DNA of 64,000 nucleotides from Polyangiaceae bacterium (GCA_016929495.1 JAFGIS010000266.1:17260-81259); one strand, 5' to 3'. Positions 1 through 64,000 are shown, counted from the stretch's first letter. Notes: generated from the letters alone by a model not told the origin. Translations and numbers: made by a program.

Positions 1-3000
1 CCGAAGACAGGCGGGTCATCATCGAGGAGGCTGCCGGCGTTACGAAGTACAAGCAGCGCCGCAAGCAAGCCGAACGCAAGATGGAGCTGACGCGTCAGAA
101 TCTGTCGCGGCTCTCCGATATCGTGGGTGAAATCGAGCGCACGCGTGCATCGCTCAAGCGCCAGGTCGCCAAGGCGGAGCGGTTTCTGGCCTATCGCTCC
201 GAGCTCGATGACCTGGTGCTTCACGAAGCCTCGAACAGGTGGCTCGAGCTGACCGTTCTGAGCCGTGTCGAGAGCGAGCAGCTGGACCAGGCGAGTGAGC
301 AGGTCACCCAGCTTCGCGCCCGGCTCGACCAGGACGAGACTGCGCTCGAGTCGGCCCGGGACGAGGCCTCTGTGATCGAACAGACGACGGATGCCGCCTC
401 TCAGGCCGCTTTCGAGGCGGACAACCAGGTTTCGACGTTGCAGGCGCAGATCGCTCGTGCGCAGGACCGACTCTCGCATCTGTCCGAGCGCCTGGCGACC
501 ATCGATGCGGAACGGACGCGCGTTTCAGAACGCGTGACCGAGCTTGCCACGGAGAAGCTCGATCTCGAGGCGCGCGTCGAGACGCTCAGCGCGGATGAGG
601 AGGTGCGCGCGGCCGACGTCGCCGCTGAGGAAGAGGCCCTGACCGGTCTCCGGTCCGAAGAAGCCGTCGCGGCCGAAGGAGTCCAGCAGCTTCGGGCCCA
701 GACCGCCGAGCTCGGCAAGTCAGCCGCAGCCGCGGAGGCCCGCTTGGACGGGGTTGCCCAACGGCTGCTGGAGGCACAAGGCCGCCAAGAGAGGCTGTCC
801 GCCGAGCAAGAGACACTGGTCGGCGAGCGAGGCACCCTGGAAGCGCGACATCAGGCGCTGCAGCAGAGCCTGCTCGAGCTGGCCGAGGGCAAACGCCTCA
901 CTTTGGCCGAACGAAGCGCACTGGAGAGCGAACTCGAGCTTCTGCGCGGACGTCTGCACGAGAGTGAACGCGCTGTCGATGCGGCCAAGAACGAGCTGGG
1001 CTTCAAGCGCAATCGTCTTCGGGCTCTGGAAGAGCTCCACCGGCGACACGAGGGGATCGGCAATGGGGTCCGCGCTCTTCTGTCCACGGGCGACCCTTCG
1101 GTACTCGGCCTGGTCGCCGATCGAGTTGAAGCCCCCGAGCCGCTGACGCTGGCCGTGGCAGGACTTCTGGGCGAGCGGCTGCAATGGGTCGTGGTCAACG
1201 ACATGGCCCGCGGCTTGGAGCTGCTCGGCGGCCTGCAGGCGCATCAGCGGGGCCGAGCTCACCTCGTCCCAGCACGCCCGCGGCACGTCGCGGGCTCGTT
1301 CGTGCCACTCGATCGAGAACGAGAAGGCGCGCTCGGGTATCTGGTCGATCAGCTGAGCTACGCTCCGGAAGATGAGGTGCTCGTGCGCTCGCTCGTCGGC
1401 AACGCGGTGGTCGCCGCCACGGCTGCGGACGCCTACCGGCTGGTTCTCGAAGTGCCCGGGATATCCGCTGCTGTCGCCCTGGATGGGACGATCGTGCGAG
1501 CCGACGGTACCGTGAGCGGGGGAAGCGGTGACGACGTCGCCGCCGCGATGGTCGAACAGCGCCGCGAGATGCGACAGCTTGTCGAACAGGTGAATCATTT
1601 GAGCGCACGGTCACAGCGGCTGCTCGAGGAACACAACGCGCTCCGGGCCCGCGAGGCGGAGTGCAGTGCTGCGCTCGAGCGGGCCCGTCAGGAGGCCCAC
1701 CAGGGAGAACTGGCGCACGTCAGCGCGGAGAAGGATCTAGCCAAGACCAGTGCTGATTTGGAGCGTGTCGTCGCTCGCGCCATCGCGCTCGATGCGGAGC
1801 TTGCGGACATGTCCAACGCCATCGAGGCAGCGGAGCGAGACGAAACGACGTTCAGCAGGGAGCTGGACCTCACGCGGGTCGAGCTCGAACGGGTCCAGCA
1901 CAGTCTCGAGCGGTCGGAGGCTCTGGCCGCGTCCTGGCGGGATCAGGTCGCCGCCCAAGCCGCACTGCTCACCGAGCGCAAGGTGCGTCTGGCCCAGGTA
2001 GGCGAACAGGCCGGCGCTGCTCGTTCAGCGCTGCAGCGAGTGGTGCAGTCCGTACACGACCTGGCGAGCCGAGCCGATCGTCTGGAATCGGACGTACACG
2101 AGTCGGTGGTGGGCTACGGCGAAACGGCGGCGCGTCTGATGCTTGCGCGCGAGGCGAACATCGAGGCCCAAAGCGTCGCCCGTGAGGCGCACGCCCGTCT
2201 CGACGACGCACGGGCTTCGCTCGACCAAGTGCGACACGCGCTGGGCGCCCGTGAGTCCGAGCTGAAGCAGCTGCGCGACGTGCTCGCGACCGCTGATGAC
2301 CAGGCACGCCGTTCCGAGATGGCGCTGCAACGCTTGACCCTCGAGCGCGACCATCTCTTGTCGGTCGTTCGCGACCGATTCCGGGGGCTGGATCTGAAGC
2401 GGGTCGTTGGCGACTACCACACTCGGCCGGCCCCCGATGCCGAGCAGCATCGCCGGGTCGAGGAGCTTTCGCAGCTCATCGATCGGATGGGCCCGGTCAA
2501 TCTCGAGGCGCGCACCGAATTCGAAGACGCGGACCGGAGGTTCACGGACCTTTCGGCGCAGAAGGTCGACGTGGAGCAGGCTCTGGCCGAGCTCGAGCGC
2601 GCGATCAAGCACATGAACCGCGAGTCGCGCCGCAAATTCAAGGAAGCGTTCGACGCGGTCAACGAGCTGTTCAAGAAGGCGTTCCGTCGCCTCTTCCATG
2701 GCGGCCGGGCCGAGCTCGTCTTGACCGATCCCGAGGACCTTCTGGGCACGGGCGTCGAGATCGTAGCTCAACCGCCAGGCAAGAAGCTCGGCAACATCGA
2801 GCTCATGAGCGGCGGCGAGAAGGCGCTCACGGCGGTGGCATTGATCCTGTCCGTCTTCCAGCACAAGCCCGCACCGTTCTGCGTGCTCGACGAGGTGGAC
2901 GCGCCGCTCGACGAGGCCAACGTGGCTCGCTACACCGAGGCCATCCGAACCATGACTGAGCAGTCGCAGTTCGTCCTCATCACTCACGTTCGCCGGACGA

Positions 3001-3176
3001 TGCAGGCGGTGGATGTGCTCTACGGGGTAACGATGGGCGAGCCGGGCGTCTCTCGCCTCGTGAGCGTCAAAGTCAATGAGAACGCGGCCACGCGCAGCGA
3101 TTCCCGTGCCGCCAACGTCCTGCGCAGCACGGCTCCGCCACGACTGGACGTCGAGGGCGAGACTCAGGTGGCGTAG
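1..3176 (+). CDS. smc: Chromosome segregation protein SMC (5' end lies upstream of the window)
   Basis: The reading frame is open from nt 3 (EDRRVIIEEAAGVTKYKQRRKQAERK...), a typical SMC junction into the coiled coil. It has long Glu/Ala/Arg/Leu-rich coiled coils and a central hinge-like segment (GLVADRVEAPEP...WVVV). The C-terminal ABC signature and Walker B/D-loop are present: LSGGEKALTAVALILSVFQHKPAPFCVLDEVDAPLDEANV. Confidence 0.93.
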   Translation, partial: EDRRVIIEEAAGVTKYKQRRKQAERKMELTRQNLSRLSDIVGEIERTRASLKRQVAKAERFLAYRSELDDLVLHEASNRWLELTVLSRVESEQLDQASEQVTQLRARLDQDETALESARDEASVIEQTTDAASQAAFEADNQVSTLQAQIARAQDRLSHLSERLATIDAERTRVSERVTELATEKLDLEARVETLSADEEVRAADVAAEEEALTGLRSEEAVAAEGVQQLRAQTAELGKSAAAAEARLDGVAQRLLEAQGRQERLSAEQETLVGERGTLEARHQALQQSLLELAEGKRLTLAERSALESELELLRGRLHESERAVDAAKNELGFKRNRLRALEELHRRHEGIGNGVRALLSTGDPSVLGLVADRVEAPEPLTLAVAGLLGERLQWVVVNDMARGLELLGGLQAHQRGRAHLVPARPRHVAGSFVPLDREREGALGYLVDQLSYAPEDEVLVRSLVGNAVVAATAADAYRLVLEVPGISAAVALDGTIVRADGTVSGGSGDDVAAAMVEQRREMRQLVEQVNHLSARSQRLLEEHNALRAREAECSAALERARQEAHQGELAHVSAEKDLAKTSADLERVVARAIALDAELADMSNAIEAAERDETTFSRELDLTRVELERVQHSLERSEALAASWRDQVAAQAALLTERKVRLAQVGEQAGAARSALQRVVQSVHDLASRADRLESDVHESVVGYGETAARLMLAREANIEAQSVAREAHARLDDARASLDQVRHALGARESELKQLRDVLATADDQARRSEMALQRLTLERDHLLSVVRDRFRGLDLKRVVGDYHTRPAPDAEQHRRVEELSQLIDRMGPVNLEARTEFEDADRRFTDLSAQKVDVEQALAELERAIKHMNRESRRKFKEAFDAVNELFKKAFRRLFHGGRAELVLTDPEDLLGTGVEIVAQPPGKKLGNIELMSGGEKALTAVALILSVFQHKPAPFCVLDEVDAPLDEANVARYTEAIRTMTEQSQFVLITHVRRTMQAVDVLYGVTMGEPGVSRLVSVKVNENAATRSDSRAANVLRSTAPPRLDVEGETQVA

Positions 3177-3311
3177 ACGGTCAGGCGGCGCTTGTTGCTC
3201 GGAATGCTGCTGCGGGCGGGAGCCGCGCGGCCGCGGCACTGCTTCCGGGGCCTCGGCCGGGGCCCGCGCTGGGCGTCGCCCTAGGACGCGCTAGAGTCCG
3301 TCACGCTCTGC

Positions 3312-5039
3312 ATGCGCGTTGCCTTGATCTACCCGCCGCCGTGGAGAATCCCCTCCCCGGGGGAACCCGCGGACCGCCGTGATGGACCTCCGCCGGACTT
3401 CGACGACAGCGACCTGGACGCCGACTTCTATCAGATCCCCTACGGGCTCCTCAGCCTTGCGGCTCAGGCACGGGCATTCGGCCATCAAGTCAAAGTCGTC
3501 AATCTTGCCTCGTACCCGTGGCGCGACGTCGAGCACGTCGTGCGCAAGCTTCAGGCCGACGTCTATGGTCTGTCCTGCTGGACGGCAAACCGACGCGGAG
3601 TCGCCCTGGTCGCCACGGCCATACGCAAGCAGCATCCCAGAGCTCACCTCTCGGTGGGCGGACCCCACGCGACTGCACTCGCCCGCGAGCTGCTCGCGCG
3701 TCACACCGCAGTCGACAGCGTGGTCCTGGGTGAGGCAGAGGTTACGTTCATCGAGCTTCTGGAGCGCCTGGGCAACCGTCGGCCTCTGGCCGGCATGGCT
3801 GGCGCCGTCGTGCGTTCGGGAGGTCGGATCACGAGCGGCCCGCCCCGGCCGGCCATGACGGATCTGGACGATCTCGCCTGCCCTCACCGTGACTTCACCA
3901 CCCACATCGTGATGACCTCTCGAGGCTGCCCGTTCGATTGCACGTTCTGCGCCGCGCGAACGACGTGGGGTCGCGGCTATCGTGAGCATTCGGTCAGGTA
4001 CGTCCTCGACATGCTCGAGCTGGCCCTGGCGAGGGTCCCGGTTAAGATGCTCCAGCTCAAGGACGACACGTTCACCGCCCATCGGAGCCGGGCGCTTCGG
4101 ATCTGTCGCGGGATCCGCGACCGACGTCTCGATTTCCTCTGGAGCTGTGACACCCGCGCCGACGTCCTGGACGAGGAGCTGCTGCGGGAAATGCGGCTGG
4201 CAGGCTGCGAGCGACTCAGTCTCGGGGTCGAGTCCGGCTCGGACCTCGTTCTGAGGAACATCAACAAGAGACTCACCGTCGCTCAGGTCCTCGAAGCGAC
4301 GGAGCTGGCGAAACGCTGCGGCATCCGTGTCCGCTACTACATGATGCTCGGCAATCGCGGGGAGACCGCGACCAGCTTCGGAGAAACGCTGGAGTTGCTC
4401 GACCAAGCCCAGCCCCACGAGTACATCTTCTCTTGCCTGAGCATCTATCCGGGGACTGCCGACTTCCGCGATGCCGCGGCGGCAGGCCGCGTCGACTCGG
4501 GGGACTACTTCCGAGGGCGTTTCCAGGAGCTGAAGACCCCATTCGATGCGAGCGAGGCCGATGTCCGAGTCATCAACGACTGGTTCGTCTCGCATCGCGG
4601 CCTGCGCCGCCTGTATCAGCCATCGGTCGAGGATTGCCGCGCGGTCGTGAGTCGTCTGGGCGATCACCATGCCGCTCACCTCGACCTGGCTGCGGCGCTG
4701 TACCGTGCAGCAAGGCTGGAGGAAGCGCGGCACCATGCGCAGCTCGCCTTGAAGCTCGAACATCCCACCCCTGGGCTGGTCTACAACCTGCTCGCGTGCA
4801 TCGCCTACGCGCGAAACGAGCTGGAACATATGAAGGACTTGTTCGTGCAGGCGGGGCGCCGTGATCCGCAACATGCCGTCCTTGTCGGCAATGCACAGGC
4901 AACACGTCGCTGGCTGGCTCGCGCAGAAGCAGGGAAGGAGCCCCTCGTCCTCGATCCCAGTCATGATTTCCAGCTCCTGGAGCGTACGGTCCAGCCCTGC
5001 CTCCCCGGGCCCCTGGACGCGGATTTCGCCGACTGGTAG
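3312..5039 (+). CDS. B12-binding-domain radical SAM protein with C-terminal TPR-like repeats
   Basis: The N-terminus (MRVALIYPPPW...YGLLSLAAQARAFGHQVKVVNL) is typical of the cobalamin-binding domain of class B radical SAM enzymes. The CxxxCxxC cluster motif is present (SRGCPFDCTFCAA). The C-terminus is helical-repeat-like (AALYRAARLEEARHHAQLALKLEH...). Confidence 0.8.
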   Translation: MRVALIYPPPWRIPSPGEPADRRDGPPPDFDDSDLDADFYQIPYGLLSLAAQARAFGHQVKVVNLASYPWRDVEHVVRKLQADVYGLSCWTANRRGVALVATAIRKQHPRAHLSVGGPHATALARELLARHTAVDSVVLGEAEVTFIELLERLGNRRPLAGMAGAVVRSGGRITSGPPRPAMTDLDDLACPHRDFTTHIVMTSRGCPFDCTFCAARTTWGRGYREHSVRYVLDMLELALARVPVKMLQLKDDTFTAHRSRALRICRGIRDRRLDFLWSCDTRADVLDEELLREMRLAGCERLSLGVESGSDLVLRNINKRLTVAQVLEATELAKRCGIRVRYYMMLGNRGETATSFGETLELLDQAQPHEYIFSCLSIYPGTADFRDAAAAGRVDSGDYFRGRFQELKTPFDASEADVRVINDWFVSHRGLRRLYQPSVEDCRAVVSRLGDHHAAHLDLAAALYRAARLEEARHHAQLALKLEHPTPGLVYNLLACIAYARNELEHMKDLFVQAGRRDPQHAVLVGNAQATRRWLARAEAGKEPLVLDPSHDFQLLERTVQPCLPGPLDADFADW

Positions 5040-5044
5040 GAGGT

Positions 5045-6337
5045 GTGTGGCATGACATCCGTACGCGGCAAGCTCAGTCCGGTGAGCGTCGGGTGATTCC
5101 AGGACGTTCCCACAAACGCAGGGATGTCGCTCGCTTGCGCGACACCAACAGCCGGCAGTCGCCGGGCGTGCTTGACGTACGCGACCATTGCGTGGCCACG
5201 ACGTTTCCCGGGCTCGAGCAGCTTTGTGCGCAAGAGCTCGCCGGGCTAGGCCTGAACGTGCTCGACGTTTCGCCTGCATCCGTGACGTTTGCGTCCGAAC
5301 GGGAAGGGATGTATCGAGCCAATCTTTGGCTGCGCACCGCGCTGCGCGTTCTATTGCCCATCGCGCAGTTCGACGTAGGGGGACCCGGTGAACTCTACCA
5401 GCGCGCATTGCGGGTTCCCTGGGAGGAGTGGATCGATCCGGCCCGTACGTTCGCCGTCAATGCCAGTGTTCATTCGCAATTCGTGCCGCACTCCAAGTAC
5501 GCGGCGCTCCGCGTCAAGGATGCGGTCGTGGACAGGTTGCGAGATCGCTACGGCCGTCGTCCCTCCGTCGACGTCGGGCAGCCGGACGTCCGGCTCCGCG
5601 TCACGGCGCGCGGGCGCCGCGTCGATCTGGCGCTGGACAGCTCCGGCGAGCCGCTGTCTCGCCGAGGCTATCGCCTCTGCGGAACAACGGCGCCTCTCAA
5701 CGAAGCCGTCGCGGCTGCTGTCGTGTTGTTTTCCGGATGGAACGGCACGAGCCACGCCGTGGACCCGCTGTGCGGCTCCGGCACGCTGCTGGTGGAGGCT
5801 GCGCTGGTGGCGTGCAATGTCGCGCCTGGCTCACTTGGGAGATCCTTCGGTTTCATGACGTGGCCTGAGTTCGACCCGGTTCTGTGGCACCGATTGCTTT
5901 CCGAGGCGCGCAGCGCCACCCGCCAGCCACGTTCCGGACTCATCCTCGGCGGCGATCATTCCGCGGACGCAGTGGTCGCGGCGCGGGCAAACGCCGAGCG
6001 TGCCGGCGTGTCGTCGTGCGTGGAGGTCCGGCACGCGGGTTTCCAGAAGCTGGCCGTGCCTCGGCCTCCGGGGGTGGTTCTGACGAACCCGCCGTATGGG
6101 GTCCGTCTCGATGCCTCCCGCCTCACCGAGTTGTATCGTGAGCTCGGCGATCGGCTCAAGCGGGCCTATGGCGAGTATGAAGCTTGGATCCTCTCCGGCA
6201 ATTTGTCGGCGCTCAAGTCGTTGGGCCTGCGGTCCACGCGCCGGATCACGCTCCTGAATGGAAACATCGAATGCCGTCTCGTCCACTACCCCGTCGTTTC
6301 GCTCGGAAGGGGGCCGACTCTGCTGCGTGCGCGGTAG
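5045..6337 (+). CDS. THUMP-domain class I SAM-dependent RNA methyltransferase (RlmL/UPF0020-like)
   Basis: It shows a THUMP-type N-terminus (ATTFPGLEQLCAQELAGLGL...), a SAM-binding motif (DPLCGSGTLLVEA) and the catalytic NPPYG motif (VLTNPPYGVRL). The true start is probably the in-frame GTG at 5168 (VLDVRDHCVATT...), which gives about 389 aa. The stretch from 5045 to 5167 is Arg-rich and atypical. Confidence 0.75.
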   Translation: MWHDIRTRQAQSGERRVIPGRSHKRRDVARLRDTNSRQSPGVLDVRDHCVATTFPGLEQLCAQELAGLGLNVLDVSPASVTFASEREGMYRANLWLRTALRVLLPIAQFDVGGPGELYQRALRVPWEEWIDPARTFAVNASVHSQFVPHSKYAALRVKDAVVDRLRDRYGRRPSVDVGQPDVRLRVTARGRRVDLALDSSGEPLSRRGYRLCGTTAPLNEAVAAAVVLFSGWNGTSHAVDPLCGSGTLLVEAALVACNVAPGSLGRSFGFMTWPEFDPVLWHRLLSEARSATRQPRSGLILGGDHSADAVVAARANAERAGVSSCVEVRHAGFQKLAVPRPPGVVLTNPPYGVRLDASRLTELYRELGDRLKRAYGEYEAWILSGNLSALKSLGLRSTRRITLLNGNIECRLVHYPVVSLGRGPTLLRAR

Positions 6338-6487
6338 CGGCCTGTCTCCAAGACAGGGCACACAGAAGTAGCCATGCTTTGGTTGGCTCAGACGGGCGTT
6401 TGCTGCAGAATTCGACGGCTTCGCCCAGTTCGAGGCCGTCGAATCCCGCGGCGAATCACGGCGACAGGGCGGCAGGCCAACGTCGAT

Positions 6488-9400
6488 TCAACGAAAATCT
6501 CGGGAACGCTGGCGAAGCCGCGTGACGGGCAGGTCCAGACGCTCCAGACGGCGAGCCAACACATGGATCACCGCCACCTCCGCCTGCGGATGCTTCTGTC
6601 GCTCGATAGGTCCGCGTGCCAGAAGGATCTGAGCATGGCGTGCCTGTAGAGAGAAGCGCGCGAAAACAGAGCGCTGAACAATGAGGTTGACGGTTCCGGT
6701 CTCGTCTTCGAGCGTGATGAAGGTGACCGCACTCGCCGTCATCGGTTGCTGACGGCAAAGGACCATCCCAGCCACGGTGACCCAGCTCCCGCTGTGCACT
6801 TGGTCCAGCTCTCTGGCACGCAAGACCCCTCGTCGCGCGAGCGCCTCACGAAGGTGATTCATGGGGTGATCGTCGATGCTCAGTCCTTTGCGGTCGTAAT
6901 CGAGCACCAGCCGCTCACGCGCGTTGAGATGGGCCAGCCGCACCTCCGGCTCGTCCAGTTCCAAGCCCTCGAACAATCCGAAAAGCCTCGGAGCGCGCGC
7001 CTTCCAGAGCGCCTGTCGGCGGCCCGGTAGCATCGCTTCGAGCGCACCGGCTTCTGCCAGGGCTTCTGTCGCTTGGCGCTTGAGTTCAGTTCGTTGCACG
7101 AGATCCGTGAGTCCTTCCAGCTTCGATTCGCTGCGGGCAGCCTCGATACGCCCACTGGACACGTCACCCAAGCCCCTGACCAATCGCAGTCCGAGCCGCA
7201 GTGCCAGCTCGGTGCTGCCTCCGGCAGATGTCGGCTGCATCTCGTCTACCGCCGGCTCCAGCGTACAGTCCCAGGCGCTCCGCTGTACGCACACGTCGCG
7301 CACCTGTACGCCGTGCCGCTGGGCGTCCCGCACGATGGCTGATGGAGAATAGAAACCCAGAGGCTGGGAGTTGAGCAGCGCACACGAAAAATGCGCCGGC
7401 GCGTGGGCCTTCAACCACGCCGACGCATAAACGAGCAACGCAAACGAGGCGGCATGCGACTCGGGGAACCCATACTCACCGAATCCCTTGATCTGCTCGA
7501 ACAGCGCCTCAGCGAACTCGACGCCTATTCCCTTTCGGGCAAAGCCACCGAGCAGCCGCGCGCGATGCCTGAGTAGTCGTCCTGTCTTTCGCCATGCTGC
7601 CATGTCGCGTCTGAGCTGATCCGCCTCGCCGCCGCTGTAGCCGGCACCCACGATGGCGAGCCGCATGACCTGCTCCTGAAACAGCGGAACTCCGAGCGTA
7701 CGCTCGAGAATCGGCACCAAATCCGGATGGGGCATCGTCACCGGTTCTTCGCCATTCCTACGCCGCAGGTAGGGATGGACCATCCCGCCCTGAATGGGAC
7801 CAGGACGCACGATAGCCACCTCGATGACCAAGTCGTAGAAACATCGAGGCCGGAGCCGTGGGAGCATTGCCATTTGCGCACGGCTCTCGATTTGGAAGAC
7901 GCCCAAGGTGTCTGCCCGACTGACCATGGCGTACACCACGGGGTCCTCGGGAGGAACGCGGGCCAATGCTTCAATCGGATCGAAGGACCCCGCCGACGCC
8001 TCCCCTTGCTCAGATACGAGCGCCAGGCACTTTTTGAGCGCCGTGAGCATACCGAGCCCGAGCACGTCGACTTTGAAGAAGCCGAGCGCGTCGAGGTCAT
8101 CCTTGTCCCAAGGTACCACCGTACGCCCCTGCATCCGTGCTGGCTCCACGGGAGCCACCTCGCACAGATCCGTCGCCGAGAGTATGAAACCACCGACATG
8201 CACCGATAGATGTCGCGGCAATCCCTCGAGTTCTGCACTCAGCTTCATGACTTCTCTGAGCCGAGCATCTCTCGAATCCAAGCCGACTGCAGAGAGATCT
8301 GCGTCACTGATCTCCGTGCTCGTCCAGTGAGTCACACTCGCACTCAATCGATTCGTTTGCTCCAGCGACAACCCAAAGACCTTGGCTACGTCACGTACCG
8401 CGCTCTTGCCCCGATAGGAGATGACCTCCGAGACCATGGCGGCTCGGTGGCGGCCATAGCGCGCGTATATTTCCTGGATGACCTCCTCACGACGTTCATG
8501 CTCGAAATCGATGTCGATGTCTGGAGGCTCGTGACGTTCTGCGCTCATGAAGCGCTCGAACAGGAGATTGCTCCGTGACGGATCCACCGCCGTAATGCCT
8601 AGCGCATAGCAGACCGCACTATTGGCGGCGCTCCCACGACCCTGACAGAGAATGTGCCGACGCCTGGCGATCTCGACGATTTCCCAGGTGCTCAAGAAGT
8701 AGGCCGCCATGTCGAGCTCGGCGATGAGACCGAGCTCCTTCTCGATCTGGACGGAAACGGGCTCTGGAACGCCATGGGGGTAACGCCGAGCCAGCCCCTC
8801 GAGTGTCAAGCGCCGGAGCTTGGCCTCGGCGCTGTCACCTGGCTCGAGCTCGCAGGGAAAGCGGTAGTCGAGCTCACCCAAGTCAAAGCGCAAGGCCGAT
8901 GCGATCTCGCCGGTTCGCTCCACCCAGTCCTTGTGGTCGCGAAATAGCCGCAACATCTGGGACTCGGAACGCAGTCGCGCCTCGGCGTTACCGAGCAAGC
9001 GGGTTCCTGCCTCGTCGAGCGTCATACCCTTGCGGATGCACCACAGAACATCCAGGAGTGACTTGCGTGATCGATGGTGCATCAGAGGACGAGCGCTCGC
9101 CACAACCGACAGCCCAAACTCGTGCGAAAGCTCCAGCGCTTGCAGCGTCCGGCGCCGGTCAGCGCCATCCATATGACGGTACACAGCGAGAAAGGCGTGG
9201 TCTGCGAAGCGCTCGCGCAAGACTCCGAGCAACTCCGTCACGGCTGCGTTTCGGACACAACGGGCGTCGTCGACGGGAACGAGCGCCACCAAGCCCGCGG
9301 CATGTTCAGCCAACCAAACGGGCTCTAGCATGCTCTTGCCCTTCGGGAGGCCGGAATGCGCCAACGTCAGAAGCTGGCACAAATTCGTGTAACCCGTACG

Positions 9401-9799
9401 GTCCTGCACCAGTAAGGAGACGACAGGAACGCCGTCGGTTTCGGTGCTCTCGAACGCCTGTGCGCGGCGATCACCTGACCGCATGTTCGGATTTCGCTGA
9501 GCCGGACCGCGCGTCGGATGGGCACGCTGTCCACGTGGACGGGTTGCGCGACCATTCCGCGAACCTCGACGCGCCATGTGAGAGGCAGCGTGACTCACGG
9601 CCAGTTCTGCTCCGACGATGAAGCGCTGTCCGACCGCGCGCGCACGGACCCAGGCACGGACGACACCGTACAAGCCGCCATGATCACAGAGTGCCAGGGC
9701 GCCCAAGTCGAGCTCTTTGGCACGCTCAATCAATTCCTCCGGCTGAGACGCACCGCGCAAGAAGGAGAAGCACGAGCGCGCCAGCAGTTCGGCAAACAT
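6488..9799 (-). CDS. dnaE2: Error-prone DNA polymerase DnaE2 (ImuC)
   Basis: The N-terminus MFAELLARSCFSFLRGASQPEELIERA is the canonical DnaE2 PHP-domain start. Pol III alpha core motifs run throughout (DIDIDFEHERREEVIQEIYARYG, GGFILS, FKVDVLGLGMLT). It sits immediately downstream of imuA-imuB. An Arg-rich insertion of about 50 aa follows GAELAV. Confidence 0.9.
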   Translation of the reverse strand: MFAELLARSCFSFLRGASQPEELIERAKELDLGALALCDHGGLYGVVRAWVRARAVGQRFIVGAELAVSHAASHMARRGSRNGRATRPRGQRAHPTRGPAQRNPNMRSGDRRAQAFESTETDGVPVVSLLVQDRTGYTNLCQLLTLAHSGLPKGKSMLEPVWLAEHAAGLVALVPVDDARCVRNAAVTELLGVLRERFADHAFLAVYRHMDGADRRRTLQALELSHEFGLSVVASARPLMHHRSRKSLLDVLWCIRKGMTLDEAGTRLLGNAEARLRSESQMLRLFRDHKDWVERTGEIASALRFDLGELDYRFPCELEPGDSAEAKLRRLTLEGLARRYPHGVPEPVSVQIEKELGLIAELDMAAYFLSTWEIVEIARRRHILCQGRGSAANSAVCYALGITAVDPSRSNLLFERFMSAERHEPPDIDIDFEHERREEVIQEIYARYGRHRAAMVSEVISYRGKSAVRDVAKVFGLSLEQTNRLSASVTHWTSTEISDADLSAVGLDSRDARLREVMKLSAELEGLPRHLSVHVGGFILSATDLCEVAPVEPARMQGRTVVPWDKDDLDALGFFKVDVLGLGMLTALKKCLALVSEQGEASAGSFDPIEALARVPPEDPVVYAMVSRADTLGVFQIESRAQMAMLPRLRPRCFYDLVIEVAIVRPGPIQGGMVHPYLRRRNGEEPVTMPHPDLVPILERTLGVPLFQEQVMRLAIVGAGYSGGEADQLRRDMAAWRKTGRLLRHRARLLGGFARKGIGVEFAEALFEQIKGFGEYGFPESHAASFALLVYASAWLKAHAPAHFSCALLNSQPLGFYSPSAIVRDAQRHGVQVRDVCVQRSAWDCTLEPAVDEMQPTSAGGSTELALRLGLRLVRGLGDVSSGRIEAARSESKLEGLTDLVQRTELKRQATEALAEAGALEAMLPGRRQALWKARAPRLFGLFEGLELDEPEVRLAHLNARERLVLDYDRKGLSIDDHPMNHLREALARRGVLRARELDQVHSGSWVTVAGMVLCRQQPMTASAVTFITLEDETGTVNLIVQRSVFARFSLQARHAQILLARGPIERQKHPQAEVAVIHVLARRLERLDLPVTRLRQRSRDFR

Positions 9800-9820
9800 C
9801 AGCGTTCGCTCTCACTTCCA

Positions 9821-11854
9821 TCAATCAGCGATACCGTGAAGATACCGTTGATTCGTGCGCTGATCGACGAACACGAGCGCCTCGAGCTTGCCCGATGAGC
9901 TGGCGAGCAGCAGTCTGAGGTAGTCACGCGCCACGGGCGCAGGGGTCCACCACTCCACGGCCTCAAGCCGTCGCTCAAATGCGACCTTTTCGATACAATA
10001 CATCCGCTGCCCAATGTTCAACAGCGCGCCCGGCTCGAGCGGTGTCTCCACGCGGACGGCCCGGGGCAAAAGCCGTGTAGTGGTCGGGTGCTCTGCAACG
10101 GCTGGCAAGGTCTTACGCACACCGCCCGCAACCCCCGAAGCGGTCGGGCGCACACCATGAGGGTCCGTCTTGGTACCTCGCGTCTGTTGAAGCGACGGGG
10201 CTTTCGACGCCCCTGACTGGGCGACACCCCCGGTCTGAGCCAACCAACGGGTTGTTTGTTCAGTGCTCTGTCTTGGAGACAGAGCACTGAGACGTCGTGG
10301 CCCGGTTTCCTTCAGTTGTTCTCCACTCACCGGGAATAGCGCGCATTTTGCTTCAGGCCGATGGGCATCGAGTAAACGGAACGTCCCCACTCGATCGCGC
10401 CCCAGATCAGCCTCGAGCTCGCTGAGAAGTACAGACAAGGTCGCTTCGTCTCCGAGCCCGGCACCCTGTCCCGCTGCACGCAACAAGTCGAGCTGGCGCG
10501 CAAACGCTTCGGTGAGAGACGTCACCTCGAGCTTCATGCCCAGACTGGGGGCAGCCAAACGCAGCGCCTCGAGCCTGACGCGCAGCACCCTGAGCAGCTC
10601 TTGCTCCCTCCATAAAGCGGCAGCCAACGTGAACTCGAGTATGATCTCCGGAGGTTGTCCGTTGATTGCGGCCACGGCGCGGTCGCATTGAATGACCCAT
10701 CGTAGCCGTTGAGCTGCCTGTCCTCGCCCAGCGAGGCGAGCGCTGAGCCGTGCCACTAGGCCACGTAGCACGAACAAAAGAGGCTCTAAGCCGGCGACGG
10801 GCTCCTCCCAACGGGTCTCTTCTACCACGCTTTCGGGTAGCTCATAGCGAACCAGCGCGTCTCGATCGATACCCTGGCACAGGTCGAGCACCCGTTTGGC
10901 CTCCTCTCCGAGGCGAGGTGCCACGGCTGCGCGAGGCAACCTAGCGAGCTCGCCCACCGTCAGCACGCCGACCCGCGCAAGCCAGGCCACGCGATCGGAC
11001 GAGAGACCCAAGGCAGGGACCGGGAGCTCGGCAATGCTTTTCTGAAGCTGTGCCGGAGAGACGATGCTTTCTGGTTCGTCTGGAGCAGCCCAACGTGCCA
11101 ACGCCTGGGCCAGCCGGGGTCCAACCGTAATGCAGACGTGTGCCGTATGGCCGAGCGCGCGCACTGCCATGCTAAGCTCATTGGCCAATAGCCGCTCTCC
11201 ACCGAACAAATGCGCGACACCTGTCACATCCACCCATACTGTGTCGGGTGCTTCGATGGAAACGTTGGTCCCGAACACGAGCAAGGCCTCGGCGATTCGA
11301 CCCAGGGCGTTGAGTACGTCTTCCTCGTGCAGGGAGCGCACGGCGAGCCTGGTTGAGATGACCCAGGCTTCCCGGAGCGTTTGTCCTTCACGCAAACCCA
11401 GGCGCCGCGCTTCCGCGTTGACGGCCGACAACTGGGTGGTGGCCTCCAACCCGCCTACCGCCCGCGGTTTGCCTGACGGCAATCCGACGATAGGGAGCGC
11501 GAGCTGCTGCCCAGGCAAGCCCTGCGAAGCATCAGAGGATCTACCGGCTCTGTCGAGTAGCACCACGCCCAACGGTAACGGTCGGCTTGAGGCGTCGGCT
11601 CCTGTCTGTCTCTGAGGTCCCCGCGGCTTAGAAAATGGAGGGTCTTGGGTTGGCTCCACCAACTCACAGAGCAGCTCGGGCAGCACAACGGCGGCTATAC
11701 GCCGTTGGTTCTCCTCGCTGGCGTTTTTAGGTAACGCCGCTGTGGTGTCCCTGCCATCTTGCCGCGCCGATCCGTTCCGCGGCTGCGACGCGGCTGCGAT
11801 TCGGTCAGCGTCCAAGCCCAGCGAGCAGAGTGACTCACGCGAACAGCCGGGCAT
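9821..11854 (-). CDS. imuB: ImuB, Y-family DNA polymerase-like mutagenesis protein
   Basis: It shows the IAAVVLPELLCELV start of the Y-family-like palm and the motif VWVDVTGVAHLFGGE. It lies between imuA and dnaE2, and its start overlaps the imuA stop by 20 nt. Confidence 0.8.
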   Translation of the reverse strand: MPGCSRESLCSLGLDADRIAAASQPRNGSARQDGRDTTAALPKNASEENQRRIAAVVLPELLCELVEPTQDPPFSKPRGPQRQTGADASSRPLPLGVVLLDRAGRSSDASQGLPGQQLALPIVGLPSGKPRAVGGLEATTQLSAVNAEARRLGLREGQTLREAWVISTRLAVRSLHEEDVLNALGRIAEALLVFGTNVSIEAPDTVWVDVTGVAHLFGGERLLANELSMAVRALGHTAHVCITVGPRLAQALARWAAPDEPESIVSPAQLQKSIAELPVPALGLSSDRVAWLARVGVLTVGELARLPRAAVAPRLGEEAKRVLDLCQGIDRDALVRYELPESVVEETRWEEPVAGLEPLLFVLRGLVARLSARLAGRGQAAQRLRWVIQCDRAVAAINGQPPEIILEFTLAAALWREQELLRVLRVRLEALRLAAPSLGMKLEVTSLTEAFARQLDLLRAAGQGAGLGDEATLSVLLSELEADLGRDRVGTFRLLDAHRPEAKCALFPVSGEQLKETGPRRLSALSPRQSTEQTTRWLAQTGGVAQSGASKAPSLQQTRGTKTDPHGVRPTASGVAGGVRKTLPAVAEHPTTTRLLPRAVRVETPLEPGALLNIGQRMYCIEKVAFERRLEAVEWWTPAPVARDYLRLLLASSSGKLEALVFVDQRTNQRYLHGIAD

Positions 11855-12623
11855 GGCTCTCTCCCGAGGATAGTCCGGTCACTGACGCCGAAGGCTGACT
11901 CGGCAGAGGCAGAAAGGGTGCCTCTGCTGGTGTCGGCGGCCAGCGTACGAAGCAAGCCCTGGAAATTCGCCCCATTCTGTCTTTGGCAACACGCACGCTC
12001 AGCTGACCCTGAGCCGGCCGACTCAGCTCGAGCCGCAATGCCACAGGAAGGGGTAGTGGACGTGCCGCTAGGACGTCCGTAATGAGCAGCGTCACACAGG
12101 GCGACCCCTGCATACCCAGTGATAGCTGGCGCACGATGCGGGCCCAGCTGCCTAGTCCGATGGGGCGCAGACCACTACCGGGTACACCGACGGTATCAAT
12201 GACAGTAACGGCAAATATCTTCGACCTGGCCAAACGCAGAGCTATCTGCCCCATCGACTCAACCGGAGCTCGAACAACCAGCAACCGCTCGAGAACGACG
12301 CCCGCCTGAGCAACTCCCGGCCCGTATAGCGTACAGGAGGGATCGACGAAGGCGCACCAGGACACATCAGTACCCATCTGCTGCTGCGCCGCACGAACAG
12401 CGGCTAGCGCCACGGAAGTGCCCAAAGCTGCCCCTCCTGCCACCGCCAACTCAGTCACGGCTCCACGTGGCAAGCCATGATCCGGCAAAATGGCATCGAA
12501 TTCGGCCCAGCCCAGCTCAAGCGCCTGAGGCCTGCCCTGCGACGCGAGGGGTTGGTCCAGTTGCGCCAGCCGAACCAGATTGGCAGGAAGTTGCTCGAGC
12601 AGGGCGCGCGTCCGGATGGGCAT
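11835..12623 (-). CDS. imuA: ImuA, RecA/SulA-like SOS mutagenesis protein
   Basis: The segment GLPRGAVTELAVAGGAALGTSVALAAV is the degenerate RecA-type P-loop region typical of ImuA, and the gene is first in the imuA-imuB-dnaE2 cassette. I place the start at the internal ATG at 12623 (MPIRTRALLEQ). The upstream part of the listed ORF (to 12770) runs across an AT-rich promoter-like patch. Confidence 0.7.
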   Translation of the reverse strand: MPIRTRALLEQLPANLVRLAQLDQPLASQGRPQALELGWAEFDAILPDHGLPRGAVTELAVAGGAALGTSVALAAVRAAQQQMGTDVSWCAFVDPSCTLYGPGVAQAGVVLERLLVVRAPVESMGQIALRLARSKIFAVTVIDTVGVPGSGLRPIGLGSWARIVRQLSLGMQGSPCVTLLITDVLAARPLPLPVALRLELSRPAQGQLSVRVAKDRMGRISRACFVRWPPTPAEAPFLPLPSQPSASVTGLSSGESHARLFA

Positions 12624-12629
12624 CGTATA

Positions 12630-12656
12630 CTGAACATAATAGCAGCACTGAACAGA
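12630..12656 (-). promoter_or_regulatory. Candidate LexA (SOS) operator/promoter patch upstream of imuA
   Basis: Directly 5' of the imuA ATG, the minus strand reads CTGTTCAGTGCTGCTATTATGTTCAGTATACG-ATG. There are two GTTCAG half-sites in an unusually AT-rich stretch. The proximal 17-mer CTGCTATTATGTTCAGT matches the Myxococcus-type LexA box CTRHAMRYBYGTTCAGS at about 13 of 17 positions by hand count. Confidence 0.3.
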
Positions 12657-12825
12657 TACGCCACCCGGTGTCCGGACGGAGTATGTCACCCGGAACCGGG
12701 TGTTTGGCCGGCCTACGCAAGTTCCGAAACCAACGCCTCCTCGCGGGCAGCGCACAACCAGGGCCCTCACTTCAGCCGAGCGGCACTCGACAGTGCCATG
12801 GCGTGCCCGATGTTATCTCTCGACC

Positions 12826-13668
12826 ATGCACGACAGCCCGAACGGTTTCGCCCCCAAGCTGGCCGAGCTCCGAGCCCTGCTAAAGAAGCTAGGTTCAGTA
12901 CTGGTGTGCTACTCGGGCGGAACCGACAGTGCTTTCCTGTTGGCAGTCGCCACGAGCGAGCTCGGTAACCTCGCCATCGGCCTCACCGCTCTGAGTCCCA
13001 GCCTAGCCCAGACCGAGCGAGCCGACGCCGAACGCATCGCCCGGTCGATCGGAGCTGTCCATCGGTTCGTCGAGACCCGAGAGTTCGATCTCCCCGAGTA
13101 CACGGCAAACGGTCCGGATCGGTGCCTTCACTGCAAGAGCGTCCTCTACCAGGTCGCCGAAGAGAAGCGCCGAGAGTGGGACCTATCGGTCATCCTGAAC
13201 GGAACCAATGTCGATGACCTGGGCGACTACCGTCCCGGCAACGTGGCTGCCGAGAAAGCCGGGGTCAGGAGCCCGTTGGTGGAGCTCGGGTTCACCAAAG
13301 CCGACGTGCGCGCAGCGGCGCGTTTGCTGGGGCTCGACGTCTGGGACAAGCCGGCGGCCGCCTGCCTGTCCAGTCGCATACCGTACGGCACACCCGTAAC
13401 ACCCGAACGTCTGACTCAAGTCGAACAACTCGAAGCGACCCTCCGTGAGCTCGGCTTCGGCCAGCTACGTGTGCGCTGGCACCACGAGCTCGCGCGGATC
13501 GAAATCGATCTCGTCGAGCTCGAACGGGTGCTGAGCCCAGGCCTACGTGAACGCATCGTCGAGGCCGGCAAGTCATGCGGCTTCGCGTTCGTTACCCTGG
13601 ACCTGGCGGGCTACCGACAAGGCTCTCACAACGAGCTGCTCCGAGGCCGCTCGCTCCGCGTCGTATAG
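12826..13668 (+). CDS. PP-loop ATP pyrophosphatase, LarE/TIGR00268-like sulfur transferase
   Basis: It has the PP-loop SGGxDS (VCYSGGTDSAFLL) and the conserved Cys-containing motif AACLSSRIPYG characteristic of the LarE family. The start is taken at the ATG at 12826 (MHDSPNGF...). No larB or larC is nearby. Confidence 0.7.
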   Translation: MHDSPNGFAPKLAELRALLKKLGSVLVCYSGGTDSAFLLAVATSELGNLAIGLTALSPSLAQTERADAERIARSIGAVHRFVETREFDLPEYTANGPDRCLHCKSVLYQVAEEKRREWDLSVILNGTNVDDLGDYRPGNVAAEKAGVRSPLVELGFTKADVRAAARLLGLDVWDKPAAACLSSRIPYGTPVTPERLTQVEQLEATLRELGFGQLRVRWHHELARIEIDLVELERVLSPGLRERIVEAGKSCGFAFVTLDLAGYRQGSHNELLRGRSLRVV

Positions 13669-13702
13669 AGCGGGCTCGGAGGGGGGCCGTTTGTCGAAGC
13701 GC

Positions 13703-15958
13703 CTACCCGCGTCGCCGGAAGGGTCTGCCCCCCCGGCTGTCCCGATCGCGACCGCCGTCGCGATCACGACCGCGAGGGTTCGGTCCACGTCCGCCGCGTG
13801 GAGGTGTCCCGCCGCTCTCACGGGCCTGAGCGATGCGCTCACGCGCTCGCTCCCCCTCCTCGCCTTCGGGGAACGGCAGAAGCTCTCGGCGGGTCAATCG
13901 GGTCTTCCCTTCACGATCGATGCTGATCACCTTCACGTCGACGACATCCCCTTCGGACAAAACGTCGGCGGGGTTCTCGACCCGCTCGTGCGCGAATTCC
14001 GATACGTGCAAGAGGGCCTCGACATTCGGGAGGATCTCGATGAACGCTCCGAAGTCGACAATCCGCTTGACGGTGCCGCTGTAGACTCGACCCACTTCCG
14101 GTTCGGCTGTCAACCCCTCGATGATGTTGATGGCTCGCCGAACCGAATCCGGATCCACACCTGCGATCGCCACCGTTCCGTCATCTTCGACGTCCACGGT
14201 GCAGCCGGTCTGATCCACGATGCCTTTGATGGTCTTGCCTCCAGGTCCGATGATGAGCCGGATGTGATCGGGCTTGACCCTGAGGGTGGTGATGCGTGGC
14301 GCCCAGCGGTTGACTTCAGCGCGGCTCTGCGGGAGGACCTCCAGCATCTTGCCGAGAATGAACAGACGGCCCTCACGCGCCTGCTGGAGCGCACTCTCCA
14401 GGATGGCCCGGCTCAATCCGGAAATCTTGATGTCCATCTGGATGGCAGTAACGCCGCGCGAGGTTCCGCAGACCTTGAAGTCCATGTCGCCCAGGTGATC
14501 CTCGTCGCCCAGGATGTCGCTCAGAATCGCGATGTCCTCCCCCTCCTTGATCAGGCCCATCGCGATCCCCGCCACTGGCTGTTTCAGGGTCACACCGCAA
14601 TCCATCAGACTGAGGGTGGCACCGCACACACTGGCCATCGAGCTCGATCCGTTCGACTCGAGGATCTCGCTCACGACGCGAATCGTGTACGGGAACTGGT
14701 CGTGTGACGGGATCATGCGCGCCAGAGCTCGTTCGGCCAAAGCCCCGTGACCAATCTCTCGCCGCCCCGGCCCGCGCAGCGGCTTTGTTTCGCCCGTACA
14801 GAAGGGCGGAAAGTTGTAGTGGAGCATGAACTGCTTCCAGGATTCGCCGATGAGAGCATCGATCTTCTGCTCGTCTCCAGCCGTCCCCAGTGTGGTGACG
14901 ACGATGGCCTGCGTCTCGCCACGCTGGAAGAGGGCCGAGCCGTGCGTCCTGGGCAGAAGCCCTACCTCGCAGCTGATGGGCCGAATGGTCTTGGTATCCC
15001 GACCGTCGATCCTGTGCCCTTCTTCGAGCACCATCGATCGAACGACCGTCGCCTTGCGGTGGTCGTACTCGGCTTTGACCAACCTCTCGACCTCCGCCAT
15101 CTTCTCTGCCCCCAGCTCAGCGGTGAGCTGGTCGAGCAATGACTGCTTGTGCGTCGCATAGGCCTCGTAGCGCGCCTTCTTGTCCTTGATGGTCGAGGCC
15201 TCGCGCAACGGCTGGTCCGCAATCACCGCGATACGCGAAGCGATCTCCGGCTCGAGCTGCGGGGCGACGAAGTCCCGCTTGGGCTTGCCGACGGCGGCTC
15301 TCAACCGCTCGATGAGGTCGATGACGGGTTGCGCTTGCTGCTGCGCGAACATCAATGCGTCGATGACGTCGTTCTCCGATGCCTCGGCAGCACCTCCCTC
15401 CACCATGACGATAGCGTCGCGCGTCGCTGCGACGACGATGTCGATGTCGGCCACGTGGAGCTGCTCGAACGTCGGATTCACGATGAACTCGCCTCCCGCT
15501 CGCCCTATGCGCAGGCCCACCACCGGCCCGTTCCAAGGCACGTCGGAGATGTGAAGGGCGGCGCTCCCGGCGGTGACCGCCAGGACGTCCGTGGGGTTGC
15601 GCTTGTCCGAGCTCAGGACCGTTGCAATGACTTGCGTGTCTTTGCGGTACCCCCTGGGGAATAGCGGCCGAAGTGGCCTGTCCATCAGACGCGACGTCAG
15701 CGTCTCACTGTCGCGCAGTCGCCCCTCGCGCTTGAAGAAGCCCCCGGGGATGCGACCGGCAGCGTAGGTCTTCTCGACGTACTCGCAGGTCAATGGGAAG
15801 AAGTCCAGACCGGGTCGCTCCTCGGTCGAGACGGCGGTCACCAGGACCACGCTTTCCCCGTAGCTCACGAGGACCGCCCCGTGTGCCTGCTTGGCGAGCC
15901 TACCTGTCTCGAAGGTCATGGCTTGACCTCCGACCATCACGGATTCACGTACGAACAT
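13703..15958 (-). CDS. pnp: Polyribonucleotide nucleotidyltransferase (PNPase) with an Arg/Gly/Asp-rich C-terminal tail
   Basis: There is a full-length match to PNPase architecture: two RNase PH domains (ETGRLAKQAHGAV..., GETQAIVVTTLG, NGSSSMASVCG), a KH domain (IIGPGGKTIKGI) and an S1 domain (GTVKRIVDFGAFIEI). It lies downstream of rpsO. The start is taken at the ATG at 15958 (MFVRESV). Confidence 0.95.
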   Translation of the reverse strand: MFVRESVMVGGQAMTFETGRLAKQAHGAVLVSYGESVVLVTAVSTEERPGLDFFPLTCEYVEKTYAAGRIPGGFFKREGRLRDSETLTSRLMDRPLRPLFPRGYRKDTQVIATVLSSDKRNPTDVLAVTAGSAALHISDVPWNGPVVGLRIGRAGGEFIVNPTFEQLHVADIDIVVAATRDAIVMVEGGAAEASENDVIDALMFAQQQAQPVIDLIERLRAAVGKPKRDFVAPQLEPEIASRIAVIADQPLREASTIKDKKARYEAYATHKQSLLDQLTAELGAEKMAEVERLVKAEYDHRKATVVRSMVLEEGHRIDGRDTKTIRPISCEVGLLPRTHGSALFQRGETQAIVVTTLGTAGDEQKIDALIGESWKQFMLHYNFPPFCTGETKPLRGPGRREIGHGALAERALARMIPSHDQFPYTIRVVSEILESNGSSSMASVCGATLSLMDCGVTLKQPVAGIAMGLIKEGEDIAILSDILGDEDHLGDMDFKVCGTSRGVTAIQMDIKISGLSRAILESALQQAREGRLFILGKMLEVLPQSRAEVNRWAPRITTLRVKPDHIRLIIGPGGKTIKGIVDQTGCTVDVEDDGTVAIAGVDPDSVRRAINIIEGLTAEPEVGRVYSGTVKRIVDFGAFIEILPNVEALLHVSEFAHERVENPADVLSEGDVVDVKVISIDREGKTRLTRRELLPFPEGEEGERARERIAQARESGGTPPRGGRGPNPRGRDRDGGRDRDSRGGRPFRRRG

Positions 15959-16140
15959 CTGGCTGTGCGCTCCTGGCGCGTGGGCCGCTACGTGCGGCGT
16001 TACGCGGGACACGGGCAGCCTGACTTCAGCCTCGGTGCTCGAGCATGACGCCATGTCGCGTCGCGCCCAAGAAGCGAAGTTGAAGCCACCAGGCGCCAGG
16101 TCCCGGTGTTGTCTGGTCTTCTTGTGTCTAGCCCCAGAAG

Positions 16141-16410
16141 CTACTTGCGAAGGCTGAGTCCTGTCACGATGTTGCGATAGCGCTCGACGTCGGACTTCTT
16201 CAGGTAGTCCAGTAGCCGCCGACGTTGCCCGACGAGCTTGAGAAGTCCTCGCCGAGAGTGGTGGTCCTTCTTGTGGACCTTGAAGTGCTCGGTCAAGTAG
16301 CCGATTCTGTGGCTCAAGAGCGCGATCTGGACTTCAGGTGACCCGGTGTCCGACTCATGGACTCTAAACCGAGCGATTAGGTCCGCCTTGGCGGTTGCCT
16401 CTGGAGACAT
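16141..16410 (-). CDS. rpsO: 30S ribosomal protein S15
   Basis: The 89-aa product ([72 protein letters not shown]) is a canonical S15 sequence, in the conserved rpsO-pnp arrangement. Confidence 0.95.
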
Positions 16411-16592
16411 GCGTGTCCTTTCCTCGAATTTCGCGGCGGAGTATACGCGCCGATGCCGGTCGGTCAACTGGAGGCTCGAGCGTGTGCGGTTGCGGAGCCA
16501 ACCCCACGGGGTCGTTCAGTGTTTTCCAGGGCCTCGTCGCTGCCAAAGAACCCACGTTACCGCGAACTGGCCGACCGACCGCTCTGGGAACG

Positions 16593-18380
16593 CTAGGCCC
16601 CGAGCAGGTCGGCGAAACGCGGTGCCAGTGCGTCAGCGATCAACTGCTGCACTCCCTCCGCGGTAACGCACGCGCAAGCCCTGTTCGCGAGCTCTTCGGC
16701 CTCGGCAAGGGAAACGCGACGCAGCGCTTCTTTTACTTGTGGGATCCCTGAGGACTCCATGCTGAGGTCGCGCAGTCCCATGCCAACGAGCAAGGCGGCC
16801 CCCAACGGGTCGTTGGCCATGGCGCCGCACACGCCCACGGGTCGGCTGTGCCGGTCGCCGGCCGTCACGGTCATGCGGATCAGACGCAGAACCGCAGGAT
16901 CGAATGGAGAGGCCAGGGTCGCCAAGGCTCGACTCGTGCGGTCGACTGCCAGGGCGTACTGGACCAGGTCGTTCGTCCCAATGCTGAAGAAGTCCGCTTC
17001 CGCGGCAAAAAGGTCAGCAACCACGGCGGCCGAAGGTACCTCGATCATGATACCCAGAGCGACGTGTTCAGCCTGCGGATGGCCTGCAGCCGCTACCTCC
17101 CTGCGCGCCGTTTCGAGCAGTTTCCGGACGGCGCGCAGCTCCCTCAGCGTCGCTACCATGGGAACGAGGATGCGCAGACTGCCGTGCGCCGAGGCCCGAA
17201 GCATGGCCCTGAGTTGTGGCAGGAACATCTCGGGCCGAGCGAGCCCGAGCCGAATAGCACGAAGCCCAAGCGCCGGGTTGGCGTCCATCGAGGCCGGAAA
17301 CAGCGACGTGAACTTGTCGCCGCCCAGATCGAAGGTACGCAGAGTGACGGGCAGCGGCGCCACCGCTTCGAGGACGCTCCGATAGGTCTCGTACTGCTCC
17401 TGCTCGCTCGGCGGGGCGCCGGGGTCGACCACCATGAACTCGGTTCGATACAGGCCGATTCCCTCCGCCCCCTGCAACATCACCAGATTGGCCTCGCCGG
17501 GCAACTCGATGTTCGCCTGCAGATGGATCGGTACCCCGCACTGGGTCACCGCGGGCATGTCGCGTAGCTCGCGCAAGCCCCGGGTCACGGCTGAGTGCCG
17601 CGCCGCACGCGCCATCGCCTCGAAGATCATGTCCTGAGTCGGAGCCAGCACCACGCGGCCGGAGAGGCCGTCCACGATCAGCTGTTCGGAGGAGCCGACA
17701 TAGGACAAGATGTCTTGGACGCCGACGACCGCCGGGATTTCCAGAGCACGCGCCAGAATAGCGGTATGGCTGGTGCGGGTTCCAACCTCCGTGACGATGG
17801 CGAGCACCTTCTCCCGCGACATGCCGGCTGTCTCGGCCGGGGACAAGTCGTGCGCAATAACCACGGCCGGCTCGCTCAGGTCGGGGAGCACGGCTGTTCC
17901 ACGCTGACCTGCCAGGATCCGCAGGACGCGGTCTCCGATGAACTCGAAGTCGTGACTGCGCTCGGCGAGATACGGGTCTTTCGAGCGGGCCAGCGTGTCG
18001 GCCATCTCTCGCACGGCAGTGTCGAGGGCCCATTCGACACACTGCCGGTCGATAGAAACACGCCTCTCCACGTCCTCTCGAAGGCTCTCGTCCTCGACCA
18101 TCAGGATGTACGCCTCCACGATGGAGGCCTCGGCGCGCGCGGCACCGGCACGTACGTGATCGGCTACCAGCCGCAGCTCTTCTGAGGCTACGGCGACCGC
18201 TTCATCGAAGCGCGCCATCTCTTCCTGCACGCCGTGCTTCGGTATGCGTCGATGGACAACGCCAGGCCGCCGCGTGTCGAGAACTCGCGCCGGGCCTATC
18301 GCGAGACCGGACGAAGCCGCTATCCCCTCGAGCGAGAGGGTGCTGTTGAAACGGCGTACCCGATCGTCTGAAGGCACCAC
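16593..18380 (-). CDS. ptsI: Phosphoenolpyruvate-protein phosphotransferase (PTS Enzyme I, no GAF domain)
   Basis: Enzyme I motifs are present: the active-site His region (GTRTSHTAILARALEIPAVVG), the PEP-utilising domain (GLYRTEF, IGTNDLVQY) and a C-terminal TIM barrel. The likely start is a GTG at 18380 or 18377 overlapping the ptsH stop. The upstream part of the ORF (to 18491) is out-of-frame overlap with ptsH. Confidence 0.9.
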   Translation of the reverse strand: MVPSDDRVRRFNSTLSLEGIAASSGLAIGPARVLDTRRPGVVHRRIPKHGVQEEMARFDEAVAVASEELRLVADHVRAGAARAEASIVEAYILMVEDESLREDVERRVSIDRQCVEWALDTAVREMADTLARSKDPYLAERSHDFEFIGDRVLRILAGQRGTAVLPDLSEPAVVIAHDLSPAETAGMSREKVLAIVTEVGTRTSHTAILARALEIPAVVGVQDILSYVGSSEQLIVDGLSGRVVLAPTQDMIFEAMARAARHSAVTRGLRELRDMPAVTQCGVPIHLQANIELPGEANLVMLQGAEGIGLYRTEFMVVDPGAPPSEQEQYETYRSVLEAVAPLPVTLRTFDLGGDKFTSLFPASMDANPALGLRAIRLGLARPEMFLPQLRAMLRASAHGSLRILVPMVATLRELRAVRKLLETARREVAAAGHPQAEHVALGIMIEVPSAAVVADLFAAEADFFSIGTNDLVQYALAVDRTSRALATLASPFDPAVLRLIRMTVTAGDRHSRPVGVCGAMANDPLGAALLVGMGLRDLSMESSGIPQVKEALRRVSLAEAEELANRACACVTAEGVQQLIADALAPRFADLLGA

Positions 18381-18655
18381 TACTCCCCCTCGCCGAATCG
18401 GTCGTCGATGAGCGCACCGATTTCCGCGACGGCTTGCGTGGCTTGCGGGCCACGTGCCTCGATCTCGAGTTGGCTCCCTGGACAACCACATAGGAGAAGA
18501 ACGCCCATCACGCTCTTTGCGTTCGCGGTCTGACCGTCGCGGCTGACGAGGACGTCACACGCAAAGCGCGACGCTGTCTCGACCAGCCGAGTGGCTGCGC
18601 GAGCGTGCAGCCCGAGCCTGTTTCGAACCGTGAACGTTCCTCGGGCCAGCTCCAT
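18380..18655 (-). CDS. ptsH: Phosphocarrier protein HPr/NPr
   Basis: The 91-aa product has the His15 region (RLGLHARAA) and the Ser46 regulatory motif (NAKSVMGVLLL). It lies between rapZ and ptsI. Confidence 0.85.
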   Translation of the reverse strand: MELARGTFTVRNRLGLHARAATRLVETASRFACDVLVSRDGQTANAKSVMGVLLLCGCPGSQLEIEARGPQATQAVAEIGALIDDRFGEGE

Positions 18656-18656
18656 C

Positions 18657-19610
18657 TCACATCCCTCCGCCCTTTAGCCCCTCGCCGAGCAGGTCCGGCT
18701 CATAGGGCGCCTCGCGGCGGATATCGCGATGTATCACCTCGATCGTCAGGCGAGTCTTCTCGCTCAACCGCCGCGCAAGTTCCTCGGCGATCACGACGGA
18801 GCGGTGTCGCCCGCCCGTGCAGCCGATCCCGATCGTCAGATAGCTCTTGCCCTCGCGCTGGAATCTCGGGAGGCAGAATTCGAGCAGGTCCTCCATGCGC
18901 TGGATGTATTCTGCGGCGTCGCCGCTGCTGAGAACGTAGTCCCGTACCGCAGCGGTGGTCCCCGGGTGCTCCCGGAGGGCGTCGACGAAGTAGGGGTTGT
19001 CCAGGAAGCGCACATCGAACATCAGATCCGCGTCGACCGGCGCGCTGTACTTGAAGCCAAACGACAGGAGCCGGGTACGCATGCGAGGCAGACCATCCGC
19101 CTCGCCGCCGAAGTTCTCGAGGATGCGTCGCCGTAGCTGGTGGATGTGCAGCCCGGTGGTATCGATCACGAGTGACGCCTGCGCGCGGAGCGCAGCCAGC
19201 TGCTCGCGCTCGAGCCGGATCCCATCGACCACGGCTGCCGCCTCGTGTTCCTTGCCTGGTCCGGCCGACGTGCTGAGCGGGTGGGGCCGCCGTGTGCTGC
19301 CGAAACGCCGCAGCAGCGCCTCATCGGAGGAATCGAGGAACAGCACGAGCAGACGGTAGTCCGGTCCTTTGGCTAGTCGAGCCAGGATCTCGTTGACGCC
19401 TTCGAGAAACCCTCGAGCACGGACATCGATCCCCAGCGCGATACGCTGCATCCCCGCTGCCACACAGGCGTCGAGTGTCCGCTCGATGACCGGCGGGGGA
19501 AGATTGTCGACACAGAAGAACCCCAGGTCCTCCAGGGCATTCACCGTGGTCGTCTTGCCCGCGCCACTCAAGCCGGTGACGACCAGGACGAGAGTTGGAG
19601 CGTCGCTCAT
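18657..19610 (-). CDS. rapZ: RNase adapter / nucleotide-binding protein RapZ (YhbJ)
   Basis: It has an N-terminal P-loop (VVTGLSGAGKTT) and the conserved C-terminal CTGGRHRSV motif. It sits in the conserved rpoN-locus position. Confidence 0.9.
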   Translation of the reverse strand: MSDAPTLVLVVTGLSGAGKTTTVNALEDLGFFCVDNLPPPVIERTLDACVAAGMQRIALGIDVRARGFLEGVNEILARLAKGPDYRLLVLFLDSSDEALLRRFGSTRRPHPLSTSAGPGKEHEAAAVVDGIRLEREQLAALRAQASLVIDTTGLHIHQLRRRILENFGGEADGLPRMRTRLLSFGFKYSAPVDADLMFDVRFLDNPYFVDALREHPGTTAAVRDYVLSSGDAAEYIQRMEDLLEFCLPRFQREGKSYLTIGIGCTGGRHRSVVIAEELARRLSEKTRLTIEVIHRDIRREAPYEPDLLGEGLKGGGM

Positions 19611-20683
19611 GGCGTCTTGCCTGGGGGTTGCGTTCCAACGGGGGGCGGGGCGGAGCTTTCGTTGGCCACGAAGTGCCGCGTGAGCACCTCGACCGCCCGG
19701 ACACGCTCGGAGATGCCCCGGGGACCCTTGGTGGCTTCTCCGTCCCCGATCCGTTCTATGAAGTCACGGCCCGGGAAATGCCCGGCTTGTCGTAGCAGTT
19801 CGATTCGGGCGGCGATCTCGATGATCGCGCTCATGTTGCGGCCTGGGCGGACAGGCAAGCGGACCTCCCGGATAGGCACGCCCAGGATCTCGCAGAAGTG
19901 GTCGTCGAGCCCGATGCGATCGTACGTGGCCTCGTCCCGCCAGAGCTCCAGCTGCACGACCAAGTCGACCCGCTTTCGATCTCGCACCGCAGTGACGCCG
20001 AACAGATCTCTGATGTTGAGGATCCCGAGCCCCCGAACCTCGATGTGGTGGCGCAGCATGCTTGCAGCTTCACCGAAAACCATTCCTGGTGGGCGGAAGT
20101 CGCATTCGATGACGTCATCGGCCACCAGGCGATGACCGTGGACAACCAGGTCCATCGCGCATTCGCTCTTGCCGATTCCGCTGCGGCCGAGCAGCAGCAC
20201 GCCCACTTCGAACACATCGACGAGCACTCCGTGGATGCGGGTCCGTGGGGCCAGCCGCTCGTCGAGCAGAGTATGGATGGCGGTGATGGACGCTGAGGAC
20301 CGTTCCGCGCAGACGACGAGTGGCGTGCCGGTCCGTTCGGCCTCTTCGCACAGGGGCGGTTTCGGTTCGGCCCCCCGCGTTACCATCACGCAAGCCAGGT
20401 TCGTCGAGAACAGATGCCGAGCGGCGTCGCGCTGCCCGGTAGGGCTGAGCGATTCCACGTAGCTCATTTCGGTCTCACCCAGTATCTGGATGCGAGTCGG
20501 AACGATCCCGTGCATGTGGCCGACCATCGCCAGCCCGGATTTCTGGATCCGGGGGTGGCTGATCTCGCGATCCAGCCCAGCAGCCCCCGCGACGAGCCGG
20601 ACGTTCAGCTGCAGCCCAGGGTCATCGAGCAATGCGCGGGTGGTGATCGTCCGCGCACCCGACGGGGGCTCGTACACGGTCAT
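19607..20683 (-). CDS. hprK: HPr kinase/phosphorylase
   Basis: It carries the Walker A of HprK (LLLGRSGIGKSECAMDLV) and the downstream signature region (HIEVRGLGILNIRDLFG). Its stop overlaps the rapZ start (ATGA). A Pro-rich C-terminal extension of about 40 aa is present. Confidence 0.9.
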   Translation of the reverse strand: MTVYEPPSGARTITTRALLDDPGLQLNVRLVAGAAGLDREISHPRIQKSGLAMVGHMHGIVPTRIQILGETEMSYVESLSPTGQRDAARHLFSTNLACVMVTRGAEPKPPLCEEAERTGTPLVVCAERSSASITAIHTLLDERLAPRTRIHGVLVDVFEVGVLLLGRSGIGKSECAMDLVVHGHRLVADDVIECDFRPPGMVFGEAASMLRHHIEVRGLGILNIRDLFGVTAVRDRKRVDLVVQLELWRDEATYDRIGLDDHFCEILGVPIREVRLPVRPGRNMSAIIEIAARIELLRQAGHFPGRDFIERIGDGEATKGPRGISERVRAVEVLTRHFVANESSAPPPVGTQPPGKTP

Positions 20684-20700
20684 GGCGCTATCTCAACCTT

Positions 20701-21165
20701 TCACTCTGCGTCGTGGGCTTCGATCAAGTTGTAGGCCTCGATGGGGCTGGCGGCGTGCTTCAGCTGATGGCGGGTCGAGTCGTCCCGAAGCAGCCGGGAG
20801 ATGCGGGCCAGCGTCCGCAGGTGTTCCCCGGTGGCTCGACGCGGTCCCACCACGCCGAACACGAGCTCTACCGCCTGTCCGTCGATCGCCTCGAACGGCA
20901 CGCCGCGGGGACATACGAGCAGGGCGGCCGCCTGTTTCACTGCTGCGTCAGCCGAAGCATGTGGGATGGCGACCCCGTCACCAATGCCCGTGCTCTGCAG
21001 TTCCTCTCGGTCTTTGAGGAGCCGTTCGACGACTTCCGGATCGAGTTCGACGGCCGGAGCTAGAAGACTGGCAAGCAGCTGCAGAGCTGCGCCTTTGTCC
21101 GGGACGACGCTCCCGGACGCATCGACCACGATTCGTTGCTCGGCAAGGATGTCGCTTAGTCGCAT
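20701..21165 (-). CDS. ptsN: PTS IIA-Ntr (nitrogen regulatory IIA protein)
   Basis: The 154-aa product has a PTS EIIA type-2 fold signature, with the phosphorylatable His in GIGDGVAIPHA. The start is taken at the ATG at 21165 (MRLSDILAEQ). The longer listed ORF (to 21582) runs through the hpf gene out of frame. Confidence 0.85.
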   Translation of the reverse strand: MRLSDILAEQRIVVDASGSVVPDKGAALQLLASLLAPAVELDPEVVERLLKDREELQSTGIGDGVAIPHASADAAVKQAAALLVCPRGVPFEAIDGQAVELVFGVVGPRRATGEHLRTLARISRLLRDDSTRHQLKHAASPIEAYNLIEAHDAE

Positions 21166-21205
21166 AGAGAACACACCCGCCAGTGAGAGGGTGGCTCCGG
21201 CGGGG

Positions 21206-21703
21206 CTAGCGGGGCGCTGCCCGCCTGGCTCGCACCTTCTTCTTGGCAACTGCCCTGGCCATTGTCTTGGTCGACGCGCTTGTCGAAGCTGCCGTTCGGG
21301 CCGGCGCTGCCCGCTTGGCTTTCTTGGGAGCCTTGGCCAGAGCCGACGCCGAAGCCGCTGTGACGCCTTCGAGAGCCTTGGGGAGCCTGCCTGTCCGCAC
21401 CGTCTCGCTGCCACGCTTCCTGGCCTGTTGTGCCCCCTTGGTGCCACGGATCTGCCGCTCGAGCTTCGCGACCACCCTGTCGATGGAAGCATAGATGTCC
21501 TCGCTCGCCTCGGTGGCCTCCAGCCTTTCGCCACCGCTCGACACGCGCGTCTCGGCCACGTGGTGCAGCTTCTGCAGCGCAAGAGTCACCTTGGCGGTCA
21601 TCGGCCGCCGCAGGAACTTCTGCAGCTTGGCCACCTTGTCCTCAGCGTATGACTTGATCGCGTCGCTCGGCTCCATGTGACGAAACGTGATGCTTATGTT
21701 CAT
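21206..21703 (-). CDS. hpf: Ribosome hibernation promoting factor (sigma-54 modulation protein family) with Lys/Ala-rich tail
   Basis: The N-terminal ~95 aa (MNISITFRHMEPSDAIKSYAEDKVAKLQKFL...IYASIDRVVAKLERQIR) is a canonical HPF/RaiA/YfiA domain, located immediately downstream of rpoN. The C-terminal ~70 aa is a basic Ala/Lys/Arg low-complexity tail. Confidence 0.85.
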   Translation of the reverse strand: MNISITFRHMEPSDAIKSYAEDKVAKLQKFLRRPMTAKVTLALQKLHHVAETRVSSGGERLEATEASEDIYASIDRVVAKLERQIRGTKGAQQARKRGSETVRTGRLPKALEGVTAASASALAKAPKKAKRAAPARTAASTSASTKTMARAVAKKKVRARRAAPR

Positions 21704-22027
21704 TGGCCCTCCTGGCACACGACCCACGATAGTCCAAGTGACGCGCGCGACGCGAAGCGTTTGCCCGCGACGGTCGAGATCCAGCTCGACGCAGACGCGC
21801 GATCGGCTTTTGGGCCGACATGTCCACTGCTCAGGTAGCACCGCGACTCGCGTCCCAGCACCGGCGCAAGTGTGCGGCGCAGTGGTCGGGACGCCGCCGA
21901 GGACCGCAGCGGCCCAGGAGGCCTCCTGGAGAGCTCGCGGCCAGCCGACGGACGTCGCCTGCGTCGATGAGGTCCATCGCGATCCAGCGCGGAAACTTGC
22001 TCGGGACGGGCCAAACACGCCACCCGG

Positions 22028-23527
22028 TCAGAACATGCGCCGACGTTTCGACGACGCCAATATGCCCATCATCTCTCTGTACTTCGCGACCGTCCTTCGC
22101 GCGATTCTGATGCCTTCGGACTTCTCAAGCATCTCGACGATGGCTTGGTCACTCAGCGGGTTGCTCTTGTCTTCGGCGTCGATCAGCTTCCTGATCGCCT
22201 GCTTGACGCTCTCGCTCGCAATGTCGTCGTCGGCGACACGCCGGATGCTCGAGTTGAAGAAGTACTTCAGCTCGTATAGCCCCTGGGGGGTATGCATGTA
22301 CTTGTTCGTCGTCACGCGCGAGATAGTCGACTCGTGCATGCCGACGGCCTCCGCGACATCCCGCAGGATCATTGGCTTGAGGTGGCCCACGCCCTGCTCG
22401 AAAAACGCACGCTGCTTCTCGACGATGCACTCCGCGACCCGGATGATGGTCTTGCGTCTCTGTTCAATGGCCCGTATCAGCCACTGGGCGTTTCGAAGCT
22501 TCTCGCCGATGAACTCCTTGGCCGATGGGTCTTGCAGCAATCGCTTGGTGAGCGCTTCATTGATGAATAGCCGCTGCATGCCGCGGTCGTTGTCCAGCAC
22601 CACGAACTCGTCCCCGTCTTTGATGACATAGACGTCCGGCGTGATGCCGATCGTACGGTCGTCGGTGTCCGAGAAGTTGCGTGCTGGACGGCTCTCGAGC
22701 TTCTGGATCTCACGCGCCGCCTCGTAGACTTCCTCGACCGACAACTTCATCTCGCGGGCAATCGCCTGGTAGTTGTGTTTCTCGAGATGATGCAGGTGCT
22801 GCTCGACGATTTCTATTTCCGTGTCTTCGTACCCGAAGGTCTTCGCCTGCACCAGAAGGCACTCACGAAGATCTCGGGACGCGACACCCACGGGATCGAG
22901 CTTCTGAATCATCTCCAGCACGATCGGGGCGTCGTCCGGGTGGAGCCCTGACTCACGAGCCAGATCTTCGATCGTCAGGTCCGGAGTGCGGGAGCCGTCG
23001 GGTAGCTCGACTCCAGCAAGGTCGAGATAGCCGCGCTCATCGAGGTTTCCGATGACCAACTCGCCGAAGCGACGCTCCACGTCGGTGAAGTCGCCCATCT
23101 GCAGCTGCCAGAGTAGATGCTCGTGTAGGCTCCCCGGCCGTGTGAGGTTCTGTTCGATGGGCGGCAGGTCCTCGAAGCCGCTGCGACCGCCGCCCTGCGG
23201 TGGCTGCTGCAACGTTCTGTTCTCGAGGAACTTCTCCCAATCCACCTCCCGGGCTGCCTGTTCCGTGACACGGGAATCGTTGTCGCGCTCCACGCGCTCA
23301 GTGCGCTCGGCATGGACGAACGAAGACGGGTCAGCCTGCTCGCTGTTCTCGATTCTCGAACGCTGCGGCTCGACCTCGTCTTCGGAGAGCACGGGGTTGT
23401 TGTCGAGCTCCTTGCGTACCTCGTCGACGAGCTCAAGCCTGGAGAGTTGGAGCAGCCGGATTGCCTGCTGCAACTGGGGCGTCATCACCAGCTGCTGCGT
23501 GAGGCGAAGTTGCTGCTTGATCTCCAT
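22028..23527 (-). CDS. rpoN: RNA polymerase sigma-54 factor
   Basis: Region I is present at the N-terminus (MEIKQQLRLTQQLVMTPQLQQAIRLLQLSRLEL), with the C-terminal HTH and RpoN box (ARRTVAKYRE). The start is taken at the ATG at 23527. Confidence 0.95.
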   Translation of the reverse strand: MEIKQQLRLTQQLVMTPQLQQAIRLLQLSRLELVDEVRKELDNNPVLSEDEVEPQRSRIENSEQADPSSFVHAERTERVERDNDSRVTEQAAREVDWEKFLENRTLQQPPQGGGRSGFEDLPPIEQNLTRPGSLHEHLLWQLQMGDFTDVERRFGELVIGNLDERGYLDLAGVELPDGSRTPDLTIEDLARESGLHPDDAPIVLEMIQKLDPVGVASRDLRECLLVQAKTFGYEDTEIEIVEQHLHHLEKHNYQAIAREMKLSVEEVYEAAREIQKLESRPARNFSDTDDRTIGITPDVYVIKDGDEFVVLDNDRGMQRLFINEALTKRLLQDPSAKEFIGEKLRNAQWLIRAIEQRRKTIIRVAECIVEKQRAFFEQGVGHLKPMILRDVAEAVGMHESTISRVTTNKYMHTPQGLYELKYFFNSSIRRVADDDIASESVKQAIRKLIDAEDKSNPLSDQAIVEMLEKSEGIRIARRTVAKYREMMGILASSKRRRMF

Positions 23528-23713
23528 GGCCGCGACGGCGTCGCCGACCCACCGGCGACCGACAGCAGTGTACCACCTTGTCCCTGCGGGCGTGCGGCTC
23601 GATGGAATCGAGGCCCCAGAACCACAGGGTCGTCGAGGCACTCGCTCGCATCTGTCCCAGAGAGTCCGTGCCTGACGCTCTCTGGGGGTAGGAAACGGTC
23701 CGCAATGGGCCAA

Positions 23714-24415
23714 CTACTGAAGATAGCGCTCTCGGACGGCCGGGTGGTCGGCAAACTGCTCTGGAGGGACTTCTGCTGCAATGACACCGTCCACCAGCAG
23801 GCGTGCTTCGTCGCACACACTCAGGGCCTCGCGAACCCGGTGGTCGGCAAGTACGACCGCACAGCCATCCCGAGCCGTTTCGCGCAGCAGTGTTCCCACG
23901 AGCCTTACTGCCGGAGGATCCAAGCCTGCGAAGGGCTCGTCGAGCACAAGCAACCTGGGATTGCCCAGCAACGCCCGCAGAAGCTCCAACCGCTTCCGTT
24001 CGCCGCCCGACAGGTCACCCGCCCGGACACCGAGACGTTCGCTCAGCCCCACGGCCGCCGCGTACAGCGTCGTGTCGTCCGCGGGTACGCCCGCCACGCG
24101 CCCGAAGGTCCTGATGTTCTGGTGCACGGACAGCTCCGTCAGAACGCTCGGCGTTTGGGGAACGTAGCCCAAACCGAGCCGGGCCCGCTTCCAGAGTGGG
24201 GTGCCGCTCACATCGCGTCCGAACAAGGCAATCGAGCCCGCCTGCGGCATCAGCTCGCCGACGAGGACGCGGAACAGGGTGGTCTTGCCCGCTCCACTTG
24301 GCCCGAGCACGCCGCTGATTCGACCACGTCCGACGTTCAAGTCGACTCCGCGCAACACTTCTGTCCCGCCCAGAGCCACGCGAAGCGCTCGTGCGCAGAG
24401 GACCACGTCCGTCAA
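23714..24415 (-). CDS. lptB: LPS export ABC transporter ATP-binding protein LptB
   Basis: It shows the Walker A (GPSGAGKTTLF), the ABC signature (LSGGERKRLE) and the Walker B (LLVLDEPFAGLD). It is directly upstream of rpoN, as in the conserved lptA-lptB-rpoN locus. The likely start is the TTG at about 24415, just after the lptA stop. The listed ORF (to 24553) overlaps lptA out of frame. Confidence 0.85.
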   Translation of the reverse strand: MTDVVLCARALRVALGGTEVLRGVDLNVGRGRISGVLGPSGAGKTTLFRVLVGELMPQAGSIALFGRDVSGTPLWKRARLGLGYVPQTPSVLTELSVHQNIRTFGRVAGVPADDTTLYAAAVGLSERLGVRAGDLSGGERKRLELLRALLGNPRLLVLDEPFAGLDPPAVRLVGTLLRETARDGCAVVLADHRVREALSVCDEARLLVDGVIAAEVPPEQFADHPAVRERYLQ

Positions 24416-24422
24416 ACCAGCC

Positions 24423-24932
24423 TCAGCGCGCAGGGGCCTCGACAGGGATGGAGCCCTTGACGTCGTGTAGACTGACCCGGCGGGTTGCGATCTCGATGAC
24501 AGCGCTGTCGGCATGGACCCAGGTCCGTCCGCGTCGGAGCTCGACACCTCCATTGAGCTTCACCTGGCGGCGGCCGACGTCGACTTCCACGAGCTGCGCT
24601 GTGGCTTCGATGTTGCGCAACGTGGCGCGCACGCCTCCGGTACCCCGCACCCACTTGACCGTGGGCGCTTCGTCGTATCGCATCTCGACTTTGGGGCACT
24701 GAACCTGAAGCTCGCCCAACGAGGCTCGAACGTCGCCTTCCAGCACCGCACGACCGCGCTCGATGTCGACATCGAGTCTCTGTGCTGTCACGTCCAGCAC
24801 CTCGTTTGCGATGACCCCAAGTGGATTGGCGCGAGCGGCTTCTCCGGTCGCCCACAGCAAGAAGAGACCTCCGGCGGCAGACCAGCACGCCGCACGGCCG
24901 AACCCTCTAAGGCTATAGGTAAGCGCAATCAC
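24423..24932 (-). CDS. lptA: LptA/OstA-like periplasmic LPS transport protein
   Basis: The 169-aa product has an N-terminal signal/anchor (AACWSAAGGLFLLWATGEAARA). A beta-rich repeat pattern (LDVTAQRLDVDIERGRAVLEGDV...V.L.G.V) resembles the OstA/LptA fold. The assignment rests mainly on its position upstream of lptB. Confidence 0.55.
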   Translation of the reverse strand: MIALTYSLRGFGRAACWSAAGGLFLLWATGEAARANPLGVIANEVLDVTAQRLDVDIERGRAVLEGDVRASLGELQVQCPKVEMRYDEAPTVKWVRGTGGVRATLRNIEATAQLVEVDVGRRQVKLNGGVELRRGRTWVHADSAVIEIATRRVSLHDVKGSIPVEAPAR

Positions 24933-25314
24933 GAGTAGCTACCTCACATTTTACTACGGCGCGTTTGGCCATGCTCGTGAGCAGTTGGTACTAGAAATCT
25001 TTGCTGTCGGGACCCCGTTGATCTCGGCTTCTGGCTGTGTTTTGCTGCGCTTCCGGGAAGCCCAGGCTGTGCTCCGCGTTGCTCCGCGGCCTGGGGTCCC
25101 CCGCGGAGGATGCGGAGGCGAAGCCGAAGCACAGCTCGGGCGCGCTGAGGTACCCACGTCCGCTCCGGGTCCCCAGATCCTGGGTCCCCAGACTCTGGAG
25201 CGCGAGAGCCCATCTGGTGCATTCTGGGGAAACTGCGCCAGAAACCGTGCTGGGCGGGCGGTTCGCCGAAAGTTTTCGGCATTGGCGTTAGACGTTGGCG
25301 GCGGCAGCTACGGA

Positions 25315-26916
25315 TCAAGGCGTTGGCGACTCGTTTGCCGACTCGGCCGGGATCGCGGCGACCTGCCGGGCGTTCGGTCGCCACAGGACCACGTAGGCTG
25401 GTCCGGCCCGGGTGGACACGCCAAGCGTCGCAACGGGTTCGAATCCCAACCAGCTGGCCAGCGATGCGACCCTCGCTTCCACTGGGCGCGCGAAGCGGGT
25501 CGAGGTCCACGGCTGACGCAGCTGCTCGCGTGGTGCCAGCATCAGAACGAGGGCGTCGACTTCTCGTGCTTGGAGCAGACTCTCGGTCACATGCTTGGAT
25601 GTATGCCCTCCGCGCAGCCGCGCCACCGTCGGATCGGTCACGCCAGCGAGGTCGAAGACGTCCGCCGCCGTGGCGAAGCCCACCCATCCCACATCCAGCG
25701 CGCCAACGTGGTGAGCCCCAGCCAGAACGGGGCGAGCTTGAGCCACAAGCGAGAGTCGGCTTGCTGCGACCTCGCGCGCGGCTCGTCCGGTCGTGACCCA
25801 CACGAACCCGCACGCAACGACCGCCGCGAGGATCCGGACAGTATTTGAGCGCAGCGATGTCGTCTCCGCCAATTCGCCGGCCACCAGCAACGCTCCTGGC
25901 AGCACCGGCACGAACAGTCGGAACAAAGCCATCCAATCGCCACCGGCCAGAACGACGGCTCCGATGTGCGCGGCAATCGCCACCGCGATGACGCGCCCGT
26001 CGCGACTCACACGCCAGAGCCCTCGCGGCGCGGCAAGCAGCCAAGTGGGACCGCACCACAGCAAGGCGCGCAGCGCGTAGTTCACGCCGTGGTCCACATC
26101 CGACGGCTTGGCGATGACCGACAGAGGCGCAGCCTGCCCGAAATATTGCCAGCGCAATGTGCCCGCCACAATGGCGGGCATTGCGGCCAGCCCCACCGAA
26201 GCCACCACAGCGGCTGCCGAACCTCGGGCCGCCAAAACGCGTCCACCGCAAAGAACGACGGCCCACGGGAGTAGCTCCGGTCTGAGCCCAGCGGCCAAAC
26301 CAGCCGCGAACGGCCCAAACCGCTGCCGAGTGAGCGCCAGCGTGGCGAGCAGAGTCACCAGCCCCGTTTCCATACCGGAAGTCGCCCACGCGGCGAGCGG
26401 AGCGCACACGGCCAGCATGAGCAACAGGATGAACCGCGCCAGGCTCTTCCGAGCGCATGAAAGACGAGCGCCCAGCCAGCCTGCCGCTATCAGCCAGCAT
26501 GCGGCGCCCAGCCAGCGCGCCGCCGACCATGCGCTCAGAGGCTCGCTCCGGGCCCATGGCGCGAGAAGCACTGCCCAGCCGAGCGGCGTCACGGCGTCGA
26601 CCACCGGTCCCGAGGCGTTGAAGCGATAGCCTTGACCGTGCGCGATGTGCCAGGCCACGCGCGGCGCGATGAACGCATCGTCCACGGTGAAGCCCCACAA
26701 AACCAGCATGGGGCACAATGCAACGGCCGCCGCGACCAGAGCCCCTGTCGCCTGCCCTGGCCAGCCACTCCCGCGCGGCCCGGATCTACTCGCGGCCAGC
26801 GTCGCCTTCCGGTCCTCGCTGTCGTCCGAGCGTGGCGCGCCCGGTCGCACCAAGGCCGCCGGCCGCTCGGGCTCGGCCAATGAACCGCGCATGGGTGGGT
26901 CGGCTCGAGATGGCAA
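25315..26916 (-). CDS. Polytopic membrane protein, possibly a GT-C-type glycosyltransferase
   Basis: There are at least 10 predicted hydrophobic helices. An early loop motif (FTVDDAFIAPRVAWHIAHGQGYRFN) resembles the Asp-containing first-loop motif of GT-C/arabinofuranosyltransferase-like enzymes. The family assignment is tentative. Confidence 0.5.
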   Translation of the reverse strand: MPSRADPPMRGSLAEPERPAALVRPGAPRSDDSEDRKATLAASRSGPRGSGWPGQATGALVAAAVALCPMLVLWGFTVDDAFIAPRVAWHIAHGQGYRFNASGPVVDAVTPLGWAVLLAPWARSEPLSAWSAARWLGAACWLIAAGWLGARLSCARKSLARFILLLMLAVCAPLAAWATSGMETGLVTLLATLALTRQRFGPFAAGLAAGLRPELLPWAVVLCGGRVLAARGSAAAVVASVGLAAMPAIVAGTLRWQYFGQAAPLSVIAKPSDVDHGVNYALRALLWCGPTWLLAAPRGLWRVSRDGRVIAVAIAAHIGAVVLAGGDWMALFRLFVPVLPGALLVAGELAETTSLRSNTVRILAAVVACGFVWVTTGRAAREVAASRLSLVAQARPVLAGAHHVGALDVGWVGFATAADVFDLAGVTDPTVARLRGGHTSKHVTESLLQAREVDALVLMLAPREQLRQPWTSTRFARPVEARVASLASWLGFEPVATLGVSTRAGPAYVVLWRPNARQVAAIPAESANESPTP

Positions 26917-26980
26917 GTGTTCAGCTACCAGCGCACAAAACTTCAGGCAATGCCGCTCGCGTTTCTACGATGTGCGTCGC

Positions 26981-29272
26981 ATGTCGGCAATCCACGTCGT
27001 CGTCCGTCCAGACCCGACTCGCGCCCGTGCTTCGGCAGAAGCATCCGCATCCGGACTATTCGACGTCGTCATCGACGGCGTCAACGTCACTGCACGCATC
27101 GGTGAAGGGCAAGCATTGGCACTTCTGGCCGAGCTGGCGCGCTTGGTCGCGGCGCTCGTCAGTGGCCGCCGCCGGCGCGCCACGCTCCGTCTGTACACCG
27201 ACAACGAGGCGTGGGAGGTCGGCCTTGAGGCCGATGGCACGGAAGCCCTCGTGAGCGTGTATCGAGCGGCTCCCAGCGCTGAGGTCGCCGTGGACGCAAG
27301 TCGGGTATCGATGGCCGCGCTGCGGAAGGGCGTGCTGTCAGCGCTCGACGAGGCAACCCGAGGTTCGTGTCCGCCGAACTTGGGAGCGTCTCTGGCACTG
27401 GCTCGAGCGGCACTGGCCGAGGCGATACCCAGCCAGCCTGCACCCGCACGAGTCTGCAAGGTGTCGGAGATCTCCTCTGCCGCTCGCCGGACTCTGACCC
27501 TGGTCGCCAGCGGCGAGTTTCGCTGTGCCGAGCCCCGATGCGACCCGATCCACGACGATCCGCAGCTCGAGCAGGCAGATCTGCACGCCCTGCTGCTCAA
27601 GGGGACTCTGATCGCGTGCTCTCGCGACAGGCGCGTCGCGCTCTCCCAGGTGCACCTGTTTCTGGTCGCCGAGCGGCTCGTGGCACTGGCCGAGGAGGTC
27701 TTGGATGCATGGCAGCACGCGAGACCCCTGTTCCGCCGAATCCAAGCGGGTGAACTGCGTGTCGGCGTTCGTCGGGGACCCGGTGATGCCAGCCTGGCGC
27801 TGACATTGGGGCGCCGACAATCGCAGGCCACGACCCCAGCTCTGACTTTCCCAGAGATCACGCCGACCGTTCTGGTCAAGACCGTAGCCGAATTCGCGCG
27901 CGCCCTGTCCGAGGCCATCGTCCGCCATGACGCTGGGCAGCAGCGCAATCTGCGGCTGGCGGCACTTGCCGAACAGGCTGATCGGCTGACCAAGCGGCTT
28001 CGGGCTGCCACAGAAGACGATTCCCTGACCAACGTCGAGCCGGACGCGTATCGTGTCTTCTCCACTCCGGCACGTCCCAGCGAGGCACAAGGCCGATGGG
28101 AACATGGGGGACGGATCCGGTTCACGCCCCGCTGGGTGGCAGCCGTTCCGAACATCGATCTGCGCTCAGCCTTGCTCGTTGACGGCAAGCTGGTCGTCGG
28201 TTCCCAGCGCGAACTCATATGTTTGGCCACGGGCAGCGGCGATGTGCTCTGGAAGGCCATCAGCGCACGAGCTGGTAGCGTGGCAACGGCATCTGGCTTG
28301 GTGCGGATCTTCCCGGACGGACGCGTGGTGATGCACGACATGGAGACCGGACAGGTCCGGTTCAGCACCAAGCTCACGCCGCGGGGCGCTGGCGGAGCTA
28401 CCGGCGCCGTGGTGCAGGCGCCTGGCCTGCCGAAGATGCTCGTCGTGGCCGAAGGGGATCGCCAGGTGACCGCGCTGGACCTGGTATCAGGCGAGATCCG
28501 GTGGCGTCACACGGCCAAGGCAGTGGGCTGCTTTCGCGTGAGGCGCGCTGGAAAACTGCTGATTGTCGCCGGTGGCGACACGACCATGGTGGCCCTGGAG
28601 GTCGACACGGGGGCCGTCATCTGGCGCGTCCATGAGCGGCTCCCGTTCACGGGCGACCTGGTGGTTGAAGGGGATTCCTTGTTCGCGGTTTCGGGCGCGC
28701 GCCACGGCCCGTCGAGCGTGCACAGGCTCGACGTGTGGACGGGCCGCCAGGTCTGGACGGCCGAACTCAGCGCTCGACCGCTGTGGGGACAGCCACCTCT
28801 GCTCGCCGACGAGGTCATCGTGCTGCCGGTCCGCGACCCCAAGGGTGTGGGAGCGCTGGCAGTAGACCGCGAAAGCGGACAACCCGCGTGGGCGCAGACG
28901 CCCGGGGTGGCTGCCCACACGGCCGCATGGCTCGGCATGCCCGACTGCATCGTGGCGAACACCGCCGACGGTACACTGTTGTGCCTCGAGGCCAAGACGG
29001 GCCTGCCGCGGTTCTGCCACGTCTTCTCTCGGCCGCGAGACGGCGACCAGCCTCGACGGCTGGAGCCGACTCTGCGCGCTGGTGCGCTGTTCGTCCCGCA
29101 GCACCAGGTGTACGTGGTGCGTCCGCGCGACGGAGAGGTCATCGGAGCCGTACCCGGCGACCTCGTCCCGGACTGGCTGCGGGTCGACGAGCAATGCAAC
29201 GTGTACCTCGCAGAAGAGAGCGGGCACCTGTCCGCGTTTCGCGCCCTGGCCGAATTGACCCGGATCAAGTAG
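26981..29272 (+). CDS. PQQ-like beta-propeller repeat protein with an unrecognised ~380-aa N-terminal domain
   Basis: The C-terminal half has repeated ...G.v.W... blades (GDVLWKA, GEIRWRH, GAVIWRV, GRQVWTA, GQPAWAQ) typical of PQQ/BamB-like propellers. The start is taken at the ATG at 26981 (MSAIHVVV), because upstream ORF sequence overlaps the preceding minus-strand gene. No signal peptide is visible. Confidence 0.65.
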   Translation: MSAIHVVVRPDPTRARASAEASASGLFDVVIDGVNVTARIGEGQALALLAELARLVAALVSGRRRRATLRLYTDNEAWEVGLEADGTEALVSVYRAAPSAEVAVDASRVSMAALRKGVLSALDEATRGSCPPNLGASLALARAALAEAIPSQPAPARVCKVSEISSAARRTLTLVASGEFRCAEPRCDPIHDDPQLEQADLHALLLKGTLIACSRDRRVALSQVHLFLVAERLVALAEEVLDAWQHARPLFRRIQAGELRVGVRRGPGDASLALTLGRRQSQATTPALTFPEITPTVLVKTVAEFARALSEAIVRHDAGQQRNLRLAALAEQADRLTKRLRAATEDDSLTNVEPDAYRVFSTPARPSEAQGRWEHGGRIRFTPRWVAAVPNIDLRSALLVDGKLVVGSQRELICLATGSGDVLWKAISARAGSVATASGLVRIFPDGRVVMHDMETGQVRFSTKLTPRGAGGATGAVVQAPGLPKMLVVAEGDRQVTALDLVSGEIRWRHTAKAVGCFRVRRAGKLLIVAGGDTTMVALEVDTGAVIWRVHERLPFTGDLVVEGDSLFAVSGARHGPSSVHRLDVWTGRQVWTAELSARPLWGQPPLLADEVIVLPVRDPKGVGALAVDRESGQPAWAQTPGVAAHTAAWLGMPDCIVANTADGTLLCLEAKTGLPRFCHVFSRPRDGDQPRRLEPTLRAGALFVPQHQVYVVRPRDGEVIGAVPGDLVPDWLRVDEQCNVYLAEESGHLSAFRALAELTRIK

Positions 29273-29420
29273 GGCCGCGGACCGTTGGTGCGGGGAAGAA
29301 CCCGGATGCGCCGGACGTACTGTCCCTGGAACACCAAGTCGCCACCAGCCGTTGTCCCACGTTCCACCGAACGTGCGGCCTGGTCCGGGCCGCTCACTTG
29401 GACAGTATCGAACAGTTCGT

Positions 29421-29480
29421 GTGTTACGGGTGTTACGTCGTGATACGCTCCGTAAGTACAAGTAATCACTGAGGATCACT
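29421..29480 (+). promoter_or_regulatory. Helically phased direct repeats upstream of the ECF sigma ORF
   Basis: GTGTTACG occurs at 29421 and 29430 and GTGATACG at 29440, giving 9-10 bp spacing. ATCACTG occurs at 29464 and 29474, giving 10 bp spacing. The repeats are in a locally AT-enriched patch ending 25 nt before the ATG at 29506. Confidence 0.3.
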
Positions 29481-29505
29481 GCTCGGCACGCTGCGTGCTT
29501 TCGGC

Positions 29506-30447
29506 ATGGCAGGCGCGGCGCAACGCGCCCGCGCACGTAACCGAAGGCGTTGCATGGCAAACCGAGCATATTTCCGTTCCTCGCCCGTCGAGCTCACCGT
29601 GGCGATGGTGCTTCAGGCCGTGAGCCGAACCGGCTCGCAGCCAGGTTGGCGCGAAGCCCACGCGGCCGGAATCGGGTCCGAGCTCGACTCGACCCGAGCT
29701 TCTGCTTGGCCAGGTCCTGCTCCCGAACGGGATCCCGAGCTGGACGCAGCGGCCCCCTCTGCGCAACCACCCCAGACGGACAGGACGGATGCCGACACGT
29801 CCGTTCAAAGCGGGAACACGGCCGCGCGCGAAGGCTTGAGGGGAGCCAAGGGTGTGCAGCGCGACCTGACCGAACGCGACCTGCTGTTCAGCCTACTCGA
29901 GGGTGACAACGGTGCGTGGCAGGAGTTCGAGCGACGCTACACGCGGCTGATCCGGTCCTGTATCCGCCGCGCGACAGCGCAGTTCCCCGCCATTGGCCCC
30001 GACGACACCCAGGAAATCGAGGCGATGCTCTGGGTTCAGCTGCTCGCCAACGATCGGCGCAAACTCAGGGGATTCCAGCCAGAGAGAGGCTGCGCCTTGA
30101 GCACCTGGATCGGCATGCTCGCGATCCACTGCGCATACGACTACCTGCGCGCTTTGCGCAGGGAACCGGTCCGCGTGGCCCTCGCCGACGCCGAACGGCT
30201 GAGCAGCGCGCTCCCGGACCCGGCGGACCTGTGCGCGGCGCGTGAGCATGCGGCCAGGCTCGAAGCGGCACTCGAGTGCTTCAGCGCACGGGACCGGGAG
30301 TTCGTCAGGCTCTACTTCGGCGAAGGGCTCGAGGCGGAGCAGGTCGCCGGACAGATGGGGATCAGCGTCAAGACCGTGTATTCGAAGAAGCACAAAATAC
30401 GGCTCAGGCTCGAATCGGTGATGGCGCAAGAGCGGCTGGCGGCTTGA
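29506..30447 (+). CDS. ECF-type RNA polymerase sigma factor (sigma-70 family)
   Basis: The region 2 pattern is present (LLFSLLEGDNGAWQEFERRYTRLIRSCIRR...DTQEIEAMLWVQL), as is the region 4 HTH (LYFGEGLEAEQVAGQMGISVKTVYSKKHKIRLRL). The core begins near the in-frame GTG at 29854, which has a GGGGAG Shine-Dalgarno about 9 nt upstream. The 29506 start would add a low-complexity N-terminal extension of about 115 aa. Confidence 0.8.
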   Translation: MAGAAQRARARNRRRCMANRAYFRSSPVELTVAMVLQAVSRTGSQPGWREAHAAGIGSELDSTRASAWPGPAPERDPELDAAAPSAQPPQTDRTDADTSVQSGNTAAREGLRGAKGVQRDLTERDLLFSLLEGDNGAWQEFERRYTRLIRSCIRRATAQFPAIGPDDTQEIEAMLWVQLLANDRRKLRGFQPERGCALSTWIGMLAIHCAYDYLRALRREPVRVALADAERLSSALPDPADLCAAREHAARLEAALECFSARDREFVRLYFGEGLEAEQVAGQMGISVKTVYSKKHKIRLRLESVMAQERLAA

Positions 30448-30570
30448 GACCAGCCGTTCCATCCGGTACTCCTGCGCGATGCGTTGTGATAAACGTCGCT
30501 CGCCGGGTCCCCGCCGATCGTCTCGCCAGAGGTCGGCACACGATCGGATCAGCGCAGGAAGTAGCAGGAC

Positions 30571-32955
30571 GTGAGCCCGCGCCGCACAGCGCAGAACGCA
30601 CTGACCGCTCTGGTCGCTCTTGCGCTCGCAACGCAGGTGTCGTGCCGTTGGGTCCGACCGTCGGGCGCACCCGCAGAGGGCTCAGCGGCCTGTGTCGAAC
30701 GTGTGAGCGTGGACGCACGCCCTGCGCTGGTGCTTCTCGAGCGCCAGGGGGACCCCCAGCCTGCGGTGGCGTTCGCTTTCGCGCACGAATTCGGCTCGCG
30801 AGCCTCGGCCGCGCTGGCCGCACTCTTCGCAGAGCGTCTTTCCAAGCGCGGCTTTCCAGCGGTCGTGATCGACCCGCACGAGCTGGGCGCCAGCGTATCC
30901 ACGCTCGTGGGTGACGAAGAGCAAGCCGCGCGGTTCTTTCGTGAGGCCACTGCTGCGATGCACGGCTCCGTCCGTCCCGGCGACCCTACGCTCGGCAGGG
31001 TCAGAAGCCAGCTGAAAACACGGTGGGCGCGCTCGTGGCTCGGAGCGGCCGAGCAGAAGGTGGCGCAATGCTCCGGCGAATTTGGCGTGCAGCCCAGCTC
31101 GGCCGATCTTCGGCTCCGATCGTGGACGGCGACGCTCGAGCGTTGGCGAAGGCGGGTGGCGTCCACCAGGACGGTGCGTTTCGCGGCGGTGGGCCCACCG
31201 ACCCTGCTCGAACGAGCCGCCGACGCGGTGGGAGAACTGCCGTCATGGCCAGAAGGGTCCAAGCCCGAAGATCCCTGGCCGAGCGGCGACTACGTCGGCG
31301 TCGACCTCAGCCCTGCGGCTGCCAAGAGCCTCGCGATTGCGCTACGCGTGGAGAATGCGGCGCGGGCCCTTGGTGCCGCGCACGATCTGGCGCTACCGAA
31401 TTCCGCGTTGCGCGTCCGAATGGCCGCGTTGGCGCGCGGTTGGAAGCTCACCCGCGTCGCTGCCACGACCCGGCCGCGCGGCGCCTGCCTGCGGCTCGAC
31501 CTTTCCGGTCCTTCGACCGATGACCCGGGTTGGGCTGATGTCGCTCGGCTGACAGCAGTCGGGTTGGCTGAGATGCGCGAAGCGTTGGCTGCCACTCCAG
31601 CTCTGCCATCCCACGCGGACGAGTCGCTGATACGCCCGGCAGACCCGCGCCGCGCCGCCAGCGCCGCAGCGTGGCGTGGGCTCGCTGGCCAGCAGACTCC
31701 AGGTCCCGACCGCCAGGCGGTCGCGTTGACGACGCGGTTCGCGGGAACCGCAGCAGAGGGGCGAGCGCAGCTCCTGGCTGCGCTGGAACGCGAAGCCAAG
31801 GCCCAACGCGGTTCGCAGCTTGATCTCAGAATACGCGCCGAAGCCGGCCAGGCGGAGGTCTGGGCCTTGTTGGCGAGCCCCTGCGCTGCCGCGGCCGCGG
31901 CACCCACGGCCGCCGCGACTCCGGCGCTCTTCGTTACGGCGGCCGCATCGCTCCAGCCCCGACTGGGGCCAGTCATCGTCGAACCCTGGGTGAGTCCGCT
32001 CGGTGTCGGCCTGGTCGCCCACGGGCCAAGGGCCTTCCCGGGAGAACCGCCCGAGGCGCACGCGCGCCGTGTCGCGTCAGCCCTGGGACGTCTGCTGCTT
32101 CGCGCATCCGAACTCGACACCGATGCCCTGTTGAGCGCGCGCTCCGAACTGCTGGACCAGGTCGGTTCGACTCCAAGACCGGGCTGGTGGCTCACCTTGC
32201 GGTCGCTGTCGCATGGACACATTGGCTGGTTGGAGCCGCGGGGTGACTGGGAGTCGCTGCGCGACGCGACGCTCGAGGGCGCCAGAGAGCAGTGGCAGCG
32301 GTTTCTCACAGGCCCGCTGCGCTTGGCTGTTCTCACCAACTTCGACGTGGACCAAGGTCAGCAGTTGCGGACGACGCTCCAGCGCTGGCTTCGTCCCATC
32401 CTGGCGCCCAGCTGGAGGTGCCCTGCCCCGCCTGTCAGAAGCACGCCGAGCGGCGAGCAGCGGCTGCGCGGCCGCATGGCCTCGAACTCGAAGACGCTGG
32501 CCTACATCGCAGCGCGAGTGCCCGCAGGTCAGTTCGAACAGGCACGCTGGACGGCGTGGCTCCTGAATCGTCCCGGGGGGTGGCTCGAGCGCTCACTCGA
32601 GCAGACAGCGCTTGTTGCTTCTGCCAAGGCCCAAGTGGTGGGGCGGCCGGAGTTCGCCGCGCTGGTGGTCGAGGCACGGGCGCTTGACGGTCGGCTCGAC
32701 CAGGCCGTGGCCCAGCTGCGGGCCTTGATGGATCGTTTGGCTTCCGGTGCGGCGACGCAGGCGGACTTCGCAAGCGCGCGCCTTGCTTTCGCCGCAGCTC
32801 GCTCGAGCATGGCTCTGGAGCCGCGCAACCGCTTGGCACAGCTGTGGGCCGGGCCGGAGCCGACGTTGGTGGCAAACCTGCGAGTCTTGCGAGCCTTCCA
32901 CGCAACCCTGCGCCCGGACCGACTTACCGTCGTGATTGTCGATCCGAGCGAATGA
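30571..32955 (+). CDS. Secreted/lipoprotein M16 (pitrilysin)-like protein, probably non-catalytic
   Basis: It has a signal peptide with a Cys (ALALATQVSC). Its two-lobed size (794 aa) and C-lobe patterns resemble M16 inactive domains (ATLEGAREQWQRFLTGPLRLAVLTNFDVDQ; LRAFHATLRPDRLTVVIVD). The position of the HxxEH zinc motif reads AHEFG, so it is degenerate. The family call is tentative. Confidence 0.45.
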   Translation: MSPRRTAQNALTALVALALATQVSCRWVRPSGAPAEGSAACVERVSVDARPALVLLERQGDPQPAVAFAFAHEFGSRASAALAALFAERLSKRGFPAVVIDPHELGASVSTLVGDEEQAARFFREATAAMHGSVRPGDPTLGRVRSQLKTRWARSWLGAAEQKVAQCSGEFGVQPSSADLRLRSWTATLERWRRRVASTRTVRFAAVGPPTLLERAADAVGELPSWPEGSKPEDPWPSGDYVGVDLSPAAAKSLAIALRVENAARALGAAHDLALPNSALRVRMAALARGWKLTRVAATTRPRGACLRLDLSGPSTDDPGWADVARLTAVGLAEMREALAATPALPSHADESLIRPADPRRAASAAAWRGLAGQQTPGPDRQAVALTTRFAGTAAEGRAQLLAALEREAKAQRGSQLDLRIRAEAGQAEVWALLASPCAAAAAAPTAAATPALFVTAAASLQPRLGPVIVEPWVSPLGVGLVAHGPRAFPGEPPEAHARRVASALGRLLLRASELDTDALLSARSELLDQVGSTPRPGWWLTLRSLSHGHIGWLEPRGDWESLRDATLEGAREQWQRFLTGPLRLAVLTNFDVDQGQQLRTTLQRWLRPILAPSWRCPAPPVRSTPSGEQRLRGRMASNSKTLAYIAARVPAGQFEQARWTAWLLNRPGGWLERSLEQTALVASAKAQVVGRPEFAALVVEARALDGRLDQAVAQLRALMDRLASGAATQADFASARLAFAAARSSMALEPRNRLAQLWAGPEPTLVANLRVLRAFHATLRPDRLTVVIVDPSE

Positions 32956-33029
32956 GTTTCGGGGGGCCGCCCCAACACGCCGCGTCATCGACGTTTCCGC
33001 GCGGCTCGGGTCGTGCTACCTCGAGCGCG

Positions 33030-34580
33030 ATGTCAGTCCGTCCGAACGTGGTCATCCTGGACTACGGCTCGCAATACACTCAGCTCATCGCGCGTCGCAT
33101 CCGCGAGTGTCACGTCTATTGCGAGATACACCCGTGCACCCTTCCGCTCGACCGACTGAAGGCACTGCAGCCGCACGCACTGGTGCTGAGCGGAGGCCCG
33201 CAGAGCGTGTACCAAGCCAACGCTCCCCGCAGCGACCCAGGATTGCTCGACCTGGGCCTGCCCGTTCTCGGGATCTGCTATGGCGAGCAGCTCATGGCCC
33301 AGCAGCTGGGCGGGAAGGTCGAGCAGAGTGATCACCGTGAGTATGGCCCTGCGACCTTGACCGTGGCTGAGCCCGTGGGCATCTTCTCCGCTTTTGCCCG
33401 AGGTGACGAACTCGCGGTCTGGATGAGCCATGGCGACCGGCTCACGGCGCTACCTCCGAACTTCCAGCGGATAGGAACCAGCGGCAATGCGCCGATGGCT
33501 GCCATCGCCTGGCCCGAGAAGAAGCTCTACGGCATTCAGTTCCACCCCGAAGTCGCCCACACCCCTCGCGGAATGGTGCTGCTACGTTCCTTCTTGTTCG
33601 AGGTCGGCCGGCTAGAGCCCACGTGGACGCCCGGGTCGTTCGTGGAGCAGGCGGTTGCAGACATCGCCAGCCGGGTAGGACCCGATGAACGGGTGATCTG
33701 CGCGCTGAGTGGTGGCGTCGACTCCACCGTCGCGGCGGCCCTGTGCCATCGCGCACTCGGGGAGCGTCTGCTGTGCATCTTCGTGGACAACGGCGTCCTG
33801 CGCGCCGCCGAGCGCGAAACGGTGGAACACACACTGAGCCGAATCTTCCATCTGAACCTCCGCGTGGTGGACGCCCGGCGACGCTTCCTCGAGGCCTTGC
33901 GCGGAGTGACGGACCCCGAACAAAAGCGAAAGACCATCGGACGGCTGTTCATCGAGGTCTTCGAAGAGCATTCCGCCGACGTGGTCAATGCCCGCTACCT
34001 CGTGCAAGGCACGCTCTACCCGGACGTCATCGAGAGTGTCAGCGTCCGTGGCCCCAGCGCCGTCATCAAGAGCCATCACAACGTCGGTGGGCTGCCGGAG
34101 CGCATGAACTTGCGTCTCATCGAACCGCTGCGCGAATTGTTCAAGGACGAAGTGCGACACGCTGGAGAGGCAATGGGCCTGCCTCACGACGTACTCTGGC
34201 GCCACCCGTTCCCTGGCCCGGGCTTGGCCGTTCGATGCCTTGGCGAGGTCACCGAGGCGCGACTCGAGACGCTCCGACGCGCAGACCGGGTCGTTGACGC
34301 GGAGATCCGGGCCGCGGGACTGTACGAGTCGCTCTGGCAGTCTTTTGCCGTGCTCCTGCCTGTGCGCAGCGTCGGCGTGATGGGTGATGATCGAACCTAC
34401 GAGGAGACATGCGCCGTGCGTGCGGTCGTCTCCACGGATGGGATGACCTGCGACTGGGCCCGGTTGCCGCACGATGTGCTCGGGCGTATCAGCTCGCGCA
34501 TCATCAACGAGGTCAAGGGCATCAACCGCGTCGTCTACGACGTCAGCTCGAAGCCGCCGTCCACCATCGAATGGGAGTAG
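33030..34580 (+). CDS. guaA: Glutamine-hydrolysing GMP synthase
   Basis: It has the class I GATase domain (VVILDYGSQYTQLIARRIRE...GICYGEQLMA...HPE), an ATP-PPase PP-loop (ALSGGVDSTVAA) and a dimerisation domain ending PPSTIEWE. The start is taken at the ATG at 33030. Confidence 0.95.
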   Translation: MSVRPNVVILDYGSQYTQLIARRIRECHVYCEIHPCTLPLDRLKALQPHALVLSGGPQSVYQANAPRSDPGLLDLGLPVLGICYGEQLMAQQLGGKVEQSDHREYGPATLTVAEPVGIFSAFARGDELAVWMSHGDRLTALPPNFQRIGTSGNAPMAAIAWPEKKLYGIQFHPEVAHTPRGMVLLRSFLFEVGRLEPTWTPGSFVEQAVADIASRVGPDERVICALSGGVDSTVAAALCHRALGERLLCIFVDNGVLRAAERETVEHTLSRIFHLNLRVVDARRRFLEALRGVTDPEQKRKTIGRLFIEVFEEHSADVVNARYLVQGTLYPDVIESVSVRGPSAVIKSHHNVGGLPERMNLRLIEPLRELFKDEVRHAGEAMGLPHDVLWRHPFPGPGLAVRCLGEVTEARLETLRRADRVVDAEIRAAGLYESLWQSFAVLLPVRSVGVMGDDRTYEETCAVRAVVSTDGMTCDWARLPHDVLGRISSRIINEVKGINRVVYDVSSKPPSTIEWE

Positions 34581-34586
34581 CTCCGC

Positions 34587-34955
34587 ATGCCCCACCCGCG
34601 CACGACGTTGACCTTTCCACCGCGTCGGTCTCGCTCGACGCTCGTGGCGCTGGCTGGCGCGACCGCTCTCGGGTTCGCGGTGCTCGCTGGCGCTGGCTGC
34701 GCCACCCAGTCGGTTCGCGCGGCAGTGTCGTTCAGCATGGCCGGTGCACAGGGCACTCCGAGCGACGCATCCGTGTACATCGACGAGCAGTACATCGGGC
34801 CGCTGTACTACGTGGCGGCTCGGGGGGTCCGTATGCCGATCGGCGAGCACCGGATCACGGTGACCCGCGAGGGCTACTTCGACTGGGACACGATCGTCGT
34901 CGCCGACCGCGACCCCATCGCGCTCAACGTGGCACTGGTCCCCGTGCCGGACTGA
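34587..34955 (+). CDS. PEGA-domain lipoprotein
   Basis: It has a lipobox (VLAGAGC) and a PEGA-like pattern (ASVYIDEQYIGPL...PIGEHRITVTREGYFDWDTIVV...LNVALVP). Confidence 0.6.
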   Translation: MPHPRTTLTFPPRRSRSTLVALAGATALGFAVLAGAGCATQSVRAAVSFSMAGAQGTPSDASVYIDEQYIGPLYYVAARGVRMPIGEHRITVTREGYFDWDTIVVADRDPIALNVALVPVPD

Positions 34956-35052
34956 AGGTCCCTCCGGTAGGTGGGCCAGTCTGACCGCCGAGGCCCTGCC
35001 TCCGATTTGCCGCTGGGCAGGGGGCCAGCTGTTGCTATAGTCCGCCGCCCTT

Positions 35053-35126
35053 CGGGGTGTACCTCAACCTGGTAGAGGGCCGGCTTTGGGTGCCGGCTGT
35101 TGTGGGTTCAAATCCCACCACCCCGA
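35053..35126 (+). tRNA. tRNA-Pro (anticodon TGG)
   Basis: It was folded by hand. The acceptor is CGGGGTG/CACCCCG, the D stem CCTC/GAGG and the anticodon stem CCGGC/GCCGG. The anticodon loop is TT-TGG-GT and the T arm GTGGG-TTCAAAT-CCCAC, with discriminator A. CCA is not encoded. Confidence 0.9.
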
Positions 35127-35355
35127 CTGGATTCCTATTCCGCCCAAAGGCCGCGGCAGAGGGGTATCGGATTGCAGCCACGAGCGCGGTCGCGTGCGTG
35201 ACGGCAGCGTCTTTCGGCGTGCTGGCTGCGCGGCTGGTTCTTCGCCCCCGGTGCCCGGGTGCTGCACCCCGATCGAACGCAACCCGGGGCGCGGCTCGGA
35301 CGATGTCCATCGCGGCAAGGCCAATGCGCCAAGCTTTCCCTGGAGGTGACGGGTC

Positions 35356-36612
35356 ATGCGAGTGCTGCGTTCAAACTCACGGACAGCAGGATGGCTCTGC
35401 CTGTCGGGTCTGCTGCTGGCATGCGGCTCCGAACAGGTGCGTCCCGATGTCGGCCGCGCGGTTTCGGGCTTGCCCGACCGTGTCCTGATCAGCGAGGTCG
35501 AAGCCGATCCGCCCGGGGCCGATGACTGCTATCAATACGTCGAGCTGCTCGGGCCCGCAGGAGCAGATCTCAGCGGTCTGATACTGGTCGCGCTCGACGC
35601 GGATCTGAGCAGTGCCAGCCCAGGCATCGTAGACTGGACTGCTGACCTACAGACCGCGTGCGACGGCAGGGTCTGCAGTCTGGGGCGCAATGGCCTCTTC
35701 CTGCTCAGAGCGCCTGGCGGGCATTCCTCCGTGGCGCCGGACACCGTCGTGGCAGAGGACCCGGTGCTCCAGGGCGGCGGGCTCGAGAATGGAAGCCTCG
35801 CGTTGCTGCTGGTGCACGCCGGCCTGCCGCCGAAGGTCCAGGAGGACTGGGACAGCAACGACGATTGTGCGCTGGATCTGCCACAGGGCGCAGTTGTGCT
35901 CGATGCGGTGGGCTGGCTAGACGCTGACCCTGGCGACTGTCCCTATCCCGGGACGCTTCTGACTGCGCAGCGCCCATCGGCTGCGTCCCGCTTCGACGGC
36001 GAAACGTGTGCGGCCTGCACTCAGGCCTGGTTGCCCGGGACGCTCGATGGCTCTGCTGACAGTCTCGCGTTCGCAAACGGGTGGACGTTGACGCCCGGTG
36101 GCCCCAACCCGGCGCGTCTGGCAGCGGGCGCTCCGCAAGTGACCGCCGCAGCCGGGAGCTCGAGCCCGGCGTCTGTGGATCCGAGCGCCGCTCTAGCTGC
36201 GAGAGGGGGCGCGGGCCCTGCTGGTGGCGACAGCGGTGCGGCCATGGACGCGGTCGTCTCGGCCGCAGGCTTCGGCCACTGGCGCAGTCCCCCGGTCGTC
36301 GTGGCCTTGGGCGAGGGGCAGGGAGGCATTGCAGGGGCCTTCCCGCAGACCGAATCCGGCGCTGAACTCCCCAAGACTCCGGGAAGCTGCGAGTGCAGGG
36401 CCACTGGGCTGTACGCCCGGCCTACCTCGCGCTGGTGGTGGGTGTGCGTTGCAGTCCTGGCTGCCGTCGCTCGGTGGACCCGGCCGCGGCACGCTGCGGT
36501 TGCACGTCGCATGGATATTGGCTACAGACGCGCCGGATTGGGTCGAGAAGTATGTCGAATCGAGCTATCTGGAATGTCCGCCAGCGTCACGAGTGGCTCA
36601 GAAAGCCACTGA
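35356..36612 (+). CDS. Lipoprotein with lamin-tail-domain-like region and MYXO-CTERM-like C-terminal sorting signal
   Basis: It has a lipobox (LLLACGS). An LTD-like motif follows (RVLISEVEADPPGADDCYQYVELLGPAGADLSGLILV). Near the C-terminus a Cys motif plus hydrophobic helix plus basic patch (GSCECRATG...WWWVCVAVLAAVARWTRPRH) resembles the myxobacterial MYXO-CTERM signal. Confidence 0.55.
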   Translation: MRVLRSNSRTAGWLCLSGLLLACGSEQVRPDVGRAVSGLPDRVLISEVEADPPGADDCYQYVELLGPAGADLSGLILVALDADLSSASPGIVDWTADLQTACDGRVCSLGRNGLFLLRAPGGHSSVAPDTVVAEDPVLQGGGLENGSLALLLVHAGLPPKVQEDWDSNDDCALDLPQGAVVLDAVGWLDADPGDCPYPGTLLTAQRPSAASRFDGETCAACTQAWLPGTLDGSADSLAFANGWTLTPGGPNPARLAAGAPQVTAAAGSSSPASVDPSAALAARGGAGPAGGDSGAAMDAVVSAAGFGHWRSPPVVVALGEGQGGIAGAFPQTESGAELPKTPGSCECRATGLYARPTSRWWWVCVAVLAAVARWTRPRHAAVARRMDIGYRRAGLGREVCRIELSGMSASVTSGSESH

Positions 36613-36698
36613 AAGGCAAGAACCTCAAGCGGCGCAAGCGCTGGCGGATAGGCCTGCAGCAGGCGCTAGACCGCAAGGCTTCGGTGACCAGTCCAGAG

Positions 36699-37568
36699 TC
36701 ACCCCAGTCCTGACGTCCGCCGGGCTCGGTGTCTCTGTTCGAGCCACGCAACGAGCTCGTTGACGACGCCAGAGCGTTCTGGTTCGCTCTCGTTCAGAGT
36801 CTCGTGCCGAAGGCCGGGCCAGACCCGAAGCGTCTTGTCTGCCGATGCAGCTGCGCGAACGAACTGCTCGGTGCCCGACAAGGCGATGACGCTGTCATCC
36901 GTTCCATGAAACGCGTACAGGGGCAGGCTCAAGCGCTCGGCCTGGGCGAGGCACTGACGACAGGCCTGCGTGAACCCCGTGTACCAACGTAGGGAAACCT
37001 TGCTGTAGGTGAGCGGATCCTCTCGGAAGGCCTTCACGACCACTGCGTCTCGAGACAGCTGTTCTGGGGCAATCCCTGTCGGGAGCAACAAGGACGGCCA
37101 TGCGTGCACGAGCACGTCGGCCATGAGGCGCTTCCAGGTCGCGATCGGCACGACGGGAACAAAGCCGGCCGACGAAAGGACCAGCCCCGCCACCGGGACC
37201 GCAGACGCCCGGAGAAGAAGCTGAGCGGCGACCACTCCGCCCATGCTGTGGCCAAGCAAGACGAGGGGTGTGCCCGGGTAGCCGTCCCGGACGGACGTGA
37301 GAACACACGCAAGATCATCCGCGTAGTCGCCGAAGCGCGGTACATCGCCTCGACGTCCGCCCGACAAGCCGTGCCCCTGATGGTCGTGCGCGACCATTCC
37401 GAACCCGCGTCGACCGAACACGGCCGCAAGCTCGGCGTAGCGACCCCCGTGTTCTCCGACGCCATGGACGACCAGGACCAGCGCGCGCGGCGACGGTGGG
37501 ATCCACGAACGCACGTGCAAAGGCACTCCCGTTGCACCTGACGTCGTTGCGGTGGTCGGGGCCATCAT
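36699..37568 (-). CDS. Alpha/beta hydrolase (lysophospholipase / monoacylglycerol lipase-like)
   Basis: It shows an HG oxyanion motif (LVVHGVGEHGGRY), a nucleophile elbow (GHSMGG) and late Asp/His (GTDD...LRHE), which is the typical lysophospholipase family layout. Confidence 0.8.
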   Translation of the reverse strand: MMAPTTATTSGATGVPLHVRSWIPPSPRALVLVVHGVGEHGGRYAELAAVFGRRGFGMVAHDHQGHGLSGGRRGDVPRFGDYADDLACVLTSVRDGYPGTPLVLLGHSMGGVVAAQLLLRASAVPVAGLVLSSAGFVPVVPIATWKRLMADVLVHAWPSLLLPTGIAPEQLSRDAVVVKAFREDPLTYSKVSLRWYTGFTQACRQCLAQAERLSLPLYAFHGTDDSVIALSGTEQFVRAAASADKTLRVWPGLRHETLNESEPERSGVVNELVAWLEQRHRARRTSGLG

Positions 37569-37571
37569 GGC

Positions 37572-38282
37572 TCAGTGCCGCCTCGTGGCCAAGACGGCAG
37601 AAGTCGCCTGCACAGCGAGTGGTGCACTGGCCAGGACAAGGACTATCCGAGGGACTTGGCCGCCGGCCACGAGGTGGAGCAGGAGTATGAGCAGCGCCCC
37701 TGTGAGTGCGGCCACTGCGGCTCGGCCCCGGGACGCCAGTGGCGCGACCACCCAGACGGGAAGAATGGCCGCAAGCGGCGCCAACCCCAGGAGCGCATCC
37801 ACCGGGCCTGGCCCGCCCCCGCGACCTCTGGGGCGCACCGCCTCCAATGCGCGGAAGGAGCCCTCGGGCAAGACGCGCACGCCCGCGAATGGCTCGATGA
37901 ACGTCGCCCCATCTGCTGCCCAGGTCGCCGAAGCGGGGACCGCCGGGAAGAGCGCGCTCGCATCGACCCACGTCGTGCACAGAACCAGGGCGGCGGCGGC
38001 ACCGATCAGCCATCCGGCCACGCTGACACCCCATCCGGCACGCCATGGATTGGCTCCGAGAGCGGCCAGCGCGCGCAGCTCGCCCCGGCTAGAAGCTTGA
38101 CTCAGCGCCACGCATCCACCGAGCGCGGCCAGTCCTGGCGCCAAAGCGGCGACGCGGGCCACCCGCATCCCGGCGGAGCTCCCCGCCTCGTCCGTCAGCA
38201 TCACGACCCCGGCTGCGAGTGCAGTAGCCGCCGCAGTGAACCCGAGTGTCTGGCGGCCTAGCCAACGGTCGAACGCGTGCAT
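37572..38282 (-). CDS. Integral membrane protein of unknown function
   Basis: It has about 6 hydrophobic segments and its stop lies 4 nt upstream of the hydrolase start, suggesting an operon. The motif ELRALAALGANPWR faintly resembles the LptF/LptG (YjgP/YjgQ) permease loop, but this is too weak to call. Confidence 0.5.
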   Translation of the reverse strand: MHAFDRWLGRQTLGFTAAATALAAGVVMLTDEAGSSAGMRVARVAALAPGLAALGGCVALSQASSRGELRALAALGANPWRAGWGVSVAGWLIGAAAALVLCTTWVDASALFPAVPASATWAADGATFIEPFAGVRVLPEGSFRALEAVRPRGRGGGPGPVDALLGLAPLAAILPVWVVAPLASRGRAAVAALTGALLILLLHLVAGGQVPRIVLVLASAPLAVQATSAVLATRRH

Positions 38283-38465
38283 TCGTCTGGTTTTGTCGCA
38301 GACTTGCGCCCGATGCCAGCCCCGTTGAGAGTGGAAAGCCGACTCGGACCGCGGACCGACCTCGTGATGGCCGCGCTGGTCCTGCCGCCTTCGAGCCGCA
38401 AACGGGCGGTTCTCAAGTGAGCCCCTGACGAGTAGCCTCTCCTGCCGGAAGGACCCCTATCGCCC

Positions 38466-40253
38466 ATGCACTTGCTCGCAACTCTCGCAGCTCCGTTGGC
38501 CGCGGCCGCAACGGCCAAGAGCTTCTTCTGGGACAACCCCATCTTTGCCCACGACAACTGGGAAGGCACGATGCGCTTCATTCGCCTCGTGCTGACCATG
38601 GGCGGGGCCCTGCTGCTCATCGCCGAAGCGCGCGCTGGCCGGCTTGGCTACCACGTCTCCGAGCGAGCCAAGAAGCGCTTCGCGCTCGGTGTCACGGCCA
38701 TCGCCTTCGTCACCTACTTCGATTTCTTCAATCCGAACGTCCGCTACTCCGAGTACTACCACCGGCACGAGTTCTATCACTACTACCTGGGGTCCAAGTA
38801 CTTCAAGGAGGTTGGCTACACTCGGCTCTACGAGTGCACGCTGGTCGCTGAAGTCGACAACGGACGCCGTGCCGATGTCGCCAAGCGCGAGTTTCGCGAT
38901 CTGAGCGGTAACCTGATCAGGAAGGTCTCCGACACCTATGTCCTGACCGATCCGGATCAATGCAAGAAGCACTTCACCGACGCTCGATGGGAGGCCTTCA
39001 GAAAGGACGTCAACTGGTTCTACCAGTCAGCGCGTGGCAGCTACTGGGAGAACATGCAGAAGGATCATGGTTACAATCCACCACCCGTGTGGACCATGGC
39101 CGGCAAGTTCTTCGGTAGCTTCGGTCCCGCCAGCGACGGCTTCTTCAAGATCCTGGCCAGCCTCGATGTGATCCTGAGCCTGGGCATGGTGCTGATGCTC
39201 GGCTGGGCCTTCGGGTGGCGCGTCATGACGGTGGCTGCCATCTTCTGGGGCGGCAACGGCCCGGCGAACTTCTACTGGACCGGTGGCGCCTTCCTGCGAC
39301 AGGATTGGTTCTTCTTCCTGGTGGCCGCTGCCGCCTTGGCACGCAAACGTCGACTCGCCATGGCCGGCGCCGCTCTGACCTGGTCGGCCCTGCTCCGGGT
39401 CTTCCCCGTCATCTTCTTCGGCGGCCCACTGATCATCATGGGCATCGAGGTCGTGCGACGCCTCAGAGGGCAGCACGTGGCGACCGACGCCGACGGGCTC
39501 GCACTCGAGCGGCCGAGTGGGTTGGCCGGCTTGCATCCGGTCTACTGGCTGTCGGCGGACCACCGACGGTTCCTCTTCGGCTGCATCGTTGCCGGCGGCC
39601 TGCTCGTGCCAGCCAGCCTGGTCGTCGCCGGGCCCGACTCCTACCAGCAGTTCTACAGCCATATCAGCGTGCACAAGAACACGCCGCTGACCAATACCAT
39701 GGGGCTCGAGACGGTGCTCGTGCACACCTGGAAAGGACGAATGCACCTGCAGCGCAACGACAACATGGACGATCCCTTCCAGGAGTGGAAGGAAGGACGT
39801 GTCCAACGCTTCCACGAGCGCAGAGTCTGGTTCTGGGCGATCATCCTCACCCTCGGTGGCTGGACGGTCTGGTCACTGCGGCGCACCAAGCTGCTCTGGG
39901 TCGGGATGGCGCTCAGCCTGCCCGTGGTGTTCGGGCTGACGAACCTGACCTGCTACTACTACTCGATGTTCATACTCGGGGCCGTACTCATACGCGCGCG
40001 CCCGCCAATCGGTCCTGCCTTCCTCGCCGTCAGCGGCGCGAGCCAGGTCGTCCTGAACTACTACTACTGGGTGGATGACAAGTACGTGGCCATGTCCTGG
40101 CTGTACCTCACTTTGTGCGTGATGCTGCTCTACGTCTATTCTCGACCCTTCTCGCTCGCGAGGCTCAGAGCCTGGTGGGACAGGGAACGCGAGCCCAAGT
40201 CTCAGTTCCAGCTGAATCGGAAGCACCGCGCTGCGGCCTGGCTCGGTCCTTGA
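38466..40253 (+). CDS. Large polytopic membrane protein of unknown function (Tyr/Trp/Phe-rich)
   Basis: The 595-aa product has good coding periodicity and at least 10 hydrophobic helices. A soluble loop is rich in aromatic residues (YFDFFNPNVRYSEYYHRHEFYHYYLGSKYFKEVGYTRLYEC). I recognise no catalytic motif. Confidence 0.6.
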   Translation: MHLLATLAAPLAAAATAKSFFWDNPIFAHDNWEGTMRFIRLVLTMGGALLLIAEARAGRLGYHVSERAKKRFALGVTAIAFVTYFDFFNPNVRYSEYYHRHEFYHYYLGSKYFKEVGYTRLYECTLVAEVDNGRRADVAKREFRDLSGNLIRKVSDTYVLTDPDQCKKHFTDARWEAFRKDVNWFYQSARGSYWENMQKDHGYNPPPVWTMAGKFFGSFGPASDGFFKILASLDVILSLGMVLMLGWAFGWRVMTVAAIFWGGNGPANFYWTGGAFLRQDWFFFLVAAAALARKRRLAMAGAALTWSALLRVFPVIFFGGPLIIMGIEVVRRLRGQHVATDADGLALERPSGLAGLHPVYWLSADHRRFLFGCIVAGGLLVPASLVVAGPDSYQQFYSHISVHKNTPLTNTMGLETVLVHTWKGRMHLQRNDNMDDPFQEWKEGRVQRFHERRVWFWAIILTLGGWTVWSLRRTKLLWVGMALSLPVVFGLTNLTCYYYSMFILGAVLIRARPPIGPAFLAVSGASQVVLNYYYWVDDKYVAMSWLYLTLCVMLLYVYSRPFSLARLRAWWDREREPKSQFQLNRKHRAAAWLGP

Positions 40254-40397
40254 CGCAACTTTCGCGTGTGAGCGCCCCGCCCAGTCGCGGGTTTCGATCC
40301 GGCGACTTCTCGTCCTCGGTCAGCGAAGGGCATGGGTTCGCGGAGCGCGTGGCCGGTCGAGTTGATAGACCTCGGGCCGGCCGCTACGCTCCCGGGT

Positions 40398-41084
40398 ATG
40401 CACGGCCGCGAGAGAGTCCCCCCACGCTTGGTCGATGCGCCGCTCCAGTCGTCAGACCGCTCGAGCGTGCCCCCGGCGGAAGCGCGCGGTAGCTATCATC
40501 ATACTGGTCTGCGCCAAGCGTTGGTCGACGCGAGCCTGGAGCTGCTCGCCGAACGCGGGCCACGCGCGGTGACGCTGCGCGAAGTCGCCCGCCGTGCCGG
40601 TGTGTCGCACTCGGCGCCCTACCGCCACTTCTCGGACCGGTCCGCGCTGCTCGCAGCGGCAGCGGCCCGGTGTCTCGCCGAGCTCGGCGCCTGCTTGTCG
40701 TCGGCGCGACGCGCGGCCGGGGCTTCTGCGTCAGCGCAGCTCGAGGCCATGATGCGCGCGTACGTCGACTTCGCCGTGTCGAACCCGGGCCGGTTCCGGC
40801 TGATGTTTGGCTCGGACATCCAACGAAAGCTGGCGGAACTGCACGGACCGGAAGCCGGAGCCGTCGTCGAACAGATCGCTGACGCGCTCGCCAGCGACTC
40901 GAGGCCCGCTGGAAGCGTTGCCGACCCCCAGCTGTGGGCACAATTGGCCTGGGCCACGATGCACGGCTTGGCAAGCTTCGCCGTCGACGCCGCACTCGCG
41001 GGAGCTCGGTCGAGCTCCACCAGTGACCTTCTGCGCGCCGCGGCGCGCATGATCCATTCGAGCCTTCTGCCACCAAGGCCCTAG
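40398..41084 (+). CDS. TetR/AcrR family transcriptional regulator
   Basis: It has the TetR HTH signature (AVTLREVARRAGVSHSAPYRHFSDRSALLAA) and a helical C-terminal ligand domain. The start is taken at the ATG at 40398. Confidence 0.85.
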   Translation: MHGRERVPPRLVDAPLQSSDRSSVPPAEARGSYHHTGLRQALVDASLELLAERGPRAVTLREVARRAGVSHSAPYRHFSDRSALLAAAAARCLAELGACLSSARRAAGASASAQLEAMMRAYVDFAVSNPGRFRLMFGSDIQRKLAELHGPEAGAVVEQIADALASDSRPAGSVADPQLWAQLAWATMHGLASFAVDAALAGARSSSTSDLLRAAARMIHSSLLPPRP

Positions 41085-41160
41085 TGCATCGTTTCCATTG
41101 GAACGATGCCCAAGAACACGGGGTACCGCGGGTCAGATCGCCGGGAAGCGGCGGTTTTCT
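41081..41160 (+). repeat. Palindromic MITE/BIME-like intergenic repeat, copy A (may extend to ~41238)
   Basis: The sequence is CTAGTGCATCGTTTCCATTGGAACGATGCCCAAGAACACGGGGTACCGCGGGTCAGATCGCCGGGAAGCGGCGG. It shares the hairpin and about 50 nt of core with copy D at roughly 85% identity by eye. Its first four bases contain the tetR stop codon. Confidence 0.75.
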
Positions 41161-41281
41161 CAGTCTCTCCGCCCGCCGGTCGAGGCTCTCCTCGCTTCGC
41201 CCGGCGCGAGGCAATCGATGGCGCGCCGAGCCTCCACAGATGGCTTGCACCCGGGCTCGGTCAGGAGCATGAAGCTGTGTC

Positions 41282-42019
41282 ATGCAAGAGGAACTCCTCG
41301 GCGGCCTTCGCGTGTGGGTTACAGCCTCCAGGGCACCGCAAACCAAGTCCCCGCGCCTGGTGGTGGTCCTTCTGCACGGCTTCGGAGCTCCGGGCGACGA
41401 CCTGGTAGCTCTGTCGCATGGGCTGGCCGTACCCCCCGGAACGGTCTTCGCGTTTCCGGAAGCGCCAGTGTCCCTGGCCGGCGTCCTTCCCGCGATGTTG
41501 TTGCGTGAGGCGCGTGCTTGGTGGCTCCTTGACTTGGACTCCCAGGAAGCCGCCCTGCGGGCTGGCCGTTTCGAAGTACTCACAGCCTCCAACCCGCCTG
41601 GCCTCGAGACCGCTCGCAACGCAGTGGTTTCCATGCTCGACGAGCTCCAGCGCAGCCACGAAGTGAGCCCTGAGCGAATCGTGCTCGGGGGCTTCTCTCA
41701 GGGTGCCATCGTTGCCTGCGACGTGGCGCTTCACGACACGCGGCCTCTCGCGGGGTTGGTCCTGATGAGCGGTACGCTGATGGCCCAGGATGCATGGGTC
41801 GCAGGGATGCCCTCTCGGATTGGACTACGGGTGCTCCAGAGTCACGGGTCCGACGACACGCTGATGCCCCCAGCATTGTCCGAGCGCCTACGTGATCTCT
41901 TCGTCGCGGCGGGCCTCAGTGTCGACTGGGTGCCCTTCCGCGGTGGGCACAGCGTGCCTCAGGCCGTACTGACGCGTCTGGAAGCCTTTCTGGCTCACCT
42001 CGCGCCTGAAGGTTCCTAG
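41282..42019 (+). CDS. Phospholipase/carboxylesterase family alpha/beta hydrolase
   Basis: It shows LLHGFGAPGDDL, the nucleophile elbow GFSQGA and late HGSDD...GGH, which is the classic carboxylesterase (Abhydrolase_2) pattern. Confidence 0.8.
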   Translation: MQEELLGGLRVWVTASRAPQTKSPRLVVVLLHGFGAPGDDLVALSHGLAVPPGTVFAFPEAPVSLAGVLPAMLLREARAWWLLDLDSQEAALRAGRFEVLTASNPPGLETARNAVVSMLDELQRSHEVSPERIVLGGFSQGAIVACDVALHDTRPLAGLVLMSGTLMAQDAWVAGMPSRIGLRVLQSHGSDDTLMPPALSERLRDLFVAAGLSVDWVPFRGGHSVPQAVLTRLEAFLAHLAPEGS

Positions 42020-42075
42020 TGCATCGTTTCGATTGAAACGATAGCCCAAAACCGGGATGGGCAGGCTAGACTGGC
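42016..42075 (+). repeat. Palindromic intergenic repeat, copy B (truncated/degenerate)
   Basis: The sequence is CTAGTGCATCGTTTCGATTGAAACGATAGCCCAAAACCGGGATGGGCAGGCTAG. It has the same terminal CTAGTGCATCGTTTC hairpin as copy A, and its CTAG contains the esterase stop codon. Confidence 0.65.
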
Positions 42076-42292
42076 TGTCTCGGCACCGGTCGCGATGGTC
42101 AGCTCGCAGGGCGGGAACGTTCCCCTGCGAAGACGTCCTCCGGACAGGCAGCCGGAGTGCCAGCATCCCTTCCACGACGCCTCGAACGGACCAGGCCCAC
42201 CCCAACTGCGCCCGTCCGACACTTCGCTGTCGGGAGGCCTGACGCTCGCGCGGGCCGCAAACGCGCGCAGGGCGTGGACGGGTACGCGAAAG

Positions 42293-44851
42293 ATGCTAGG
42301 CACCCTGATTGGCGTCGACACGGCCGCCGGGGGTTCGGCGGTGTCTTCTTCAAGCGCGAATGGTCCACCCACAATGACTTCTGCAGCCAGCCGACAGCAA
42401 ACGGATGCCCCCCTGGTCGAAGGGAGCGATGCGGAATTGGAGCGAATCGTACGCGAAGAAGAGCAATGCCTGGCTCGCGTCCTGAGCCGCCTTGCGCTTC
42501 GCACCTCGCGTCGGCCCGAACCGGTCTACAACGAGTACTCGGACTACGATGCTCAGCTCCTGGCGCTACGTGACGAGCTGGCCTGCGCGCGCCTGGAGGA
42601 TGTACCCCCGCTGGTCGAACAGATGGAACGGCTGCAGAGCCTTGCCGCGCGGCGCCGCGAAGTGGTCGAAAGCCACGTCGACGCCAAGTCCCCCTACTTC
42701 GGGCACCTGGTGCTCGAGGAGGGCGGACGTCAGCGCGATGTGCTTGTCGGTCGTGGGACGTTTCTCGACACCGCTTCGGGGGTGCGTGTCGTCGATTGGC
42801 GCGATGCGCCGGTCAGTCGCCTGTACTACCGATACGAAGAGGGCGACGACTACGACGAGATCTTCGGCGACCGAGAAATCGAAGGGCGCGTCGTGGTGCG
42901 TCGCACCGTGGCGGTGGTCGACGGCAAGCTCCGCCGAGTCGCTTGCCCACAAGGCCGCTTTGCCTGCGGTGCCGACGGGCGTTGGACGCGGTTGGCATCG
43001 GAGTCGATGCGGCTAGCCGGCGGTCAGGGAACTGCGGCTCGTGCAGAGCAGCATCATCGCCTCGCCAAGCTGGGGGTGGGCGACGGGGACCTCACCGAAG
43101 ACAAGCACCTCAGGGAGATCACGGCCCTCATCGACCCGCGTCAGTTCGAGCTGATCACGCGAGAGGACTCGGGCCTGGTCGTCATCCAGGGCGGAGCCGG
43201 CAGCGGAAAGACGACGATCGGGCTGCACCGGCTCGCGTACCTCGCCTACCTGGATCCACGCCGGTTTCGGCCCGACCGTGTGCTCGTCGTCGTCTACAAC
43301 GATGCGCTCGCGCGCTATGTCTCGAAGGTCCTGCCCGCGCTCGAGGTGGAAGGTGTCCCGATCCGGACGTACGAGAACTGGGCTCGACGTCTGAGGACTA
43401 CCCACCTGCCGGATCTTCCGTCGGGCGTCGCCGAGGAGACGCCAGCGGTCGTAACGCGGCTGAAGAAACACCCTGCCATGCTCCACGCCGTGGACGCGCA
43501 CGCACGTCGGATTGCCGACCGATTCGAGACGGAGCTGCAACGTGCGCTCGGGCTGGCCCCGGACAGCGCGCACCGTGAGGCACTGCAAGCAACCTGGGCG
43601 CGAACATCGGCCCAGCCCTTCGCGCACAGAGTACACGCCATCGCCAGCGGGATGCGGTCACACGCGGCAACCCTGCCGGTCGACGCCCGAGTCGCGCTCG
43701 AACGTCTGGCAAGAATTGGTCTCGAGCAGGCACGCGACATCCCGGGGAGCTGGGCGGAGATGCTGAGCGATCGCCGGGCGCTCGAAGCGGTATTCGAGCG
43801 GTTCGCTCCAGGGGAGTTCTCGAGCGTCGATTTCGACCGAGCACTGGCCTGGTGCAGCAATCGTTGCTCACAGCTGCTTGGCGAACTCGACGAACAGACC
43901 GACCCGTCTGCTGCCGGGGACGGCTATCGCGCAACGCGCGCCGCCGAGGCGGCGAACGCTCGTCAGTTGTACGCGGACGACGAGCCAGACATCCTGCAGG
44001 GCATCGACGGACAAGACCTCGAAGAACCCGCAAGCCTCGACCGAGAAGACGACTCGATACTGCTGCGCCTCATCCAGAGGCTACGGGGGCCGCTCATGCG
44101 TGGAACGAGGGGAAAGGAGGCGCTGGTCTACGAGCACGTGTTCGTGGACGAAGCGCAGGACCTCAGTCCAGTGGAGCTCGCCGTCGTGCTGGACACGCTG
44201 AGCAGGGCTCGTTCGATTACGCTCGCTGGTGATGTCGCCCAGAGACTGCACATGGACAACGGCTTCTCCGACTGGCGCACTGTGCTCGACGAGCTCGGGC
44301 TGGCCCATACCGAAGTGGAGCCGCTGCGACTGAGCTACCGCTCTACCCACCAGATCATTGCTTTCTCCACGGCGGTCCTCGGCCCTCTCGCCGAGGACCG
44401 GGAGGGACACGCGGTCCGGAGCGGAGCTCCCGTGGAGCTCTTCGACTTTGGACACACCGGCGACGCGGTGGCCTTCCTGGCCGAGCAGTTGCGCGAGCTG
44501 ATGCAGGCGGAGCCGCGGGCTTCCGTGGCAGTCATCGCTCGGTACCCCGAGCAGGCCGACTTGTACTACGCCGGACTCAAGAACGGCGACGTGCCTAGGC
44601 TTCGGCGAGTGGCCGAACAGGACTTCTCATTCGCGCCGGGTGTCGACGTCACCGACGTCCGTCAGGTCAAGGGTCTCGAGTTCGACTATGTCATCCTCGT
44701 CGAAGCCACGAGCTCGAGCTACCCGGTCGACGAGGAATCGCGGCACCTTCTGCATATTGCTGCCACGCGGGCGGCGCATCAGCTGTGGCTGCTCTCTCCT
44801 GGCACGCCGAGCCGGTTGGTACCCGAGAAGCTGCGCGTACGAAGCTACTAG
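42293..44851 (+). CDS. helD: HelD-like (helicase IV / UvrD superfamily 1) RNA-polymerase-associated helicase
   Basis: It has a HelD-type N-terminal region (SPYFGHLVLEEGGRQRDVLVGRGTFLD...VRVVDWRDAPVSRLYY), a Walker A (VVIQGGAGSGKTTIGLHRLAYL), a DEAQ box (VFVDEAQDLSPVEL) and a late motif (VRQVKGLEFDYVILV). The start is uncertain: ATG at 42293 or 42374, while the listed ORF begins at 42095. Confidence 0.8.
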   Translation: MLGTLIGVDTAAGGSAVSSSSANGPPTMTSAASRQQTDAPLVEGSDAELERIVREEEQCLARVLSRLALRTSRRPEPVYNEYSDYDAQLLALRDELACARLEDVPPLVEQMERLQSLAARRREVVESHVDAKSPYFGHLVLEEGGRQRDVLVGRGTFLDTASGVRVVDWRDAPVSRLYYRYEEGDDYDEIFGDREIEGRVVVRRTVAVVDGKLRRVACPQGRFACGADGRWTRLASESMRLAGGQGTAARAEQHHRLAKLGVGDGDLTEDKHLREITALIDPRQFELITREDSGLVVIQGGAGSGKTTIGLHRLAYLAYLDPRRFRPDRVLVVVYNDALARYVSKVLPALEVEGVPIRTYENWARRLRTTHLPDLPSGVAEETPAVVTRLKKHPAMLHAVDAHARRIADRFETELQRALGLAPDSAHREALQATWARTSAQPFAHRVHAIASGMRSHAATLPVDARVALERLARIGLEQARDIPGSWAEMLSDRRALEAVFERFAPGEFSSVDFDRALAWCSNRCSQLLGELDEQTDPSAAGDGYRATRAAEAANARQLYADDEPDILQGIDGQDLEEPASLDREDDSILLRLIQRLRGPLMRGTRGKEALVYEHVFVDEAQDLSPVELAVVLDTLSRARSITLAGDVAQRLHMDNGFSDWRTVLDELGLAHTEVEPLRLSYRSTHQIIAFSTAVLGPLAEDREGHAVRSGAPVELFDFGHTGDAVAFLAEQLRELMQAEPRASVAVIARYPEQADLYYAGLKNGDVPRLRRVAEQDFSFAPGVDVTDVRQVKGLEFDYVILVEATSSSYPVDEESRHLLHIAATRAAHQLWLLSPGTPSRLVPEKLRVRSY

Positions 44852-44977
44852 CTAGTGCCGCGTTTCGATTGAGTTGAGGGGCCGGAAGCGGCGGCGCTTC
44901 CGGCCCCAAACCCACTCGTCTGAGCCGCGGCACCCCTCGTTCTTGTGCATCGCTCCAATTGAAACGATGCACAAGAC
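44852..44977 (-). repeat. Palindromic intergenic repeat, copy C (full length, inverted orientation)
   Basis: The plus strand starts CTAGTGCCGCGTTTCGATTGAG. It contains a perfect 13-bp GC hairpin (GGGGCCGGAAGCG-GCGG-CGCTTCCGGCCCC). It ends with CCTCGTTCTTGTGCATCGCTCCAATTGAAACGATGCACAAG, which is the reverse complement of the hairpin plus AAGAAC core of copies A and D. Confidence 0.75.
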
Positions 44978-45112
44978 TTGCCGGCGGAACGTCTCCCGCC
45001 AGACAGAGTGTCAATACGCCGGGGCCGCACTAGGCCAACGGGCCTGTTCTGGACGCGGGCACGGTTCGGCAGATGGTTGACCGTGAGCTTCGGCCATGGT
45101 CACTAGGCGGTC

Positions 45113-46120
45113 ATGGGTTGGCTACCTCCGAAGGCAATGGCTGCGGTGATCGCACTGTCGGCTTGGGGATGCGCCGAGACGCCCGCAGCGACGACGCCCG
45201 TGGGTTGCGACTCCGCCGTCCTGAACGAACCGCGGCCGGCGCCGAGCCCGGCCCCGCCCAGGCGACCTCACAGCCTGCCCGCCGACGTGGTCGAACGTGC
45301 GGCTCGCGATTTTCAGGGTCTTCGTGCTGATGGCGAGGCTCTCTCACCGGAGGAGCTTCTTGGTGAGATTGGACGCGCCAGCGTTCTCTGCATCGGGGAA
45401 GAACCCGCCGCGCCACATCACCACTGGATGGAGCTCACGGTCATCCGTGAGCTCCACAAGCGTGCGCCAGCAAGAGGCATCGAGCTCGGCCTCGGCCTCA
45501 CGATCTTCGCTGCGCGCGACCAGCGCTGGCTCGACCAGTACGCCGCTGGAGAACTCGGCGAACGCGACCTGCTCGGCGTGACCCACTACCAGGACAACTG
45601 GGAGCTCGACTTTGCGCTGTACCGCCCCCTCGTCGAGTACGCTGTTTCGCGGGGCGTCGCGCTCGTTGGCCTCAACGCTCCCTCCGAGCTCGTCAACCGA
45701 GTCGCGAGCGGCGGTCTCGAAGCCCTGCCCCCAGAGCAGGCCGAATCCCTCCCGGAGCTCGATCTCGACAACCCCGCGCATCGCCGCGCGTTCGATCAGG
45801 ACGGAAGCCGTGTTCCGGCGGCAGGGGTCGACGCGGACAATGCCTATTCGGCCGAGGTCCTCAGCGAGGAGACTGTTGCCGAACATGCGGCGCGTTGGGT
45901 GACCGAACGCCGACCCGCCCGTCAGCTTCTGGTTATTGCGAGAGCAAAACAGTGCGAACGTACTGCCATACCTGCGCGGATTGCGCGTAGGGGCGTCGCG
46001 AGGGCTCTGAGCCTCTGTCCTCTGGCCGAACCCCAAGGAACGTCACCCCGACCCGGCCTCGAAGGCTTCGACTACGGTTTCGTGATGGGCCCTCCAGGCG
46101 TTGGCGCCACGAACGACTAG
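45113..46120 (+). CDS. ChaN-like (DUF399, Tiki/TraB superfamily) lipoprotein
   Basis: It has a lipobox (ALSAWGC) and the motif CIGEEPAAPHHHWMELTVIRELH, which resembles the GExH..H core of ChaN/haem-binding uptake family proteins. Confidence 0.5.
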   Translation: MGWLPPKAMAAVIALSAWGCAETPAATTPVGCDSAVLNEPRPAPSPAPPRRPHSLPADVVERAARDFQGLRADGEALSPEELLGEIGRASVLCIGEEPAAPHHHWMELTVIRELHKRAPARGIELGLGLTIFAARDQRWLDQYAAGELGERDLLGVTHYQDNWELDFALYRPLVEYAVSRGVALVGLNAPSELVNRVASGGLEALPPEQAESLPELDLDNPAHRRAFDQDGSRVPAAGVDADNAYSAEVLSEETVAEHAARWVTERRPARQLLVIARAKQCERTAIPARIARRGVARALSLCPLAEPQGTSPRPGLEGFDYGFVMGPPGVGATND

Positions 46121-46323
46121 CCAGCTCCCTCGCTCCTCAGTGCGACGATTCAAGCTCGGGTCGACCTGGCGCTTTGTTGAGCCGTGCGCGCAGGGGCGAG
46201 ACACTAGCCCACTGGACGGCTTGGCCGGCGTCTTCGTGCGCTTTCCATTTCGTCATTGACGTTGTCTCGCTCCCCCCGTTCAAGCCAGAGAGACGGGGTC
46301 TGCTTGCTGCGCCCGTTCTTGAA

Positions 46324-46387
46324 GGGCGACAGCTTCGGTTCGTCCCGCTCGGGCGAACCGAAGTTGTCGCCCGATTTCTCTTTTGTT
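46324..46387 (+). terminator. Strong hairpin followed by a T-rich tract (intrinsic-terminator-like), plus strand
   Basis: The hairpin is GGGCGACAGCTTCGGTTCG-tcccgctcggg-CGAACCGAAGTTGTCGCCC, about 19 bp with one mismatch. It is followed by GATTTCTCTTTTGTT, which is striking in a genome of about 70% GC. It lies about 200 nt downstream of the ChaN-like stop. Confidence 0.4.
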
Positions 46388-46485
46388 GCCAGGCGTATGC
46401 GAGCCGGCCGGACCAAACGAACTCGGGACTGGTGCATCCGCCGAGCCGGAGCGTCACGTAGCCTCTGGACCCCAAGGGTTGTCGG

Positions 46486-46558
46486 AGCGGGACACGAGGT
46501 TCGAACTCGCGACCCCAAGCTTGGGAAGCTTGTGCTCTACCAGCTGAGCTAGTCCCGC
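46486..46558 (-). tRNA. tRNA-Gly (anticodon CCC)
   Basis: It was folded by hand on the minus strand as GCGGGAC-TA-GCTC-AGCTGGTA-GAGC-A-CAAGC-TTCCCAA-GCTTG-GGGTC-GCGAG-TTCGAAC-CTCGT-GTCCCGC-T. It is 73 nt and CCA is not encoded. Confidence 0.9.
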
Positions 46559-46797
46559 AAGTGGCGGCGCGCAGCATAGCGCCCCCGCGGGTGTGCGCCA
46601 AGCCTTCGAAACTCATCCAACTGGGACGACCTGCATGGCCGCTGCGGGGGCTCACTTGTGCCCCATCGTTCACGCAGGCGTCGGGAATTGGCCAGATGAC
46701 CGAATCCACACAGTGGGCCTGGTCAGAGGACCGTAACCCGCCTCGAGCGAGCAGCCCACCCTCCCGGTGAACCGCGCTGATCTCGACCGTCGGTTCG

Positions 46798-47262
46798 TCA
46801 GGGCTCCGACGGCCTCTGCCGAGCGCCTTCGATGGCACTCACCAAGCGGTCTGCCGTGTACGGCTTGCCCACGTACCCGCGGACGTTGGGCTCCCGCCGC
46901 AAGGCCAGCGGGAGGTCATCCTCGCCGTACCCACTGGAGAGAATGACGGGCACGCTGGGATACTCCTGCAGCGCGCGAATGATGCTGGCTGTGTCTTCTC
47001 CAGCGAGGTTCACGTCGAGCACGACAGCGTCGAACACGCGCCCATTGCGAATCAGCTCGAGCAACTCCGAACCGCTCGACGCAGGTACGGCGTCGTAGCC
47101 GTGCTGCTCGAGCAGCCCAGCCATGAGTGTCGCGAGCCTGCGTTCGTCGTCGCAGATCACGACACGCGCGCGCTCGCGCGTTGCCTTGCCGCCGTCGAGC
47201 GCCGACCGAGGATCCTCGGCGCTGCAGCTGCGTTCACCCTCACGGAGCGGAAGATCCGCCAC
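46798..47262 (-). CDS. Single-domain CheY-like response regulator
   Basis: The receiver motifs are present: an acidic pocket (VVICDDE), the phospho-acceptor Asp (AVVLDVNLAGED), a Ser/Thr (VILSSG) and the conserved Lys (YVGKPY). There is no output domain. Confidence 0.8.
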   Translation of the reverse strand: MADLPLREGERSCSAEDPRSALDGGKATRERARVVICDDERRLATLMAGLLEQHGYDAVPASSGSELLELIRNGRVFDAVVLDVNLAGEDTASIIRALQEYPSVPVILSSGYGEDDLPLALRREPNVRGYVGKPYTADRLVSAIEGARQRPSEP

Positions 47263-47380
47263 AGCCCCCCAAGCCTAGCCAAACCCGAAGGAGTGTGCGA
47301 CCAGGTAGTTGAGGCGCCGGCGTCGGCCGCGGAGTCTGTGTGACCAACCCAGCGGCTGACCAAGCGGAGGTGCGGGCTGT

Positions 47381-48124
47381 TCATTCCCTGTGCGAGCGCA
47401 CCCACCATACTCGCACGAACAACGCCGCAGAGCCTAGCAGCAGCAGGCCCGCTAGCCAACCTGTGCTCGTCTCACGTCCAGACACCGCCGAGTAGGCACA
47501 GCTGCCTAGCCGGAGCAGAAGAGCGGCGGCGAGAAAGGTCGCCGCGGGCGCATAGCCACGGGCCCGCCGCAAGCGCTCGGTCGCGGGCGAGACACGACGC
47601 TCGTGCCCTGGCTGCGTCGCTACCCCCGGCGCCTTTTGGGAGGGAGCGACTGCCGCCGACGCAGTCGCGGTCCGCCGGTCCACAGCGACCTCCCAATGCT
47701 GCCGCGCTGCGGAGGCCGATGTGGGCGGCGACGACACTCGGGAGTGGGAGTTCTCTGGCTCGGCGTTCCGAGCTGGCTCCGCTTCTGCAGGACCCGGTGC
47801 GGGGTCGGGCGGCAGGTCCAGCTCCAACTCGAGAGACGACTGAGCTGCCTCGTCGGGATCGATCAGCCCCATCGAAGGAGTCTGCTGCGCATCCAGGTCC
47901 AAGCTGCCCAAACCGGACGCACGGTTGGCATCAGATCGGCCGCTCGGAGCTGAGCCCGCGTCACTGCCACCGCGATGGGCGGACGACCGCGATCTCGGCG
48001 GCTCAACGATCAGATCCGGGATGTCCCATTGCGGCGCCGGCATCTGGCCTTGTTTGGCCCCTGCCTTGCCCTTGCCTCCAGAGTCCTGCTTTGACATCCC
48101 GCCCAGGTCCTTTCGGTTGAGCAT
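47381..48124 (-). CDS. Hypothetical Pro/Ser/Ala-rich protein with two C-terminal transmembrane helices
   Basis: This is the only long ORF in the gap. It has a disordered N-terminal two-thirds and a hydrophobic C-terminus (YAPAATFLAAALLLRLGSCAY...WLAGLLLLGSAALFVRVWWV). I recognise no family. Confidence 0.45.
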   Translation of the reverse strand: MLNRKDLGGMSKQDSGGKGKAGAKQGQMPAPQWDIPDLIVEPPRSRSSAHRGGSDAGSAPSGRSDANRASGLGSLDLDAQQTPSMGLIDPDEAAQSSLELELDLPPDPAPGPAEAEPARNAEPENSHSRVSSPPTSASAARQHWEVAVDRRTATASAAVAPSQKAPGVATQPGHERRVSPATERLRRARGYAPAATFLAAALLLRLGSCAYSAVSGRETSTGWLAGLLLLGSAALFVRVWWVRSHRE

Positions 48125-48239
48125 ACCAGGCTCCCGGACCGCGCGACACTCGCCTCGCCGCGAGCCCGTCGAGGCGCCCGTCGGCTTGCTGGCCCAACAG
48201 CCGCCCGAATGACTGTACGGCAGAGCCGATTATGGCGGG

Positions 48240-49418
48240 ATGCGCAAACGCCGTTGGTTCGGTGTGATCGTGCGGATCGCTCAGGTGGTTGCCACGCTCG
48301 CGGCTTCGGTCGCGTGCAGTGATCCGGTCGTCTACCGTACCCTCCCGCAGGATTCGGGGACCGAGGCTCAGGTCTTGGCCGACGTCGACAACGACGACGC
48401 TGCGCTCGATCCGGACGCCGGCTGCGCGTGGTCTATCGCTCCAACGGAAGTGATCCCCTCGCACGTCTTGTTCCTCGTGGACCGCAGCGGAAGCATGAAC
48501 TGCAACCTGCCCGAGGATGGCCAGACCAGTTCCGAATGCGCCCAGTTCCCGGTACGCAAGACGGATGCCGCACCGACCAAGGGAGAACTCGTAGAGGAGG
48601 CCCTCAGCGAAGCCTTCTTCACGCTTGCGGAGAGTGGAAGTGCCTCCGCCGGGCTCTCTCTCTTTCCTGCCGCCGGGACCCAGTGCGATCCACCCGATGC
48701 ACCGGACGTCCCCCTCGACGTTGTCGATGAACCGCACAGGGAGGACTTGGAGGAAGCGATGCGCGCGGTGCGGGCCGACGGCGATACGCCGCTCGCTGGG
48801 GCGGTGATCAAGAGCTACGCCTACCTTCTGAAGCGGCTTCGTGCCGGGGCGTTGCCTGGCAACCCTTTTGTGGTGGTCATCACGGACGGATCGGAGACCT
48901 GCAAACCGAGCGAGCTCAGAAAGCTGCTCGATACCGATGTTCCCAATGCGTATGCGCTGCTAGCCATCCGTACCTTCGTCATCGGCGCGCCGGGGAGCGA
49001 AGACGGCCGTGCTCTTCTCTCGGAGATGGCGGTGGCCGGAGGCACCGCGGACCCGAGCCGTTGCTCGTTCGGGCCGGACGAGACCGACGGGGACTGCCAC
49101 TTCGACATGACGCGGACCCAACACTTCGCCGATGAGCTGCGCCGCGCGCTGGCGTCCATCAACGTGGACGTTGCCCGGTGCGAACTGTCGGTGCCTGAGG
49201 CGCCCGGCGGACGCCGGCTCGAGTTGGACCGCGTGAACGTGCGCGTGGACGGGGTCAGCTATCCCATGGCGGACGGAGAGTGCGATCCCGACGTTGCCTC
49301 GTGGCACTACTCGAAAGACCGCCTCAGAATCCTACTGTGCGGCGACGCCTGCAGCCGCGCGCTGGAGCCCGCCGCACAAGTCGAGCTCGTATTCGGCTGT
49401 CCCACGCAGCCCCTCTGA
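48240..49418 (+). CDS. von Willebrand factor type A (vWA) domain lipoprotein
   Basis: It has a lipobox-like signal (ATLAASVACSD), a MIDAS DxSxS (FLVDRSGSMN) with a downstream T (GDTPLAGA) and D (VVITDGSET), and a Cys-rich C-terminus. Confidence 0.75.
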   Translation: MRKRRWFGVIVRIAQVVATLAASVACSDPVVYRTLPQDSGTEAQVLADVDNDDAALDPDAGCAWSIAPTEVIPSHVLFLVDRSGSMNCNLPEDGQTSSECAQFPVRKTDAAPTKGELVEEALSEAFFTLAESGSASAGLSLFPAAGTQCDPPDAPDVPLDVVDEPHREDLEEAMRAVRADGDTPLAGAVIKSYAYLLKRLRAGALPGNPFVVVITDGSETCKPSELRKLLDTDVPNAYALLAIRTFVIGAPGSEDGRALLSEMAVAGGTADPSRCSFGPDETDGDCHFDMTRTQHFADELRRALASINVDVARCELSVPEAPGGRRLELDRVNVRVDGVSYPMADGECDPDVASWHYSKDRLRILLCGDACSRALEPAAQVELVFGCPTQPL

Positions 49419-49596
49419 GGCTTTGGGATGCTCCGCGCGCGGGCACCTCTCGGAGGCGACCCCGTCTCAGCGACTCTGCCCGCCGGCAGGTCGACCGGGG
49501 CCCGGTCCGGTTGGGGCAACCGGCCCGGCGGCGCGCCGATCGGGCTGGTGATCCAATGCCTTTCGCGCTAACTGACGCGCCGCACTGCAAGCGTGC

Positions 49597-49672
49597 GGGT
49601 CGATAGCTCAGTCGGCAGAGCTGCGGATTTTTAATCCGTAGGTCCGGGGTTCGAGTCCCCGTCGACCCACCA
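49597..49672 (+). tRNA. tRNA-Lys (anticodon TTT)
   Basis: It was folded by hand as GGGTCGA-TA-GCTC-AGTCGGCA-GAGC-T-GCGGA-TTTTTAA-TCCGT-AGGTC-CGGGG-TTCGAGT-CCCCG-TCGACCC-A-CCA. The CCA is encoded. Confidence 0.9.
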
Positions 49673-49700
49673 GAGGCTCCTCGGGCCGAACGGCCACACT

Positions 49701-50999
49701 CTAGCCGCGACGTCGCAGCTGTTCGACGATGGTGGCCGCCTCCTTCTTGAGAGCCGCCTCCACGTCTTGGGGGATGACCGTGCCGACGGTGAACAGCGCG
49801 AAGCTCACGTATTCGTGGAGCATCTGCTTGAGCGTGTCTTCCGGATCGACTCCCGGCCCGATGCTCAGGGCGTTCGCAGCAACTACGTCTGCCGAAAGAG
49901 TACCGTCTTCGCCGGGCCCGGCGCCACGAAGAAGGATGTCATAGACACCCACGCCAACGGCGAACGAGGCGAGGCTCTCGCGGACGGCCTGCTCCTTGCC
50001 GTGCGCTCGCGCCGTCCGGAAGATGGCCCGCAGCGCAGCGTTGGCCGCCTCGACCACGCCGCGCGGCCCGCCGCCCACTCGGGGCGGACGCATGACCACG
50101 TGCTTGGATTGGATCAGCGCAAAGAGATGCTTCGTGGTCTCGAACGTGCCCAATCCAGTCTTGCGCCCGATCTCCGAGACCGTCGATTGCCCGTCGACCG
50201 CGGCGAGCGTTGCGGCGTACTCACTCGGCGCCGAATCCGAGGAACCTTGGTTGTCCGGTATGTAGTCGGGCGACGGGATCCGCTCCTGGAAATAGCGCAT
50301 CTCGTCGATGCGCCGGACTCCCTCCAGCAACAAGGCAGATGCGCTGATCGTGTGGCGGGACGGCACGACCGCGTCATCGAAACCATCGAGAAAGAAGAAC
50401 GTGCCGTCGCTGACCGCAAAGGTCGCGAAGGTCACTTCCTCCACTTGTCGGCCGATGGCCGTGTACACCTGCTCGCGAGACAGGATGCCGAGCTCCACGG
50501 CGGATTCGCCGTACCTGACGTTGTCGCTCACGCGCTCCAGGATGCGTTGGTGCTGTTCCGGGCTGATGGCTCCGTAGCGGTAGAGAACCCCTCCCAGCCG
50601 CTCGCTCTCGACGTTCGTCGTCGCGCCGACCACATTGCCGCGCTCGAAGTAGAGCGAACGCGAACGAGTACCTTCCATGACGATGAGCTCACCCCGCCAA
50701 CCGGACTGACCCAGTGCCGCGATGACGTCGCAGGTCGCGCCCGGTCCGGTGATCTCCCCGGCCCAGCGCACAACAGGCCCATCCTGCGCGTCGCGACGTC
50801 CGTCCTCCCCGGTGTAGCGCAGGAAGACCACGTGCCTCGGTGCTGGCAGCATGCGATAGATGCCGGCTCGGGCTCGCATCTGCTGACTGGCTTTGGGCCC
50901 GATGGCATGGACTTCGCCTCGGGAATCGATGCGAACAAGGTCGTCCCGCTCGGCACGCATGCTGGTCCAAGATACCAGCCTGGCACCGACTCGCGCCAT
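49701..50999 (-). CDS. DUF4388 (PATAN-like) domain protein
   Basis: The segment WRGELIVMEGTRSRSLYFERGNVVGATTNVESERLGGVLYRYGAISPEQ matches the DUF4388 pattern common in myxobacteria (G.L.....g....i.f..G.iv.A.s......lG..L...g.i...). The rest of the protein is unassigned. Confidence 0.5.
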   Translation of the reverse strand: MARVGARLVSWTSMRAERDDLVRIDSRGEVHAIGPKASQQMRARAGIYRMLPAPRHVVFLRYTGEDGRRDAQDGPVVRWAGEITGPGATCDVIAALGQSGWRGELIVMEGTRSRSLYFERGNVVGATTNVESERLGGVLYRYGAISPEQHQRILERVSDNVRYGESAVELGILSREQVYTAIGRQVEEVTFATFAVSDGTFFFLDGFDDAVVPSRHTISASALLLEGVRRIDEMRYFQERIPSPDYIPDNQGSSDSAPSEYAATLAAVDGQSTVSEIGRKTGLGTFETTKHLFALIQSKHVVMRPPRVGGGPRGVVEAANAALRAIFRTARAHGKEQAVRESLASFAVGVGVYDILLRGAGPGEDGTLSADVVAANALSIGPGVDPEDTLKQMLHEYVSFALFTVGTVIPQDVEAALKKEAATIVEQLRRRG

Positions 51000-51081
51000 T
51001 CTTATCGGCCGGCACCGGCTCGGTCCGGCGCCGCCTGTTCAGCCAGCGTTCGGGCCTGGCCGCGCGCGACCCGCCGCAAAC

Positions 51082-54000
51082 TCAGGCGAGTTCGACGACA
51101 TTGCCGCCAAACAGCCGCTCCAGGCCGGCAAGCAGCATGTCGTCCGGTGTAACCAAGACCGATCCGAGCGTGAGCACCGCCTCGACGCCGTTGCCGAGGT
51201 CAAGCTGCAGCTCGACCGGACACCCCCCCGGCGCCTCGCGCAGCAGCACGCCGAGTTCGGCGAGCTGCTCGCGCTGGACCACCCCGGCGTCCAAGCGAAT
51301 CACCAGGAGCCGGGTGGACTTGAGGATCGCTGCCGCGACGAGCTCGACGCCGTCCACAAGCAGCGTCGGCTCGCGCTCTTCATCCGGATCGTCAGACACC
51401 GGGAAGCTGACCTTGCCCGTGACGACCACCGGGTCACCGCGGGTCAGCAGAGCCGAGTAGGTTTCGAGCTTGTCTCCTCGTAGCTTGGCGCCCACCCGTC
51501 CAACGACGTCCTCTATCTTGAAAAACGCTACCCGACCACCGCCAGCGCGGAACAGCTTCTCGCGATAGTCCTCGACCATCCCGGCCACGCCCACGACACT
51601 CCAGGGCTGTTCGGCCGCCACCTTCAGCGTCGGCGTGACGGCGATACCCCCGAGCCGCGCGCCGTATCTGTAGAGAGGATGTCCCGTCACATAGCACCCG
51701 AGCGCTGCCTTCTCACGCCGCAGCAGCTCGAGCCTGTCCCACTCCTGTACCGCAGGATACTCGTCGGGCGGGGCTACGCGTCCGGCCCCTGGCGAGGCTT
51801 GGTCCAACAAGCCGAACAGCGTGGTCTGGCCCCTCTCGCGGTCTCTGCTAGCGCTGCGCGACCGCTCCAGCGCCCGATCGACGGCTGCGAATGCCCGAGC
51901 CCGACCAATCCCCGCCGCGCCGACGGTGGCGTCGAAGGCTCCGCACTGAACCAGCGCTTCCAGAACGCCGCGATTGAGTCGCTTGCTGTCCACCCGGGAA
52001 GCGAAATCGAATAGATCCCGAAACGCTCCTCCGGCCCGGCGGGCATCAAAGACCGTCTCGAGAGCGCTCTCCCCCACCCCCCGCACTGCCCCCAGACCGA
52101 ACCGGATGCGAGGTCCGAAGCGGTCGCGCAGTCTGCCCGGCCCCCGTCGCGGGCCGTCACCATTGGGCGTGGCATAGACGACGGTGAAGTCCGTTTCGCT
52201 GGCGTTGACGTCCGGAGGCAGCACGCTCACGCCCCACGCGCGCGCCTCGGCAATCGTGCGCACGACCTTCTCGATCTTGTCCTTGTCGGCGGTGAGAATC
52301 GCAGCAAAGAACTCCGTCGGGTAGTGCGCCTTCAGGTACGCGGTCTGGAACGTCACGAGGGCATACGCCGCCGAATGGCTCTTGTTGAATCCGTAGGCTG
52401 CGAAGCCCTCGACCTCCCGAAAGACTGCCACCGCCTGCTCTGCCGACACGCCACGCTCAATCGCTCCACGAACGAATATCTCCTGCTGGCGCGCCATCTC
52501 CTCGGCCTTCTTCTTGCCCATCGCACGCCGCAGTAGATCGGCGCCTCCCAGCGTGAAACCCGCGAGGTGCTGTGCGATCTGCATCACCTGCTCCTGGTAC
52601 ACGGGGACGCCGTACGTTGGCTTCAACACGTCGTCGACGAGGGGATGAAGCTTTCGAATCGGCTTTCGATTGTGTTTGCCACCGACGAAGTCCTCGACCA
52701 TTCCAGTGGACAGCGGACCGGGTCGATACAGGGCTACGGCGGCGATCACGTCCTCGAAGCAGTCCGGCTTGAGGCCTCGCAGTAGCTGTTGCATGCCCGA
52801 GGACTCGAGCTGAAACACGCCGGTTGTTTCACCGCTGGAGATCAGGGCATACGTGTCGGGGTCCTCGAGCGGTACACGCGCCAAGTCCAGCCGCTGATCC
52901 ACCCGGTCCGGCCGTGCGTTGACCAGTCGTTGTGCGATATCGATAACCGTCAGCGTCTTGAGTCCCAGGAAGTCGAACTTGACGAGTCCGGCTGCCTCGA
53001 CGTCGTCCTTGTCGTACTGCGTCACGATGGCGCCATCGCTGGAGAAGCACGGTACGTGGTCGTCCAGAGGCCCCTCCGAGATCACGACGCCCGCGGCGTG
53101 CATGCCAGCGTGTCGGGTCAAACCCTCGAGCTTGCGAGCCTGCTTCAGGAGCTCGGCGACTCGCGGATCCTCGTCGTGAAGCGCTCTCAGCTTGGGTTCC
53201 TCCTGCAGTGCCTCGTCGATGGTGCACATCTTGCCCTGACCTTTTTCGGGCACGAGGCTCGCGATGCGCTGTGCTTCCGGAGCGGATATCCCCATCGCGC
53301 GCGCAACGTCCTTGATCACGCTACGCGCCTTGAGGTTCTGATAGGTCGCGATCTGACCCACGCTGCGCTTGCCGTACTTCTGTGAAACGTACTCGAACAC
53401 CCTATCGCGCTGGACCATGCAGAAGTCGACATCGAAGTCCGGCATGCTCACGCGTTCGGGGTTGAGGAATCGCTCGAACAGCAGATGGTACGGCAGCGGA
53501 TCGATCTCGGTGATGCCGAGCGCATACGCCACGAGCGACCCAGCACCGGAGCCCCTTCCCGGCCCGACCGGGATACCATGGGACTTCGCGTGGCGTATGA
53601 AATCCCATACAATCAGGAAGTAGCCAGGGAAATCCATCCGAACAATGACCTCGAGCTCGTTCTCGAGGCGAGCCCGATACGCCTGCTCGTCCACCTCCTT
53701 GGACAGGCTTCGCGACTGCTCGAGTCGCCGTTCGAGCCCCTCGCGCGCCACGTGGCGGAAGTAGGTCGCCACGTCATATCCATCGGGCACCTGAAACCGC
53801 GGCAGCATGGGCCGGTACAGAGTGAGCTCCAATCCGGAGCAGACTTCCGCGACGCGCAGCGTGTTGCGCAGGGCCTCGGGATGACCGCGAAACAACGCTG
53901 CCATCTCCTGAGGGCTCTTCAGGTACATCTCGAAGCTGCCGTGGTGACTCGATTGGACTTCGGCATAGGTGCGTCCGAGCCGCACGCACTCCAGATAGAG

Positions 54001-54639
54001 CTGCGCTTCGCCGTCCTCGCGATCCATGAAGTGCACGTCGTTCGTCGCCACGACGGGCAACGCGAAGCGGCGGGCCATCTGCGTCAATAGGTCGTTCACT
54101 ACGCGCTGTTCCGGCAGGCCGTGGTCCTGAAGCTCGACGAAAAGGCGCTCGGGGCCAAAGGCGTCGCGCAGTTTGCCCAGGACGTCGGAGGCGCTGTCGA
54201 CGCCGTATTCGAGCACTTGCTGGGGGACAACGCCGCCCAAGCATCCGGTGAGACCGACGAGGCCCTCGGCGTGTTCGGTCAGAGTATCGAAGGCGATGCT
54301 CGGCGCTTGATCGCTTGCAGGTTGCAGGTAGCCGAGCGACACCAGGCGAATCAAGTTGCGGTAGCCGCAACCGTCTGCAGCGAGCAGCACCATGTGGTCG
54401 ACGACGCCGTTCCCCGACGGACGCGCCACGTTGACTTCGCAGCCGAGAATCGGCTGGACGCCGGCTGCTTTCGAGGCGGCATAGTGACGAACTGCGCCGA
54501 ACATGTTGGCGTGGTCGGTCACGGCCACGGCGCGCATGCCGAGCTCGTGCACACGTCCCGGAAGGCTCTTGAGCTTCACTGCGCTCGTTAGGAACGAGAA
54601 CTGCGTGTGGACGTGCAGATGTACGAAGTCATGGTCCAT
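51082..54639 (-). CDS. dnaE: DNA polymerase III alpha subunit (replicative)
   Basis: It has the PHP start (MDHDFVHLHVHTQFSFL), Pol III alpha core motifs (PDFDVDFC, GMHAAGVVIS, FDFLGLKTLT, YGVPVYQEQVMQ, GFGYNKSHSAAYA-like GFNKSHSAAYAL) and an OB fold at the C-terminus. The start is taken at the ATG at 54639. Confidence 0.95.
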   Translation of the reverse strand: MDHDFVHLHVHTQFSFLTSAVKLKSLPGRVHELGMRAVAVTDHANMFGAVRHYAASKAAGVQPILGCEVNVARPSGNGVVDHMVLLAADGCGYRNLIRLVSLGYLQPASDQAPSIAFDTLTEHAEGLVGLTGCLGGVVPQQVLEYGVDSASDVLGKLRDAFGPERLFVELQDHGLPEQRVVNDLLTQMARRFALPVVATNDVHFMDREDGEAQLYLECVRLGRTYAEVQSSHHGSFEMYLKSPQEMAALFRGHPEALRNTLRVAEVCSGLELTLYRPMLPRFQVPDGYDVATYFRHVAREGLERRLEQSRSLSKEVDEQAYRARLENELEVIVRMDFPGYFLIVWDFIRHAKSHGIPVGPGRGSGAGSLVAYALGITEIDPLPYHLLFERFLNPERVSMPDFDVDFCMVQRDRVFEYVSQKYGKRSVGQIATYQNLKARSVIKDVARAMGISAPEAQRIASLVPEKGQGKMCTIDEALQEEPKLRALHDEDPRVAELLKQARKLEGLTRHAGMHAAGVVISEGPLDDHVPCFSSDGAIVTQYDKDDVEAAGLVKFDFLGLKTLTVIDIAQRLVNARPDRVDQRLDLARVPLEDPDTYALISSGETTGVFQLESSGMQQLLRGLKPDCFEDVIAAVALYRPGPLSTGMVEDFVGGKHNRKPIRKLHPLVDDVLKPTYGVPVYQEQVMQIAQHLAGFTLGGADLLRRAMGKKKAEEMARQQEIFVRGAIERGVSAEQAVAVFREVEGFAAYGFNKSHSAAYALVTFQTAYLKAHYPTEFFAAILTADKDKIEKVVRTIAEARAWGVSVLPPDVNASETDFTVVYATPNGDGPRRGPGRLRDRFGPRIRFGLGAVRGVGESALETVFDARRAGGAFRDLFDFASRVDSKRLNRGVLEALVQCGAFDATVGAAGIGRARAFAAVDRALERSRSASRDRERGQTTLFGLLDQASPGAGRVAPPDEYPAVQEWDRLELLRREKAALGCYVTGHPLYRYGARLGGIAVTPTLKVAAEQPWSVVGVAGMVEDYREKLFRAGGGRVAFFKIEDVVGRVGAKLRGDKLETYSALLTRGDPVVVTGKVSFPVSDDPDEEREPTLLVDGVELVAAAILKSTRLLVIRLDAGVVQREQLAELGVLLREAPGGCPVELQLDLGNGVEAVLTLGSVLVTPDDMLLAGLERLFGGNVVELA

Positions 54640-54763
54640 GAGCGCGGCTCGCGTAGCATGCTTGCAATTCGTTTCCCTTGAAATGCCGGGTCCCCCCCAG
54701 CTGGGTGCGGGCAGCGACAGACCCGGCATCTCGGACCGGTCTGAACCGGTACTCCTTGTCGTC

Positions 54764-54903
54764 TGGGCGACGTTTCGATCGAAACGTCGCCCAAGAACAA
54801 GGGGTGCCGCCGGTCAGATCGCCGGGAAGCAGCGTTTTTTCGCCGCCCTCGCCCAGTCGGGGGCGGCGAAAAACCCATCGCTTCGATCGAAACGCGGCAC
54901 TAG
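54764..54903 (+). repeat. Palindromic intergenic repeat, copy D (full length)
   Basis: The sequence is TGGGCGACGTTTCGATCGAAACGTCGCCCAAGAACAAGGGGTGCCGCCGGTCAGATCGCCGGGAAGCAGCG-TTTTTCGCCGCCC..GGGCGGCGAAAAA-CCCATCGCTTCGATCGAAACGCGGCACTAG. It lies in the divergent dnaE / ompA-like intergenic region. Confidence 0.8.
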
Positions 54904-55138
54904 CCTTCTCGGTCGGTGACGCACAGAGCCGAAACGGCTGGCCGCCCTGTCGTGACCTCAAAGAAGCCCAGCGGCCAATGAACAACGCCACGCAGCGGCG
55001 CGTCCATGCCAGAGGCGACAAGTGCCCGTTGCCGACCAGGACTTGCGCGCGCCTGGGCGGTGTAGTCTTCTGACTCCGACGTCTCACGGAGCGGCGGCGG
55101 CAGAAGCTTCCGTCCTGTTTGCCAGGAGGATCCAAGTG

Positions 55139-55855
55139 ATGGTTCGAAAGTCAGCTGTTAGGTTTTGTCTACTGGGACTGGCCATCGGCATGCCCGTGCT
55201 CTCAAGCTGCCACGCGTCGATGCAGGCCGGAGCCTCTAGCTCCGCCAGTGACGCGCCTCCGCCTCCTCCCCCGCCTCCTCCCCCGCCCCCTCAGCCGACG
55301 CCAGCGGCGCCGGAGGCCGCGGCTTCCACCCCGGCGTCAACGACCGCCCAGACAACTCCTGCGCCCTCGGCCACTACATCGGCCGAGCCCGCTCAGCCAG
55401 CCGCCGCGCAGTCACAGAGCGCAGGCACGGTCGAGGTCAAGGACGGCACGATCAGGATCCCAGGGAACATCGTGTTTGAAACGGGCAAGGCCACGCTGCA
55501 ACCCGGTGCCGGCAGCGAGGCCGTTCTCGAGCAACTCAAGGCGTACCTCGACAAGACCCCCAAGGTCACGAAGCTCCGCATCGAGGGACACACCGACAAC
55601 GTGGGGCAGCCGGATGCCAACATGGAGCTGTCCGGTCAGCGCGCGCTCACGGTGAAGCGCTGGCTCGTCGACCACGGTATCGCCAAGGATCGGCTCATCG
55701 CGACGGGCTTCGGAATGACCAAACCCATCGCCGACAACTCCACGGAAGAAGGGCGCGCTCAGAACCGTCGCACCGAGTTCAAGATCGCGGAGCTGTTCAA
55801 CAAGCGCTATCTCAACCGCCCGCCGGACGGCGGTGGCAAGGTCTTCGACTACTGA
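55139..55855 (+). CDS. OmpA-family peptidoglycan-associated lipoprotein with poly-Pro linker
   Basis: AGGAGGA lies 8 nt upstream of the ATG at 55139. It has a lipobox (PVLSSC), a run of 13 Pro and an Ala/Thr/Pro-rich linker. The C-terminal OmpA-like domain is present (IEGHTDNVGQPDANMELSGQRALTVKRWLV...NRRTEF). Confidence 0.85.
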   Translation: MVRKSAVRFCLLGLAIGMPVLSSCHASMQAGASSSASDAPPPPPPPPPPPPQPTPAAPEAAASTPASTTAQTTPAPSATTSAEPAQPAAAQSQSAGTVEVKDGTIRIPGNIVFETGKATLQPGAGSEAVLEQLKAYLDKTPKVTKLRIEGHTDNVGQPDANMELSGQRALTVKRWLVDHGIAKDRLIATGFGMTKPIADNSTEEGRAQNRRTEFKIAELFNKRYLNRPPDGGGKVFDY

Positions 55856-56007
55856 AGACGTTCCACCTCGGGTCCTTGGGGTTCACGAGCGGCATGGAAT
55901 TTCCCAGGGGTTCGTGCATAGCCCCGTCCCGTGCACGAGTCCGGCCGCCTCCGACCTCGTTCGCACCAGGTGTCGCTCGCTCGCGGCGGGTGCTATGACC
56001 CAGTCCG

Positions 56008-56220
56008 ATGTGGCTGCTGCCGTTGGCCTGGCTACTGCTGGTTCTGTCATGCTCGCGAGGCGAAGATGCTCCGAGAATGTGGCAGCCCTCCGACCACGAC
56101 CACGCGAGCGAACCGGTCTCGGCTGTCACCGATAGCCCTTCGCCGCGCGGCCCCGAAGGCGAAGATAGAGACGCCTCCGCGCCCGCAGAGGATGCAGCAA
56201 GCAGCGACGCCATTAACTAG
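56008..56220 (+). CDS. Possible small acidic lipoprotein (70 aa)
   Basis: It has a signal peptide plus lipobox (MWLLPLAWLLLVLSCS) followed by an acidic Pro/Ser-rich tail. There is no other support, and overlapping alternative ORFs exist. Confidence 0.25.
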   Translation: MWLLPLAWLLLVLSCSRGEDAPRMWQPSDHDHASEPVSAVTDSPSPRGPEGEDRDASAPAEDAASSDAIN

Positions 56221-56232
56221 GCCGGCTGGCCC

Positions 56233-56628
56233 GTGAAATCCATACCCGCAAGCTGGAGCAAGAACGTCGCTCGTGTGGTTCTACTCGTCGGTGCGGCGCT
56301 CGTCGCTCGCGTGATTGTCCCTTCGCTGCCGCGAAAGAACGAGCTGAGGTTGGACATCAGGTCGGCCAACTGCCCAATCGTCCGAATCGACCTCGAATGG
56401 ACCCGCGATGGCGAGGACACCCCCGGCGGCGGCGCAACCTTGCGTTTCCCGCGAAAGGTGCCCAAGCTGGTGGTGTTCCCCCTCGATCTGCGGACCGGTG
56501 ACTATTGGTTTCAAGTAGTGCTGCACAGCGATTGCAGTCCTCCGTTGGGGCGGTCCACCAAGACCTACCGACGGCACTTACGGTTAGACGGGGGCGAGAC
56601 TACGGTGCACTTGAACAGACCTCCCTGA
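56233..56628 (+). CDS. Hypothetical membrane-anchored protein (131 aa)
   Basis: It has an N-terminal TM helix (VARVVLLVGAALVARVIV) followed by a beta-rich soluble domain. I recognise no family. Confidence 0.4.
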   Translation: MKSIPASWSKNVARVVLLVGAALVARVIVPSLPRKNELRLDIRSANCPIVRIDLEWTRDGEDTPGGGATLRFPRKVPKLVVFPLDLRTGDYWFQVVLHSDCSPPLGRSTKTYRRHLRLDGGETTVHLNRPP

Positions 56629-56686
56629 GGGACATCGGCCCTCGGATGAATCTGAGACGGCTCTAGAAAGGGCGATCGACGTTACG

Positions 56687-57685
56687 GTGACCCAACACGA
56701 CCCGATTTCCACCCGTGAACCAGACCAGTCCGTCGCTTCTGATCGGTTTGGAAGCTGGATTGCGCGCAGCCTAGCCATGCGCGCGTTGTTCCAAGAGCTG
56801 GGCGCGGCAGCCGAGCTCGACCGTCCGCTGCTGATCGAAGGCGAACCTGGTACAGGCAAGAAGGCACTCGGCCGACTGGTGCACCAGCAGAGCCCTCGCG
56901 CGAACCGACCCCTCGTGATCGTGGGATGCGGCGCGGTGGCGGTCGACCTGATCGACGCGGAGCTCTTCGGCGAAGCCGAAGCGTCCGGTGAGCGGCATGG
57001 GGCGCTGCAGCGCGCTGAACGCGGCACGCTTCTGCTGGACGAGGTGATCCAGCTGCCCCTCAGAGCGCAAGAGAAGCTTGGGGCAACGCTGCAGTCATTC
57101 GAGCGAGACGGTGCGTGGCCCGTGCGAGTGATCGCCACCAGTGACCGACCGATGAGCGAAGAGGTTCAGCGCGGGCGCGTTGATCCGACACTGTACGGTC
57201 AGTTTTCTGGTTTCACTTTCACTTTGCCGCCGTTGCGGAACCGGCCTGAAGACATCGAGGTACTGGCGCAGCATTTCCTTGAACTGGCCACACGCAACCA
57301 GCCTGCCGGTTTGGTACCCGAGCTGACACCTCGGACGCTTCGGTCCATGACCGCGCATGACTGGCCCGGCAACGCACGGGAGCTGCGCAACGTAGTCGAG
57401 CGGGCTGTGCAGCGGACAACCGCCACCACGCCGCCCTCTCGCACGCTCGACGTGCCGTTGCTCGAGCCGACGCCCGCACCACCCGCATCCTTCGACGAGA
57501 CGCTGAGCTATCGTGAGACGCGAGCGCGCTTGGAGGCCGAATTCGAGCGAAGCTACGTGACTTGGCTGCTCGAACGGCACCGCGGCAACATCAGCGCCGC
57601 CTCACGCGAAGCGAGGATGGATCGGAAGTACCTCTACGATCTGGCGCGACGCCACGGCCTACGCGCAGTCCGAGGCGAGCGCTGA
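56687..57685 (+). CDS. NtrC-family AAA+ transcriptional regulator lacking receiver domain and canonical GAFTGA loop
   Basis: It has a Walker A (IEGEPGTGKKAL), a Walker B (GTLLLDEV), sensor II (WPGNARELRNVVERA) and a C-terminal Fis-type HTH (GNISAASREARMDRKYLYDLARRHGL). Where GAFTGA is expected the sequence is ELFGEAEASGERHGAL. Where the FREDLYYRL Arg finger is expected it is RVDPTLYGQF. Confidence 0.75.
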   Translation: MTQHDPISTREPDQSVASDRFGSWIARSLAMRALFQELGAAAELDRPLLIEGEPGTGKKALGRLVHQQSPRANRPLVIVGCGAVAVDLIDAELFGEAEASGERHGALQRAERGTLLLDEVIQLPLRAQEKLGATLQSFERDGAWPVRVIATSDRPMSEEVQRGRVDPTLYGQFSGFTFTLPPLRNRPEDIEVLAQHFLELATRNQPAGLVPELTPRTLRSMTAHDWPGNARELRNVVERAVQRTTATTPPSRTLDVPLLEPTPAPPASFDETLSYRETRARLEAEFERSYVTWLLERHRGNISAASREARMDRKYLYDLARRHGLRAVRGER

Positions 57686-57812
57686 CGCGCGCGTCTCGGC
57701 TGCTGAGCGCTTGAAGGGTTTCGGCGCTGGCCGATGTGACACCGGCGCAAACCGGCCCCTTGGCCGTCCCTCGGTTTCGCACCACGGTGCCCTCGTTGCG
57801 TGGACCGCGCGC

Positions 57813-57843
57813 TGGGAAGACCGGGGAAGACCGGGGAAGACCG
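57813..57843. repeat. Short tandem repeat, 3 x 10 bp (GGGGAAGACC)
   Basis: The sequence ctGGGAAGACC-GGGGAAGACC-GGGGAAGACC-gc was read directly. It lies in the ~320-nt gap between the AAA+ regulator stop and the small ORF at 58006. Confidence 0.7.
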
Positions 57844-57881
57844 CAATCGCTCTTGAAGTGAGGACGGCCAACGGCTAAACG

Positions 57882-57909
57882 TTGTACCCGACTCCAGCTT
57901 CTGTAGTAT
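57882..57909 (+). promoter_or_regulatory. Candidate sigma-70-type promoter in an AT-rich patch
   Basis: The arrangement is TTGTAC-N16-TAGTAT, followed by the small palindrome CTACA-T-TGTAG. It lies about 95 nt upstream of the 58006 ATG and is the most AT-rich stretch of this intergenic region. Confidence 0.25.
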
Positions 57910-58005
57910 TGTTCACTACATTGTAGCACCTCAGAAACGGGGCCCATCCGGGGTTCCTGCGCACCTGGGGACGCTGATGGGTGGCCCAAGTCGGAGACAC
58001 CGCGA

Positions 58006-58185
58006 ATGAAGCCCAAGGCTTGGTACCTGCTGCTGGCCTTCATCCCCGCTACACTGCTTGTGCTAAGCGGTACGTTCGGCGCCCAGCTCCTCGTGCTTGG
58101 AGTCACACTCGGGATCTTCTTCGGAACTCTGTCGCTGCGCCGCCCGGAACCGGGTGACGCCACCACCACGCACCCAGGGCACTGA
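58006..58185 (+). CDS. Unlisted small ORF, 59 aa, predicted two-TM membrane peptide
   Basis: The product is MKPKAWYLLLAFIPATLLVLSGTFGAQLLVLGVTLGIFFGTLSLRRPEPGDATTTHPGH. It is one codon below the 60-aa cut-off of the ORF track, has GC3-rich codons, and lies upstream of and co-directional with the RelA/SpoT-like gene. Confidence 0.3.
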   Translation: MKPKAWYLLLAFIPATLLVLSGTFGAQLLVLGVTLGIFFGTLSLRRPEPGDATTTHPGH

Positions 58186-58292
58186 TAACTCACTACGATC
58201 GCCCGTCCTGGCCCCCGGAAGAGGCCCCGCCGACCCTGTCGCGGTCGGTAAGGCTGAAGAGCGTCGAGGAGTTCGGTCTGCAGGACCTGGAG

Positions 58293-59300
58293 GTGCTGCG
58301 CCTCGTGCTTCGCGGGGGCTCGGTCATAGACTGGCCCAGACTCGACTTCGCCAGCGAGGAGGACGTCCGGCGGTTCATACATAACCACGAGCTCGACCCG
58401 GACGACCCGGGCGACCGCAGCTTCATCGAGCACATCCAGGCGGACGCTGTCGACTACCTGCGTCGCAACTTCGGGTTTGCGATCCCAAAACCGATCGAAC
58501 GCGCCAGTCTGGAACAGTTGCTGCTCCTGGCATCGGGCCGTGGCCATCGTCAGATGTGCGCGTGTCGGATCCTCAAGACGGTGCACATCATCAATCACAT
58601 GGCCGGGCGCGAGCTGCTGTTCCGCCTGCCCTTCAGTGACCGCGACCTATTCCACTTGGTCGAGGAGAAGGTCTATCGCGTCATCGGAGCGATGCTCAGC
58701 GAGGGGTTTCCCATCACGGAATTCGTCGGTGGCCGCAAGAACCTCGATTCTACGTACACGAAGCTCTTGTCCAAGGCCGAAGCCAGCGCGCTGGCCATCT
58801 ACGACAAACTGCGCTTCCGCATCGTGACGCGCAGCCGTGACGATATCCTTCCTATTCTGCTCTACCTGACCGAGCGTCTCTTCCCGTTCAACTACGCCAT
58901 TCCGCGGCAAGCGACCAACACGATCTTCCACCTCCGCAGCTACTGTGAAGCCCATCCTGCGCTGTGCCAGCTCGTCGGCAGCCTATCTGACCTCGAAGAC
59001 ACGCTGACGCCCACGGACAACCGCTTCACCGCGCCGGCGTATCGCGTCATCCAGTTCGTGGCCGAAGTCCCCGTGCGCGTGCCAGCACATGCGATGGAGG
59101 CTGCCCCAGCCGGCTCAGACGCGCTCGGCCCAGTGGTGTATCTGCTCTGCGAGTTCCAGTTGCTCGATGCCGAAAGCGAAGCCGCAAACGAGGCCGGCGA
59201 GGCCAGCCACGAAGCGTACAAGCGACGGCAGCGCGAGGCTGTGTCACGTCGTCTGAGGCTCGGCTCTCGACATCCGCGCGGTCCGGCCAGGGGCCATTGA
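58293..59300 (+). CDS. Divergent RelA/SpoT-homologue-like nucleotidyltransferase-fold protein
   Basis: By eye it matches the synthetase-domain motif order. Syn1-like is GGRKNLDSTYTKLLSK (K..S...K), Syn2-like is IYDKLRFRIV (D..x.R) and Syn3-like is NYAIPRQATNTIFH (Y..P+......H). Syn4-like is LLCEFQLLDAESEAANEAGEASHEAYKRRQ (E.Q...........H..YK). There is no hydrolase (HD) domain. Confidence 0.5.
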   Translation: MLRLVLRGGSVIDWPRLDFASEEDVRRFIHNHELDPDDPGDRSFIEHIQADAVDYLRRNFGFAIPKPIERASLEQLLLLASGRGHRQMCACRILKTVHIINHMAGRELLFRLPFSDRDLFHLVEEKVYRVIGAMLSEGFPITEFVGGRKNLDSTYTKLLSKAEASALAIYDKLRFRIVTRSRDDILPILLYLTERLFPFNYAIPRQATNTIFHLRSYCEAHPALCQLVGSLSDLEDTLTPTDNRFTAPAYRVIQFVAEVPVRVPAHAMEAAPAGSDALGPVVYLLCEFQLLDAESEAANEAGEASHEAYKRRQREAVSRRLRLGSRHPRGPARGH

Positions 59301-59430
59301 CAGCTGAAGCCCATGCGCACGGCCCTGTACCGACCGTCCGACCCTGCCTCGCACCCAAAGCATCCCGTCAGACTTTCTCGGTCATCCGAAGCACTTCTGG
59401 GCTGGCGGTTCCGCTCCGACGGAGGTACCA

Positions 59431-59949
59431 ATGGCGCCGATGCGACTCTCTGGCGCCAAAATTCCCGAGGTTGCGGCTCGGATCGTGAGCGTGCTGGTGG
59501 CGGACGGTGATATCGAGACGGATGCTCCCAAGGAGGTCGAGCTCGACGTCCTGGCCGTGCTGAACCAGTACGTGAAGGATGAGCAAGAAATAAGCGATCG
59601 GGCCAGGGGCCTGATGACCTCGAGAGGGCTGCCCCAAACCGAGCTGGGGCGAATGCGCCGCCTGGTCGCCGAACAGCGCCAGTTCAAACTCGGTGACGAC
59701 GCAGTCGACTACCTGCTCGACCAGCTCGTCGAGATGCTGATGCATTCGGGCAACGTCGACGAGATCTACGCCGAAGACGTCGATCTGCGTCGCAAGATGC
59801 GCGGTCCGCTGCGTGAGCAGCTCGCGGCGGAAGACGAGCTGCAAGCGGAAGTGCGAAGCCGACTCAAGCACGTCCAGGAAGGCACTAGCCTCTGGGAGAT
59901 CGAGTACCAACGACTGGTCGAGGACATTCGTCGCCGCAAGGGATCGTAG
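59431..59949 (+). CDS. DUF507 family protein
   Basis: The 172-aa acidic helical protein (IPEVAARIVSVLVADGDIE...DAVDYLLDQLVEMLMHSGNVDEIYAEDVDLRRKM) matches my recollection of the DUF507 pattern, which is often near yicC/gmk in delta-type genomes. Confidence 0.6.
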   Translation: MAPMRLSGAKIPEVAARIVSVLVADGDIETDAPKEVELDVLAVLNQYVKDEQEISDRARGLMTSRGLPQTELGRMRRLVAEQRQFKLGDDAVDYLLDQLVEMLMHSGNVDEIYAEDVDLRRKMRGPLREQLAAEDELQAEVRSRLKHVQEGTSLWEIEYQRLVEDIRRRKGS

Positions 59950-59992
59950 CCCCGTGACAGAACGGTCACGCCCCAGCCGCTGCCTGCGCAGC

Positions 59993-60856
59993 ATGACCGG
60001 TTTCGGAATTGGCGAAGCCACTCTCGGCCATGGACGGCTGGTCGTCGAGCTGCGCTCACTGAATCATCGCTTTCTCGATGTCCGTGTCCGCCTCCCCCCC
60101 GAGCTCGCAGAGCACGCCTTTTTCGTCGAGCACGCCGTCCGCGGCTGCCTGAGTCGCGGACGATTCGAGGTCAATGTCCGAATAGAAGGTGCCGCGCTGC
60201 CAATCCCGCGTCTGTCGCTCGAGCGGGCGCGCGCACACTATCAGGCGCTCGCGTCGTTGCGGGACGAACTCGCGCCCGGTACCGAACTGCCCATCTCCGC
60301 CATTTTGTCCGTGCCCACCCTGTTGGCACTACCCGAGCCCGCGGAGACGAACGCACTGCGCGCCACGCTGGACAAGGCCCTGCGATTCGCGGTCGAACGA
60401 CTCGAGGCCATGCGCGAGTGCGAAGGCGAGGCGCTCCGCAAGGAGCTCTCGGAACGACTCGAGAATGCCCGTTCTCTTCGTGGTCGTGTCGCCAGACAGA
60501 GCGCGGGCATGGTTGCTTGCGTTCGTGCTCGGATGCGCGAGCGGTTGCAGCATCTCCTGGACGACGTGAATGTGCAGGTCGACGCTGGCCGGCTCGAGCT
60601 CGAACTCGCCCTCCTGGCCGAGAGGACCGATATCTCGGAGGAGCTGACGCGGCTCGCAAGCCACTTCGACCAGTTTGACGCACTCCTGGCAGCGGGAGAC
60701 GCTGTGGGGCGTCGACTCGACTTCCTGCTACAGGAGGTCGGGCGTGAGGCCAACACGATCGGCGCAAAATGTCAGGATGCGGCACTGTCGCATCTGGTCG
60801 TCGAACTGAAGTCAGAGATAGAGAGGATGCGAGAACAGGTTCAGAATGTCGAGTGA
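59993..60856 (+). CDS. yicC: YicC-family stress-induced protein / endoribonuclease
   Basis: It has the canonical N-terminus (MTGFGIGEATLGHGRLVVELRSLNHRFLDVRVRLP) and C-terminal DUF1732 motif (DISEELTRLASHFDQF...GRRLDFLLQEVGREANTIGAK). The start is the ATG at 59993. Confidence 0.85.
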   Translation: MTGFGIGEATLGHGRLVVELRSLNHRFLDVRVRLPPELAEHAFFVEHAVRGCLSRGRFEVNVRIEGAALPIPRLSLERARAHYQALASLRDELAPGTELPISAILSVPTLLALPEPAETNALRATLDKALRFAVERLEAMRECEGEALRKELSERLENARSLRGRVARQSAGMVACVRARMRERLQHLLDDVNVQVDAGRLELELALLAERTDISEELTRLASHFDQFDALLAAGDAVGRRLDFLLQEVGREANTIGAKCQDAALSHLVVELKSEIERMREQVQNVE

Positions 60857-61478
60857 TGGCCCACTGTTGATCATCGTCTCATCCCCGTCAGGTGCCGGAA
60901 AGACGACGCTCACGAACCTACTGCGACAGCGCATTCCGGAGCTCACGTTCAGCGTTTCGCACACCACGCGGCCGCCACGCGCAACGGAACGGTCCGGACG
61001 CGAGTACCACTTCGTGCGGCGTCCCGAATTCGAGCAGCTCGTTGCCGAGGGGCGCTTCCTGGAGTGGGCCGAGGTTCACGACCACCTCTACGGCACGAGC
61101 GAGGCCGAACTCGTGCGGGCCCAGGACGCGCGCGGCGTCATTTTCGATGTCGACCACCAGGGTGCGCGGCAGATCAAGAGCAAGCGACCTGACGCGATCG
61201 CCATTTTCATCTTGCCCCCCAGCCTCGAAGAGCTGCGCAAGCGACTCAAAGGCCGGGCCACCGAGACCGAGCGCGGACTGGAGCGCCGTTTCGAAGCCGC
61301 CGGGAACGAGATCGCTCACTACGGGATGTTCGACTACCTGCTCGTCAACGACTGCCTTGAGGAGGCGGTCGACAAGCTCGTCGCCATCGTCGTCGCAGAA
61401 CAGTGCCGAAGGTCACGCTCGGCGCGGTCGGCCGAGCTGCTGTTGGCGGCCAGGCGCAGCGCTTGCCCCGACGGCTGA
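60846..61478 (+). CDS. gmk: Guanylate kinase
   Basis: It has the P-loop (IIVSSPSGAGKTTL) and the motifs TTRPPRATERSGREYHFV and EWAEVHDHLYGT. It overlaps the yicC stop by 11 nt, in the conserved yicC-gmk arrangement. Confidence 0.95.
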   Translation: MSSDGPLLIIVSSPSGAGKTTLTNLLRQRIPELTFSVSHTTRPPRATERSGREYHFVRRPEFEQLVAEGRFLEWAEVHDHLYGTSEAELVRAQDARGVIFDVDHQGARQIKSKRPDAIAIFILPPSLEELRKRLKGRATETERGLERRFEAAGNEIAHYGMFDYLLVNDCLEEAVDKLVAIVVAEQCRRSRSARSAELLLAARRSACPDG

Positions 61479-61598
61479 GCCAGCCACCTGCCGGGCGGCT
61501 GAGCGCCAGACGCGCTGGATGTACTGCTCACCTCCCGGGGCGTGTGCCCATCGGGTGCTCTTGCTCGAACTGCCGCGTCCGTGCTAGCCGTGCATCGC

Positions 61599-62465
61599 AT
61601 GGGATACGTACTGGGCGTCATCGGCGGAACCGGCATGTACGACATCAGCGGGCTCACGGCGGTAGCCGAGCGGGCCGTGAGTACCCCGTACGGAGAACCG
61701 AGCGACGCCGTGGTTCGAGGACGCCTTGGCGAGACGGTGCTGCTGTTCTTGCCTCGACACGGCCGTGGGCACCACGTGCCACCGCACGCCATCAACTACA
61801 GGGCCAATATCTACGCTCTGAAGATCCTGGGGGCGACGCATGTCGTTAGCGTCTCGGCAGTTGGTTCGATGCGTTCCGACATCGACCGTGGGCACGTTGT
61901 CGTCGTCGATCAGTACATCGATCTCACGCGACGCCGCGTCAGCACCTTCTTCGATTCCGACGTCGTGGCACACGTCGGCATGGCCGACCCTGTCTGCCCG
62001 GCGTTGGCACGTGCCTGCGCGGCGGCCGCAATCCGAGCCGGCGCGACCGTTCACGAGGGCGGCACCTACGTGTGCATCGATGGGCCTCAGTTCTCGACGC
62101 GCGCTGAGAGCCAGCTGTACCGCAGCTGGGGAGTCAGCGTCATCGGCATGACGTCGATGCCAGAAGCCAAGCTTGCCCGCGAGGCCGAACTACCCTACGC
62201 GACCCTCGCGTTCAGCACGGACTACGACTGCTGGCACACGAGCGAGGAGGACGTCGGGGTCGCGGCCATCGTGCAGGTTCTTCGCGATAACGCGGACCTG
62301 TCGAAGCGAATCGTCAAGGAGTTGGCGTCGGCCCTTCCTGACCCAACACTCAGTCCTGCAACCGGAGCGGTGCGCAACGCGATCATGACCGCGGCGGAGC
62401 GCGTAACTCCTGCTACACGCGCGCGGCTGCCATGGCTCTTCGATCGCACCCACGAGGACCCGTGA
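61599..62465 (+). CDS. mtnP: S-methyl-5'-thioadenosine phosphorylase
   Basis: It shows LGVIGGTGMYD, LPRHGRGHHVPPHAINYRANIYALK, SAVGSM and MTSMPEAKLAREAEL, which are canonical MTAP/PNP family 2 motifs. The start is the ATG at 61599. Confidence 0.9.
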   Translation: MGYVLGVIGGTGMYDISGLTAVAERAVSTPYGEPSDAVVRGRLGETVLLFLPRHGRGHHVPPHAINYRANIYALKILGATHVVSVSAVGSMRSDIDRGHVVVVDQYIDLTRRRVSTFFDSDVVAHVGMADPVCPALARACAAAAIRAGATVHEGGTYVCIDGPQFSTRAESQLYRSWGVSVIGMTSMPEAKLAREAELPYATLAFSTDYDCWHTSEEDVGVAAIVQVLRDNADLSKRIVKELASALPDPTLSPATGAVRNAIMTAAERVTPATRARLPWLFDRTHEDP

Positions 62466-63403
62466 ACGTGATGCACACGCCAGAGACAGACCAGATCCCC
62501 GCTGTACTGATCGTAGGATCCATGGCCTTCGACGACCTCGAGCTTCCGTCGACGAGTGCGACGGACGTGGTCGGTGGCTCGGCAACGTACGCGGCACTGG
62601 CGGCGAGCCTTTTCGCGCCAGCGCGCGTCGTGGCGATCGTGGGGAGGGATTTCCCAGAATCGACCTTCGCCGAGCTACGTGGGCGCGGAGTGGATATGCA
62701 AGGCGTGATACGCGCCGACGGTAGGACATTTCGCTGGTCCGGTCGGTACGCAAGCGATCTCTCCAGTCGCACCACCCTCGATACGCAGCTGAACGTCTTC
62801 GCTCACTTCCGCCCGAAGCTGCCTGCCGCCTACCAGGACAGTCAGATCGTCCTTCTGGGCAATATCCATCCGGAGCTGCAGCTCGAGGTGCTGGACCAGG
62901 TCCGGGCGCCGCGCATCGTGGCCGCTGACACGATGAACTACTGGATCGATGGCGAGAGGCCCGCCTTACTTCGGGTTCTCGCGAGAATCGATACGCTCAT
63001 CATCAACGATGAGGAGCTCCGGCAGCTTGCGGGTCAGCACAACATCAGGCTCGCTGCCAGGGCCGTCCAGGAGCTCGGGCCGCAACGCCTGATCGTGAAG
63101 CGTGGCGAGCACGGGGCACTGCTGTTCGACGAGACAGGGGTGTTCGTCGTGCCGGCGTTCCCGCTGGACACGGAAATCGACCCGACCGGGGCCGGCGACA
63201 CGTTTGCCGGAGCGCTGCTCGGCCATCTGGCGACGCGCCTCACGAACGATGCTCCCGATCTCAGGCTGTCGCTGCTCACCGCAGCGGCGGTCGCGAGCTT
63301 CTGTGTTCAGGGCGTCGGGACGACTCGACTGACCGCGCTAGACCGTAGTCAGTTGGCCGAACGAATCAGCGAACTCAGGAGTCTCATCGACGTGCGCGAC
63401 TGA
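62462..63403 (+). CDS. PfkB-family carbohydrate/nucleoside kinase
   Basis: It has an N-terminal GG-type motif region (VVGGSATYAA) and the C-terminal PfkB signature (DPTGAGDTFAGALLGHL). The GTG at 62462 overlaps the mtnP stop (GTGA). The substrate cannot be inferred. Confidence 0.8.
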   Translation: MNVMHTPETDQIPAVLIVGSMAFDDLELPSTSATDVVGGSATYAALAASLFAPARVVAIVGRDFPESTFAELRGRGVDMQGVIRADGRTFRWSGRYASDLSSRTTLDTQLNVFAHFRPKLPAAYQDSQIVLLGNIHPELQLEVLDQVRAPRIVAADTMNYWIDGERPALLRVLARIDTLIINDEELRQLAGQHNIRLAARAVQELGPQRLIVKRGEHGALLFDETGVFVVPAFPLDTEIDPTGAGDTFAGALLGHLATRLTNDAPDLRLSLLTAAAVASFCVQGVGTTRLTALDRSQLAERISELRSLIDVRD

Positions 63404-63532
63404 CGAGCCGCCGCTCTCCGTCCTGTAGCGGACCTGTCGCAGTTTGGCCGATTGACTGGTTTTTGGTCCGCGCCTGTCCGGCCACGAGCGCTGCCACAAG
63501 TTCCGAACAAGACCAACGGGCCGGAATACGTT

Positions 63533-63796
63533 CTAGGCCGCGACCGATGCCGCCTTGGGGTCCGAGTATTGAACAGCCGGCCCAGCCAGGCGAGCTCTTT
63601 CCTTAGCCACGAGCGCGATGAGCTCGGAAGCATCGGCCACGCCTGCGTCGAGCAATGCGCTCATGTAGCCATCGGCGTACCCCTGCGCCCGTCCGAGTCG
63701 CAGCGCTGCGGTCCCCTCGCCCTGCATCTTCAGCGCGCACTGCAGCAGACTTCGAAGCGCGGCCAACATTTGTGCCTTGGAGTTCACGTTGTTCAT
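63533..63796 (-). CDS. Hypothetical small helical protein (87 aa from MNNVNSKAQ)
   Basis: This is the only ORF in the region and I recognise no family. A perfect inverted repeat lies about 50 nt upstream. Confidence 0.35.
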   Translation of the reverse strand: MNNVNSKAQMLAALRSLLQCALKMQGEGTAALRLGRAQGYADGYMSALLDAGVADASELIALVAKERARLAGPAVQYSDPKAASVAA

Positions 63797-64000
63797 GTGC
63801 CTCTGCGGCGGACCAGGCATGTCACAGGAACGCCTGCTGAGTGCGTAGCGTCAGACACGCTACTGGGCCAAATTGCCGACAACGTCCGACTTCGCCGAAC
63901 CGGAGGCGCGGCACGCGCCGCGCCGTCGAGACCGGCCGGATCGGGGGTTGGGCCGAGGTTGACCCGGCTCCCCGGCGAAGTATCTTCCAACCGTGGGACA

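What the first reader, a model, noticed from the sequence alone, without database searches (positions are those of the whole stretch)
41081..44977. Apparently uncharacterised palindromic MITE/BIME-like repeat family: three copies in 4 kb and a fourth at 54764-54903
Four intergenic elements share one architecture.

1. A 26-34-nt hairpin is built on CGTTTCnATnGAAACG. Copy A reads GTGCATCGTTTCCATTGGAACGATGC and copy B GTGCATCGTTTCGATTGAAACGAT. Copy C, on the minus strand, reads CTTGTGCATCGTTTCAATTGGAGCGATGCACAAG. Copy D reads GGGCGACGTTTCGATCGAAACGTCGCCC.
2. A conserved core follows, AAGAACAnGGGGTnCCGCnGGTCAGATCGCCGGGAAGC. Copies A and D are about 85% identical over ~50 nt by eye.
3. A second, copy-specific GC-rich hairpin has 13-bp perfect arms in both C and D.
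4. A terminal half-palindrome ATCGAAACGCGGCACTAG is present in C and D.

The two ends are inverted repeats of each other (CTAGTGCnnCGTTTCGAT). That geometry fits a non-autonomous transposon (MITE) or paired REPs (BIME). No transposase or RAYT gene is present in the window. The six-frame track independently shows the repeat as near-identical pseudo-peptides: HRFHWNDAQEHGVPRVRSPGSGGF, RRFDRNVAQEQGVPPVRSPGSSVF and VHRFNWSDAQERGVPRLRRVG.
Basis: seen in the sequence. Interest (0 to 1): 0.7.

Follow-up and report, generated by a model that had tools for sequence, protein, structure and literature searches.

The report
IS630-derived MITEs in a Polyangiaceae genome
The repeats are real: they are small, non-coding "hitch-hiker" transposons (MITEs) whose ends match those of IS630/Tc1-mariner-type insertion sequences of myxobacteria, an ordinary kind of mobile DNA that here lands by preference on TAG stop codons without damaging the gene.

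Summary
The window, from a Polyangiaceae MAG, holds seven copies rather than four: A, B (hairpin only), C and D, plus D' (head-to-head with D), E1 and E2 (a sister subfamily).

More full copies lie at unrelated loci in metagenome contigs. The 34-nt palindrome alone occurs in other Polyangiaceae MAGs.

The element ends (TA|GTGCnnCGTTTCnAT...) match the terminal inverted repeats of ~1.2-kb IS630-family insertion sequences from Myxococcota. The match is 14-17 of 20 nt, which is as good as the two ends of one such IS match each other. In two metagenome contigs such an IS abuts a C-type copy.

Six filled/empty site pairs among ~85-90% identical relatives show insertion at a TA. Three of these are the TA of a TAG stop codon. 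Because the repeat starts with G, TA+G rebuilds the TAG.

These are therefore IS630-type MITEs, analogous to RUP of pneumococcus. They are not REP/BIME elements and not a known RNA family. No transposase lies in the window.

The family seems undescribed but is a new member of a known kind. Side findings are an in-frame copy inside imuB and covarying internal hairpins. Interest is modest.

The parts
41081..41221 (+). Copy A: full-length MITE (hairpin 1, core, decayed foldback and right end). It is inserted in the TA of the TAG stop codon of the TetR-family gene 40332..41084.
   Evidence: nhmmer E=2.6e-29 over model 1-142. The site is empty in L092 and L093, which keep the CTAG, and filled in L089/L090.
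42016..42052 (+). Copy B: solo or truncated hairpin 1 (two back-to-back terminal repeats). It lies at the 3' end of the Abhydrolase_2 gene 41282..42019, and its TAG is the gene's present stop codon.
   Evidence: Relatives L089/L090/L091/L093 lack the hairpin and encode 7 more residues, 252 vs 245 aa.
44852..44977 (-). Copy C: full-length MITE on the minus strand. Its right end abuts the TAG stop of the UvrD-like helicase gene (42293..44851). It has a 13-bp GC hairpin inside.
   Evidence: nhmmer E=6.1e-24. Fold z=-8.6. Its right end matches the right inverted repeat of the L074 IS at 24 of 30 nt, counted by eye from the output.
54764..54903 (+). Copy D: full-length MITE in the divergent intergenic region between dnaE (start 54639, minus) and an OmpA-family gene (55022, plus).
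   Evidence: nhmmer E=1.3e-37. Fold z=-6.7. L086 and L087 are 82-86% identical copies at other loci.
54660..54795 (-). Copy D': a second MITE (subfamily with GTAC... right end), head-to-head with D and sharing the central hairpin 54764-54795.
   Evidence: nhmmer E=6.1e-29. The same double element is 83% identical at a different locus in L088, where similarity ends at ...GTACTAG. A single D'-type copy lies at L112 7842-7978.
10172..10292 (-). Copy E1: sister-subfamily MITE (ends TA|GTGCCCTGTCTCC) inserted in frame inside imuB. It is translated as a ~40-aa linker insertion.
   Evidence: The ImuB alignment shows the insertion only in P0241 and P0242. Empty sites with TA are in L111 and L112.
6335..6483 (+). 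Copy E2: full-length E-type MITE just downstream of the dnaE2 stop codon (gene 6488..9799, minus).
   Evidence: nhmmer E=1.2e-39. It is absent from L111, where the junction is at 8092 with a TA, and present in L112 15228-15375.

Best explanation

**Structure**
- Each full copy is about 125-150 nt.
- Each is bounded by inverted copies of an 18-30-nt terminal repeat, TA|GTGCnnCGTTTCnAT(T/C)GA... This is the repeat carried by a clade of ~1.2-kb IS630-family insertion sequences of Myxococcota.
- 'Hairpin 1' is two such repeats back to back. In other Polyangiaceae this 34-nt palindrome exists alone.
- The rest of the element is a long foldback that ends in a third repeat.
- Several pairs of repeats can therefore serve as ends. 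This accounts for the solo hairpins, the 140-nt units and the D'-D double unit.

**Mechanism (inferred)**
- An IS630-family DDE transposase encoded elsewhere in the genome binds the repeats through its N-terminal helix-turn-helix domains.
- It cuts the element out and pastes it into a TA dinucleotide, preferably within CTAG.
- The TA is duplicated on insertion.

**Consequence for genes**
- TA is scarce in this 65% G+C genome.
- The repeat begins with G, so insertion into the TA of a TAG stop codon rebuilds TAG and is harmless.
- Copies therefore pile up exactly at gene ends.

**Shown:** the end homology, the TA at empty sites, presence/absence among relatives and the dispersed copies.

**Inferred:** which transposase acts, and whether the elements are still active.
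For: **1. Match to IS630 ends**
- A 1197-bp IS in a Nannocystaceae MAG (L074 4006-5202) carries the motif at both ends in inverted orientation.
- It encodes an IS630 transposase: NF033545 at 153.8 bits against a cutoff of 100, plus DDE_3 and HTH_32.
- ISs retrieved independently by protein homology have the same ends. The P0234 type has at least 9 different flanks with CTAGTGCACCGTTTCCAT... / ...AAACGGTGCACTAG. The P0123 type is similar.
- MITE ends share 14-17 of 20 nt with these IS ends. The two ends of one IS share 14-16 of 20 with each other.

**2. TA as target**
- L104 has G-TA-G at the left flank instead of CTAG, so only the TA (at most TAG) is repeated at both ends.
- Six filled/empty site pairs all have a TA at the junction: the TetR stop, the pnp stop, the ptsI stop, inside imuB, downstream of dnaE2 and upstream of imuA.

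**3. Dispersal**
- There are 7 copies in the window.
- L086, L087 and L088 carry copies at unrelated loci.
- The palindrome sits at contig ends in several Polyangiaceae MAGs.

**4. Physical link to an IS**
- In L114 and L116 an IS630-family IS abuts a C-type MITE end and shares the CTAG with it.

**5. Published mechanism**
- IS630/Tc1-mariner elements insert at TA and duplicate it. IS630 itself prefers TA within CTAG (PMC2170065 and the Tenzen & Ohtsubo 1991 title in its reference list).
- RUP of S. pneumoniae is a MITE assigned to IS630-Spn1 on the same two criteria (PMC2229807).
Against: - No transposase gene lies in the 64-kb window. The rest of the source genome could not be scanned, so a cognate IS in the same genome is not shown.
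- The IS seen next to MITEs (L114/L116) has less similar ends: 12-14 of 20 nt for its left end and 10-12 of 20 for its right end.
- The best-matching ISs come from a Nannocystaceae MAG and from unassigned metagenome contigs.
- Site B has no TA in the relatives' empty site. Copy C sits one CTAG after the stop codon rather than in it.
- Most copies in the window have decayed ends (CTTG, CTGG, ATCG), so they may no longer move.
- The perfectly paired but sequence-divergent internal stems are not explained by transposition alone.
Confidence: 0.87

Rival explanations
1. REP/BIME (REPIN)-type elements: palindromes tagged by a tetranucleotide (here CTAG instead of GTAG). A single-copy RAYT (Y1/HUH) transposase would recognise them as single-stranded hairpins and spread them, without target duplication.
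For: - The unit is a tetranucleotide plus a near-perfect hairpin, found alone or in inverted pairs with a linker.
- Stems stay paired despite sequence change. For REPINs this has been attributed to selection on the hairpin; that comparison is from my own knowledge, not read here.
Against: - The same terminal sequence bounds complete IS630-family ISs with DDE transposases.
- Empty sites carry a TA, and one IS copy has GTAG rather than CTAG at one end. The C is therefore flank and the TA is duplicated.
- No Y1 transposase was seen in any locus inspected, but this was not searched for systematically.
Confidence: 0.04
2. The repeats are mainly functional RNA or regulatory modules (3'-end stabilisers, terminators, sRNA or protein-binding sites) kept by selection. 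Their transposon ancestry would be incidental.
For: - Strong hairpins have z-scores of -5 to -9.
- Many copies sit at gene 3' ends.
- The foldback apex is conserved across subfamilies while the stems covary.
- Some sites are kept in relatives ~85% identical: site A in L089, and E2 in L112.
Against: - Rfam gives no match, even at E<=1 for the 41-45 kb region. The D region gives only far sub-threshold hits.
- Copies occur in both orientations relative to neighbouring genes, in a divergent promoter region (D/D') and inside a coding sequence (E1).
- Six sites differ in presence or absence between close relatives, with no sign of need.
- The hairpins have no U-tract after the stem, so none is a canonical intrinsic terminator. 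The scan picks up only the small terminal palindrome of D.
Confidence: 0.07
3. A purely local duplication or chance similarity confined to this stretch of the genome.
For: Five of the copies lie within 14 kb (41-55 kb).
Against: - Copies lie at 6.3 kb and 10.2 kb in the window.
- Full copies lie at unrelated loci in three metagenome contigs and in L112.
- Motif counts are far above those in shuffled sequence.
Confidence: 0.01

Closest known systems
RUP (repeat unit of pneumococcus), the MITE attributed to IS630-Spn1 in Streptococcus pneumoniae
   Same: - It is a ~100-150-nt non-coding element.
- Its terminal inverted repeats resemble those of an IS630-family IS.
- It inserts at TA and is presumed to be mobilised in trans.
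- It also inserts next to or into other mobile elements (PMC2229807; compare L107, L114, L116).
   Different: - No sequence relationship was noted with the published RUP description; no alignment was run.
- It comes from a different phylum.
- The present elements have a back-to-back repeat palindrome at one end plus a long internal foldback.
- They form head-to-head doubles and are strongly associated with TAG stop codons.
[quoted passage not shown]
IS630 family insertion sequences (IS630 of Shigella sonnei, ISY100 of Synechocystis) and eukaryotic Tc1/mariner
   Same: - The target is TA and it is duplicated on insertion. IS630 prefers CTAG (PMC2170065).
- The terminal repeat of the window elements is that of a Myxococcota clade of this family.
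   Different: - The window elements carry no transposase, so they are derivatives or parasites of such ISs.
- The Myxococcota ISs found here encode the transposase in two overlapping frames. The L074 copy has an A8 run in the overlap.
REP / BIME / REPIN elements mobilised by RAYT
   Same: - They are short extragenic palindromes, found single or in inverted pairs.
- They are abundant at gene ends and their hairpin pairing is maintained.
   Different: - REPs carry a GTAG tag and depend on a Y1/HUH transposase without target duplication (from my own knowledge of the family; not read here).
- Here the ends equal DDE-type IS630 ends, and a TA is present at empty sites and duplicated at filled ones.
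Rickettsia palindromic elements (RPE) and other MITEs found fused in frame to genes (ERIC, YPAL, 107-bp Correia)
   Same: Copy E1 is a palindromic MITE inserted in frame in a conserved gene (imuB), adding about 40 residues without breaking the ORF (PMC2229807).
   Different: - Only one of seven copies is intragenic.
- The family and the host are different.
- No evidence bears on the function of the added peptide.

Membership tests
MITE (non-autonomous DNA transposon) | Terminal inverted repeats at both ends | tested here: met
   - C and D carry CTTGTGCATCGTTTCAAT / CTGGGCGACGTTTCGAT at the left and CTAGTGCCGCGTTTCGAT (reverse complement) at the right.
- The same holds in L086, L087, L088 and L112.
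MITE (non-autonomous DNA transposon) | Small size and no transposase coding capacity | tested here: met
   The elements are 124-149 nt, too short to encode a transposase. tblastn with IS630 transposases finds nothing in the window.
MITE (non-autonomous DNA transposon) | Multiple dispersed copies | tested here: met
   - 7 copies in 64 kb.
- Copies at unrelated loci in L086, L087, L088 and L112.
- The whole-genome copy number is not known.
MITE (non-autonomous DNA transposon) | Filled versus empty sites among related genomes, with target-site duplication | tested here: met
   - Six polymorphic sites were found.
- A TA lies at every empty junction.
- Intact copies are flanked by TA on both sides.
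IS630/Tc1-mariner-derived MITE | Ends similar to the terminal repeats of an IS630-family IS | tested here: met
   - 14-17 of 20 nt identical to L101- and L074-type IS ends. The two ends of one IS share 14-16 of 20.
- The C right end matches the L074 right repeat at 24 of 30 nt, counted from the output.
- The ISs are confirmed as IS630 family by NF033545 and PF13358.
IS630/Tc1-mariner-derived MITE | Insertion at TA with 2-bp TA duplication | tested here: met
   - Empty sites read C-TA-C (imuB), GGG-TA-GG (pnp), CC-TA-GC (ptsI) and C-TA-G (TetR).
- L104 shows G-TA-[IS]-TA-G.
- A 3-bp TAG duplication cannot be strictly excluded at the stop-codon sites. It is excluded at the imuB site.
IS630/Tc1-mariner-derived MITE | Cognate transposase present in the same genome | tested here: inconclusive
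- L114 and L116 show an IS630-family IS directly abutting C-type MITE ends. They come from the same JGI sample series as relatives L089, L111 and L112.
- That IS has less similar ends: 12-14 of 20 nt (left end) and 10-12 of 20 (right end).
IS630/Tc1-mariner-derived MITE | Mobilisation in trans by the transposase | not testable with these tools
   This needs a transposition or binding assay.
REP/BIME/REPIN (RAYT-dependent) | No target duplication; a conserved tetranucleotide that belongs to the element | tested here: not met
   - The TA pre-exists at empty sites.
- The outer C of CTAG is replaced by G in L104.
REP/BIME/REPIN (RAYT-dependent) | Single-copy RAYT (Y1/HUH) gene flanked by the repeats | not tested
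   - No whole genome was available.
- No Y1 transposase query was run.
- None was noticed in the loci read.
Any Rfam RNA family | Match to a curated covariance model at or near the gathering score | tested here: not met
   - Only three tRNAs reach the gathering score in the window.
- There are no hits at E<=1 in 40900-45200.
- In 54550-55000 there are only chance-level hits of 13-23 bits against cutoffs of 40-150.

The most novel reading that the evidence does not exclude
The elements may be more than passive parasites. The repeat starts with G, so insertion into a TAG stop codon is silent. This may have let Polyangiaceae accumulate them as standard 3'-end modules. The internal foldback has a conserved apex (C(C/T)TCGCCCAG..GGGG) and stems that covary. 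It could be under selection as an RNA or DNA hairpin, acting as an mRNA 3' stabiliser, a U-tract-independent terminator or a protein-binding site. Read-through copies such as the one in imuB could also supply new linker peptides.
Probability: 0.1. Interest if true: 0.5.

Novelty: new member of a known kind. Interest (0 to 1): 0.3.

Why it matters
- **Annotation and assembly.** These repeats break short-read contigs. The Logan contig L085 ends inside copy C, and several MAG contigs end in the palindrome. The repeats also generate spurious ORFs and can shift apparent gene ends, since B supplies the stop codon of a hydrolase gene.
- **Markers.** They give ready-made presence/absence markers for telling closely related, uncultured Polyangiaceae populations apart.
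- **Biology.** The clean rule 'TA target plus a repeat that starts with G equals a silent hit on TAG stop codons' explains simply why IS630-type MITEs collect at gene ends in high-G+C genomes. The in-frame copy in imuB is a further example of a MITE becoming part of a conserved protein.
- **Limits.** None of this changes what is known about how such elements work.

Tried and rejected
1. **Genome-contig scan with CTAGTGCNNCGTTTCNAT.** With 15 specified bases the pattern was too short for 596 Gb. The Polyangiaceae and Nannocystaceae hits within it were still the key leads.
2. **REP/RAYT reading.** I held this for some time because of the 'tetranucleotide + hairpin' look. I dropped it once L074 showed the motif at both ends of an IS630 IS and the empty sites showed a TA.
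3. **Intrinsic terminator idea.** The T and A runs around D's hairpin are part of the stem, and C has no T-run.
4. **4-bp CTAG duplication (IS5-like).** L104 (GTAG at one end, CTAG at the other) and the imuB empty site (CTAC) argue against it.
5. **Plasmid database search with the D'/D double.** No match.
6. **Literature searches.** Searches for REP, MITE or IS630 in myxobacteria, Sorangium or Polyangia found nothing relevant.
7. **GC3-based gene calling of the whole window.** It was unreliable in this genome, so the window was not fully annotated. A window-wide check for other transposase types was not done.
8. **P0242 locus.** This relative shares the imuB insertion, but its DNA could not be fetched.


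Full report
**1. The observation**

The four copies are present at the stated coordinates.

- The hairpin motif CGTTTCNATNGAAACG with up to 2 mismatches occurs 7 times, against 0.15 expected from shuffles.
- The end motif CTAGTGCNNCGTTTCGAT with up to 3 mismatches occurs 7 times, against 0.47 expected.
- A and D are 86% identical over 69 nt, and A and C are 86% complementary over 57 nt.
- C, D and D' fold far better than shuffled sequence, with z = -8.6, -6.7 and -5.4.

Profile searches added three copies. D' (54660-54795, minus strand) shares the central hairpin with D. E1 (10172-10292, minus) and E2 (6335-6483, plus) belong to a sister subfamily with ends TA|GTGCCCTGTCTCC.

B is only the first hairpin. 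A has a decayed right end.

**2. Where the window comes from, and the surroundings**

Proteins of the window are identical to NCBI entries named 'MAG... [Polyangiaceae bacterium]' on an 83-kb contig (P0001; P0241).

The neighbouring genes are as follows:

| Copy | Position relative to genes |
|---|---|
| A | Between a TetR-family gene and an Abhydrolase_2 gene |
| B | Between the Abhydrolase_2 gene and a UvrD-like helicase gene |
| C | After the helicase, before a ChaN-like gene |
| D'/D | Between the true start of dnaE (54639) and an OmpA-family gene |
| E1 | Inside imuB |
| E2 | After dnaE2 |

A Logan short-read contig identical to the window ends inside copy C. This is typical of a repeat.

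**3. It is a dispersed family**

A metagenome scan with the core pattern found three more copies.

- L086 and L087 are full elements at unrelated loci.
- L088 carries the D'-D double element next to a sigma-factor-like ORF rather than dnaE. Similarity stops exactly at ...GTACTAG.

The genome scan was noisy because the pattern was too short. It still showed the perfect 34-nt palindrome CTAGTGCATCGTTTCGATCGAAACGATGCACTAG in several Polyangiaceae MAGs, often at contig ends.

**4. What moves it**

In a Nannocystaceae MAG the motif occurs twice in inverted orientation, 1197 bp apart (L074 4006-5202).

- Between the two motifs lie two overlapping ORFs joined at an A8 run.
- They hit IS630-family transposase: NF033545 at 153.8 bits against a cutoff of 100, plus PF13358 DDE_3 and HTH_32.

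Homologues of this transposase are very numerous, mostly on ~1.2-kb contigs. The ISs fetched by protein identity alone carry the same ends.

- The P0234 type is 1201 bp and was found with at least nine different flanks. It always reads ...CTAGTGCACCGTTTCCATTGAGG... at one end and ...AAACGGTGCACTAG... at the other.
- The P0123 type is similar.

Over the first 20 nt after the TA, the MITE ends share 14-17 positions with these IS ends. The two ends of one IS share 14-16. The right end of C matches the right repeat of the L074 IS at 24 of 30 positions (my count).

In two metagenome contigs (L114, L116) another member of this IS clade sits directly against a C-type MITE end and shares the CTAG. These contigs come from the same JGI sample series as the window's closest relatives. 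The window itself has no IS630 transposase.

**5. Target and mobility**

Relatives about 85-90% identical in DNA to the window were fetched through orthologous proteins. They give six filled/empty pairs.

| Site | Filled in | Empty in | Sequence at the empty junction |
|---|---|---|---|
| TetR stop codon (copy A) | window, L089/L090 | L092, L093 | ...CTAG\|CG and ...CTAG\|GC |
| pnp stop codon | L112 (D'-type) | window 13668-13703 | GGG-TA-GGCG |
| ptsI stop codon | L112 (E-type) | window ~16593 | GCC-TA-GCG |
| Inside imuB (E1) | window | L111, L112 | C-TA-C |
| After dnaE2 (E2) | window, L112 | L111 | TA at the junction |
| Upstream of imuA | L112 | window, L111 | not resolved |

One IS copy (L104) has G-TA-G at its left flank instead of C-TA-G. 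The duplicated unit is therefore TA. The element begins with G, and the outer C/G reflects a CTAG preference.

This is the published behaviour of IS630/Tc1-mariner elements: TA duplication, and for IS630 a preference for TA within CTAG (PMC2170065).

TA and CTAG are both depleted in the window: 855 against 1907 expected, and 54 against 204 expected.

Because TA plus the leading G of the repeat rebuilds TAG, insertion in a TAG stop codon leaves the protein unchanged. This explains why A, the pnp and ptsI copies, and the copies in L086, L089 and L092 start exactly at stop codons.

B is the exception. It lies in what is coding sequence in relatives. The hydrolase is 7 residues shorter in the window, and its stop codon is the element's TAG.

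**6. Anatomy**

- Hairpin 1 is two terminal repeats back to back.
- The 'core' GGGGTGCCGCnGnTCAGATCG pairs with the right end CGATCGAAACGCGGCAC. It looks like a decayed inner repeat.
- The 140-nt unit may therefore be a fusion of a 34-nt repeat-repeat palindrome with a ~100-nt foldback MITE. That fusion then spread as a unit, since A, C, D, L086 and L087 share the junction.
- Because each insertion recreates TA/CTAG at both ends, element ends are themselves good targets. This fits the head-to-head D'-D double, the IS-next-to-MITE contigs and L107.
- This last step is inference.

**7. Rivals**

- REP/BIME is rejected on end homology to a DDE-type IS and on the TA evidence.
- A primary RNA function is unlikely. 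There is no Rfam match. Copies occur in both orientations, in a promoter region and inside a coding sequence. Sites vary freely between relatives.
- A secondary, acquired function is not excluded. The foldback apex is conserved across subfamilies. The stems differ completely in sequence between copies yet stay perfectly paired.

**8. Comparison and novelty**

The closest analogue is RUP of S. pneumoniae. It was assigned to IS630-Spn1 on the same two criteria, end similarity and TA targets (PMC2229807).

I found no description of this family in myxobacteria in the literature held here, in Rfam or in the plasmid collection. ISfinder and Dfam could not be queried.

**Verdict:** a real, probably unnamed family. 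It is a new member of a well-known kind, and its mechanism is textbook.

**Score:** interest 0.3. This rests mainly on the TAG-stop rule, the in-frame imuB copy and the covarying foldback.

Noticed in passing
window 10172-10292 (minus), inside imuB ORF 9821..~11450: MITE copy E1 is read through in frame. It adds about 40 residues (LSALSPRQSTEQTTRWLAQTGGVAQSGASKAPSLQQTRGTKT) to the ImuB linker. The closest relative P0242 shares the insertion; P0243, P0244, P0245 and the six more distant ImuB proteins aligned (P0246-P0265) lack it. Empty sites in L111 and L112 have a TA.
   Followed up: yes
window copies C, D, D', E1, E2; L086, L087, L088, L089 1210-1352, L112: The apex of the internal foldback is conserved across subfamilies (C(C/T)TCGCCCAG..GGGG). 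The lower stem differs completely in sequence between copies yet stays perfectly paired. The cause is unresolved: arm-to-arm correction, or selection for a hairpin.
   Followed up: partly
L114 1-70 and L116 1-70 (JGI 3300056972, 3300057047): An IS630-family IS (P0137 type, ends TA-GTACCTCCCGTCCATTGAAG / TA-GTACCTGGCGGCTATCGAAT) is inserted directly against the end of a C-type MITE and shares the CTAG. In L107 an IS end is followed at once by another repeat-like sequence. Element ends seem to be insertion hot spots.
   Followed up: partly
L074 4077-5188; also L094-L109: The IS630-family ISs of this clade encode the transposase as two overlapping ORFs. In L074 an A8 run (GCTAAAAAAAACG, ~4495) lies in the overlap, suggesting programmed frameshifting or transcriptional slippage. 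Some database entries (P0122, P0221) are single fused ORFs of ~370 aa.
   Followed up: no
window 6488-12700 (minus) and 51082-54639 (minus): An imuA-imuB-dnaE2 mutagenesis cassette lies 40 kb from the replicative dnaE. The longest dnaE ORF starts at 54729, inside copy D'. The conserved N-terminus (MDHDFVHLHVHT) starts at 54639, so a naive gene call would swallow part of the MITE.
   Followed up: partly
L011 ~99-138, L060 ~80-121, L064 ~100-139 (other Polyangiaceae MAGs): The 34-nt palindrome is there next to a different repeat, GCTGGGCTTCGCCCAGACCCAAA(A)TTCGCTCCGCGAATTT. L060 and L092 also carry a second palindromic type, CTAGTGCCGCG...CGCGGCAC(T/G)AG. These look like further related small elements.
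   Followed up: no
window 45020-45033: GGCCGCACTAGG lies 45 nt beyond copy C and resembles a solo right-end repeat (…CGCGGCACTAG). Similar short end-like strings occur at 10747-10759 (GTGCCACTAGG).
   Followed up: no
window, whole: TA (855 observed vs 1907 expected from base composition) and CTAG (54 vs 204) are strongly depleted. This limits the harmless targets for a TA-specific transposon.
   Followed up: partly
window 46325-46371 (plus): A 20-bp-stem hairpin (GGCGACAGCTTCGGTTCGTC...GACGAACCGAAGTTGTCGCC) followed by a T-rich tail is the strongest terminator-like site in the region. It lies close to the tRNA gene at 46486-46558 and is unrelated to the MITE family.
   Followed up: no
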